A stretch of 64,000 bases of DNA from Selaginella moellendorffii (Eukaryota; Plantae; Lycopodiophyta), in NCBI RefSeq assembly GCF_000143415.4, contig NW_003314292.1, positions 381,178 through 445,177 of the forward strand, in the 5' to 3' direction. Positions within the stretch are counted from its first letter, which is position 1. Every line of letters begins with the position of its first letter. Below are positions 1 to 64,000 of the stretch, piece after piece. A program made the translations under genes and the position numbers. The notes under the pieces were generated by a model, which searched no databases, was not told the origin of the DNA, and saw only the letters and a program-made list of their open reading frames with translations.

Positions 1-790
1 GAAAGTTACCTATCGGTTAGTCCTTACGGACACTCCTTCCTTACTGCCACGACAGCAGGAAGTCGGTATTGCTAGACCCTTTATTAGTCCCTCATGTGCT
101 AGTGGAGTTAATTGGGCATTTCGAGTGTACTTAGATCGGATGAACATAAGGACGGAATTCCTACGTGTTATTAGCTAAGCATACTTAGCCTGGTAAAGAG
201 TTCCCGTCTCGTTTTATCTTACACTTGCTAGTGACAAGAACCCTCGCATATTGAGACTAGTCCCTCAATATTGCTATATGATAGCTTACCATGTCTGCCA
301 AACACCCTCGCTATCATGCCCTTCGTGTTAGTCTCATTTCGATCCTAAATGCTATTTATGGAATGTGTCTAGATTTGCTTATTTGGGATATCTACAGAAT
401 GTAGAGATTGGCCTGAACATAATGGTGTTTGTCCCGTGTCCAAATTTGCATTCTAGCGCTATTCCATATTTAGTAAGTTTCGAACTTGTTCAGGAGACTA
501 ACTCCTGATACTAAGGGAAGCTTGGGGTGAAAGCCCAAAGCGTATGCTCGGGAGTTGCTCTGTGGTTCGGTTTCGTCACTCCTTGGCTCCATACTTGGGA
601 GTTTGGTACCATTCCATTGTTCAATGGCTTAAGGCCTTGAAACTCAGGTTCCACACCACTGTCCTTTGGACACGTGGCATGTGATATGTGGCATTTATCA
701 CGTGGCACAAAGAGGGTTTAGGTTCCGCTTTGTGGTGTTATCCTATGGTAAATCACCATAGGATAAAGGGTAAAAACCACGTGCACTACA
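1..790 (+). repeat. Partial/degenerate LTR of an unnamed family ('family X')
   Basis: Homologous to 36954-38094 and 49896-50715; ends in the shared tail ...GGATAAAGGGTAAAAACCACGTGCACTACA at 790; start lies before the window. Confidence 0.7.
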
Positions 791-1455
791 CCGTTAGCAC
801 TTGAAGGAGATTGTTGGATGGAGAAGGTATGAAGTTAAGGTATTGACATTGCTAACATTTGTGTTAGTGAAAGTAGCATTGTAGTTTCAAGTGAAGAAGA
901 ATTTTCCTTAAACCTTAATTTTTCATGTCATTTTTTTATTAGTGTTTTGGCTTTATATTATATTTTGAAGGTGATTAAAGAAGAGTGTTAGTGCAATTTA
1001 GATATGTAAAGATATAGTCTTCATAATCAAATCTTAAATGTTCATTTTGCATTTTACAGATGTTAGTGTTAGATTAAAAAATATAGGCAAGATGTTCAAT
1101 ATTTAGGCATACTATTGGGTTATAAGAATTTGTTGAAGTGAAACCTATGTGAAGTTGTTAGTAGGAAGAAATTGGTTGAGTCTTGAAAGTTTGTATTCCT
1201 AAATTGGGAGTCATTCTTTCTCTAGAATGAAAAATTTCCATAAATTTTCTTAAACTTTTCCAATGGTTAATATGTTAACAAAAACCATTCTGTTTTCATA
1301 AGTTAGTACAAACTAGTGAAGGGGTTAGAGTTGACTTTGGTTGGATTAAATCTTAGTATGTAATTTGTATAATGCTATTGACTTTTTGGGGCTAAAGCAA
1401 TTGAGTTGGATAAAGTTTTGAGTTGATGTCACACAATGGTTGTTCCACTTTTCTA

Positions 1456-1555
1456 NNNNNNNNNNNNNNNNNNNNNNNNNNNNNNNNNNNNNNNNNNNNN
1501 NNNNNNNNNNNNNNNNNNNNNNNNNNNNNNNNNNNNNNNNNNNNNNNNNNNNNNN
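1456..1555. other. Assembly gap (100 N)
   Basis: Run of N. Confidence 1.
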
Positions 1556-1784
1556 GAATGGTCGTCTATATAAACCGTGCATCTTGTATATTATTAGACT
1601 CTATGATTTTACTGATCTTGATTTAGTCTTGATAGCTTTGCACTTTGGCTAAGTATGGTGATGTCCAACTTAGTTGTTTGAGGTTAAGATGTTAAACTTA
1701 GTTATTTGAGGTTGAGATGTTAGTACTTATACTATAACTTTGTTTATAAGGAGGTTGTGTACCAATATAAGTCCATCTTATAGT

Positions 1785-1978
1785 TGTAAGCTCCTGAGTT
1801 TGGACTTCCCGGGAGGTCACCCAACTCAATACTATTCAAACCTAAGGACACTTAACTCCAAATATCATAAAATCCTTAATCATTTAGAAAAGGGGGTGCA
1901 CTCTTATTCATGGCCCCTTTCCTTTTATATTTGAACCTTATGGACTGTCTCTTGAGTCGTTCCTTTTGGTTACTTACA
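1785..1978 (-). mobile_element. Solo LTR of Cassandra-like TRIM (194 bp)
   Basis: TG...CA ends, 5-bp TSD ATAGT (1780-1784/1979-1983), reverse complement of the 16048-16241 LTR including the 5S-like segment. Confidence 0.9.
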
Positions 1979-3127
1979 ATAGTCTTCACTTTAGTTTTGA
2001 CTAAGTGTTAATCATGCATAACTAGCCTCTTTAAGGCATGCTTAGTGTAGTTGACTAAACATGTTAATGAGCTTATTGCAATTTGACATGAACATAATAC
2101 CCTAGATATGAAATATAAGAACATAGACAAGCACAAACTAAATGACCATTCAAATCCAGACAAGTATATAACTCGATGGCATGAGTATAGTGTTTAGGTC
2201 TTATAAAAGGCAAGTTGAAGAGTGATTGTTAGTTGCTTTACAACTAGTGATTGCTTGTAAATTTTATTAAGAACTATTGACACTTTCCTCACTTAATAAA
2301 GATTTATTAGTGATGGGCTTGCTTTACCAAATAGTGTTGCAAAGGATCATGTCGTTTAAACTTACATAGTTTTTTCTTGTTAGCATATTGACTTTACCTC
2401 TGTCAATATCATTTTGTTGTGTTAGTTCATAGTGTTCAATTTCATCGAGTCTTGGACGTGGTGAATCACTCCTTGATAATATATTTTTTAAAACTGAGTA
2501 TTGTTGAAGTATTGGTCTCAGATACTAACTAAGGTATCTTCGACTTTGGTTAGATTAGTTGCTAAAGAGTTTTGAGTAATGATTTTCTTTTACTTTCTTC
2601 TAGCTTTGTACTGGTGTTGATGGCATTAAAGTGATGCCTTGTTGTTGACATTATTAATGTTGAAACTTGAGTGAAGTGAGATGTCTTTTTGTAGGAATGA
2701 TATTGAGTTTAATTAGTCTTAATGTAGATAGTGTTGATGATTTGGTTGTAACTTTATGTTATTGGCATTCATACATTGTTAGTTAGCAACTATGTTGTTG
2801 TTCAAATGAATTGAATGGCAAGTTGAGTTAATTGTGTTTTAGATGAGATTCTTTAGTAGGGTTTAAGCTTTAGCTTTTCCTTGAAAAGTTATTTAGTTGT
2901 GCTAACTTTATGAGAGGAAGAGTTAGTAATCGATATTGAAGATGTTAGTTCCTTATTGGATTTGAGTTGAGATATATCGATAATTATAGTATATATATAG
3001 GTTAGCCTTGTTCCATTTCTCCACAATCTGAATCAACACCAGTCGAAGGCTTCTTCTTTGTCTCCACTAGCTTTTCTCTTTGTCTTTTGTATTTTCTAGT
3101 CCTAATTTTGTTGAGGGTCTTGACAGT

Positions 3128-3143
3128 TTGATTCAGATTGTGG
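3128..3143 (+). promoter_or_regulatory. Self-priming primer-binding site (complementary to LTR 3021-3036)
   Basis: TTGATTCAGATTGTGG just after the LTR end is the exact reverse complement of CCACAATCTGAATCAA ~20 nt downstream of the LTR TATA run (2990-2999); no TGG-tRNA PBS. Confidence 0.8.
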
Positions 3144-3219
3144 CTTTTGCTTTTGCTTTAGCTCGTTTTGATTGTTTGATTGCCTTTGCCTTTTTCACCC
3201 TTTACTTTCTTCTTTGCCG

Positions 3220-4191
3220 ATGGAGTCTCCAAGACATCCTGATTCCTTCGCCGAAGTCCTTGCAAAAATCCAGTCTGAGAATACCGAGCTGAAGGCAGCC
3301 CTTCTTCACATGCAACAGGAGCTTGCTTCACTTTCGGCTCAAGCATCAAGTAGAGTTCCTGAACTGAAGGTGAATTTCCCAATGAAGTTCTCAGGCAAGC
3401 GTTCGAAGCTTTGTAGATTCCTAAACCAGATGGAGCTGATGTTCACACTTCAATATCAACGATACCCCACTCCTGAGTCTCAAATTAGCACAATTGGGAC
3501 GTTGCTTGAAGGTGCAACTTTATCATGGTTTTTTCCTCTCTTGGAGAAGAGCATGAAAGGGGTCATGGTTCCGGAGCTGATGGATCTTTAGTTGTTCAAA
3601 GAGAAGCTCGAAGCATGTTTTGGCAAGACAGATCGGGTTTGGGCTGCCACCACAAAGATGAGACATCTCTCTTAGGGGTCTCATCCTGCCTCGATCTATG
3701 CTGCAGAGTTCCAACTCTTTGCCTTGGACACTCAGTGGGATGAGCAGGCTCTGATTGATAAATTTCATTTCAGCCTCAACAACGGTATTAAAGATTTGCT
3801 GCTCACCATGGAGGATCCCACGGACCTGTCAGACGCTATCAACAAAGCTATTCGATGTGACAATCATCTCTTTGAACGTCGTCAGGAAAGTCACCGCACC
3901 GCCATTTTCCTGTCCCAGACTCAGAAATCCCAGCTTGAGTCTTCAGGGCATACTCCTAAACCTACTGCTCCGGTCCCAATGGATATTTCTGGTACTCCCC
4001 GACTCATCAGAGGGAAGCTGAATCCTACTGAGAAGCAATGTTGAGTATCTCAGAATCTTTACCTCTACTGTGCTAATCTTAATCACAAAGCAGCTGTGTG
4101 TCCCAAGAAGCCTCCCCAACTGCTTGAGTTCACTCTGCCTCAACGTCCACCTCTGTTACAATTGGGAAACGACCCTGTCCAAACAGAGTAG
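3220..4191 (+). pseudogene. gag: gag (retrotransposon capsid + CCHC-like knuckle) of copy A1, in-frame stops
   Basis: P.KFSG.R...FLNQ, LLEG.A..W, YLYCANLNHKAAVC; several TAG/TGA stops. Confidence 0.85.
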
Positions 4192-4210
4192 GAGCTGTCT
4201 GTTTAGACTC
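4164..4210 (+). promoter_or_regulatory. Putative -1 programmed ribosomal frameshift signal (G GGA AAC + downstream stem-loop)
   Basis: Slippery heptamer GGGAAAC at 4164-4170 in the gag phase, 6-nt spacer, then GTCCAAACAGA...TCTGTTTAGAC stem; pol continues in the -1 frame. Confidence 0.6.
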
Positions 4211-4670
4211 CCTAAATAAAAATCACTTTTCTTCTTTATCAAGCTCCTCACCATCTTTCATCAAAGCCACCACCAATTCCCACAACTTCCGCATCCCATA
4301 TCTCTTTTTTTTCACCGGACAATCAGCACTCAAGGCTCTAGCACTACTGGACTCGGGCGCAACTTCCTATTTTATGGACACGGACTTTGCTGTCCGACAT
4401 CACATTCCTCTTTCTCCTACCATATGTAAGGAACCAACTCCCAAAAGTGTTGTAGGCTAAAGAATCCCCAAAAGCACAATCGAAATGATAAAGAGTTCAT
4501 CGGATGGGACCGAGTCTAAGATCAAGTCCAAGACCGACTCTGAGACCGACTTCGAGATAGAGTCCAGGATCGAGCTCGAGGCCGACTCTAAGATTAAGTT
4601 CGAGACTGAGTTCGAGACAGAGTCTGAGATTCGAGAACTTAGCTAAAGCCTAGGGAACTTAGCTAAAGCT

Positions 4671-7011
4671 TAGGACCAACCTTCGAGCATCACCTTCAGG
4701 AACATAAAATTGCTCCCCACGGTACAACAAGCCATCTAAGAACTTGAACTCATCAAATCACCGGCAGTCGGGAGTCATTGGGTGTCCAGCCTGAAGATGG
4801 GGGAAAATGTCACTAGCGAGGTCATCGGATTGAAGATCATTTCTGATTGCATCCATCAAGGAGGAGTCCTGAGGGACCAGGGAAATTGCTATAACTTGAA
4901 GCTGATCAAGACTAAGGATAACCTAATTCTATTGATCGAAGACAGGATTACCAGGCCTGAGATTGAGATATGAGCATGTTGAAAGAGCATCAGGAAGGCC
5001 TTGAAGCTTTCCAGGTCTGTACTTGATAACAAAGTCAAACCGACTTAGGAATTGTGCCCACCTTGCCTAATGACAACTCAAAACTCGGGAAGTGGCAAAG
5101 TACTCGAGATTTTTGTGATCCATCCAGACCATTGTTTGATGGCTTGCCCCCTCCAAGAAATGACGCCACTCTCCAAAAGAATCCACGATGGCAAGGAGCT
5201 CCTTGTTGTGGATTTCGTAATTGATCTCCGCAGGTTGGAATTTCTGAGAATGGAAAGCGATCGGATGAAATTCTTGATCCACTCCGAGTTGAGATAGCAC
5301 AGCACCGATGACAAAGTCGGAGGCGTTAGCCTCGATGAAGAAAGGTTGTGAGGGATCAACATGGATCAAGACGGGAGCAGAACTGAAGGCCGCCTTGAGT
5401 GTGTCGAAGGCTTGCTGAGCAGCAGCAGACCAAGAGAAGGAAACATCCTTGCGAGTGAGATGCATGAGAGGAAGGACAATATCAGAGTAGTGATCAATGA
5501 ATTTGCAGTAAAAGTTGGCAAAGCCAAGAAAAACCTGAACGTCCAACATTGATTGTGGAGGCTCTCATTCGAGAATAGTCTTGACTTTGGCAGGATCCAT
5601 CATGATACCCTCAGGATTGACAATGTACCCAAGGAACTCAACCGACTCCTGATCGAAGGAACATTTCTCAAGCTTCGCGTATAGGCCGCATTCCTTCAGC
5701 TTCACTAGCACCTTGCACACATACTCATCATGCTCCTCCTGAGTTTTTGAGTAGATGAAGATGTCATCTAGGTAGACGATCACCATCTGATCAAGAAACT
5801 CTTGAAAGACGTTATGTGCCATATGTTGGAAAATTGCTGGAGCATTTGTCAAGCCAAATGGCATGACAGTGTAATCGAAGTGGCCATAGCGGGTTCAGAA
5901 TGCAGTCTTCTATTCATCACCAGACATCGAACATCTTTGTTGATGGCATTCGACAGGTCTATGGGATCCTCCATGGTGACCAATAAATCCTTGACACCGT
6001 TGTTGAGGCCAAAACGAAATTGATCAATCAAGGCCCGCTCATCCCACTGGCAAGGAGTTGGAACTCTGCAGTATAGATCGAGGCAGGACAAGACCCCTGA
6101 GAGAGACATCTCATCTTTGTGGTGGCAGCCCGAACCCAATCCGTCTCGCCAAAACATGCTTCAAGCTTCTCTTTGAACAATTGAAATTCCATCAACTCCA
6201 GAACCACAACCCCTTTAATGCTCTTCTCCATGAGAGGAGAAAACCATGACAGAACTGCACCTTCGAGTAATGTCCCAATTGTGCTGATTTGAGACTCGGG
6301 AGTGGGGTACCGCCGATGTTGAAGTGCGAAGATCAGCTCCATCTGGTTCAGGAATCCACAAAGCTCTAAATGCTTGCCTAAAAATTTCGCCGGAAAACTC
6401 ACCTTCGGTTCAAGAACTTTGCTGGATCCTTGAGCCGAAAGTGAAACAAGCTCTTGTTGCATGTGAAGAAGGGTCGCCTTCAGCTCAGTATTCTGAGACT
6501 GGATTTTTGTAAGGACTTCGGCAAAGAAATCAAGATGGCTTGGAGACTCCATCGGCAAAGAAGAAAGAAAAAGGGGGAAAAAAGGCAAAGGCAGTCAAAA
6601 CAATCAAAACGAGCTAAAGTAAAAAACGAAAAAAGCACAATCTAAACTAAACTGTCAAGACCCCTAACAAAATCAAGATTGGAGAATGCAGAAGACAAAG
6701 AGAAAAGCTAGTGGAAACGAAGAACAAGCCTTAGACTAGTGTTGATTTAGATTGTGGAGAAATGGAAAAAAGCTAACCTATATATACTATAGGTTGATGA
6801 AGCTCCACCACTCTTGGATTGAGGATAGCCTAAATATAGCTGAGGTCAAGGAGGCACCACATCATCATCAGGAATGTGGCTCGAGACTCAGGAATTGTAT
6901 GGGAAATCAGAGTCAGGAATAGGGAAGTGCCTCGAGAGTCAAGAATATGGTCTGTAGGTCAGGAATTCGGCGAGAGTTAGGAATGTGGCAAGAATTGGGG
7001 GATTTCTGACA
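4671..7011 (-). mobile_element. Tcn1-like chromovirus copy A3 (5' LTR, gag, RT/RNaseH; internally deleted and 3'-truncated)
   Basis: LTR 6653-7011; gag ORF 6028-6588; gag fused to RT at ~5935; [14 protein letters not shown] (5565-5864); RNase H (5067-5549). Confidence 0.85.
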
Positions 7012-10000
7012 GGTTGGGTCATCCAAGGCTCGATTGGATGTTTTAGAAGGACAATTGGCACAGACCAATGCCCTGCTGGAGACTCTCGTATGCAAGCTAA
7101 AGCGTGACGAGAAGTGCAAGAAAAAGTGAAAGATTGCAAATGCTGGCAGTGCAGAAGGTGCGGACTTTTCGATAAAGACTTAGGCAGAACCAAACAAGGT
7201 TGAACAGACAAAAGTGGAATCAGTCCCTCAAACAGTTCCCAAGTACAAACGAAAGCCCCCACCGGTCTTCAAGAGAGTGAATGACTATAAGGTGGTGGAG
7301 GATTGGTTTTACAATATGGAGGACTACTTCCAAGTGTTGTGGTTACTGAGCTCCAAAAAGGTCCCATATGCAAAACTATACTTGGCAGATAATGCCAAGT
7401 CTTGATGGAGAACGACAAAGGCCAATGAAAGACCGGTGGCCATTTGAGAAATGATGAAGGTGAGGATCCGCGCGACTTACGTTCTTTCGAATGCTACTCT
7501 GCATCTAAGGGATGAACTGAGTAGGTTGAAGCAGACCGGAACCATTCAAGAGTATGTGAATGGGTTTATAGCAAAGAGGATACTTGTCACGGATATGGGT
7601 GATATGGATGTGTTCCATGCCTTTATATCAGATTTGCAAACCTGGGCTTGCGGCAACGTGATGTATTGGAACCCGACCAACTACAAAGAAACGTTGGATG
7701 TGGCTATCAGGGTACATTTCAATGATAACTTGCGAAAGGGGAACACGACGAGGTCGGGGTCCACATTAAGCAAAGGGGCTAAACCAAGAGGAACATATGG
7801 CAAAGGGAAATTCAAGAAGAGTTTCTCTAAGAAGGAGTCCTCGGGGTTCTGGAAAGGCAAATCCGGTGGCCAGTGAGCAAGTACATGAGGGAGTCAAGCG
7901 AAAAGAGACAAACCCATGGATAAGAAGGTTAATTTGGCCAGTAACGTGGGAAATAACGTATGCTTCAATTATGGTGAAGCGGGACACTTTTCGAAGGAAT
8001 GTTTTTACCCAAAAAAGGCCAGAGCCAATATAGCTAGTAAATTGTGTGAAATCCAAACTAAGGTACGTGATCCAGTCCCTAGCTCAAAGTTACTCATTAC
8101 ACGAGCAACTTTGGCAGAGAGTCGTTCGTGACATTTACTAGCCCTCTGAGGGAAGCTCGAAGGTAGCTTTGTTAAAATCCTTATTGACACAGGTGCTTTA
8201 GATAATTTTGTGGCTGTAGACATAGTCTGGCAAGCCAGACTAATGGTGCAGCGGCTAGGTGAATCAAGGACTATAGAGTTTGTTAAAGGTAGCCAAAGCA
8301 CTGATGAGGTACTTCGACAAATGAGAGTTGAAATAGGGATATGGAAAGTAGAGATGGATTTCACTGTGTTGGATATGGTGGGATTTGATGTAATTTTTAG
8401 GATGGATTGGTTCAATCGGTTCGTAGTAGCCCTGCATGGACAAGGTAGGAACCTTGTGATACTAGCAAATGCTTGGGAAGAACGATCCATAAGATCTAAA
8501 AGTAAGGCAATGTAAGGCCAAAGACTCCTGCTTAAACTTGGTATCCACAAAAGAGCAACTCACTAAAGGAACCAAAGTAGCATTTTTGTGCCTACTCTCT
8601 GTGAAGAGTGACAAAAAGACGGGAATGGAAGAAGTACCTTTAGTGATCCGGTGGGTGTTGGACCAATTCCAAGATATCATACTAGAGGAGCTGGGGTTGT
8701 GCCCCGCACAACTGATAGAACATAAGATTGAGCTAGTTGAGGGTGCTAAGGTGGTGGTTCGTCCACCCTATTGGTTGAACGAAAAGGAACTCAAGGAGTT
8801 CAAACATCAACTTGAGGAGTTGGTGGAAAAAGAGTATGTTAGGTGAGCAAGTCATTGTATGTTACACTGATGTTATTTGTGAAAAAGAAAGATGAATCTT
8901 TGTGTATGTGCATAGACTACCAGTTGCTCAACAAGTATACAAAGAAGAACAAATACCCTTTACCAAGGATTGAGGACTTATTCGATAGGTTTGAAAAGGC
9001 AAAATACTTCTCGACGATTGATCTAAGATTAATATATTACCAGATCAGGGTAGCAAAGGAAGATGTCGAGAAGACAACTTATCAAACAAGGTATAGAAGC
9101 TTCGAGTTTCTAGTGATGTCCTTTGGGTTGTGCAATGCACTAACAACATTCTTAGCATTGATAAACCATATTTTTATACCCTATCTGGATCAGTTTGTTC
9201 CAAGCGATCCAGGAATGGGAACGACCATCAAATGTACACGAGTTAAGGGCATTCTTGAGGCTATGCAACTACTACCGAAAGTTTATCAAACACTATTTGA
9301 GAGTAGCTCTACCTTTAACGAACTAAATGGGAAAAGGGAAGATGGTATGAATAGCGGAATGTAAGGCAACATTCATTCACCTCAAAGGGAAGTTGAGGAA
9401 GGCTCCCATGTTGGTGTTACCAGACTTTGGTAAGGACTTTGAGGTAGAAACAGATGCTTCAGACTTTGCATTAGGTGCAGTGTTGAAGCAAGACAACCAT
9501 CCAGTAGCGTTCTTCTCGAAGAAGTTGGACAAGGCTCAGCAAAAATGGCCTGCCCACGAGAAGGAATTGTTTGCGGTGGTCAAGATGCTCAAGGAGTGGC
9601 AACACTACCTTGGGAAACACTTCAAAATTTATATAGATAATGTGGCAACGAAACACTTCTTGTCACAGCCTAACCTAAGAGGGAAATAGAGTCGGTGGGC
9701 CAATGCTTTGGCCAAGTTTGATTGTGAGATCCTGTATAAACCTAGGAAGAGCAACATTGTGGCGGATGTTCTAAGTCGAAAAGCGAGCTTGAAGTTGGCG
9801 ATATCTAACGCGATAGCAACCTTTTGGGATGATATGTGGATAGCATATGAGAACGATGGTCTAGCACAATAAGTGTTGCTGAGGAGCCAAAAGGCGCGGG
9901 AAGCTCACCAAAGAAGTGAGTTGCCAATAGAAGAGAAAACAAACTATGTAGAATGCAATGGACTCATCTATTATAAACAAACAAGGGTGTATGTTCTAAA

Positions 10001-10479
10001 AGGGGAACTAAAGAAGGTAACCTTAGAAGAGTATCACGACGGACATCTTGTGGGACACGGCAAAGTGCCCAAGATGATGGGCTTACTCAAAAGGAAGTAT
10101 CACTGGCCAAATATGGCTAAGGACATCCAAGACTATGTAAAAACATGTCCAACATGTCAGCAGGTTAAAGCCGTGACTAAGGCTAGTGGGGGCTTGTTAC
10201 AAAGCATCCCCATTCTAGATCATCCGTGGAAATGTCTTACGATGGACTTCATTATGAGACTAGGGGTTTGATGCGATATTTGTGGTGGTGGACCGATTTT
10301 CAAAGATGGTGCATTTCATACCCACCACAATGGAAGTAGATGCGGAAAGTGTGGCAAAGTTCTTCGAACAAGTGGTTCGAGTGCAAGGAAGGCTAGAAGA
10401 AATTATCTCAGACCGAGATAAGATCTTTACCAGTAGGTTCTAGAGAACTCTCCTAGAATACTATCGCACCAAGTTGAAG
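7012..10479 (+). pseudogene. Ty3/Gypsy gag-pol of a second family (probably element B), truncated in the integrase core
   Basis: LKQTGTIQEYV gag, CFNYGEAGHFSKEC knuckle, ILIDTGA protease, HKIEL/CIDY..LNK RT (YxDD region deleted ~9200), VETDASD RNase H, HHCC and MDFI/SDRD integrase; stops and frameshifts. Confidence 0.9.
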
Positions 10480-10500
10480 CTCTATTTCGTTAAAGTGGGA
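10477..10500 (+). repeat. 24-bp terminal motif, copy 1 (AAGCTCTATTTCGTTAAAGTGGGA)
   Basis: Identical to 20648-20671; located exactly at the Gypsy breakpoint. Confidence 0.9.
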
Positions 10501-11268
10501 TTTATTCAGTAAAATGGGACTAGGTACAAATTTTCAAGTATTTGAAAATGACGTGAAATTATATGTTTTTTGTCCAGGGGCTAGACATATCTGGGGCATG
10601 GTGACTAGCGCGGTGACTTTGTGTCCAGACTGAGTCCATCTGGTTGTATAATAAATCTCATTGTCAAGGTGAACAAGCCGAATCTGAAGCTAAAGAAGAG
10701 TGATGGCATGCGCGCACACACTATTTGTTTGTTCATTGAGTGCGTGGTGAGCTTTCCAAGATGAACGTCATTCCTATTAGCCAGACATATAACTTAATGG
10801 TGAGAACATTTAGATATTATTCAATGTTATCTTTTTCTAACGAATCTAATTGTGAAGGTGTAGCAAGAGGCATTGCTAGTCTGGAGAAGTCATTTAACTC
10901 ATTTGACCCTTAGTGTATTTTCATGAAACTAAATAACATTCATATTATTAAGGAATTTCTCTAGTACCTTTTTTTTACGACATAGAGGCTTGCATTTCTT
11001 TCAAAGGTGATTTAGTAAAAGGCCTGAGGGCACATGCCATTCTATTTCTCAGACCGGTATTAAGATATACTAGTGCAAAGGGAAAAAGGTATTTGGTGAT
11101 CAAGTAAATGGCATGAGGGCACACGCCATTATAAGCCTAAGCACTAGTGGACACCTCCTTTTTGGTGTCACGCCTCACGCCATCACGCCATGCCATCACG
11201 CCTCCTCTGATTCAGATTCGGATTGTTCACCTTGAAATAAAATACATTAGAAACTTAGTAAAGGAATA

Positions 11269-14200
11269 TTAATGAATCTCACCTTGAACCCGGGTTATGA
11301 ATGCTCTTGCTGCATCTCTTGCATGGTCTGGCAAGGTGATGGTGGCACTCTGCTTCCGCATCCAACCATGCACGACATTATCCACCGATATGCTCATGCT
11401 GGGATCCCTTGGATTCAGCACCCATCTCTTTTCTAGGCAATCCTTCGTATATCCGAAACTTGGCTTGAACCACTCCACAATTACATTGAAGGAGTTAGTT
11501 TCCACGTCCTCCTCTACATCAGTGATGCAGCGCCCCACCCATATCATTTGTTTTTTATTACTGGGTCTGACAAGCACGACCATTCCTTTGCAGACCTGTA
11601 CTGGATTGAATGCTGAATCCGGCTTCTTGTTCCTCGGCCCACAATAGTGATCCTCAACATTGTTATCTGTCACTGCATTTCCAGAGGACATTGTTCCGCT
11701 ACTATCTGGTGCTCTGGGTTCTGGCCAAAAGGACTCTTCCAATTCTTCATATACAACCGGCCCATTTTGGATAGCAGATATAATCTTCTCCCAGTATTCG
11801 AGCAAAGGCTTGCACCTCTTAAAATAGGATTCTCCACCAAACACCAACCCCCTCTTCCAGAAGGCAATATGCTGTCTAATCCCGGCCACTATACTTTCCT
11901 GGTCTTTGAGTCCATCCGGGTGCATCGGCCGTGGGGAACCCTGAGGAATCATAGGTTCCCCAGTTATGGGATCTCTCTTGAAGAGTTCAATGCCGTCCAC
12001 TGGCAGCCACAGTGTGTCCCATTCTCTCATCTTGTACCTCATCACTGGAGCACCGTCACGCATGCTGAAATGAAATTGAAGAGGCTTGGAGTGACCAATC
12101 AGCGTTTCGGATCCGTCCCTGATGTAGCCTCTTACAAACCCTTTAAAGTCTGGAACCTCTATCACAAGTGCAGCTTCAACAGTGCCTTTGATGCAATTTT
12201 GGAATTCATCGTAGAGTTGTGGGAGGGTGAGGACATTGGATCGCCGGAGGGACTTTGCCAGGTGACTGAACATGGCATCGACGTCTTCATGAGTGTGCCC
12301 AACCATGAGAAAGTCAAGTGTAACTGTTTCAAATATGCCTTTGGCAACAAGCATCGCCAAGTACGCGAAGACGTACATGTTTTTGTTCTCACTGCCAGCA
12401 TTGTCTGTTTGGAGCAGAAGATAGGGTGGAAGGCCACATCGGCCGCAAGAACTTCCTTGAGATTCTGCTTCGTTTGGATGAGGCTGTGCATTCACCGGGC
12501 GACCAACCTCGTCGGAATGGCATGAGGCCTCACGTGATAACCCTACAATCTGACGGCCAACATATTCACTGGGATGGCATGGGGCCCCACGCGATACTGC
12601 AAGCCTTTGCTCCTCTTCCAGCTGAACCCTGTATCGACAAGGGCCTTATGCAAGGGTTGGCCGTTCAGCTCAGTCTGCGCACTTTGCAGAGACCTTAAAT
12701 GTTTTGCTAGGGATGCAATCATGTTTGCACCCCCGCCACCCCATAGAGGTACAAAGAAGTTCCCATAGTTCTGGGCACCATGCCCATGAGCGATTATGCC
12801 AAACAGAGACACAGGCAGCTGCATGGATGAAGAGATTGCCTTGGGGGCAGGATTGAGTCGAGGTAAGCACGTCTTTTTCTGGTCCATTTTGTCGTGGATG
12901 ATGCAGAGGTAAGAGTCAGGTCTCTCCATGGAGAGAATCTTGTTATGATAATATGCAGTCCTGCAGCTTCTCTGCTCGATGTTGTGGTCGAGCCGCCTTC
13001 TAACCAACGTCTCTCGCTCTTGAGTGCTGCAAGAATTCTTCGACAAAGCCATTTTGATAGCAGTGCACTCGTCACATTTTGAAAAGCTGGAGTACTTTCC
13101 TATACTCACATCCCTGAACCTGTTGCTCCACAATCTACTAAATCTAGATTGGCTCAGCTTCCTGTAGCCATTACTCTGGAGTTCCCGATTCACATCTTCC
13201 AATATGGCCCCCTTAGTATACATGGAAGGGAGAACTCGTTGGGTGTCTTGTGTTCCATCTTCCAAGAGGTGGGTTTTATGTGGTTGCTACTCGCTACATG
13301 TCTCAACAAACCTCTTGAAGATTGCCTCTCCATATACAACATGACCCCTGGTTTTGTGTGTACCGTCGTTCCCATGGACTGCCTGTTGAACCCTTTGTTC
13401 CTCGAACTCAGTTTTGATTCTGTAGAATGTGGTTCGAGGGACTCCATAAATGATTCTCCATGCCTTCATGCAGACCAAACCCCTCTGGAAGACCATGCCC
13501 CCCACCTGATGTTCTGAAGCATCAACAGATGACCGTAATGCCTCATACACAAAATTGCGAGTTGCCTTTCAGGACAATGTCTTGTATCTTGCTCTCTCCT
13601 CTTCAATAGCATCCCAATCAGCATGTTGACAGCACCTCCTCTTGCAACAAGCAACTGTCGAGACCATTCGAACCTCCATCGCTATTTTCTGCCTTTTCTG
13701 TTCGTTGCTCAGATCCCTTTGGCTGCGCTTTAGGAAGGTGTACTTTCTTTTCCCATGAAGAGATGTTCTGTCATCAGTTGTAGTGGTGTTTGATTGTGAA
13801 TCCTTCACATTCTCAAACACTAAATGCCTCAATTTCCACTGCACAATGCTTCCAATAGTCAGACTGTTTTCTTCTGTGTCAACAACCTCTAAAATCGCAA
13901 CTCCAATATCATCCCAGCCCAATTCTTGATTAGCAACCGCATCTCTTGGATCGACAACTGTGGCTAAGCCCTCAGCTACCACCTCCCCCTCGGTGAGGTT
14001 AGGTTTTGCATTTTGCTTCGTACTTGCGCTCGCATCGCGCTCCCACTCGCGATCACGCTCACATTCGCGCTCATCTACCTTCCATACAGGTTTCTCGTGT
14101 GCATCGGCGTCCACTAGCGCTTGCATCACACTCGCGCTTGCATCGCGCTCGTGTGCATTGGTGTCCACTTCAAGACACACCCAGTTTGTAACTTCGCCGC

Positions 14201-14444
14201 CAACTCCGCCGCCCACTCCGCCACCCACACGCAGCCCACTTGGCGTCCCGGGAGATTTCAGCGCCACTCTCCAACTGTAAGTGGCAAAGTAAGCCTTGCT
14301 GCTACGATCCGCTGCACACACAGTGCACATTCGCCAGCGAGTCCGGTTGTCACGCCTCCATTCGGCTTCAAATGGTAAGTCTTTTAGGCCCAGTAGAAAA
14401 TGGCATGAGGCCACATACCATTCAGTAGCAACATTGGCATGCAC
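11269..14444 (-). pseudogene. Sola-like / DUF7869-type DDD transposase (~1,000 aa), disrupted
   Basis: ORFs 13569-14444, 13287-13550 and 12543-13265 are one frame broken by TGA (13569) and TAG (13287); frameshift ~12630 into 11269-12495. Motifs CCKRRCC, VCMKAW..IYGV, FSKCDEC, IIHDKMDQ, LQTDNAGSENKN, FLMVGHTHEDVD; start codon uncertain. Confidence 0.8.
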
Positions 14445-16047
14445 CGATTGGGCTCTCGAGTGCAGTCTGGTTACAGATGGCGTGTAGCCTCACGCCATCT
14501 TAGGATGCAGCCTCAAGACATCTGATGCAGTGGTGAATGGCGTGTGGCCTCACGTTATTTCCAGCTGCTAGCTTTTCATCTGTCAGCTCTAATTGTTGTG
14601 CATTTCTGAATAGGCGAGGAATTGCATTCTTCTTCCAGCCACTGTCAATGTGGATGCAGAGAAGGGGGAGGAGCTCACCAGTTGGACTTTCGGGATGGAA
14701 GGCGAGGATCTGAGGCTGTACAACACAGATGGTGGGAGAAAAGAATGCATAGGGATCCTCATCCAAGTGACAGACACTCCATGCAGTTCCATGCAAGAAT
14801 ATGGACTGGCACTTGTGGTAGAGACAGCATTTGCTTTCAAGATCCACCTTGCACATCCTAGCGGCTTCCCGGAGGGGGGCAGCGGCTATGAGGAATTCCT
14901 AGAGGGAGCTAGGGAGAGGTTGTCCAGGAGGCCCACAATTTCAAAGACACTGCGGGTCTATGAAGATCACATGGAATCCACGGACCTCACCTACGGCGAT
15001 ATTCAAAAACTATATTCCAACATTGAGCCGTTGAGAGTGCCTCCAGTTCGCGAAGCGAAGGGGAAGGGGGTCGATCTGGAAACTACCCTGAAGCAGAAAA
15101 GGGTGGTCAAGCTCAATCCGACGTCCGACTCTCCTCCAAAAAAGAAGCTACTCGGTGATGCCATTGCCTCGGGTTCGAACACTACACCCACCAAAAAGAA
15201 GAGCCGTAAAGAGCAGAAAGAGCAAGAAGAGGCAGCAAAAATCGTCGCAGATAATAGTACTTGTTATTATTCCAACAAAGTATATACAATCGACGTGAGC
15301 CGTATCGACATCCAAAGCAAATACAACCACAGGCTAGTATCTGATGAGTGGGTGGAGAAACTGAAGCAGAAGATGCTGGCAAGTCCAGTAACACCCGACA
15401 TCGCAGACGTGATCCCCTACTACCGAACAATGAAGGGCGAGACGAGGTTTCCAGACTTGATCAATAGGAAGGTGTTGGACGATCAGAACATCTGGTTCTA
15501 TGCCGTCTCCGGGCAGCATTTTAGCTTGGCGATGCAAGAGATAGTTGTGGATATTATGGTGGGCGAGGAGGTGAAGAAAGTCTTCAAGACAAGAGTTGTC
15601 CGCCTGATAAAGGCAACTCGCCCCTTCGATCTATCCTATACATCTCCCACACGCAGAATGTCAAGCAAGAAACGTGCTACAAATCGGGTCTGCACGAGAC
15701 ATTGGCACGAACACGAAAGCTCTGGGTTCAACTGAAGAAGCCACAAAAACCAGGACAAGGACGTGCACTAGCAACTAGCGCCTGGCAAGTAAGCCTCATT
15801 GCATGTGGCATAGCATGTGGCCTCACGCCATTTCCATTGCAGGAATTCTCAAGTCTTCTCTCGAAAACACTGGGGGTCAATGACACACTCAGCATCCATA
15901 ACATTCTACTCGCGACAAAAGTTGTTTTTGACAAATGGGTAGATGTGCTGAGGAGGTACCATGACGGGGAGTTACTAAACTCAATGGGTGTGGAGGATGG
16001 CCGGAAGCCCAATGATTTAAAGCTCAACACCTTGCGTTTCTCGCGGT

Positions 16048-16640
16048 TGTAAGCAACCAAAGGAAACGACTTGAGAGACGATTTATGGGGTTCAAATATA
16101 AAGGGAAAGGGCCCATGAACAAGAGTGCACCCCCTTTTCCAATCGGTTAAGGGTCTTGGGATATTTGGGGTTAAGCGTCCTTGGGTTTGAATAGTACTGG
16201 GCTGGGTGACCTCCCGAGAAGTCCAAACTCAGGAGCTTACATTTGGTATCAGAGAGGTCTTGGGTCCGACTCTGTTGGTTGGCTAAGGGAATCACACCAC
16301 ATGTTGATTGACATCTGGCTGGTCCAGTTTGTTCCCGCTGGGCTCGACCCGAGGGGTAGGGTGTCAAGAGAGCGGGGCTCTCGGGAGAGCTGCGGCTCTC
16401 AGCTTCCGTTCACGAGGGTGTGAACTTGCAGGGAAGCGTGGTGGATTGTAAGCAACCAAAGGGAACGACTTGAGAGACGATCCATGGGGTTCAAATATAA
16501 AGGGAAAGGGCCCATGAACAAGAGTGCACCCCCTTTTCCAATCGGTTAAGGGTCTTGGGATATTTGGGGTTAAGCGTCCTTGGGTTTGAATAGTACTGGG
16601 CTGGGTGACCTCCCGGGAAGTCCAAACTCAGGAGCTTACA
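16048..16640 (+). mobile_element. Complete Cassandra-like TRIM (593 bp)
   Basis: 194-bp LTRs 16048-16241 and 16447-16640 (4 differences), PBS TGGTATCAGAG (tRNA-iMet) 16244-16254, PPT ~16430-16446, TSD GCGGT; removal restores the host reading frame (..LRFSR|SLDDDDLLTVAN..). Confidence 0.95.
16170..16224 (+). ncRNA. 5S rRNA-derived internal promoter segment (A box/IE/C box) in the TRIM LTR; second copy 16569-16623
   Basis: GTTAAGCGTCCTTGGGTTTGAATAGTACTGGGCTGGGTGACCTCCCG(A/G)GAAGTCC aligns without gaps to the 3' half of plant 5S rRNA. Confidence 0.85.
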
Positions 16641-19600
16641 GCGGTCTCTAGACGACGACGACCTTCTGACAGTGGCTAATGCTCTTCTACGTGGTGAGGT
16701 AGTCTTCAACAAGACCAAAATGACTCCCGGCCATATTGTGACATACGAGGACTTGTGCACGACTCTGAGAGCTCATGCGCTATTGAAGGATTGGATCTTC
16801 GAGCAAGTGGCCGTGGAGAGGGTGAGCATCGACACCACGCAAGAGATGATGGAAGCGCTGGATTTGTCAAATGAAGACATCGACGAGTACGTGAAGGGGG
16901 CCCCCAAGTTCATCGATCTGCTGCGGGATGCCACGAAAAGTAAAGCTGAGAAGTTGGATCAGTATCCAAATTTCATTAAGAGTGATGTCGACCGCCGGCT
17001 TCAGAAACAGCTCGACCCCGTAGCAGAGGCCTATCGAGAACCTTACCGGGTATACTTGAATTCGGATGAGGATCAAAGGTGGAGGAGCATCGTTTCCCGC
17101 GGAGATGAGCAGGTCAAGAACATCTTTTGTGTGATGGACTTCACAAACGAGGAGATCACTCATACAGACGAAGTCAGCTCCATCATTGACTTAATGGTGG
17201 GACTTGCGGAGGTGGAATCTTCAGTCCACTATATGATCTACGACTCCGAATCCTATCACAAGTTCTGGAAGGCCTTGAACGAGGTGAAGGCTCGGTTGAA
17301 AGGCAAGGAGATGCGGGAGATCCATGGGATAATGGCTAAGAAGAAGATACCGACGAATGTCCGCATCTTCACACTCGCCCTTGTTATTGGTCCTGCAGTA
17401 GAGTGGGACTGGAGTGACTTCCCAGCTTCGTTCGATAAGGCCAATCGAATTGATCTGAGGGAGGTCAATTTACCCGTGCCTGAGGAACTGAAGACGGATA
17501 TGGAGCTTTCGAATCCAAAGAAAGCTCCAGGTGCAGCATGGGAAATGCTCAGCTGGGTCTTCAACGCAATAGCGGGTGGGTCACCTGCTTCCGACTCCAA
17601 GGGTAAATGCGTTGTCGAGTACAACTGCGGCGGACTATTCTTTCGAGCCGCACTACTCAAGGGTGTCCCGTGTGTTGCGGTGACAAACTCCATTGAAGAG
17701 GTGACTTCAATGGAGCATATAATTACAGTTGCTAAAGAAAAACAGTATCTTCTCTGCGAACCTGGTAAGTACGCACTTTAAGTTTAAATGTTATCTCACA
17801 AGCTCTGTATGCAGGAGTGTGGCCACCCCCAGATGTTGAAACGGCATTAACAGCTACTGTTGAAGATACCCATGTTGGGCCGAGCTCACAACCTGCACAA
17901 GGTAAGGTCACGTGAGGCCTCACGCCATTTTGATTATAGATCGTTGTGAATATTCAGACACGAGGACTGAAAAGCGCACTGGTGGCGCGTCGAAGAAGGA
18001 CAAACAGACAAGCAATAGGAAAAAAGGAGGTACAAATTATATTTGCAATGGCGTGTGGTCTCATGCCATTCCTTGCAGGAGACACTTCTTCAAAGGCAAA
18101 ACAGGCAAGCACCAGCCAAGCTCAAACTGACAGTGGTCATAAAAAGTGAAAGCACGTTGGACAGTCGTCGGGATCAGAGGCGTTTGATTCGAAAAGGAAG
18201 AAGGGCAACGAAAAGATGATAGGTAATGCCTCGCGGTTATGGCGTGTGTGCTCATGCCATTCATTGCAGATCAAGGGCTGAGTGAAAGCAGGCAGTCACC
18301 ACCTCCTGACTTAGATTCCTATGGCGGACTCCCCTTCCCCAATCTCAATGGAGAGGTACAATAGATGAGGGATGCTTTTCAAGTCAGGGCCACGTTTTTC
18401 TCATCTCATCGTCTTCGAAGGGTGCAAGAACGTGCAGAAACCATGTTAAGACAGTCGGGTGAGGATACGGTCCTAGGTCACGCACTAAAACAGGCTATGG
18501 ATGTCTTGTATTTTGAGATGGAGACTCGGCCAGATGATTTTCCCAAGATGGTCCTAGAAGAACAAGCCATCCAGCCTGAGCAGCCTATGGAAGAAATGCA
18601 GGAGGGGGATGAGGAGCCAGAGAAAGATAATGAGCAGGAAGAGCAGAAGGACGAAGAGGAGGACAAAGAAGAGGAGGACGAAGAAGAGGAGGACGAAGAG
18701 GACTTGGATGGTCCTCACAATGGAGATGATCACAATAACGACGACGACGATGATGACGACGATGGCCAGGCTGAGGTGGCCAAAGAGCAGCGGAAGAAGG
18801 TCATACAAGACAAACCATCAGGTAAATAATAGTACATCCATTCCTAACCTTTTACCATTTCTAACATTGTCCATGTAGGTCGCAGAGCAAATGGTAAGTA
18901 GAGATTATTCAGTTGAATTTACAAACTCTAGCCTTTAGTGTCGAAGAAGGATAGTGCCAAGCAAGGGTCGAAACGTATGTCCAATCCTTCAGAATCAGCA
19001 GTGTGCCCAAGTGATATCGGTCCTAGTTCCTCAATAGCAGTTGATGGTAAATACAGTATAGTCGATTCAATGTGCTAATGAGTTTGTTTTTAGTAGCACG
19101 GGAGGATACCATCTCAATCGAAGGGAGATATTTGGACATGCATATGGATCCGCCAGTGGACTCTACTTGCCTGCAAGAGTCATCAGAGCTGGTGGAGGCT
19201 ACTATCCATATCAACGCCAAGCAAGCTGACCACGCTCCACTTGATGCTGCCCATACCACTGAGTCAATCTTGTCCACGTATCCAACTGACGGTGACCAGG
19301 CGCCATTGGACCCGCATGAGGCCACCCCAGCCACCGAGCCGGTCATATCCTCATTTCCAACAGACTCAATGTGTGCCCAATCGTCTGACTACGCGCCATT
19401 GGAACCTCCCTACACCGCCCCTGCTGCCTGTTCGGTCATGTCCACTTTGCCAACGGAGGCACCAGTTGAAATGGCGTGTGATCACACGCCATCGGAACCA
19501 CCCCATGCCACTATTGAGCCAGTTGTACCAGAGTCTACAGTTGAAATGGCATGTGCCCACACGCCATCGGATGCGATTGACCCCACATTGCAGAGGAGAG

Positions 19601-20647
19601 TATTTCTGCCCTTCACGTTTCCTCGACCAAAACCCTCTCAACGACCATCGGGAGCACCATTCGCTAATATTGTAGATGGTAAAATTGACTTGTACCATTT
19701 TTTATGCTGACGCATTTCATTTCAGAGTCACGGCGAAGGTACTGTATTGTTTTTTATATGAACGGTGTCCTTTTCTCCCATGAGCGTGGCTCGTCCTCGA
19801 ATGTCACTGCACCCTCCAAAGCCTGCGGTCGCAAGTTGGTCAAAAGAGACAGATTCATATTAATCACACGGGAGAAACTGCGGGATCTAATAATGACCAT
19901 GCGACACTTAAAACAGAGGGCCGGGTTCAATTTGCAATTGGGAGTTTGGACATCCATGATGCGCCACAATGCATTAACGTTGCTACAGATGATGCACGAT
20001 CAGACGCGAGTAATATTACCATTTGACTTTCTCCTAACGCAGGAGGATTGCTTGACTATGGTCCATGTGAGGGGTAGCAAGCCCATCTTCGTCAAGCCAG
20101 AGGCTGTAGTGATGAACCGGACTGCTAGGTCAAGTGAAATCCTCATCATCGATGACTCGCCGATTAAAACTACAGCGAACACGCACACATATGCAGTGCA
20201 CCCCATCTCTTGCAGTATGGAAACTAGGGAGAATAAACCGTATGTTCTGGGGGACCTTGCAAAACGGCTTGGAGCGATGGTGATAGAGAACCGGCCAGTC
20301 CAGGAGGTGGCTGCAAAAATCAACCAAATGGCAGATGGAACGGTATATCAGAAGCCATTTGATCGGACAGACACCAGTCATCATTTATGGCATGTATATT
20401 GTCTAGCCAAGCACTATCCACATCTCCATAATCTGCTCAACCGGATGGGTTCTTCGACCACTGAACATGAGCGTGGACGTATTAGAGAAGAGATGGCATT
20501 ACTATTGAGTTTAAATCCTGATAGTGTGGAGAGTGATGAAATTCCAAGATTATTGTATAGGCGTTGGACCCTCCCTAGGTTAGACTGGATTTAAGGTTTG
20601 GCTACACTTCCCGCAGACACAAGTAGCCAAGCACACCAAGCCTCTAA

Positions 20648-20671
20648 AAGCTCTATTTCGTTAAAGTGGGA
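20648..20671 (+). repeat. 24-bp terminal motif, copy 2 (direct orientation), overlapping an AAGTGGGA...TCCCACTT hairpin
   Basis: Identical to 10477-10500; lies 53 bp after the accessory gene stop. Confidence 0.9.
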
Positions 20672-21319
20672 ATTGTCATTATCCCACTTGTAAAATAAGG
20701 TTTCCAAACCTTTATATAGTATATAAATATAACAAAATTCAACTGCATTGAGGCACATGCCATTTTATTTTAAACAAGGAAATGTCTACTCAATCACTTC
20801 TCCTCCCCCTACCACTGCTTCACCTCTCTCTTCTCCTTGTCATCGTCGTCCAATTTCTTTCCATCCTTTTAATATTGGCTCAGTTGCTCCGAGTCTAGGT
20901 GGAGCCCAAGTCCCCATTCAATCTTTACTTTCCCCTTATTAATAAAACAACTTCGTAGACTTCCAATAACATGCTGTAACACTTCTAGTATAATGCAAAT
21001 CCTCTCAAAGAATTGTCTTTTAATATTAATACAATGGCATGGAACCCCATGCCATAATAAGTTACATTTTTAAATAAATACATGCCATCTCAGACTGTTA
21101 TTTTTTGCCGGATTGGGAAAGATTTAGAAATCTGTGGATGAATGGCTAACACTCCGTCCCTTGTGCAATAGGTAGCTGAAACCAAGTAGGACCAAGTAGG
21201 AGCTAGTATGATAAGCAGGAATATTGGCAAGGGAACTTAGCTAAAGCTAAAGCCATGTTGGTTGGATAGACGAGGTAAACTGGCAAATTTGAAAGAAAAA
21301 ATTTGTAAATTACACTATA

Positions 21320-24300
21320 TGGGATCTGAGGGTTAAAGGCATCTGCAGGCATTTTATGTCTCCATCTTTTGGACTTAGGGAAATGTTGCCTGTTCAAGTA
21401 CACAGCAGGTCCACCGTCACTGATATCACCTTCAACATCATTAATAGCAAGTCCTCCTTTGTGGTGCTCGGCCTTCCTTGGTTTCAACTACACCAACCTC
21501 AGATTTATTAGAAGGAATTACAGCTCGTCTCTCCCACGTAACCATCTCTCACGTCTTCCCCTACCATTCATCGAGTCCAAATCAAGAAAAGTTCCCTAAA
21601 CTCAAATTGGGGTTCTAATCCTGACTTTACGAAGTTTTCACCCTCTTTGCTCCCTATCCCTCAATCTTCTTTTCTCTCTCTTCCATCTTACACTAGACAG
21701 TATTCTCGTCCCATCATTCCATTCAGTCTTACGCCTTCTCCTATCTCCACAATCACTATGAAAGAACTCCTTCACAAAGAACTTGTTTTCCTTTTTGCTT
21801 TGCATGTTTCTCCTATCAGTCTTCTTAAGAAGTATCATGATTTTGGGGATGTGTTTGACAAGAAAAAAGCTAGTGTATTGTCTGTTCATCAGCCTTATGA
21901 TTGTCCCATTGATTTACAGGAAGGAGCATCACCTCCGTAGGGGCCTATCTATGGGTTATCTCCATCCGAGCTTAAGACCCTCAAAGAGTACGTGGACAAG
22001 AACCTTGCCTCAGGGTACATTCAGCATTTGCAGTCTCTGGCTAGAACGCCTGTCTTCTTTGTCAAGAAGAAGGATGGGAGTTTGTGGCTAGTCATCCACT
22101 ATCGAGGTTTGAACAAGGTGACTGTTCAGAACTGTTATCCACTGCCCCTGATCTCGGACCTATTGGAACGCCTCAGCAGTGCCCGCTTCTTCACCAAGAT
22201 CAACCTCCGTGGAGCATACAACCAAATCTGGATCTGGCCTGGCGATGAATGGAAGACTGTGTTCCAAACCCACAATGGCCACTTCAAGTACACTGTCATG
22301 CTGTTTGGCTTGACAAATGCTCCAGTAGTTTTCCAACACATGGCGAATGACATCTTTCGAGAGTTTCTTGATCAGATGGTGATCATCTACCTCGACAACA
22401 TCCTCATCTACTCAAAAACTTAGAAGGAGCATGACGAGTATGTGTACAAGGTGCTAGCAAAGCTACAGGAATACGGCTTATACACAAAGCTTGAGAAATG
22501 TTCCTTCGATCAAGAGTTTATGGATTTCCTTAGGTACATTGTCACTTCTGAGGGTGTCATGATGGATCCTGCCAAAGCCAAGACTATTCTCGAATGGGAG
22601 CCTCCACAATCAATGTCGGACGTTCAGGTTTTTCTTGGCTTTGCCAACTTTTACTGCAAATTCATTGATCACTACTCTGACATTGTCCTTCCTCTCACGC
22701 ATCTCACTCGCAAGGATGTTCCCTTCTCTTGGTCTGCTGCTGCTCAGTAGGCCTTTGACACACTCAAGGCGACCTTCAATTCTGCTCCCGTCTTGATCCA
22801 CGCTGATCCCTCACAACCTTTCTTCATCGAGGCTAATGCCTCCAACTTTGCCATCGGTGCTGTGCTATCTCAGTTTAGAGTGGATCAAGAATTTCATCCA
22901 ATCGCTTTCCATTCTCGGAAATTCGAGCCTGCGGAGATCAATTAAGAAATCCAAGACAAGGAGCTCCTTGCCATCGTGGATTCCTTTGGAGAATGGCGTC
23001 GTTTCTTGGAGGGGGCAAGCCATCAAACAATGGTTTGGATGGATCACAAAATTCTCGAGTACTTTGCCACGTCCCGAGTTTTGAGCCATCATCAGGCAAG
23101 GTGGGCACAATTCGTGAGTCGGTTTGACTTTGTTATCAAGTACAGACCTGGAAAGCTTCAGGGCCTTCTTGATGCTCTTTCAAGGCGCTCCTATCTCAGT
23201 ATCAGGCTTGGTAATCCTGTCTTCGATCAACAGAATTAGGTTATCCTTAGTTCTAATTGGCTTCAAGTTATGGCAATTGCCCTGGCCCCTCAGGAGTCTT
23301 CCTTGATGGATGCAATCAGAATTAATCTTTAATCCGATGACCTCGCCAGTGACATTTTCCCCCATCTTCAGGCTGGACACCCAGTGACTCCCGACTGCCG
23401 GTGATTTGATGAGTTCGAGTTCTTAGATGGCTTGTTGTACCGTGGGGAGCAGCTTTACATTCCTAAAAGTGATGCTTGAAAGTTGGTCCTGACGATATGC
23501 CATGATAGCCCAATTGCTAGTCATTTCGGCATTGCGAAAACCTATAAGCTAGTTGCATGGTACTTTTGGTAGCCCCACATAGATGACTACATCAAAGCTT
23601 TTGTTACCTCTTGTGACATTTGCACCCGGAATAAGGTACCTTGCCACCTTCCTTCAAGTTTGCTTTGTTCCCTCCCAATCCCTTTAGATCCTTGGGAATC
23701 CATCTCCATGGATTTCTTGAGTGATCTTCCGAGTTCTAGAGGCTTCAACAACATTTTAGTCCTAGTGGATTGCTTCACAAAGATGGTGCACTTCTTGCCA
23801 TGTACCAAGGAGTTTTCCAGTGAGGATATGGCAAAACTAGTATTTAGGGAAATTTTCCGACTTTATGGGATTCCTATAGGTGTGATTTTGAATCGGGGAC
23901 CTTATTTCATCTTTCATTTCTGGCAACAGTTCTCGCAGTTGTTTGGAGTGAAGACCAACCTCTCTTCGGCGTATCATCCTCAAATTGATGGATAGTCTGA
24001 GCAAACAATTCAGATGTTGGAACAATTTTTGAGGTGCTTCATCAACTATCATCAGGATGATTGGTTCGATATCCTTCCCCTTACTGAATTCTCTTATAAC
24101 AACTCTGTTCACTCCTCCCTTTGAGTTTCCCCCTTCTTTGCAAACTCTGGCCGAAATCTTTGATTCAATCTCTCACTTCTTTCTTCATCTGAATTCTTTC
24201 ATTCAAATCCCCGCTCTAAAGCATTTGTTTCCAACCTCCAGGAAATCCACAACTCCATCTCCTTCCATCTCCATTGTGCTCAGGAATCTCACAAAACATT

Positions 24301-24760
24301 CGCCAATGTCCATCGTTAGGATTGTCCCTCTTACAATATCAGGGATAAAGTCTGGCTCCTCAGGTGAAATATCTCCACCATCAGGCCATATCCCAAACTC
24401 GATTTCAAACGCCTCAGTCCTTTCCCTATCACTGCCATCATTAATCCTGTCACTTATCGCCTTGCACTTCCCTCCTCATATCAAATTCACCCTGTTTTTC
24501 ACTCCTCTCTCCTTGAGCTTTATATTCCCATTCCTATTCCAAATCGGGTCATTCCTCCCCCTCCACCAGTGCATCTCGAGGATGGGTCTGAGGACGAGAT
24601 CTAGGACATCCTTGATTCCAAGATCTCACAGTCTAAACTCTACTATCTGGTAGATTGAAAGGTTATGGACCTAAGGAATGCACTTAGGAACCTGTGGACA
24701 ACCTGATTCATTCTCCTGACCTTGTTCAGGACTTCCACCACCGCTATCCTTCTTGTCCCA
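21320..24760 (+). pseudogene. pol: pol of copy A1 (protease end, RT, RNase H, integrase, chromodomain)
   Basis: FFVKKKDGSL, FGLTNAP, YLDN(=YLDD), ISMDF, AYHPQ.DG, chromodomain ILDS...YYLVD.KGYG...EP.DNL at ~24590-24750; many stops. Confidence 0.9.
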
Positions 24761-25220
24761 GCCTCATTCTTTTCATTCTCCCTCTCTTGTCCCTCGCCGC
24801 CCAGCTCATCCTCCTCTTTGTTCTCATTCACGTCCTCATTCCACTCGTTCTTGAGGAGGGGTGCTGTCAGGAATCCCTCCACATTTCTGACTCTCACCGG
24901 ATTCCTGAACTGCAGACCATATTTCTGACTCTCAAGACACTTCCCTATTCCTGACTCTTTGATTTCCCATACGATTCTTGAGTCTCGAACCACATTCTTG
25001 ATGATGACGTGGCACCTCCTTGACCTCTGCTATATTTAGGCCATCCTCAATCCAAGAGTGGTGGAGCTTTATCAACCTATAGTATATATAGGTTAGCTTT
25101 GTTCTATTTCTCCACAATTTGAATCAATGCCAATCTAAGGCCTTTTCTTCATCTCCACTAGCTCATCTCCACTTTCTTCTTCTATAGTTTCCAGTCCTAA
25201 TCTTGTTGGGGGTCTTGATA

Positions 25221-25361
25221 TATTCCACTTTGTTGTCCTTAGACATGTGATATGTAGCATATAGCATATGACATGTGGCACATAGAGGGTTAAAGTTCTG
25301 CTTTGTGGTTATCCTATGGTAAATCACCATACGATAAAGGGTGAAAACCTCGAGCACTACA
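25221..25361 (+). repeat. 3' tail of a family X LTR
   Basis: GGTTATCCTATGGTAAATCACCAT...GCACTACA, matching 735-790. Confidence 0.65.
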
Positions 25362-25473
25362 ATGACTTATCTTGGGTACTGTATTTTTCATGATGGTTTG
25401 CAAGTTGATCCTAACAAAATTGTGGCTTTTCTAAAGTTCCTTGCTCTGAAGTGTGAATGATGTGGAACATTTT

Positions 25474-28400
25474 TGTCAGGAATCCCCCAATTCCTTCCAC
25501 ATTCCTGACTCTCACTGGATTCCTAACCCACAGACCATATTCTTGACTCTTGAGACACTTCCCTATTCCTGACTCTCTGATTTCCCATACGATTCCTGAG
25601 TCTCGAACCACATTCTTGATAGGGCGAACCATGGCCAAGGTGGTGTGGCAGTCTACAGTGAGGCCACGCATCCTAGGGGGGCTTGGGATCATTGACCCCA
25701 GCGACATGGTGAAGGCGATGAGGTACAAGATTTTTCTCATGGGCCAGCAACAGGGGAGACAGCTGTGGCGACTCATGTTCCGGCAGAGCCTCCTAGTGAT
25801 ACGCCCCAAACACAATACAGCCAAACCGTGGGAGGAGGACCCATGGTGGCTCTTCGCAGAAGGACCAACTCAAGTAGTGAAAGGGGGCAACTTCATCCAG
25901 AGCCTTCACCGACTGTGGAGAGCCTTTCTGTTGGAGCAAACACCACTGACCAGGGCAGAGGACTGGTTTAACTAGCCTCTGTTTTTAAATGCATTGTTCA
26001 AAGTGGGAGGTGTGACACTAGGATGAGAGACACACCACACAATCTGGAGGAAAACGCATGCAAATGGCTTCCAAACCATGGAACAACTGGTGGGAGTGAT
26101 CGACAGGGATTGGTGGCGAACAACAAGAAGGACTCAAGTTTTTGGACCTTGGAAGCGATGCAACATCCTATTGGACATTCTGTGACTCCTCCGAGTGGTG
26201 AACAACACGAAAGCATGGACGAAGTGGCCGAGAAGATGCCTTAAAGCAGGGGACTTTGTGGCAATCCAGCAGCAAACAGAGTGGGAGGAACATGATGCAG
26301 TGTGACGTCCATTGGGGATATGGCTCGAGCATTCACTACACCTACACCAGCATGGGAAGAGAGGTGTGGTTCGTCGCCACACCAGAGCACAACATAGGAT
26401 GGTATTTTTGCGTCACGAGAGGAGATACGCTTCTCCAGATGGGTGAGAGACAAGTGATGTCAGACGTCACAGATGATGAGGTATGTGGGAGGATTTGTGT
26501 GCTTAGGTAGTCACCCAAGAGGCTGGAAGTGGTGGAATTGGAAGATCTACTGGAGGGCAATGGATCACTAAAATGGTGGCAACAGCAACTACTTGAAGAT
26601 CTAGATTGGGACCCTACTACATGGCGACAAGGGACAGGAAGCTTTTTCTCCTATGCAGTCAAGGAAGCACGGAATGGACTACTGACATCACAAAAGGAGG
26701 CAAAACAGGAGATTCTAAAGCTGTGGCAGAAGTGGATAGCACAGGGGGTTGATGTGGAGCAAGTGGTGGAGAACACGATTCACTTCTGGAAGCTGCCCAT
26801 GCAGGAAAAAGTGAAAGTCACCTCGTGGTTGGTAGCGAACAACGGGCTCCCAGTTGGATAGAGATTCCAGGATGACGAGAGTTGTAGGTGCAGGGAGTGT
26901 GGTGAAATCGAGACAGTCAAGCATGCGTTATGGGAGTGCAACACTGCAAAGGAGGTGTGGTGCTAGATCATTAAGGTAGGGAAGGAGTTGGGCGTTATTC
27001 AGGATTTTGAGGCCCGCAGTGGGGATGTGCTTCACTAGTTCGAGGGAGTGAGGGGTCTTGCCTAGGGCCCAGCCCTGCGACACATCAAGTGTAGAGGACG
27101 ACACGGCTGGGGGATTCAAGTCCGCTGGGATGCAATTGGGGCAGAGATAGGACTCCCCGTATGGGAGGCGCTTGGCCATGCTCGATGGGTGGTATGGTGT
27201 GCGATAGGAGTCCAGGCCCTTTGGGAAGCACATAACCGGGCGCACTTCGACGGGACACAGGTCAGAGTATCATAGGTACTGGCAGAGTGGTGGAGGCTTA
27301 CACTAGCGGTAGTACGGCTTCACCATGCTATCCTCCGAGACAGGGGGAAGCTCAAGAGGCTCAAGGAGTGCCAAAAAGAATGGCTGCCATGTTTTGGTGA
27401 AGGAGACCACAATAAGGTTCGTTGGAGATGGCGCCCCCCGAAGTCGATCTTGCTATTAGCACGAAGGGGGGACTTGGATCTGGACATGATATGACGGAGG
27501 CGACTACAGCCACTTCTACTGTAGGCCTAGTCTCACTTTAGATGAGGGAGATCTTCACTAGGTAACATGAGCTTCAGGCAGCATGCTTGGTTTTTGTATT
27601 AGTCCCTACGGGACATTAAGGAATGTACATATACATTTCATCAAACCACACTCTTAATGATGATGTGGTCCCTCCTCAACCTCAACTATATTTAGGCTGT
27701 CCTCAATCCAAGAGTGGTGGAGCTTTATCAACCTATAGTATATATAGGTTAGCCTTGTTCCATTTCTCCACAATCTGAATCAACACCAATCTAAGGCTTC
27801 TTCTTCGTTTCCACTAGTTTTTCTCTTTGTCTTCTACATTTTCTAGTCTTGATCTTGTTGGGGATCTTGACAATTTGATTTAGATTGTGTTTTTTGCTTT
27901 TGCTTTAGCTTGTTTTGATTATTTGACTACCTTTGCTTTTTTCCCCCCTTTTATTTTTTCTTTGCCGATGGAGTCTCCAAGCCATCCTGATTTCTTTGCC
28001 GAAGTCCTTGCAAAAATCCAGTCTGAGAATACTAAGCTGAAGGTGACCCTTCTTCACATGCAACAGGAGCTTGCTTCACTTTCGATTCAAGGATCAAGCA
28101 GAGTTCCTGAACTGAAGGTGAGTTTCCCAACGAAGTTCTCAGGCAAGCGTTTGAAGCTTCACGGACTCCTGAACCAGATGGAGCTGATCTTCTCACTTCA
28201 ACATCGACGGTACCACACTCCCGAGTCTCAAATCGGTGCAATTGGGATGCTGTTCGAAGGTGCAGCTTTGTCATGGTTTTTTCCTCTCCTGGAGAAGAGC
28301 ATGAAAGGGGTCATAGTTCTAGAGCTGACAGATCTTCAGTTGTTCAAAGAAAAGCTCAAAGCATGTTTTGGCAAGATGGATCGAGTTTGGGTTGCCACCA

Positions 28401-31400
28401 CAAAGATGAGACGTCTTTCTTAGGGGTCTCGTCCTGCCTCGATCTATGCTACAAAGTTCCAACTCCTTGCCTTGGACACTCAGTGGGATGAGCAGGCCTT
28501 GATTGATCAATTTTGTTTCGGCCTCAATAATGGTGTCAAGGATTTGTTGCTCACCATGGAGGATCCCACGGACATGTCGGACACCATCAAAAAGGCTATT
28601 CAATGCGATAATCGTCTCTTTGAACGTCATTAGGAAAGTTGCTGTGCCGCCGTTTTCCCATCCCAAACTCAGGAATCCCAGCTTGAGTTTTCAGGGCATA
28701 CTCCTGAACCTACTGCTCCGGTCCCGATGGATATTTCTGGTACTCTCCGACTCATCAGAGGGAAGTTGAGTCCTACTGAGAAGCAACATCGAGTATCTCA
28801 TAATCTTTACCTCTACTGTGCTAATCCTAATCACAAAGCAGCTGTGTGTCCCAAGAAGCCTCCCCAACTACTCGAGTTCACTCTGCCTCAAGGTTCACCT
28901 CTGTTGCAGTCAGGAAACAACCCTGTCCAAACAGAGTAGGAGCTATCTGTTTTGACTCCCCAAATAAAAAATCACTTTTCTTTTTTATCAAGCTCCTCAC
29001 CACCTTTCATCAAAGCCACTACCAATTCCCGTAACTTCTGCATCCCATGTCTCCTTTCTTTCACTGGATAATCAGGACTCAAGGCTCTGGCGCTACTAGA
29101 CTCAGGTGCAACTTCCTGCTTCATAAACACGAACTTTGCTGCCCAACATCACATTCCTCTTTCTCCTACCATACAGGATCTGAGGGTTGAAGACATCGGT
29201 GGGCATTTTGTGTCTCCATCTTCTGGACTTAGGGAAACATTCCCCGTTCGAGTACACATCGGGTCCACTGTCACCGATATCACCTTCAACATCATCAACA
29301 GCAAGTCCTCCTCTGTGGTGCTCAACCTTCCTTTGTTCCAACTGCACCAACCTCAGATATGTTGGAAGGAATTACAATTCGTCTCTCCCACATCACCATC
29401 TCCCACGTCTTCCCCTGCTGTTCATCGAGTCCAAAACAAGAAAAGTTCCCTAAACTCAAATCAGGGTTCTGTTTTTGACTCTACAAAGTTTTTACCCTCT
29501 TCTTTCCCCTCTCTTCCATCTTACACTAGATAGTATCCTCGTCTCATCATTCCATTCAGCCATACGCCTCCTCCTATCTCCACAATCACTATGAAAGAAA
29601 TCCTTCATGAAGAACTTGGTTTCCTTTTTGCTTTGCATGTTTCTCCTGTCAATCTTCTTGAGAAGTATCATGATTTTGGGGATGTGTTTAACAAGAAAAA
29701 AGCTAGTGTACTGCCTGTTCATCAGCCTTACGATTGTCCCATTGATTTACAAGAAGGAGCATCACCTCCGTGGGGACCTATCTACGGGTTATCCACGTCC
29801 GAGTTTAAGACCCTCAAAGAGTACGTGGACAAGAACCTTGCCTCGGGGTACATTCAACAAGATCGACCTCCGTGGAGCATACAACCTAATCCAGATCTGG
29901 CCTAGCAATGAATGGAAGACTGTGTTCCGAACCCGCTATGGCCACTTTGAGTACACTGTCATGCCGTTTGGCTTGACAAATGCTCTAGCAGTTTTCCAAC
30001 ACATGGCGAACGACATCTTTTGAGAGTTTCTTGATCAAATGGTGATCGTCTACCTCAACAACATCCTCATCTACTCAAAAACTCATGAGGAGCATGACGA
30101 GCATGAGCGCAAGGTGCTGGTGAAGCTACGGGAACACGGCCTATACGCGAAGCTTGAGAAATGTTCCTTCGATAAAGAGTCTATGGAGTTCCTTGGATAC
30201 ATTATCACTCCTGAGGGTATCACGATGGATCCTGCCAAAGTCAAGACTATTCTCGAATGGGAGCCTCCACAATCAATGTCAAACATTCAGGTTTTCCTTG
30301 GCTTTGCCAACTTTTACTGCAAATTCATTGATCACTACTCTGACATTGTCCTTCCTCTCACACATCTCACTCGCAAGGATGTTCCCTTCTCTTGGTTTGC
30401 TGCTGCCTAGCAGGCCTTTAACACACTCAAGGCTGCCTTCAATTCTGCTCCTATCTTCATCCACACTGATCTCTCACAACCTTTCTTCATCGAGGCAGAC
30501 GCCTCCGACTTTGCCATCGGTGTTGTGTTGTCTCAACTAGGAGCAAATCAGGAATTTCATCCAGTCGCTTTCCATTCTTAGAAATTCCAACCTACGTAGA
30601 TTAATTATGAAATCCACGACAAGGAACTCCTTGCCATCGTGGATTCCTTTGGAGAGTGGTGTCGTTTTTTTAGAGGGGGCAAGCCATCAAACAATGGTCT
30701 GGATGGATCACAAAAAGCTCGAGTACTTTGCCACTTCCCGAGTTTTGAGCCGTCGTCAGGCAAGGTGGGCACAATTCCTGAGTCGGTTTGACTTTGTTAT
30801 CAAGTACAGACCTGGAAAGCTTCAGGGCCTTCTTGATGCTTTTTCAAGGCGCTCCTATCTCAGTCTCAGGCCTGGTAATCCTATCTTTGATCAACAGAAT
30901 CAGGTTATCCTTGGTCTTGATTGGCTTCAAGTTATGGCAATTTCCCTGGCCCCTTAGGACTCCTCCTTGATGGATATGATCAGAAAAGATCTTCAATCCG
31001 ACGACCTCGCCAGTATTTGAAGGTTGGTCCGTATGGCATGCCATGATAGCCCAATTGCTAGTCATTTCGACATTGCGAAAACCTATGAGCTAGTTGCATA
31101 GGACTTTTGGTGGCCCCACATGGACGACTGCATCAAAGCTTTTGTTACCTCCTATGACACTTGCGCCTGGAATAAGATACCTCGCCACCTTCCTTCAAGT
31201 TTGCTTTGTTCCCTCCCAATCCTTTCAGGTTCTTAGGAATCCATCTCCATGGATTTCTTGAGTGATCTTCCGAGTTCTAGAGGCTTCAACAACATTTTAG
31301 TCCTAGTGGATTGCTTCACAAAGATGGCGCAGTTCCTGCCATGTACCAAAGAGTTTTCCGGTGAGGATATGGCAAAACTAGTATTTAGGGAAATTTTTCG

Positions 31401-32765
31401 ACTTCATGGGATTCCTGCAAGTGTGATTTTGAATCGGGGACCTTAGTTCATCTCTCATTTTTGGCAACAGTTTTCGCAGTTGCTTGGAGTGAAGGCCAAC
31501 CTCTCTTCGGCGTATCATCCTCAAATTGATGGATAGTTTGAGCAAACAATTCAGACGTTGGAACAATTTTTGAGGTGCTTCATCAACTATCATCAGGATG
31601 ATTGGTTCAATATCCTTCCCCTTGCTAAGTTCTCCTATAACAACTCTGTTCACTCCTCCCTTTGAGTTTCCCCCTTCTTTGCAAACTCTGGCCAAAATCC
31701 CCAATTCAATCTCTCACTTCTTTCTCCATCCGAATCCTTTCATTCAAATCCCCGCTCTGAGGCATTTATTTCCAACCTCCAGGAAATCCACAACTCCATC
31801 TCCTTCCATCTCTATTGTGCTCAGGAATCTCACAAAACATTCGCCAATGTCCATCATCAGAATTGTCCCCCTTACAATATCAGGGATAAAGTCTGGCTCC
31901 TCAGGCAAAATATCTCCACCACCAGGCCATGTCCCAAACTCAATTTCAAATGCTTCGGTCCTTTCCCTATCACTACCATCACTAATTTTGTCACTTATTG
32001 CCTTGCACTTCCCTCCTCATATCAAATTCACCCCATTTTTCACTCCTCTCTCCTTGAGCCTTATATTCCCAGTCCTATTCAAAATTGGGTCATTCCTCCG
32101 ACTCCCCCAGTGCAGCTCGAGGATGGGTCTGAGGACGAGATCTAGGACATCCTTGATTCCAAGATCTCACAGTCTAAACTCTACTATCTGGTAAATTGGA
32201 AGGTTATAGACTTGAGGAACGCACTTAGGAACTTGTGAACAACTTAATTCATTCTCCTGACCTTGTTCAGGACTTCCACCACCGCTATCCTTCTTGTCCC
32301 AGTCCTCATTCTTTTCATTCTCCCTCTCCCGTCCCTCACCGCCCATCTCATCCTCCTCTTCGTTCTCATTCACGTCCTCATTCCATTCGTTCTTGAAGAG
32401 GGGGTGTTGTCAAGAATCCCCCAATTCTTGCCACATTCTTGACTCTCACTGGATTCCTAAACTACAGACCATATTCCTGACTCTCGAAACACTTTCCTAT
32501 TCCTGACTCTCTAATTTCCCATACGATTCTTGAGTCTCGAACCACATTCTTGATGATGTGGCGCCTCCTTAACCTCAGCTATATTTAGGCCGTCCTCAAT
32601 CCAAGAGTGGTGGAGCTTCATCAACCTATAGTATATATAGAATAGCCTTGTTCCATTTCTCCACAATCTAAATCAATACTAGTCTAAGGCCTTTTCTTTG
32701 TTTCCACTAGTTTTTCTCTTTGTCTTCTACATTTTCCAGTCTTGATCTTGTTGGGGATCTTAACA
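25474..32765 (+). mobile_element. Tcn1-like chromovirus copy A2, full span with both LTRs, internally deleted
   Basis: 5' LTR 25474-27872 (split by a LINE), gag ~27968-28939, pol with deletions at ~29856 and ~31015, chromodomain, PPT, 3' LTR 32408-32765; near-TSD ATTTT/ATTTC. Confidence 0.9.
25621..27643 (+). mobile_element. 5'-truncated L1/Tx1-like LINE inserted in the A2 5' LTR
   Basis: W....RP...GGLGI.D post-RT motif, zf-RVT (KVKVTSWLV.NNGLP...C..C...ETVKHALWEC); 15-bp TSD AACCACATTCTTGAT (25606-25620)/AACCACACTCTTAAT (27644-27658). Confidence 0.85.
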
Positions 32766-33339
32766 ATTTCCTAAGCAAAGTGTAGTATAGTCATTTTATT
32801 GATCTTTCTGATCACACTACACTGTTATGAGTGTTATTGAAGTTGTTAACATTATCTTTCATTTGATCCATAGACTATGAGTGGGCATCTACAGATTTCA
32901 AAGAGATATTGACAACTTCTTTAATCTTGGCATATCCTGACTATACTTGACCTTTCATTTTATGTATGGAAACTTTTGATATTATGGGTTTTGAAGTTTT
33001 AAATATATAATTTCGATGTTGTTCATCATCCGGGGATTTCTATGGTAGATGGAGTCCAAGAAGAAGAATTTTATTTTACTACCTTAATCACTTTTTACAC
33101 TTTTGGTCTTTATTACCTTTCCAGGAATATAAAGACCATTGTCACTACTGTTAAAAATACTCTTATTACTATCTACCAATCCTTCTATTATGTAGACTAG
33201 TTATTTCATGTGAAGCAATTAGTCATCCACCCATACCGCAGTTCCACAGTAAATATATATAAAACTTTTAGTCCACACATGTTATACTCATTTGGCTATC
33301 GCTTCAGCCACTACCACATAACACCCTTTCAAGTCCACT

Positions 33340-33582
33340 TATGGGGCTCTGGGATTTGTGTCTCACACAAAGCTCTCAAGAGAGTTGTGGCTCTTAACTT
33401 CCATTCACAAGGGCGTGAACTTGTAGGGAAGTGTGGTGGATTGTAAGAGAATAATTTGAGAGAGGTAAATAAAAATGCACACTTTTTTTTAATTGGTTAA
33501 GAGTTTTTGAGTACTTGGGGTTAAATGTCCTTGGGTTGGAATAGTACTAGATTGGGTGATTTCCTAAATTCAAGAGCTTACA
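33340..33582 (+). mobile_element. Degenerate Cassandra-like TRIM fragment (internal end, PPT, 3' LTR 33442-33582)
   Basis: Matches 16375-16640 with deletions. Confidence 0.75.
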
Positions 33583-35989
33583 AGATACCCCACAACAAAA
33601 AAGATATATATATAGATGCCTTATACATATGATTTAAAATTTAAGGGTAGGAATATAGCTTACCGATGGATACCTTTGGGGACATTTGGCAAGAAGATGA
33701 CCATGGACAACTTCATCGCCATGCAAATGAGGATCATAAATATGAGGATGATTGTGTCTTTTAAGGTGGGAGAGGGCAACAGTCGACAACAACAGCAAGA
33801 AGATAAAATCTTTATCTCTGAATCTGGCACTATTATGCATGGGTAGTGATCTCCAACACAAGGTGGGCATTAGCAAATGGCTAGTTTCAAATTGCATATG
33901 CTTGAGTAGACAGAAATTGAACTTCTTGAGTGAACAAGAGTAAGTGGACAATTTTCTACTTGGAGCATCAGTTGCTAATATTAAGGGAATGCTTTCATGC
34001 TCTCAAAACTCCAAGTTTTAATCTACTTTAATTTATATTGGCACCAATGCATTAGCCAACAATATTAACGAGTCTAACATGCTAATTATAAGTTCATTAT
34101 TTTGAGTATATTTGTGACAACCATATATATGCTAATGGCAATATAATGGATATATTCAAGGAATTGATGAATGATTTTTTTTCTGGAACTGCTTCATAAA
34201 CTTACAAGGAGATAGGAGAGCAAATGTTACTGGCATGAGCATCATTTCAAGTGTAACAGAAGATGTTAAGATAAATTTCCTTGAAACAATTTTTCAGAAT
34301 ATTGCAAGAGAATGCACTGGGGTATGGCTCTGAGAAACATATTAAAACAAGTGCATGTTTTTTAAAAAACAAATTGCAGATACCTGGATACTTTGAAGTT
34401 GACAAGCTTTATCTAGTCTCTATACATACAGTTTGTTCATCATGCAAAGGATCAAGCTTGCAACAAACTTCAAAAAATGAAGCAAACCGTAAAATATGTA
34501 ATTATGCAAAGAGCATGTCACATTAAAAATCAGTTTCACCTTGGAAAAGACACATACCAAGTAACTATACCTTCACATTTGTTTGACCAATTGTATGGAC
34601 CAAAAGTATCTATACCATCTTACTGGAATGAAGACCCTACAAAGGCAAAACATTATATGTTTGGACATCTACTAGAAGGAAAATTCTGAGTAGATGTACC
34701 AGACAGGTAAAAGTTCAGTTCAAATTCAAAATGGGAAGAATATCTTGAATTACTTTTTCCAAAACTATATTCCTTTGTCTAGGTTCGAATACTAACACAA
34801 TTTTATTAGAAGAAATAGATATAACAAAAAAAAGGAAATAAAGTGCTTTTGATCCTGAGTTCTATGAATCCTAGCTACTGATAGCATGTACTATTTGGTT
34901 ACACTGTTCAAACACCTCAAGAATTTATTAGCCGTATGAGGCCACTTGGTCTCTCTCCACATGCACCATGAGGTTATCAATACCATCTGCCTGGTCCCTA
35001 TCCCTTTGGTGATACTCAAAAATTGCCAGTGTCATCCAAATTGTTGTCATTCTTGATGACTTACATGATGAGTATCAATCCGAATCAGGGCCACAATCTC
35101 TAAGCAATCATCTACCATGTTCAACCGTTATTTGTCATCTATGATTATCTTGCTGATGACCACAAACATAGGGCAATAAAAATATATATATAATTATTTA
35201 TTTTCTTAAAATATTTCAAGGCCTTTCATATTAAAAAAACATCATGATAGTAAAATGGAGAAAACACTTGCCTTGTTTTATATCCTTTATCCTTTGCCAA
35301 ACTAACAGCAAGAAGGCTAACAGTAGAAAGCCTCACATAGTTTGTTAACTTTTGCTAGAAAAAACAAATGAGTGTTTTCAGCACATGTCTTTGGCTAGGA
35401 AATCTTGGACAATAGAAAATGAGTTTTTGTTTCCTCTCTCTATATCTTTGTCTTTTTCCTTGTCACCTTTTAGGTTCATTCATGCCTTCCATGTATTTTT
35501 CTTCAAACCCTAAGCGTAGTGCCTTTTCATTTCTTTGGTTTGGTTTGGTTGGTGACTTCAATGCTGATTTTTTGGTTCATGATTGGTACAATATGTGTTA
35601 GTTGTTTTTCTTTCTTATCCTGGGAAGTGGTTATTGTTGACAACGGGCTTTGATTCAAGGTTAATTTTTTGGAAAAAAATTTAAAAATGAGGTGTCCTAA
35701 GCAATGTCGCACTGGAAAATCATAAGAAAAGAGGTGGAGTTTTGAAAAGAATAGGGTCCTAGATCGTTCTCTGTCTTCAGACAGAGTTTCAGTATATTAG
35801 TATGGCCTTAAGAAAAAAAGTAAATGCATCTAGGTGAGAATGTATTGAAAGTGCTATGGATGTGGAAAGAATAAATAGCTCCCACGGGGGTTATTATTGT
35901 ATGAGCCTGAGAGATCCTTGTCTTAGGAATCAAATTGAACAGAAAACCATGATGGGGCTAAGTATTGTATCCCTTGGGTTTTTTATACA

Positions 35990-36900
35990 AAACTCAAGTT
36001 CCACTCCATTGTCCTTGGATATGTGATATGTGGCAGATGGCATATGACACGTGGGTTTAAGTTCCACTTCGTGGTTATCCTATAATAAATCATCATAGAA
36101 TAAAGAGTGAAAACCACATATGTTACATTTAGTATTAAAGGATGAGTCTCAGCAAGTATTATCTAATGAGATTGGGCAACTAGTCTCATTGCATACATAG
36201 AGATGAAAAAGATGATCCAAGTGGATACACATTTGGGTGCAAAGACTTCACATTCGTTATTTGGGTGTGGATTTTAATTATCTTTTTATACTATATTATA
36301 TGAGCTTGTGTTTGGGCTCATATGATGGATTGAGATGTTCTATTTATACGAGTTTGCACTTGGACTTATGAGTGAGGCATATTAGCAACTCATGGTTACA
36401 CTTTGAGTTCGTAGGATTAATATTAGCCTATCAGTGTTTCCGTGAGTGATTCCATGTACCGTGAGTAAAAGTAAACTTTCTCTAGGTTTGCTATAAGTGT
36501 CAAATATGTTAGTCCATAGCTGTTTAGCATGGCACTAGTGCATCCTTTTTAGGCATGATTATAAATGGATCAATCAAGATGTAAAGATTAGTCTATTGAT
36601 TCAAGTATTCATTGTTGTGGCTTTCTCATAAACTTTTCTTGGATTGGACTAAAGACAGTGTGAAAGCAAGCTTGAGGTTTGGTCAAAGTAGAGTCCAAAA
36701 AGAGAGTTGTCAGAGACAAGGGATCAAACACATAAATCATTTTCTTTTTTTGAAAAGATGATTTGCAATTGCAATGATGTGTTAATTCATTACTTGTATT
36801 CACATCATACAATCAAAAGTCCCTATTTTTATGTATGTTGGTTATAATGGTCTTACAAGTAGTGAGTCATTGGGTGAAGCACTAAACTATTTTGTCTAGG
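35990..36900 (+). mobile_element. Family X LTR tail + decayed PBS + non-coding internal region
   Basis: LTR tail ends TTACA at 36127 followed by TTTAGTATTAAAG (decayed TGGTATCAGAG); internal part recurs inverted at ~51405-51935. Confidence 0.55.
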
Positions 36901-36953
36901 CTTCCTATTGAAAACTTGGGTTGCAATGCTTAATTCTTTTCTAGGAAGCCTTG

Positions 36954-38094
36954 TGTCACGAATGTGACTTTGGGTATTGAAAGTTACTTGTCAGCTGTCC
37001 TTTCGGATATTCTTTCCTTATTGCTGTGATGGCAGGAGGTCGGTATTGTTAGTTCCCTTTATCAGCCCCTCTTGTTCAAGTGTTAGTTTATTGGGTTTAG
37101 CATCTGTACTTAGCCAGATGGACATAAAGTAGGAACTCCTATGTGTTTTTAGCTGAGTATACTCGGCCTAGCTCTTAGTTCTCTTTTCTCTGTCTTGCAA
37201 TGGCTTGACAATAACCTTCGTGTATTAAGACTAATCCCTTAATAACATTAATTGATAACTTACCGTGTCTGCTAAACACCCTCGTTATCATGCCCTTTGT
37301 GTTAATCTCATTGTAGTCCCAAATGTTATTTATGGAAAGTGTCTAGATTTGCTCATTTGGCATATCTACGGAATGTAGAGATTGTCTTGAACACAATGGT
37401 GTTCATCCCATATCCAAATTTGCAATTTTGGGACATTTCATATTTAGTAAGTTTCAAACTTGTCCTAGAGATTAACTCCTAGTACTAAGGGAGGCTTGAG
37501 GTGAAAGCCCAAAGCGTGTGTTCCTAAAAGGGGGGGGGGGGGGGGGGGGGGGAGGTGAGGGGTTATAAGGGGTTCCAAATGTATAGCAAGGATAGTGGGT
37601 AAGTTAAGTATAGCTGACCAACCTGAGGTATAATTTAACTCCCACTTGTGTGCATGTCCTTCTTTTACATTTTGCTTGGCTTTAAGCCTAAGCTCCACAC
37701 CATACTAGCTGGTGGAGTACCCATATCCTTGCGTTAAGCCACTGGTATGTTGAAATAGCACCAGACTCCGTTTGGCTCTGTTTTCCATGTTGGTCTTGGC
37801 ATTTGGATGCTAGATGCTCTAGGACTGTTCAAAGTCGCTCCGTACTCCTGTTCCTTCGCTCATTGGGCTATATGCTCAGGCGTTGCTCCGTGATCTAGTT
37901 CCGTCACTCCTTGGCTCCATACTTAAAAGTTTGGCTCCGTACCATCATTCAATGGCCCAAGGCTTTGAAACTTGGGTTCCACACCACTGTCCTTGAACAT
38001 ATGGTATGTGGCACATAGAGGGATTAGGTTCCACTTCGTGGTTATCCTATGGTAAACTACCATAAAATAAAGGGTAAAAACCACGTGCGCTACA
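36954..38094 (+). repeat. Family X LTR, near full length (TGTCAC...CTACA), containing a G23 run at 37530-37552
   Basis: TG...CA ends; homology to 1-790 and 49896-50715. Confidence 0.7.
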
Positions 38095-39098
38095 CTTTAC
38101 TATTACTCCTTGAATAGTTTGGTGTAGGATTAGTTTTTAATTTGGTTAAATAGAAAGTGGCATAAACTTGTTTGTGTTGTGAATAAAAGTCAATGGTGTT
38201 AGGTGTTATAAATCTCTATCAATAAGGTGTGGCATTTATGTTGCATTTTATAGAATCGAGTTGACACTTGATACTTATATAAACCTTTGTAGTAGTGATA
38301 TGGGTGTTGCTTGTACTATTGCTTGATTGATGATTAAATCATTGTGATTTTCATATCATACTTATGTGATTATAAGCAATGTGTTTACAAAGTTACTTGG
38401 TTAGCTAGTGGAGTACCCATATCCTTGCGTTAAGCCACTGGTATGTTAAAATAGCACCAGACTCCATTTAGCTTCGTTTTCCGTGTTGGTCTTGGCATTT
38501 AGATGCTAAATGCTTTGGGACTATTCAAAGTCACCCTGTACTCCTGTTCCTTCACTCTTTGGGCTATATGCTTAGGAATTGCTCCGTGATCTAGTTTTGT
38601 CACTCCTTGGCTCCATACTTATAAGTTTAGCTCCATACCTTCATTCAATGGCCCAAGGCTTTGAAATTTGAGTTCCGCACCACTATCCTTGGATATATGG
38701 TATATGGCACATAAAGGGTTTAAGTTCCACTTCGTGGTTATCCTATGGTAAACCATTATAGGATAAAGGGTAAAAACCACATGTGCTACACCTTGCTATT
38801 GCTCCTTGAATAGTTTGGTGTAGGATTAGTTTTTAGTTTGGTCAAATAGAAAGTGGCATAAGCTTTTTTGTGTTGTGAATAAAAGTCAATGGTGTTAGGT
38901 GTTATAAATCTCTATCAATAGGATGTGGCATTTATGTTGCATTTTGTAGAATCGAGTTGGCACTTGATACTTATATAAACCTTTATAGTAGTAATATGGG
39001 TGTTACTTGTAATTTTGCTCGATTAATGTTTAAATCATTGTGATTTTCATATCATACTTATGTGATCGTGAACAATGTGTTTACGAAGTTACTTGGTT
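37706..39098 (+). repeat. Diverged tandem duplication (~696-bp unit) spanning an LTR end and its flank
   Basis: TAGCTRGTGGAGTACCCATATCC at 37706 and 38402; units colinear to ...GTTACTTGGTTA. Confidence 0.85.
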
Positions 39099-40009
39099 AA
39101 ACAATGATTAACCCCAAAGTGATTGATAGTGAAGCTAGTCTACTTGGAAGTAGTAATATTAAAATAATTTTGACTTGGTTCTCAATAGTGGTCCATTATG
39201 CTAAGCTTGAGTTGGTACTTTAGTCTTTGAGAATTTGTCTATTAGGTGTTGGAAAAGGTTATAGCATTCATTTGCTATGACTTCCAACAAGCACTTGGAA
39301 TAGATTGTTGGATGGAAAAGGTGTATAATTAAGGCATTAACATTGCTAATACCTGTGCTAGTGGAAATTACATTATTATGTTGAGTGATAAGGGATTTTT
39401 TTTAGAGCTTGATTTTCCATGTCATTTTTCTTGTTAGTGTTTTGGCTTCACATTGGATCTTGAAGGTGGTTGAAAAAAAGTGTTTGTGCAATATGGATAT
39501 TTGATAATATGGTCCTTGTGATCAAGTATTAGATGATCATTTTATATTTTACATTTTGTGGATGTTGGTGTCAAATGTAAAATATATGGGCATGTTGATT
39601 GATACTTAAGCATTATTGGGTCATAAGAATTTATGCTGAGGTGAACCTATATGAAATTATTATTAGGAAAAAGTTGGTTAAGCCTTAAAAGTTTATAATC
39701 CCAGACTGAGAATTATTCTTTCTTTGGGATGGAAAATTTTTCACAAATTTTCTTAGACTTTTCCAATGGCTTATCTATTATTCATTTTACTTGAAAACCA
39801 TTCCATTTTTGTAATTCAATACAAACTAGTGGAAGGGCTAGAATTGACTTTAGTTGGTTTAGACCTTAGTAGTTAATTTGTATGATGCAACCCGAAAAAG
39901 ATACTAACTTTTGGGGCTAAGGCAATTGAGTTGAATAAAGTTTGGAATTGGTGTAAGAAAGTGGCTATTTAGAAATGTGACTTTTGTGCTTTTCTTCTGT
40001 AAAGTTATG

Positions 40010-40203
40010 TGTAAGCAATCAAAGAGAACGACTTGAGAGACGGTCCATGAGGTTCAAATATAAAAAGAAAGGGCCCATGAATAAGAGTGCACCCCCTTTT
40101 TCAATTGGTTAAGGATTTTGGGATATTTGAGGTTAAGCGTTTTTGGGTGTGAATAGTACTGGGTTGGGTGACCTCTTGGGAAGTCCAAACTCAGGAGCTT
40201 ACA
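40010..40203 (+). mobile_element. Solo LTR of Cassandra-like TRIM (194 bp)
   Basis: TG...CA ends, TSD TTATG (40005-40009/40204-40208), 5S-like segment. Confidence 0.9.
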
Positions 40204-40516
40204 TTATGCTAGGTAACAAGTTGCACCTTAAATTTTGTTAAATTCTATGAGAGTGATCTTGACTTGATTTTGGTAACCTTGCACCTTGGTGTGAGACACA
40301 AAATCCCTAGGCCCCAAAGTGGAGCTGGAAGGGCGCCACATCGTAGTGGCCGAAGCGAGAGCCAAACGAGCGTAACACGTTTGGACCAAAAGCTCCGACT
40401 TGAAAAGTCAAGAGCGGGAGTGGAACTCCCAACGAAGTGCTCGAGGAACGAGCACGAAGCGAGCAAAAGGCGAGGCTCCAAAAAGGGACCCAAAAGGACC
40501 AACACATGACACGTGG

Positions 40517-40910
40517 GAGTGTCCGAGATGGACTCGACTTGGAGTCCGAAGTGGAGTCCGAGATGGACTCGAGTTGGAGTCCGAAGTGGAGTCCGAGATG
40601 GACCAGAGTTGGAGTCCGAAGTGGAGTCCGAGATGGACCCGAGTTGGAGTCCGAGATGGAGTCCGAGGTGGACCCGAGATGGACCCGAAATGGAGTCCGA
40701 GATGGAGTCCGAGATGGACCCGAGATGGAGTCCGAGATGGAGTCCGAAGTCGAGACCGAGACCGGGACCGAGACCGGGACCGAGACCGAGACCGAGATCG
40801 GGACCGAGACCAAGACCGAGGCCGAGGCCGAGACCGAGCCCGAGCCCGAGTCCGAGTCCGAGTCCGAGTCCGAGTCCGAGTCCGAGTCCGAGTCCGAGTC
40901 CGAGTCCGGA
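40517..40910 (+). repeat. Compound minisatellite in the 5' LTR (12-bp GAGTCCGAGATG variants grading into 6-bp GAGACC/GAGTCC)
   Basis: Direct inspection. Confidence 0.95.
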
Positions 40911-43900
40911 GCCTGAGAGGGTGAAAGCCCAAAGCGTTCGTCTCCCAGACCCTGGGGGGTTTGGTGAGCCCCAAAAGTATAGTAGGGGGAGGACTGCAGT
41001 GGAGCCAGTTTGGCCAGGAAAGGCCAATTTGGCCCAGGAAGGCCAGACCCAGTGTTGGGTGATGAGCTGCCCACTGGGAAGTCCAAGACTAGAGTGAACA
41101 CAGACCGACAAGCGGGGTAGCTTGGTGAAGTGTTCAAGAGCCGGCTCTAGTTCCCCCGGGAGATCGACTGGCCGATGCTCCCAGTCCAAGTGTGGGTGGC
41201 ACTACCTACTTGGATACCAAGCGTGGCTCAATGGAACCTCGCTCTAAGCCCATGGCTAGAGCACCTAAAGGCGATAGGTGGGGAGAGTACCTAGGTGGCT
41301 CGCGTAAGGCCACGGTGTTCCGAAATGTTGTCCCAAAGGCCCAGACTGTGGAAAGGAAGAGGAGCAGTCCTCTGGGGTAGTGACCAAGGACACAGTCATG
41401 TGGTGAGGAAGTCCCAGAGGACCGTGGGACTTAGTGGTCGGGCCTGTGGGCCTCGATCCAGTGGCAGTGTTGGCAAACACGGCCAGGGGCAGAAAGGGAC
41501 TTGGTAGGAACTGACAAAGGGACTTTGGGGAAGGCAACTCCCCAGGTCTGTGGGCATCCTAAGGATGCTAAGGAGTGGATCTAGGATGACCACTCGTGGA
41601 CACATGGCCCAGTCTTGGAGAGACGAGGTGGTGATGCAAGTGGTGTTGAACCACTAGTGCAGCAAAGGTGAATGGGCATGGCCTTAGCGTAACGGGCCGA
41701 GATGTCAGTGGTACCTTTGGGTGTCGGTCTCAGGACTGGACACGTGGAGCACTTGGACCAGGTGCAAGTGTGGAGTGGCATGGATGCCATTCTTGGGACT
41801 AGCAAGTCCCAAGTCCTGAATTGGATTGATGGAGGTTGTGAATGAGACTCCTCCAAGTGGTCGGAGGTGTGGTTAAGTGACTAAAGTAGAATGGAAAATT
41901 TAGTCGCTTACAACTTGGTATCGGAGCTGTTCCTTAGTCCGACTTTTATTGGTGCTAAAGTATATCACCACTAGTGTTGGCATTGGAAGGTCTGAGGAGT
42001 GGGCCTATCCTTGAGGAGTAGCAAGTCGGGAAGACATGGCTCTCCATTACAGTTCGTGTGTGAACTTGTAGACGAGGTGGTAGATAGAAAAGGGCCAATA
42101 ATGGAACGACTTTGGGATCTTGGGAACAGTATATGGTTTTCCTCAAAGGAGTTGAGGATGTGATCCAGATGAGCATTTGACTTAGCAAACTGGCTAATGT
42201 AGTTGTGGTAAACAACTACAATTGGGATCACGGGAAAGATAAAGACTCCAAAGCAATAAAGGAGTCACAAGATTTTCCTCATATAGTTGAGGTTGGTGCT
42301 CATGAATGTGAGACCAGAAGTAATGACCGTGGGAGGTCAAATATGGAAGAGGACTCAAGTCCTTGAAAAGGTAGCCGGGGCTACCTCTAATAAATGCTGG
42401 AACAACCCCAGGAGTTGGGGGTGTATTAAGTGGATGAGTTGGTGTTCTCATCACATGGACAAGTAGTCCTAAGGGGCAAAGGTTACCCCTAGAGAACAAA
42501 ATCAAGTGTCGGAGTAACACTTGTGAAAATAGTCCTTTTGAGTAGGACAGGAATGCAAGAAGTGTATTCCAGTGAGCTAGTACCTCACAAGTAGGACCTT
42601 ACGGGTCTATGGATTAACCAAGTCCAAAACTGCTGGATGACTCAAGTAGAGTCAACGGATGGTCCTAAAAGGACTGATGGAAGCATTTGGACTGAGGTGT
42701 GTTGTACCCCATAAAGGATGGGGGGGAATCATAGGATCCAAGGATGAGAACAGAGGGTATCTCATCAATGGCAAAATGTGCCATGCTAAAGTTATAGGAA
42801 AGGTGTTCCCAGAAGAAAACAACTTTGACATAAAGTTGTGTGTGACCTCTATGGTGCAGTGCTAACGGATGGTTGGCATGAGAAAGAGCGGTGTTGGTCT
42901 TGGCAAAGACTTAGACACGAAGGGGAAATGTCATAGAGGTAGGCTCGTGGAGCCAATGGTGTGGAGACACCAAATGTGCCAAGGTGTGATACCTTGAGGC
43001 TATGTTGGTGGGTTCATGAGAACCCCTTGCCAAAGGAATCCCAATGGAAATGGGAATAGCATAGCCTAAGTTGCAGAGCATGCAGTTGGAGTGTGGTGAC
43101 CCAGATAATGATGGAGGTGTGAAAGCACCAAGCAATGAGTTGTAGGACTTGACAACTATAAGGCAACTAAGCAAGAGGTGCAAAATAACTGGTTAAACGG
43201 GTAGAAGGTAGCTACCCAAGACTTCTTAATAGCATAAGGAAGTTGGATATACCCTTACGGGGGATAAGTTGCTTGTGTTGCGATATAGTAAGTCAATGTC
43301 ATAAAAGGAAATACTCATTGTCAAGAAAGCCATCATTGGGACACCCGGACACTCTAGAACACCAGAAGGTGGTGTTTGATGTCGCGAGGGCAATGGATAA
43401 AGCCCAAGGGACTAAGTCCCTAGCGAATGATGGATAGAAGATGCTATCCAAATGTCCAAGGTTGCGGAGACAGGAGAGACTGTCTACCCGAGTTGGACAA
43501 AGCCAAAAATGGAATTTTGGCAAGGCTAGTGATGGGCATGTAAAGGCCCATAAGCAACAATGTAATCCCAGTGTGTGGGATTATAAGGTGAGCATACCCG
43601 GATTGAGGAACCACTCCCTAGGCTATTGGGTAGGTTCATCCCTAAGAATACTTGCTAAAGCGTGATAGAAAGTGCAAAGCTACCCTCCTGGTCTGGAGGA
43701 GAATGACCAAAGGAAAGGTGTGAAGCCAAAAAGCAAGTAGTAAGGGGATAGAACCAAACCATAGGAATCGAAGGGCATAACCAAGGTTGGTTATGCCAGC
43801 TGGGAGTGGAGAATCAAGTGGGGGCTCGAGGGTGTTGCCGCTAGCAACTATGATGCCATGGAGAGTCTAAAATATGGAATTGTCCATGTTAGACTATGTG

Positions 43901-46190
43901 GCATTTTGAAGGCTTGCAAAAAGGGAGGCCTTAGCAAGCTGAGGGACAGAGTTCCTTCAAGGTTCCCAAAGACGATTCTAGGTAGCGTAGTACCTAGAAA
44001 GGCCAAGTGTAAATGGTTCATGGAATGCGCGAAATCAGAGTGGCGCAGCAAAAGCGTGGTCTTGAAGCTTGCCATGAGGCAAGGTTATCAAGGTTAGGGA
44101 AGAAGTTCCCGAGTGTTCAAAGAGAGGGCTTTGAACGAAAGTCGATGGTCAAGGACTTTCACGCTTATGCAGGAACCATGTTACAATGGTCGGAGGACTT
44201 GCCAAGTGAGATTGGCACGTCGGGGGAACAAAGACCCTAGTTGAAGGTGATAACTTCAAAAAGGGTGGGCCATGGGGCCGAGCATGGAGGAGTCCATGCA
44301 TGATCACAGACATGTCAAGTGAGAGGACTTGGCAGTGTGGAGGAACTAGGTTCCTAAGCTGTGATCTGTAGCGCGCTTTAAAAATAGGTTGGTGCACCGG
44401 CGTGGGGAGTCACGCCAGGCATCTTGTGTGATGCCGTCCGTAGATGCATATACGGAGGTTGGGTTCGAGTCCCGACCCTCTAGTGCTTGGGTTCGAGTCC
44501 CAAATCACTAGGGCGTGGTGATGGTTTGGAATATGAGGACACTCATATTTCGGTGGTCATGGACTCTCAGTGGGGAGACTGGTTTGGGCACACCGCCAAG
44601 CGAGGGATGCCTCGGAGTCGTGATGCACGGTTATATTGCTTAGTGTGAAAGCTTGGCATATCTAACTTGAACGCTTTGGTGCAAGTGGCACCAAGGTCGT
44701 GGTGAGTGAGATGGGGACACCTAATCTCAGTTGCTATGAACCCTTGGCCGGAAGGGCTGGCTTGGGCGCACCGCCAAGTGTGGGGGATGCCCCCGGGGTC
44801 GTAGTTAACAAGTTAAAGGTCTGGAAGACCTAGTACCTATTGGCAAACCTGTTAAGGTGCCAAGGTGAGATCACTAGGTGATCTTGTGGCTAAATAAGGA
44901 CAAGGTCCTTGTTTGGGTTAAGGAATAAGGTTCTTAGTTCAAAGTGTTGATTTGAACTATTGATGATGGTGTGGCTTGGTCAAAGTGACCAAGTGGGAAA
45001 AGCACCTTAGGGAAATGAGCTATGTCATTGCGATGGCATAGTGTGTCCAAGGAAAGTAGTCTCTAAAGAGACCCATGAGAGGGTCACGAAGTTGGGCCGT
45101 GGATAGAGCCCATAGCAGAAGATGCTAAAGAGACATACTAGGGGTGAACGTCCTCCGGACTTGGCAAAGAAGAGTCTTTGCTATGGAACCGAAACAATAC
45201 CTCAAGGAGGGAGGTAGAGATTTGATGTTGCTTGGTGCAACAATCAACGGATAGGAGCAAAAGATGAGTGGCCAAGATAGGGCCGTGGAATCCCTTGGAA
45301 GGAATCCAAGTGACAAAGTTAGGCGAAGAACACTAATGTGTTGGACGCTAACAAGTTGCGGGAAAGGAAGTGTGTTTCCAAGGAGGGATTCCGAAATGCT
45401 TCGATTTGGCGAAAGTGGGAGCTCCAAGGGAGGGAGCGGTAAGGTAGCCAAATGATAGGGCCATGAACAGCCCTAGCACAAAGTATGATAACTGGAACTT
45501 TGGCACGAAATAGAAGAGAGGATGATGGTGCCCTCGAGTAGAGAACTTCCTAGGATGGGAAGTGGAGTTGCACAAAAGGTGCAAGGCAAGGTGTCGGAGA
45601 CACCTAAGAAATTGACTCCAAGAAGTCAAAATTCAAAGTTCCAAAGTGCAAAGGTTATATCGATGGAAATTGAGACTACTCGAGAAGGAGTAGTGGGATT
45701 GACTTAGAGAAGGGTCTCTAAGAGGTTTAGCGAGAACTAAACCAATAAAAGGATGAACCATTACATGTGGTCCAATCAGTCTCTAAATTGGAGAGACTAC
45801 GCTCCTTAAAGGATGGACAAGGCATGGTGAGCCTTTGATGTCAAACCATAGACAAAGATTGGCTAGGTGCCAAAGATGGAAATGGTAACACATGTGGGTG
45901 TTACTTTATGAAAGGGTTTACCGTTCGATGAGGACATCGAACTTCGTCTATGGGTGGTGGAGTTGTGAGACACAAAATCCCTAGGCCCCAAAGTGGAGCT
46001 GGAAGGGCGCCACATCGTAGTGGCCGAAGCGAGAGCCAAACGAGCGTAACACGTTTGGACCAAAAGCTCCGACTTGAAAAGTCAAGAGCGGGAGTGGAAC
46101 TCCCAACGAAGTGCTCGAGGAACGAGCACGAAGCGAGCAAAAGGCGAGGCTCCAAAAAGGGACCCAAAAGGACCAACACATGACACGTGG

Positions 46191-46853
46191 GAGTGTCCGA
46201 GATGGACTCGACTTGGAGTCCGAAGTGGAGTCCGAGATGGACTCGAGTTGGAGTCCGAAGTGGAGTCCGAGATGGACCAGAGTTGGAGTCCGAAGTGGAG
46301 TCCGAGATGGACCCGAGTTGGAGTCCGAAGTGGAGTCCGAGATGGACCCGAGATGGAGTCCGAGATGGAGTCCGAAGTGGAGTCCGAGGTGGACCCGAGA
46401 TGGACCCGAGTTGGAGTCCGAAGTGGAGTCCGAGGTGGACCCGAGATGGACCCGAGTTGGAGTCCGAAGTGGAGTCCGAGATGGAGTCCGAGATGGAGTC
46501 CGAGATGGAGTCCGAGTTGGAGTCCGAGGTGGACCCGAGATGGACCCGAGTTGGAGTCCGAAGTGGAGTCCGAGATGGACCCGAGATGGAGTCCGAGATG
46601 GAGTCTGAGGTGGACCCGAGATGGACCCGAAATGGAGTCCGAGATGGAGTCCGAGATGGACCCGAGATGGAGTCCGAGATGGAGTCCGAAGTCGAGACCG
46701 AGACTGGGACCGAGACCGGGACCGAGACCGAGACCGAGATCGGGACCGAGACCGAGACCGAGGCCGAGGCCGAGACCGAGCCCGAGCCCGAGTCCGAGTC
46801 CGAGTCCGAGTCCGAGTCCGAGTCCGAGTCCGAGTCCGAGTCCGAGTCCGGAG
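46191..46853 (+). repeat. Expanded compound minisatellite in the 3' LTR
   Basis: Same units as 40517-40910, ~270 bp longer. Confidence 0.95.
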
Positions 46854-49800
46854 CCTGAGAGGGTGAAAGCCCAAAGCGTTCGTCTCCCAGACCCTGGGGG
46901 GGTTTGGTGAGCCCCAAAAGTATAGTAGGGGGAGGACTGCAGTGGAGCCAGTTTGGCCAGGAAAGGCCAGTTTGGCCCAGGAAGGCCAGACCCAGTGTTG
47001 GGTGATGAGCTGCCCACTGGGAAGTCCAAGACTAGAGTGAACACAGACCGACAAGCGGGGTAGCTTGGTGAAGTGTTCAAGAGCCGGCTCTAGTTCCCCC
47101 GGGAGATCGACTGGCCGATGCTCCCAGTCCAAGTGTGGGTGGCACTACCTACTTGGATACCAAGCGTGGCTCAATGGAACCTCGCTCTAAGCCCATGGCT
47201 AGAGCACCTAAAGGCGATAGGTGGGGAGAGTACCTAGGTGGCTCGCGTAAGGCCACGGTGTTCCGAAATGTTGTCCCAAAGGCCCAGACTGTGGAAAGGA
47301 AGAGGAGCAGTCCTCTGGGGTAGTGACCAAGGACACAGTCATGTGGTGAGGAAGTCCCAGAGGACCGTGGGACTTAGTGGTCGGGCCTGTGGGCCTCGAT
47401 CCAGTGGCAGTGTTGGCAAACACGGCCAGGGGCAGAAAGGGACTTGGTAGGAACTGACAAAGGGACTTTGGGGAAGGCAACTCCCCAGGTCTGTGGGCAT
47501 CCTAAGGATGCTAAGGAGTGGATCTAGGATGACCACTCGTGGACACATGGCCCAGTCTTGGAGAGACGAGGTGGTGATGCAAGTGGTGTTGAACCACTAG
47601 TGCAGCAAAGGTGAATGGGCATGGCTTTAGCGTAACGGGCCGAGATGTCAGTGGTACCTTTGGGTGTCGGTCTCAGGACTGGACACGTGGAGCACTTGGA
47701 CCAGGTGCAAGTGTGGAGTGGCATGGATGCCATTCTTGGGACTAGCAAGTCCCAAGTCCTGAATTGGACTGATGGAGGTTGTGAATGAGACTCCTCCAAG
47801 TGGTCGGAGGTGTGGTTAAGTGACTAAAGTAGAATGGAAAATTTAGTCGCTTACACTTGGTTGAGGATAATGATGTCCAACTTAGTTATTTGAAGTTGAA
47901 ATGTTAAATACTTATACTTGTCTAAGAAAGTTGTGTACCAATATGAGTTCATTGCATGGTCTTCATTTTAGTGGCAATTAACTATTAATCATGCATAGTT
48001 AGCCTCTTTAAGGCATGCTTAGAGTTATTGGTTAAATGTGTTAGTGAGCTTATTGTGGTTCAATTTGATTCGAGTGGTCCTTTAATTCATGTTTGTCCAT
48101 GTTTTTATATCTTATATCTAGGATATTACTCTCATGATGGACAAATATATGACTTGATGACATGAGTTTAGTGTTTGGGTCTTGTGAAAGGCAAGTTGAA
48201 AAGTGATTGTTAGTTGTTTTGCGATTAATGATTGCTTGTAGACTTCGTCGAGGACTATTAACACTTGCTTCACTTGATAATAATTTAGCAATGATAAACT
48301 TGCTTTACCGGATAGTGTTGTGTGGAGGATCATGTTGTTAAACTTATATGGTTCTCTATTTTGGCATATCGATTCTACCTCTATCAATATCATTTAGTTA
48401 CGTTTAGTTTATAGAGTTAAATTACATTGAGTTTTAGATGTGGTGATTCACTCTTTGATAATATTTTATCTATATGATTAGTCTTGGGTACTGATTAAGG
48501 TATCTTTGACTTTGGATAACTTAGTTGCTAAAAAGCTTTAAATGGTGATTCATTTTGCTTTCTTCTAGCTTTATTTTGGTGTTGATAGCATTGAGATGAT
48601 GCTTTGTTGTTAACATTGTTAATGTTGAAATTTAAGTGAAATGAGATGTCTCTACATAGGATTGATATTGAATTTAAATAGTCTTGATGCAAATAATATT
48701 GATAATTTAGCTGTAGCTTTGTGTTATTGGCATTTGTGCATTCGCTAGTTAACAACTATACTAGCATTTAAATAAATTGAAAGACAAGTTGAGTTAGTTA
48801 TGTTCTGGATAAGATTGTTTAGTACTTTAACTTTTCCTTGAAAAGTGATTCAATCATAGACTATACTAACTTTATAAGAGGAAGAGTTAGTGATCGATAT
48901 TAAAATGTTTGAATATTTATTGGATTTATGTATGATTTATGTATTAAAATGTATGAATATTTATATCGATCATTGATGATTCTTTTTATGCTTGTTATGA
49001 AGTGAGTTACATCTTACTATAAAAGATGGATTTATGGAGGATCGATTTGGTGGTCACTTGTTAACTATAACTTTATTATGTTTGGCTTTTAGATTGATGC
49101 AGAAATGCTCTTCATTAGCTTTGCATTATGAAGTTTAGTTTATAAATGTGTTGAATGGTTATTGTGGGTTGTACCATGATTTCTTCTTTAGCATTAAAGT
49201 TAGTTCATATGAAACTCATGATCATTGTTAAGCGGATGGTGAATTCTATGTTTTCCAACTATAGTGATTTTAGTGGTTTCGATACTCTAATATTAGTTTA
49301 TCAAATGATAACTTACTTAGAATACTTTTGTGTTTTAATCTAAGATTTATTCACTAATACTTAAGTCTCTAAAATATCATTGTCTTTAACTTTGATATTG
49401 TCTATCTCTTGATCTTTGGGTTTTGGCTAATACAGGCAAACTTGCTTTGGCACTTTGTATATATGGTGAAATCTTTAGTCATGGGGTAACTACTGTCGAC
49501 TAATCATATCACCTGCTTCTCTCTTGATATTCCTTATTTTGTTTAAAAAAGATATGACTGTGTAAACAACTCTAACTACCTCTAAACCTATGAGGGTTAA
49601 GGCCTCTAGCTTCTCTCTTTATACCACTTGCAGATAAAGGCTATCATCTTTTATAAGTTAGGTGACACCTAGAGTAGCAAGGGTGGTTAACTCCAGTAGT
49701 CATTTCCTTGTTAGTGATGACCGAAAGGTGTATGAGTGTAGCATATTTGCATTAGATAGAGAAATTACCCTAACTCATTTGGTTCATTTCTCACAAAGTG

Positions 49801-49895
49801 TGAACATCATGAATTTTTTCTGGAGTTGTTTCTTTGGCAATGTTCTAGACTAAAATATGTATCAACAAGGATGTCGATCTTCCCTAAGGGGAGAG

Positions 49896-50715
49896 TGTCA
49901 CAAATATGATTGCAAGTATCAAAAGTTATCTATTGGCTAGTCTTTTCGGATATTCTTTCTATACTACCACAATGGCAGGAAGTTAGTATTGCTGGGTCCT
50001 TTATCAATCTTCACTTAAGCTAGTTGAGAAATTGGTCATCATGTATGTACTTATATCGGATAAACATAAAATAGGGACTTTTATATGTTTCTTGTGAAGT
50101 ATACTTGGCTCAGTATGAGAAACTCATATGTTAGCTTGCACTTGCTAATGTTGGGAACCCCTGTGATATTGAGTTTAGTCCCTTAATATTCACTAGATGA
50201 TAACTTACCATATCTACTAAACACTCTCGCTATCATGTATTTAATTCCCCAATTGCGTGTTTAGATTTGCTAATTTGGTATATTTATAGAATGTAATTTT
50301 GTGTCCAAATTTGCAATCTAATGCCATTCTATATTTAGCTTTTTGCAAGGGCAAAGGGCCTATGGGGGGGTTCCAAATCTATTATAGAGGTAGATTGGGT
50401 ATGGCTGACCAAATTAAGGCATAGTCTAGTTCTTATGTGTGTTTGTCTTTATTTTACGTCCAACGTGGGTCTAAGCCCAAGTTCCACACCATGTTAATTG
50501 GTGGAGTACATATATCCTCATAGTATGCTGAAATAGCATAAAACCCCATTTGGCTCTGTTTTGGATGCTATTCCTAACATTAGATATGTTAAATACTCTA
50601 AAATTGTTTCAAGTCACTCTATGCTTTTATCCTTTTGCTTCTTGGTAAGTTCCATTTTATGGTTATCCTATAGTAAATCATCATAGGATAAAAGGTGAAA
50701 ACTATATATACTACA
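49896..50715 (+). repeat. Degenerate family X 3' LTR preceded by a PPT
   Basis: AAGGGGAGAG|TGTCAC start; ...TACTACA end. Confidence 0.65.
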
Positions 50716-50992
50716 ACGAAAGTTCCCAATAGTAGTAAGTGTAAGCCAACATATGAGTTTCTCATACTAGGCCTAATATACTTAGAAAGAAATATATAAG
50801 AGTTCCTGTTTATCTAGCATAAATACATATATGATGATTGATTTCTCAACTAGCTTGGATGGAGATTGATATAAAGTTCAACAATACCAACCTCCTATTG
50901 TCGTGGCAATAAGGAATGAATATTTGAAATAACTCGTTAACATGTTATTTTCAATACCCACAGTTATATTTACTATATGGATATGAGACCCC

Positions 50993-51402
50993 TCTAATAC
51001 CAAATGTAAGCTCCTGAATTTAAATTTCCCAGAAGGTCATCTAACTGAATACTACTCCCATAGACACTTAATCCCAAATATCCCAAGACCTTTAACCAAT
51101 TGGAAAAAGGGGTGCATACTTATTTATGGGCTTTTTTCTTTTATATTTGAATTTTTGTTTTTTAAGTTATTCTCTTTTATTTCTTATATGCACCATATGT
51201 TGAGATTAACATCTGGTAGGTCTAGTTCTAGGTCAATGGGGCTCTTGGGAAAGCTTCCATTCATAAGGGTATAAATTTGCAAGGAAGCGTGTAATGGATT
51301 GTAAGCAATCAAAGAGAACGACTCAATAAATGATTCATAAAGATTTAAATATAAAAGGAAAGAGCTTATTAATAAGAATGTATCCATTTTTTCAATCAGT
51401 TA
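50993..51402. mobile_element. Two degenerate Cassandra-like TRIM fragments (minus LTR 51005-51188 with PBS; plus PPT + partial LTR from 51300)
   Basis: Homology to 16048-16640. Confidence 0.7.
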
Positions 51403-51939
51403 AAGGAGTAATAACAAAGTTCTCTAGAAAGAATTGAGCATTATAACCCATAGTAAGCCTAGATAAAAATGGTTTAGCACTTTATCATTATCCATCCCAT
51501 GATTCATTACTTGTAAGATTATTATAACCAATATCCATTGAAATGACTCTTGATTGCATGATGTGAATACAAGCAATAAAATCATACTTTGTTATAAATC
51601 ATTTTTTGAAGAAAAAAAGATGATTTATATATTTGATCCTTTATTTTTGATACCTTAAGTTGCTAATATACCTCACTCATAAGCCCAAGCACAAACTCAT
51701 GTAAATGGTACATCATAAATTCATTATATAAACGCAAACAAAAGCTCATACAATATAGTATAAAATTGTAGAAACCAAAATCTATACCTAGGAACACATG
51801 TAAAACCATAACACCTAAATATATACCCACTTGGATCATCATTTCCATCTCTATATATGCAATGAAACTAGTTATCCAATCTTATTAGATAATACTAGCT
51901 AAAATATATCTTCTAATACCAAATGTAACACATATAAAT

Positions 51940-52884
51940 CCAAACTTCATTTGTTCCAAGTCATATTCCACCATCAAGTTGATACATCCCTATGACATTC
52001 AGGTTCAGTGCTTATTGCTTGTACCAGCTGAGTGTAGAAATCAGATGTCAAGTAGCTCAGAAAGGTGGTGTCAATGACTGTTCCACCAGTTCCATTGGAA
52101 AGAAATCCCTGAATTGGAACTTGAAACTTATAGAAATGGTAAGTATAGCTTGGCTGCTTGTGGGTTTGTGATCATGGGGGTGTAGGCCATGGACGAAGAA
52201 ATAGGTCCCAATTACAAGCTTTCCAAGGGCAAACAGTAGATAAACTTGCTCCTCCAACGGGCTCAATTGCCCCATGAATGACACGTTACTCTTCTCAAAA
52301 CCCACAAAACCAGACGTGTGGAGGAGTTCAAGCAGCCCCCCACTGTCGCGGCCACAACCCAAAGGACAAAATTGACCGCCACCTTTGTTTTCGTACGGAA
52401 TCCATTGTTCTGACCAAGTCACCGGCAGAGGAGAAGTTAGTGCCGTACGATGTGTTGTAGGATGGTCCACAGCTCGTAGAAACGGCACTGAATGCCGAGC
52501 ACGATGGAGAACCGCATGGAAGCTTGGTGTGAGAAGTTGACAAACCTGGCTGGAAGAGAGATGCGGTGGTGCAACTGATTGCACAGGACGAGGAGCATGC
52601 CACCCAAGAAAACCCGTAATCCACCGCGAGAGTGAAGTTGAGCGGCTGAGGCGGAGTTCCCAGGCTGAGATCCATGGCGAAGTTGAGTGCACCATCGAGA
52701 AAGAAGTTGGCTTCCAAGGCTTGGCTGCTTTTTCGAGAAGAGGGCAAAAACAGGCTAGTGTTGACAATTGGCGTCCTGTTGGCCTGGAAGAGACCAACAC
52801 AACGGGAATCCTTGCACGCTGTCCTTGAATGCATCCTGCAAAAGTTACCAACAAGAGCGCAATTGCTACACAAGATCTCCTCAT
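51940..52884 (-). pseudogene. A1-family (nepenthesin/TAXI-like) aspartic protease-like pseudogene, 3'-truncated
   Basis: Signal peptide MRRSCVAIALL, LSLGTPPQ, FSWVAC, LGCGRDS, GTGGTVID; frameshifts and deletions; abuts the TE island. Confidence 0.8.
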
Positions 52885-52998
52885 TTGGAAGCAAATTGCA
52901 AAGGCGAAGGAGCTATATATCTCGAGTTTACAATCAACATATGTTGACGCGGTTTTGTTCAGTAAAATTGATAAGATAAAGTTTTGAAGGTGTCTTAC

Positions 52999-54408
52999 TT
53001 AAACAAGCAGGAGAGGAAAAAAAGAGAACGCTTGAGTTGTAGAAGATTTCAACACGAAGACGTATGTAAAACCAGAAGAAGTGTCAAGGTTCATGCTGAC
53101 ATTACATCCTGCTGTTCCAAATCCAATCTCCTGCTTTTCCAGATCAAACTCCACTGCCACATCCAGCTGCTGGTAGGTTCCTATAACATTCAGTGAGAAC
53201 CCCACCTTCTGTGAGTTTCCAACAGCCAAGCACACAGTAGCATTTTCAGCATCATCATTTAGCAGAAACCATGTCCGAAATTCAACCTGTGTGCCATTCT
53301 CAAAGTAATAAGTCAGAGTTTGTGGTGGTGGTGTGTCACCATTTACAGAAACATTGTAGCAAATATCATTGCCGAGCAGGGTTGCAGTTTCGTTGCTCGA
53401 TACTTGAATAAGGTTGGAGTTGAGGTTTTGTATCGCTTGCACAAGAGGGGTGTAGGAATCTGGTGTGAAATAGCTGAATGCAAACATGGAATCAATGATC
53501 GTTCCTCCAGTTCCATCTGCAAGAATGCCTTACACCGGAAAAGTCAACGTATCGTTGATACTTATGGATCTCAAGCCGATGTAATACAACGCAGTGGAAT
53601 TTGGATTTACAGGAGTTCGATGATATCTTATAGTTGCCGAGCACGATTTTGCCGCTAAACGTATCAGATGGAACACAATAGATAAACTTGCTTGTATAGT
53701 CCATTTCTGCAAGCTGTCCAATGAATGACTTGTTTGTCTTTGCAAATCCCACCAGGCCTGATGTATTGAGAATTCCCAGCAATTTCGTGCTTTCTCGACC
53801 ACATCCAAGTGACATTCTGAGGCTCTTATTGCCTCTAGTTTTACGTGGAGTTTTCATCGTTACAATATCACTAGCCATCTCACCAGCTGAGGAGTATTTG
53901 GGGCTGTAAGAAACATTATATAAGCAAGTCGTTCTGAAGATCCGCAAGCGTTTGTGGAGAAATCTCTCGAGCAGAAAGAAGAGGTGCAAGGGATTCTAGT
54001 GTAAGATGTGGATAATACCGGTGAAAAGCGGGGTTCGTTTGTGGAAACATTGCAATCAACGCAAGGAGAGCACGCAGCCCAGAAGAATTCCGAGTTAAGT
54101 GCCATGGTCAAGTTGTGCTGCACAGGAGGAGTTCCCAAATTGAGATTCACGGCGAAGTTGAGGCCGTTATCTACATAGAAACTCGTCTCTAGGCCTTTGT
54201 CTCCTCCTCTCAAACTAAAGTCGGTGAAGTTGGCTAGAGTTCGTCTTTCCTTCCATATGATCGCGCCTCCCTTTTTTAGGGCAGGCAAGAACTTGCGCGC
54301 AATAGGAACAATCCCTGAGATAGCAGCAGTCTCGACGTGAGGACGACTAAACTCCCAAATGCACACAAGAGCCAGTAGGAAAAAAAGCACAGAGCAACGC
54401 CTCTCCAT
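52999..54408 (-). pseudogene. A1-family aspartic protease-like gene, frameshifted
   Basis: Signal peptide, LNLGTPP, LGCGRES, YYIGL.SISI, GTGGTIIDS, VIGTYQQ...VEFDL...IGF; frameshifts ~53935 and ~53615, TAA ~53530. Confidence 0.85.
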
Positions 54409-56542
54409 GGAGGATTGAGGCAAGATTGGGGAAAACTAGATTGAGAAACTCTTCAGGCAAGAGTGAGGCAAGGATAATTGACATATATTTGATGACATAT
54501 CTGACTCTTTCAATTAATACACGTAACAACAGTTTTCATAAACATCCTTTTTTGTAAAAGATAAGACCTCGGTTTAAGGGATTGATCTGGACACTTTAAA
54601 TTATTTCGGTTTACCTTTAACCAGTATAAAAACGGGCACAGCACCATGTCACAGAGAGACAAAAAAAATGGCTGGATTGTGTATCACAATTTCTGCTTCT
54701 GCAATTGCTTTGCATGAGTCTGAATCCATGTAATGCAAATTTAAAGATCCTTTTCATCTCCTTACTGTAATTGAGTAGAGCATAAGCTCCAATGAGAGCC
54801 GTGCAAAATCACCACAGTTCTCTCAGGCATTCTCTCTTGGGAATGTCCCATTTGATTTATCTCACTCAATCTGTTTTGCTTGCAAGTCTGAGCAAACTCC
54901 CAATCTCTTAAGTCTCATGTTTTTTTGCAAGAAATTTACATTTTGACCCATGCATTTTCTGAGAATATCACCTAAATGTTCTATCCCTTTGATTGAGTTT
55001 GGCTTTAGTATTAGGTTTTTTTTTTCATAAATTGCTAATGCATAAATTACATTCACTACTTTCATCTTTTGCCTTGGTGTTGAAATGGGCCAACACAGAG
55101 AAAGAAAGGCAAGCTCAAAAGATGCAAAAGTCTCAAATGCTATCTCGTGCAACAAATGGTCCTTTGGCCACTCTTTTGCCTGCGTTTGCATCATTTGGAG
55201 ACTTTTTATATTCAAATTTCAGCCCTTAGATTATAAAATCTTAGAAGAATATGTTACATTTGGCTCTTTTGTTTAAATATATGAGTATGATTCCCAAATC
55301 CACAATTTAAACACCTTATATTCCATGAAAAATATATTGCTAGTATAGAATATAATAATTTGAACATAAGAACTATATATAAATCCTACTGCATTAACTC
55401 AACAAAATGTGAAATGAAATTCATTTGAAACATCATACTCTTATTCTGAGTTTTCAGATATTGGTGTTTTAATACCAAATTTATGGTCATCCAAGATGGC
55501 CTTATGACGCTTGTAAAGTTTGCCTATCTTGAAATTTTAGCTAATAGCAATCATTTTGACCATGCAATAATAAAAAATATATAATGTATGCTTAGATATT
55601 GAGATGCCACATAATCTCTTGAGAGTTCTTTCCAACCTGTGAAAGTCTCCCATTGGTAATCTTCTGGGCAACACTTGGGCTGATCAAATTATTCTGGATG
55701 CCTAAGAAGCACCAATATCATACTCATCAGTTGGCTTTAACAACCCCTCCTCCATAGCTTTTGAAGCTTTGAGGGAGTCTTGTCAAGGCAACAGAAAACA
55801 GTTTACCAAAGAATTTGAAAAGATCTGTAAGAAGAGATCATACGGTGCCAGTTCTTGATGAATCTTGTCATTCATTTCTTCACTGCATACGGGTTGTGGA
55901 TGCTTGTCATACTTTAACCACCTCAATTAACTAAAGGATTCGGACAGTTTTGTTTCTTGGTGCCCATATTCTCATCAGGTAAGTTCCCCTATGCCTTTCA
56001 AAGTAAATTTGAATGTATGAAGTGATTCTATATGCTCTTTTTGGGTCACAAGAAAATGATTGCATACAGCTTGTTCGTTGGAGGCGTGAGTGCTATCTGT
56101 TCTACAATGAGCATGGATTGGAGGATGGTACTTCTACTGTGGGCGATCACCTTCTGTGGATTTCTCACACGGGTTTGTTTGACAAGTTCTATGCAGTTTT
56201 GGTGATGAGTAATTTACAGATTTACATTGCTTCTGGTGCATTTCTACATGTTAGAGTCTCCACTTGAATTCCTATAAGCTTGTGACAATCAGCTCCAACA
56301 TTCCAACTACTTGGGAATGGATATTGAGAGCTTGATGTGAAGCTGAGATTTCAAGAGATGCCTGACTTAATTATATTCTTACCTTTGGTTACTTTTAATC
56401 AAACTGATCAATGATTTTATTGACAAATATTTTTTTACAAAATAAAATATACAGCGTTGATTATATTTATAATTATTTTAAAAAATGTTTAGGGCCGTTT
56501 CAATTTCTTGGACCACCAAACACTAGCCAAGGAAAGAAGAAA

Positions 56543-58238
56543 ATGGCCACAGCCTTGCTACTGTTGCTGCTCCTACTCGGACCAAGTGAGGCAATCCCAG
56601 GTGAGCTTCATTTTTTAGGATCTAAAGTAGTCAAGATCTCTGGATCTAACATCATCCATGATCTTCCAAAGTTCACAATCATCGCTACCACTACTACCCA
56701 ATCGGCGTGAACTATGGTCAGCTTGGCAACAATCTCCCCGCGCCGCCCAAGTCCGTGGAGCTCATCCGGCAGCTCAAACTCGGGAGAGTCAAGATCTACG
56801 ATGCAAATCCTTCGATCCTCTCCGCCCTGGCGAACACGAGCGTCAAAGTGACGGTCATGGTGCCCAACCAGCAGATCCCGAGCGTAGCATCCAGCCAGAG
56901 CTTCGCGGACGAATGGGTCAAGTCCAACGTCACGGCGTACTACCCATTCACTAGAATCCGGACGGTTCTCATCGGGAACGAGATTCTCTCGGACTTTAGC
57001 ATCCGGCAATCCACATGGCCAAAACTCGTGCCGGCCATGAAGAACATCCACAGATCTCTTGCCAAGCTCGGGCTCCATCGCAAGATCAAAGTTAGCACTC
57101 CTCACGCCCTACTAGTTCTCCAGGGCTACGTCTTCCCTCCCTCCAATGGAACTTTCAGGGACGACATAGCCGAGCCCATTATCCGCCCCATGCTGGAGTT
57201 TCTGCACTCCACAAACTCGCCCTTCTTCGTGGACGCGTATCCCTTCTTCACCTGGGAGTTTAACCGCGCCACCGTTCCCATCGACTTTGCGCTCTTCAAT
57301 GGATCCGGAACTCCATACCGGGACCCCGGGAATGGCCTCGTCTACGACAATCTCCTCGACATCCAGCTCGACTCGATCACCGCCGCCATGGCCAAGCTCG
57401 GCCACGAGAGCGTGAAGCTCGGCTTGGCCGAGACCGGGTGGCCAACCAAGGGTGGAATCGACGAGCGAGGCGCCAACTTTTACAATGCCGCGCTCTACAA
57501 TCGCCGCCTGGCCAAGAAGCTCGCAACGAAGCCTCCTCTCGGCACTCCAAAGCGACCACACCAGCAAATCCCAGCTTTCATCTTCGCGCTCTTCAATGAG
57601 AATCTCAAACCCGGCCCGGTCACCGAGAGAAACTGGGGACTCTTTGCGATTGCAGACAATGGTTCCACCGCGATCCAAAAGTACGAGATCGATCTTACTG
57701 GCAGGCTTAGCGATGGTGACTACAAACCCATGGCATTGCCGCCACCCGAGCCTTTACCAGGTACTGCTAAGCTATGGTGCGTTGCTAACCAGAGTGCTTC
57801 GACTAGCCAGCTCCAGGGTGGCATAGATTTTGCTTGCGGCCCGGGTGGTGTCAATTGTAGCTCGATCACTGATCCCGGCCAACCTTGCTTCTTGCCAAAC
57901 ACCACAATCTCTCACGCCTCGATCGTTTTCAACGCGTACTACTTTTTCCAGAGGACGAACGGAGGGAGCTGTGTTTTCAACGGGGCTGCGTTTCTAACTT
58001 CCAGCGATCCAAGTAAGATCAAAGCTCTCCTTATTTTCTCTTTGAATGCTTTTCTTTTTTTCTTCTTTGTGTTCTTTTACTTCTGAGAGGTGTGCTCCAT
58101 GCTTGAGTGAAAGAGCTGCATTGAATTTTAAGTACATCGTAAAGGAATTACTGATGTTTGTCCTCGTGATTGATAACGATTGCATGTACTGCATTCTCAG
58201 GCTACGCATCATGCGAGTATGCTCCAACTATTATCTGA
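56543..58238 (+). CDS. Glucan endo-1,3-beta-glucosidase (GH17 + X8/CBM43), 3 exons: 56543-56600, 56672-58012, 58201-58238
   Basis: Signal peptide, IGVNYG..GNNLP, IGNE, AETGWP, FALFNEN.KPG...ERNWGLF, WCVA..X8 cysteines, DPS|YASC; canonical introns. Confidence 0.95.
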
Positions 58239-61200
58239 GCGCTATGATCCTGGAGAAGTCAACTTACAAATTATGTTTCACACAAAACCAAAAGATTGAA
58301 AACTGGTGATTGCTTCTTCAAGTTGAAACATGATTGAAATGGAAAGCTCACAGGACACTAACTTCCTTTAAACACTTTTAACTCTCTCTTGTACCTCTTA
58401 CTCCGTATTTTCAGTGGCTGCTTTGAAACGTAGTGTAATTTAAATACAAGTTTTATGATGGCTGAAAACATTGACGTGCTTGTTTCTACTTTGTGGGTGG
58501 AACTTGTGACGCAGACAAATTCAATATGAGGAATTTGGGCTCAAACTCGAGCCAAAACGTTAAGTATTTGATGGATGGAAAGGCAAAATATCTTTAATAT
58601 GTTCTGCGTATATATGTACGCACCCCGCCCTGACCAGATGTGCACTTCTAGAAAAAAGACCTCGAACGAGTATTAGAAAAAAAGAAAAACAAGCAGTAGA
58701 CCAAGTTGGTCCTTCTCCACACTTGAATCGGCAGGCGAAGTTGTGATGAAGAGAAAATTCCTGCCAGGATCATTTGATACGATGTTTTTTGTCAAGTCAA
58801 TAACTTGGGTGATCTGGATCGGTGTGAGCGAGTGGTCCCCATGTGATTAAAGTACCTGTTTGATTGATGGATGTGGTGTGGACCTGGCAGGGCCGGCTAG
58901 CTGGAGAGCTTGTGTTGTTGAGAAGGGAATGTGTTGAAGGCTCCCTTGCCATAACTTACGTGAAGTATACGTTGTCTGTGCTGGGACGGCTTTTTCCTGG
59001 GATGAATGCTCTCCATGTTCAAGATGTGATAATCTTTGGTTTTTGTGATCACAGATAAGATTAAGAGCCATGTTTTCCAGATCAAAAGTCTGCGAGAAAG
59101 AGACGTGATCGCTGCGGCATATATACTGGGCTGCAAATTCTTTGGACTGATTATGCTGGCTTTGGTGGGACGAAAAGACTTGCAAGAGCACCACCCTTCA
59201 ACATATATAGTGTTTATATCAAAGACGATGGACAGCGACACTGTGAGCAACGTAAGGCCTTTCTATTTATGCTAGAGCGCTCTGGAGGAGGCGAAAGCTT
59301 TGTAACAACGCGAGGTAATTGTCAAAGCCAAGATGTCAAGTCGGGTTGAAGAGACACAGCTACGGTTCCATGAAAGTCTGGCCTGAGTTTTTGTAGCTTT
59401 TTTCTTGCTGGGGGTATTCCTCTTGCGTCATGCCTCGGAGCTCTTGGCAGCAAGTGAAAACGAGTGATCAAATCCCAAGAAGGTTATCCAAAGGTTTACA
59501 AGCGCGTAACTTTAGAGTTGAACAAGACAGAAGAGCTTTGTTTGATGATGATCTCTGATCTTTCACGATTCAAGAATAAATCCACGTCCACGTTTTCGTC
59601 CTAGATGCTGGCATTGAATGCGATCAGGGGTCAGTCACCAGTTTTAAGGAGCATGTCCAGAAAGAACAAGGCGAAGCCTGGCCATGGCGATATCATAATT
59701 TAAAAGCAAAGTAGGGGAAAGCCATCGAAAGAGAGGGAGAGGCGTGCATGCATTGTTGCAACGCAGGCTGCAGGGCAAGGACAAGCTATCGTGCTCTGCT
59801 GCCAAGGAAAAGGAGAAGAAAATTTTGCGAGATCTTCGTCTCGCAACTCGGCTTTATCGGCTGCAGGCAACGCAGGCAAATCTGATCGCTTTTTCTTTTG
59901 TCCAGTCAGAAGTCCAGAACGCAAGGAAAACAAGAAAACGAAAAAAATTAACAAAAGAGCCAATGAATAGTCTCTTGAAATTTTCTTTTTGGAATTTTTT
60001 TCTTAAACTTAGCTTGTTTTATTTTCTCTCCTTTGCCCCCATGCGCAATCATATATTCGTTGCCATATATTTCATGTTGCTGAAAGAAGTCTTCTCTTCT
60101 CTTGATATAGATCCTGAGCCTGTATTTTTAATAATGCCTTTCATACTTTTGATCAAGGAAACTAAAGAACAAAGAAATGTCTTGTACTTTATTCTTCACT
60201 CACTTGAGTTTGTTTTTTTTTTCTTCTCTGTAATGTTTTTTTTCATTGCACCGACCAACAATGACAACGTCCTTCGTATCCTTCGTTTTCTTTTTTTTGC
60301 TTTTCTCGTTTTCCCGGAGCACAATGTAGCTGAGAAGGAAGGTCAAACACAATTGACTTCGAGACTAATTTGTAAGGCAATATTTTCTCAACCGAAAAAA
60401 CAAAACAAAGAAAATAATACCACCACGCCGAGCAAGCCCGGTCGCGAGGCGGATCTATAGTCAACTGCCACGTGTCGCAGCCGGCGATCTTCCCGCCGGC
60501 TTGTCGGCCGTACGGTGTGCCTGAATCTATGACCTCACGCGCGGGCCCATGTGGTCATGGCACGTGGCAGATGTCCACGGTGAACATAACGGCGGGCACC
60601 GACAAAACGGGAGCACGTTCCCTGTAAGATTTCCTGTTAGAGAAACGAAGATAAACTTGCCATTTATAAACTTTCTCTTTTACTTTAGGTCCATATCTTT
60701 TGTCCTTGTCCCCCACTTCGAACCAAGCTAGAGACACGTTCCATTGTTCTTCGAGAAAATGCCACTCCTTTTGCGGAGTTCGTGCACCAAAACTAGACGA
60801 GAGAGAATCAACCAACCGATCGATCGATTAAACAAGCGAGGAAAAGATGTGGTCGAGAAGAACTGACCAAATCCGTCACGACGATCCATATTCTTTGCTT
60901 GAATCCGCCTTTGTCTCGTCTGCGAGGAAAACAAAAAGAATGCAATCGCTGGTGATCGATCGCAAACAAACTTTAGAAGTGGATCGAGGAGGGAAAAAGA
61001 AAATCACTCTCGATCGAGCAGCCTAGAAACCAGAGATCAAAGTGTTTCTTTCCTGGCGAGTTACAGGGATTTCTGTCCTCGACCGTGGCAACACGGAGCA
61101 TGTGAGCCTCGAGTTGTTTTCACTTCTCACGGGCGAGAAAGAGGCCCCCAGCGCTGATCTGATTTGAGAAATCTGTAGGATGAGAACAAAAGTCACTGGT

Positions 61201-61443
61201 CATATTTACAGTACCTCAACACAAAAGAAACACATGAAGAGCCTAGCTCGACTCCGCACGAAACTTGGCTCCGTTTCAACAGCGCATTGGTGCGCTGGAG
61301 ACCGCTGGACTTTGCGACTCTTCTTTCTTTCCTTCGATTAGATCCTAGTTACAGCCAATTCCTCCTGCAAGAGAGAGCAACCATTGATGAGTAAAAACCA
61401 CCGAAACCGTTAGAAATGGAACTTAAACTCCGACTTACCTGCG

Positions 61444-62601
61444 TCACTGCGAGCCAGCGGACTGCTGCGAGTTGGAGCAGTCATCGTCCTCAGAGTGCTG
61501 GCCGTCGAAATCCTCCTCAATTCCGCAGGAAGCATGCCCGTTTCCAAAGGCACGGATGTGGTCCTTGAGGGAGCGCTTGTGCTTGAAATCTGAGCCACAA
61601 GAGCAGTACCACAGCTTGCCGCAATTCTTCTCGTGAGTCCGCCAGTCCCCTCGCACAGCAAACGCTTTCCCACACTTCCGGCAAGGAAACGGCTTGATGC
61701 CGTGCTTCCGCTTGTAGTGCGTCTGGAGTGTCCGAAAGTCCTTGAGTGGCCTCGCACGGGGATGGTCGATGTTGTTACGGCATCCAACAGCGCAGCAGTA
61801 GCATGGAAGCCTTAGCATGGCTGTCGGCTGAGCACCTCGCAAAGACTCTGGTCCCCGCCGATACTGAGAACCGTGCCCCCACATATGCATCTGGAAGAGA
61901 AACAAACGACATAGAAGTTTGTCTTGAACTTGCAGTTTCGAAAGAAACGAAAAGAAGTGAACCTGCATGTTGTTGTAGCGATTGAAGTTCTTGCTGCACA
62001 CTGGACAAGAAAATTGTGTTGGACCGACTAAAATCTGTGCTGGAGTGGGAATCCAGTACTGTCCTTCGGAAAGCCTTCCTTTGCACCGCTGAAGCCGCTC
62101 TACTTCGTAAGCCTTCTTTATCTCGTCGTCACTTGTCTGGACTGGGGGACCGATGCTTAGTGCCACTGTTACGTTACTGCTCCCAATTCCATCACTTTTA
62201 GTCGAATCCTGGTCTTCTTCTTCTTCTTCATTTTCTTCCCGATACAAAGGCTGTAGGATGGGAGTCGATATTGGTAGGATTTCCTTCTTTGGATCAGCAC
62301 GAGGCCCCAGGCTCAGAAAAGGCAATGTCTCCTCCTTGGAACTGGATGGCGAGGCCTGCACTGAAACATATGGGGTGTCCGATTGCTGCGCTTCTGTTTT
62401 GATCCCGGGCGACGAAGAAGCCTTCCAAGGAAATGTTTTGACACGAGCGTCGAAGAACGGAATAGCAACTGGCAGCTGCGAGACGGGTTGACTCACGTAA
62501 GGCTTGAGCCATTCCGAGAACCTGAGCGAATAGGCAGGAAGAAACCGAGTGTGCTGCTGAACCACAGTGACAGAATTCTCTCCATTGTATCTAGAGTTCA
62601 T
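61444..62601 (-). CDS. WIP: WIP-family C2H2 zinc-finger transcription factor (361 aa), exons 62601-61963 and 61890-61444
   Basis: [27 protein letters not shown]|[36 protein letters not shown]; 72-nt in-frame GT-AG intron at the MQ|MH site. Confidence 0.95.
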
Positions 62602-63596
62602 TCTCCTGCGATCAAGTAGCAAAACCGTGAGACACTCCACACATCTAAAGGCCGAAAGCCTACCTTTCAAAAGCACAGAGCTCTACAGCAAGGGTGAATT
62701 GGAATCAGAGGTTAGAGGTGCTGAAGACCATTATCGGTGTTGAGCTAAACTGGTTACATCGGCACGTGGGCAACCACATACGTACATATTTATCGATGTC
62801 CGCAAGAAAACACATACAGTGCGAGGACTGCGAGCTTTTGCTCGATAGAGCGAGAGCAGAGAGGAAGAGAGAAAGAGAGTGCGAGCTAGAGTGGCGGTGT
62901 GGCAGCTCTATCGGACAACAGACGGTGTGGAAAAGGGAGCTGAATAGAGACAAATAATTGAAAAGAGAATTGCAAAGACAAGCCCGGGTGGTGTGAAGGA
63001 ACGATGGAAAAGCCGGGTGAGAGTGGGACCCGAGGAATCAAAAACTGATCGGTGACACGATGGGGAGTGAGGAACGTTTGGAGCAACACGTACTCAAAAC
63101 GAGGAGGAAACGTAGTCCTAGAAATTCAAGAGGGTAAAAAGAAAAACTTAGCTGATCTCGAGCAGAGTGCTTGTAGTAGCAGAAGCAGCAGCAGCAGCAA
63201 GATCCACTTGTTTGCTCGGTAGACCTCCTTTCAACATCCTGTCAAAGCCGCCACCACCACAGGATTAGAACATATCAACAGTCTTATAGCACAACGTCAC
63301 GGGACACAGACCATCTCCAGGTGGGACCAGTTTGTCAACTGTAGATAACAAGTGTTCTTCACGAACTGAGAGGCCGGTCAGCAAGACTATGCACCGCACG
63401 CTTATAGGAAACAAACAAAACACGAGTCCAAACACCATTCAGCGGTAAAGAAAGCAAAAACAAAGCTAAAGGTTTCAACCAATGCATTGATAAATACGTA
63501 GCTGCGAGTTACTTGCTCCTACAAAACCAGTCAAGAAAACATGCACAGCGGAAGAAGTTGACAACAAAGAGTCGGCCAGTTTGAGACAAATGATAA

Positions 63597-64000
63597 ATGC
63601 TTAACTTAAGGACAGCAGCATTCGCCTCGATCGAGAGAGAAAGCGATTCGTCTGTTCATGCAACGAGCATAGCCGTAGCACCCATGAATGATCTATAGAT
63701 CGCACAGTTAAAGTTTGCCGTGTTCTGTGAGCAACAAGAAAGAAAAAGCCAGCTTGATGTATATGCTTAACTTAACCACGGCAGCATTCTCCTCCACCAA
63801 GAGTCTTTGATTTGTCTGTTCATGCGACGAGCGTATGCGTAGCACCCATGAATGATCTTAAATCGCACACTAAAAGTTTGCCGTGTTCTGTGAGCAACAA
63901 GAAAGAAATCAAATGAAAAAGAAAGAAGAAAACTGGTACTAGAGAGAGTACCTTGCTTGATGCTTATATGCTTAACCATGGCAGCATTCGCCTCCACCAA
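63597..64000 (+). repeat. Diverged tandem repeat (~165-200-bp units, two full copies and the start of a third)
   Basis: ATGCTTAAC..GCAGCATTC at ~63597, 63763 and 63968; shared core GTCTGTTCATG...GTTTGCCGTGTTCTGTGAGCAACAAGAAAGAAA. Confidence 0.8.

Follow-up and report, generated by a model that had tools for sequence, protein, structure and literature searches.

A predicted 1,620-residue accessory protein with ParB-like and FCP1-like parts in a palindrome-rich DNA transposon of Selaginella moellendorffii

In a window of 64,000 nucleotides of the S. moellendorffii genome (contig NW_003314292.1), we identified an element of ~9.95 kb with terminal inverted repeats (TIRs), in which a large accessory gene stands head-to-head with a gene for a DUF7869 DDE transposase (Table 1). 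The predicted exons of the accessory gene are likely spliced into one protein, and the gene is probably a land-plant, phosphatase-fused and non-catalytic variant of accessory genes found in algal transposons. We tentatively favour the reading that its product is a putative palindrome-binding regulator or anti-silencing scaffold, a role that we regard as a real possibility somewhat short of even.

Table 1. Features of the element, in positions of the window
Feature	Position	Strand	Basis or remark
Left terminal inverted repeat	10477..10503	+	about 25-27 bp; 26 of 27 nt the same as 20648-20674
17 palindrome copies, ATGGCRTG-N6-CAYGCCAT, 22 bp	10703..21055	.	pattern scan
DDE-type transposase gene (DUF7869; N-terminal TNP1-like domain)	11196..14489	-	Pfam, profile, loci
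Accessory gene (family form: 1,620 aa from 10 predicted exons)	14695..20568	+	rebuilt frame
ParB/Srx-like segment	15244..15730	+	ESM Atlas features, PHROG, glocal alignment
TRIM insertion, 5S-rRNA-derived LTRs	16048..16640	+	specific to this copy
Alpha/beta segment, possibly degenerate N4C/N6A-methyltransferase fold	17032..17763	+	ESM Atlas
Linker, eight phase-1 introns and seven exons	17765..19725	+	rebuilt frame
FCP1/NIF-like HAD domain	19726..20330	+	Pfam PF03031
541-bp inversion, this copy	20569..21109	.	reversed contig ends match opposite breakpoint
Right terminal inverted repeat	20648..20674	+	pairs with left repeat
Predicted introns 1-5	15789-15842, 17765-17814, 17902-17939, 18030-18078, 18223-18269	+	scripted rebuild
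Predicted introns 6-9	18822-18878, 18894-18938, 19047-19093, 19679-19725	+	scripted rebuild

The TIRs begin with GCTCT or AAGCT and measure 25-27 bp after allowing for the inversion, which is the only reason why the right repeat appears as a direct repeat in this copy. Contigs with loose ends behind 20568 (seven) and behind 21109 (six) each continue into the other breakpoint reversed, and the inverted piece takes in about 80 bp of flank besides the right element end and the true 3' terminus of the accessory gene. The gene end at 20594 given in the sequence-only reading is a product of this inversion, the last eight codons being artefactual in this copy; with the inversion undone, the family form of the protein still ends after 1,620 aa. 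No target-site duplication was visible at the element ends, including one of 4 bp as expected of Sola, and since the two flanks are unrelated repeats the target site has probably been rearranged. The TRIM, which we take to be Cassandra-like, has LTRs 98% alike that match the Rfam 5S model at E 5e-4 and 8e-4, both below the gathering score; it carries a 5-bp duplication and no ORF, and eight contigs of run X1 from copies without the insertion join across its site. Decay of this copy took the form of C-to-T change, with a CG or CHG context at 20 of the 24 sites, and the family copies, which are likely numerous, differ mainly by post-insertion decay.

The transposase matches Pfam PF25273 (E 9.8e-40) and is 33-41% identical to its eight nearest counterparts among 80 metagenome loci; an N-terminal repeat profile gives E 4.8e-9 for the TNP1-like domain. 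In this copy the gene is broken by three stops and, near 12630, by a frameshift; a last intron of 52 nt (11231-11282) is possible and the start codon is not fixed. EnSpm/CACTA elements have CAC-type termini. Here the termini are of another type and Pfam gave no match to Transposase_21 (PF02992), although the TNP1-like domain is present; the words DNAG-ENKN and GHTHE are presumably Sola-like. DUF7869 was not mentioned in the literature searched. A scan of the 80 transposase loci, most of them too short to hold one, returned no homologue of the accessory gene. The idea that the accessory N-terminus is a copy of the TNP1-like domain of the transposase was rejected. That the accessory gene is encoded by the transposon, as first proposed from the letters of the window, is supported by its divergent placement from the transposase and by equal coverage in a DNA run, where depth is even across the two genes.

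The palindrome pattern, which was itself derived from the scanned sequence, occurs 18 times in the window with three mismatches or fewer, 17 of these inside the element; 0.72 are expected. Four lie near the left end, two near the right end, three between the genes and two within the frame of the transposase; of those in the accessory gene, four fall in introns 1, 3, 4 and 5 and two in the coding P/T repeats. The strongest alternative to our reading takes these palindromes as sites of the transposase and the big protein as a transposition helper, which would serve synapsis, reinsertion or the choice of target in the manner of MURB or of TnpA in its structural role, rather than as an anti-silencing factor. 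Three close relatives without a visible second gene (L001, L003 and L004) carry family-specific subterminal palindromes of their own, so the transposase may be the palindrome binder; its TNP1-like domain would be in keeping with this, and a recent preprint describes a transposase that can alone bind and activate its own copies (bioRxiv 10.64898/2026.08.24.746577). The palindromes in four introns and two coding repeats, far from the ends, argue against a helper, and we consider this alternative rather unlikely, if worth keeping in mind.

When the frame is rebuilt by script, removal of nine introns and the TRIM leaves it continuous but for a single frameshift (near 15608) and two stops (18147 and 18362), exactly as the sequence-only reading had it. 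The predicted introns are 38-57 nt long, all GT..AG with donors beginning GTA, and have a GC content of 39% compared with 50% in the exons; intron 1 is in phase 0 and introns 2-9 are in phase 1. The linker exons (15-585 nt) are all multiples of three and encode K/S-rich, D/E-rich and P/T-rich tracts. The word GTAA occurs 13 times in the span, and eight of these occurrences are chosen donors. In 200 trials with the eight linker introns shuffled, the last exon could still be reached in an open frame in none when the splice scores required were those of the real sites, in nine at looser scores and in 181 at the loosest, with thresholds that were set after the sites had been seen. A frame-blind scan returned 10 introns in sense and two in antisense, compared with 5.5±2.5 in shuffles, and seven of the 10 share their donor with the gene model. 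The gene model is upheld, with the reservations that intron 1 is not needed to keep it open and that the exact acceptors are ambiguous, because 480 intron sets do so. Contigs of three runs, whose RNA origin is a guess and which may be DNA, cross the predicted introns without joints.

At 18147 and 18362 other copies have sense codons, with 98% and 100% of the summed depth in run X1 and likewise in run X4, and near 15608 they have an extra base (one contig of run X18, 14 of X1). Once the family letters are put in at the three lesions, the frame runs uninterrupted through 1,620 codons; the frameshift and the two stops belong to this copy only. Because the other copies lack all three lesions and the TRIM, the refutation by two genes, which the sequence-only reading had tied to a stop conserved at 18147 or 18362, fails. 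Furthermore, of the 34 substitutions listed for 17730-19780 none alters a GT or AG at the borders of introns 2-9, and the single indel in that list falls inside intron 7. The gene could also give two products, a ParB/methyltransferase-like protein of ~811 aa whose frame closes in intron 2 and an FCP1-like one that is separate or rarer. If intron 2 is kept, the frame stops at aa 812, directly behind the methyltransferase-like segment, which leaves the domain pair reported for the Ectocarpus element Sola1-1_Ec32, and the splice pattern of the linker is not unique. Yet intron 2 has a top-scoring donor and occurs in all 480 open-frame sets, the eight phase-1 introns enclose frame-neutral exons, and the family has neither a conserved stop nor a promoter gap, which makes two products improbable.

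It is still less probable that the gene is a captured chimera of no use to the element that spread with it in a single recent burst. Searches for a homologue elsewhere were blank, and as the copies diverge by about 1.4% (28 differences from X4 over 2,051 nt), one master copy could explain the open frame; however, a 1,620-codon frame with nine introns, in which introns and coding repeats hold the palindrome of the element itself, speaks for a long stay in the element.

Regarding the parts of the protein, the names proposed from sequence have partial backing from the tools: the FCP1-like call holds up fairly and the ParB-like one moderately, whereas the methyltransferase-like one is weak, with negative profile tests. 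The last exon very likely has a HAD fold, and its FCP1/NIF-like assignment is graded fair. It matches the FCP1/NIF-family phosphatases of PF03031 below threshold over about 110 aa (E 7.2e-4, 19.7 bits against a cut-off of 21.8), with HAD-like motifs in order and the IDDSP motif kept; unlike those phosphatases, it is fused to a transposon protein and lacks the nucleophile Asp of motif I. The DxDx(T/V) motif, placed by eye upstream of the Pfam-aligned stretch, reads FYMNG, with Tyr at 19755-19757 in place of the Asp and no other letter listed there in four runs. No homologue of this exon was found in prokaryote genomes.

A ParB-type fold is probable, a moderate call that draws on language-model matches only: in the ESM Atlas the segment has feature scores of 0.92-0.96 and a recognition of 2852, and its clusters have DUF3723 in 31% of members and ParB_N in 11%. 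Comparison with PHROG ParB-like gave E 0.17, and against a profile of phage ParB-methyltransferases (61 of 113 extracted ORFs kept, length 370-520 aa) the local z was 1.1, the glocal z 2.1 and 1.5, and the hhalign value 0.5%. In the word SGQHF (15508-15522), Phe takes the place of the conserved Arg of ParB proteins. A helix-turn-helix for DNA binding was not detected in the accessory protein, and no homologue of this region was found among longer proteins.

The methyltransferase-type fold is a weak call that we would not back at even chance. In the ESM Atlas, unnamed clusters score 0.91 against the segment and an N6_N4_Mtase cluster 0.87, at a recognition of 2167, below the guide value of 2300. 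Methyltransferase matches were absent from Pfam (PF01555), NCBIfam, PHROG and PADLOC, and against the phage profile the HMM score was not above shuffles (local z -0.9; glocal z -0.4 and -0.6); hhalign of the accessory segments stayed under 1%, yet in the register seen by eye. The 374-aa exon gave no match at E 0.001 in an HMMER search of 1.84 billion representatives, and a word-based search of longer proteins and of those of near length was blank. An active N4C/N6A methyltransferase marking the DNA of its own element, a role proposed for algal transposons (PMC12477816; bioRxiv 10.1101/2025.02.11.637652), is the least probable alternative, a very unlikely one: the match to the N6_N4_Mtase cluster would fit it, whereas aa 565-805 contain no [DNS]PP[YFW] word and the SAM-binding-like word is degenerate in this copy, and PF01555 gave no match here and was found by InterPro in the red-algal protein PAG2. 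If the folds are right, catalysis has likely been lost in all three parts.

For the protein as a whole, no homologue of its segments was found in viral contigs or PDB sequences, and tblastn against phage returned noise only (E 0.7-10). Single-sequence structure models of the methyltransferase-like and ParB-like segments were unusable (pLDDT 34 and 33, respectively), and an uninformative structure search with the former listed unrelated alpha/beta proteins (best Z 5.8) and no methyltransferase of the N4C/N6A kind. By eye, two stretches align in order with the large accessory proteins that the marine loci L044, L066 and L078 encode, with no significant test.

The closest known system is Sola1-1_Ec32, which resembles our element as a TIR DNA transposon with its second gene on the strand opposite the transposase and, if our domain calls hold, in the ParB-like and N4C/N6A-methyltransferase parts encoded by that gene; its accessory protein was proposed to bind and modify its own element (PMC12477816). 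It differs in its host (a brown alga, here a land plant), protein length (1,104 compared with 1,620 aa) and TIRs (282 bp compared with 25-27 bp); the acidic linker, the FCP1-like domain and the element-wide palindrome are additions here, and the putative methyltransferase here lacks catalytic words. In red-algal Plavaka elements (EnSpm/CACTA), which reached very high copy, a preprint describes the accessory genes PAG2/PAG3, with a ParB-like protein beside inverted repeats and an N6-methylase (bioRxiv 10.1101/2025.02.11.637652); there, ParB-like plus 2OG oxygenase and methylase plus SET are in separate genes with tandem repeat arrays, whereas here one gene accompanies dispersed palindromes and another transposase family. 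The VANC genes of Arabidopsis VANDAL elements (PMC5735166) likewise take the place of a second gene in a plant DNA transposon; their exon-intron structure is variable and they encode peptide repeats, and their element-specific motifs occupy introns, intergenic and terminal DNA, those of VANC21 in VANDAL21 lying in introns and intergenic DNA as the palindromes do here. VANC proteins differ in their DUF1985/DUF287 domains, for which Pfam gave no match in the accessory protein, in binding a non-palindromic 9-mer and in belonging to Mutator-like elements. Phage ParB-N6/N4-methyltransferase fusions of ParB-terminase loci (PMC4738411) have the same order of parts, if our calls are right; here about 250 extra helical residues separate them, and no sequence match is significant. 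Among the literature matches listed, we found neither a land-plant case nor an FCP1-like fusion of such an accessory gene. The idea is a variant of a recently proposed kind of accessory gene, not a new kind.

Under our preferred reading, a scaffold would bind the element's own 22-bp palindromes and so keep the element active. The half with the ParB-like and helical parts would be loaded onto those palindromes that lie between the two promoters, inside introns and at the ends; the dead methyltransferase might cover or sense target bases, and the acidic linker and pseudo-phosphatase might tether histones or phosphorylated RNA polymerase II and thereby lower host silencing. Any protection would not be lasting, as this copy has decayed by C-to-T change. 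A bolder version, which we judge unlikely, is a third land-plant transposon anti-silencing system besides VANC and TnpA: a ParB clamp of bacterial type, loaded on parS-like 22-bp palindromes all along its own element, would shield the DNA and keep the transcription machinery in place by way of a DNA methyltransferase and an RNA-polymerase-CTD phosphatase that are both dead.

For the recent algal ParB-like and methyltransferase-like accessory genes, brown and red, self-binding is only proposed. The Selaginella family makes self-binding and self-protection directly testable, as it offers a clear candidate site (22 bp, 17 copies), a frame that is intact in the family and, within the genome, many targets that are nearly identical. 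If such proteins bind and protect their own elements, they would represent a sequence-specific chromatin tool of new build, and ParB-clamp anti-silencing, if true, would help to explain the very high copy number of the family.

A scripted rebuild of the accessory gene from the window, with the 5S-rRNA-bearing TRIM insertion taken out, agrees with the nine GT-AG introns (38-57 nt) of the sequence-only reading, with intron 1 in phase 0 and introns 2-9 in phase 1, as claimed for the last eight. It also leaves the claimed single frameshift, near 15608, and two stops, at 18147 and 18362; besides the introns, the 593-bp TRIM and one 5-bp duplication were removed. The introns are AT- and T-richer (39% GC versus 50% in exons), the chosen donors make up 8 of the 13 GTAA words across the gene span, and the lengths of the seven linker exons are each a multiple of three. 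Retaining any one of introns 2-9 stops the frame, while intron 1 can be kept without a stop. A shorter ParB/methyltransferase-like product of 811 aa, ending in intron 2, may be made alongside or in place of the long one. When introns 2-9 were shuffled, an open path appeared in 0/200 trials at the splice scores of the real sites, in 9/200 at looser and in 181/200 at the loosest scores, thresholds picked post hoc, after the sites were known. A frame-blind intron scan gave modest enrichment only (10 versus 5.5±2.5; antisense 2). Taken together, intron composition, GTAA donors, retention and shuffle results make the predicted splice model likely to hold, but as 480 intron sets leave the frame open, the exact position of several acceptors could shift by a few bases.

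The stretch is present wholly or partly in 20 of the 24 public sequencing runs listed, spread over three studies. In one DNA run (X1), 62,436 contigs match 10400-21300 with summed depth even across both genes, and a second run (X4), with just 3 million letters of contigs, nonetheless fills all 30 bins of 17730-19780. These matches point to a high-copy family, although summed depth is no copy number. Two genes divided by a conserved stop at 18147 or 18362, the alternative raised by the sequence-only reading, are contradicted by the other copies, which have sense codons there: C at 18147 (in X1, 654,033 out of a summed depth of 667,691; likewise in X4) and G at 18363 (603,365 of 603,365 in X1, likewise in X4 and a third run, X18) give Arg and Trp codons. 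An additional base behind 15608 is found, with weaker support, in an X18 contig and 14 X1 contigs (137,590 of 292,552 depth), and eight X1 contigs join across the TRIM site. Frameshift, stops and TRIM belong to the window's copy, not to the family; with the family letters put in, the frame is open over 1,620 codons, matching the proposed product of ~1,620 aa. All 34 substitutions listed for 17730-19780 leave the GT and AG ends of the introns intact, and the sole indel listed there sits in intron 7. The 24 C-to-T-type changes taken from this comparison of copies (CG 14, CHG 6, CHH 4) are what methylation and silencing of the window's copy would be expected to leave.

A 27-bp sequence at 10477 is found again at 20648. 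Loose contig ends behind 20568 and behind 21109 each match the opposite breakpoint, reversed, which demonstrates a 541-bp inversion in the window's copy. Turned back, the inversion makes the 27-bp sequences terminal inverted repeats of an element of ~9.95 kb, at which no target-site duplication is visible; it also replaces the last eight codons of the earlier model, which ended at 20594, and with this 3' end corrected the original observation is confirmed. The accessory gene lies with the transposase within this element, as its description as TE-encoded had implied. The transposase, whose motifs tentatively suggest a Sola-like element, shares 33-41% identity with the best 8 of 80 metagenome loci holding DUF7869 relatives, and 13600-14000 (minus strand) matches the TNP1-like N-terminal repeats of the eight closest loci. 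In the window's transposase and in those of L001-L006, L008 and L020 the N-terminus carries one or two TNP1/EN/SPM-like (Transposase_23) domains. The TNP1-like domains are a link to CACTA regulators; CACTA membership of the element is argued against by its ends. Neighbouring GH17-X8, STOP/IDD-type zinc finger and aspartic protease genes mark the host as a land plant.

Features of the window and of metagenome loci (L) with DUF7869 transposase relatives
Feature	Position	Strand	Remark
DDE-type transposase, DUF7869	11196..14489	minus	head-to-head with accessory gene; E 9.8e-40; broken in the window's copy
Accessory gene	14695..20568	plus	10 predicted exons
TRIM	16048..16640		LTRs derived from 5S rRNA
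Other copies/remnants of 5S-rRNA-bearing TRIM LTR	1785-1980, 33372-33564, 40009-40205, 50986-51406		
Internal inverted repeat, 47-62 bp	10649-10710 with 11189-11249		couples predicted last transposase exon with left subterminal region
Segment replaced by plant telomere-type repeats	14747-14836		in one X1 contig
Near-identical ~1-kb blocks	40290-41253 and 45964-47196		12- and 35-nt tandem units; 5.7-5.9 kb apart; probably LTRs of a young retroelement
Aspartic protease (TAXi), host gene	53000-54410	minus	frameshifted
GH17-X8 glucanase, host gene	56540-58250	plus	
STOP/IDD-type zinc finger, host gene	61444-62682	minus	
Family-specific palindromes	L001:50-310, L003:627-1578, L004:518-1726		repeated upstream of transposase gene; differ from the window's 22-mer
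Upstream accessory genes of distant loci	L044:3303-8086, L066:616-7353 (also L067), L078:146-4378, L061:908-2203		
Divergent ORFs upstream of transposase	L028:578-4008	minus	one with weak SET match (E 0.065); Tudor domain in ORF downstream of transposase match

The three modules claimed for the protein fared differently. The ParB-like segment has strong language-model matches (0.92-0.96, recognition 2852), the clusters matched being unnamed, DUF3723-bearing (31% of members) or ParB_N-bearing (11%); against PHROG ParB-like it gives E 0.17, with z 1.5-2.1 against a phage profile, and the Arg of the ParB G-x-H-R word, visible in the phage consensus, is Phe in the window's copy. For the FCP1-like part there is a Pfam NIF match under the cut-off (E 7.2e-4), and motif I, positioned by eye, has Tyr instead of the nucleophile Asp, with no alternative letter listed among family copies. 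The methyltransferase-like call is the weakest: the language model scores it at 0.91 against clusters without a name and at 0.87 against an N6_N4_Mtase cluster, recognition staying below the guide value, and the strand-helix order is by eye compatible with beta-class enzymes; none of four profile tests rose above shuffles, and the [DNS]PP[YFW] word is absent. HMMER with the 374-aa exon gave no match among 1.84 billion protein representatives, and further homologue searches with accessory segments, including viral contigs and prokaryote genomes, were blank. Among the accessory genes of the distant loci, a ~1,240-aa protein is common to L044, L066 and L078, and L044, L061 and L066 have an ORF with C5-cytosine-methyltransferase-like words (by eye); a Pfam search with these accessory genes gave no match, and homology to the window's protein was not significant when tested.

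For green-algal cases, Iyer 2011 is reportedly the reference. According to the accessible part of PMC12477816, Ectocarpus Sola1-1_Ec32 has a 1,104-aa ParB-like plus N4C/N6A-methyltransferase gene opposite its transposase, such transposon proteins being termed a possible new class; that of 10.1101/2025.02.11.637652 describes Bostrychia PAG2 (methylase and SET) and PAG3 (ParB-like and 2OG oxygenase), the latter adjoining inverted-repeat arrays. Excerpts of PMC4738411 assign methylases linked to ParB to phage loci and also to certain algae, and those of PMC5751038, PMC4455052, PMC3985635 and PMC12973397 cover Sola elements. The available portions of a Marchantia 4mC preprint and of PMC6431247 contain no ParB, and the literature search found neither a land-plant case nor an FCP1-like fusion, although supplements could still contain one. 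By analogy, the predicted protein may work in the mode proposed for the algal proteins, but the amino-methyltransferase catalytic motif is absent from it and the fold tests gave no clear answer, and its membership of that class is not established. VANC21 targets motifs in VANDAL21 introns, intergenic and terminal DNA (PMC5735166, in part); the window's protein perhaps works alike, yet is no VANC.

Within the element, a 22-bp palindrome (18 occurrences in the window, 17 of them here; 0.72 expected) is found at the ends, in intergenic DNA, in introns 1, 3, 4 and 5 and even within repeats in the coding parts of the two genes. The transposase might itself bind these palindromes, with the accessory protein as a transposition helper: L001, L003 and L004 have their own subterminal palindromes though a second gene is not visible in the available DNA, and a transposase by itself can activate its own copies (accessible part of bioRxiv 10.64898/2026.08.24.746577). 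We regard this, the main rival reading, as rather unlikely. The earlier interpretation, a chromatin or anti-silencing scaffold, is partly supported. The layout, the palindromes and the intact family reading frame are observed; judged by its sequence, the product would be one protein of three borrowed folds that has lost catalysis. We tentatively propose that its ParB-like half would load on the palindromes, the protein serving as a non-catalytic scaffold that would hold the divergent promoters open, while the acidic linker and pseudo-phosphatase would touch histones or RNA polymerase II.
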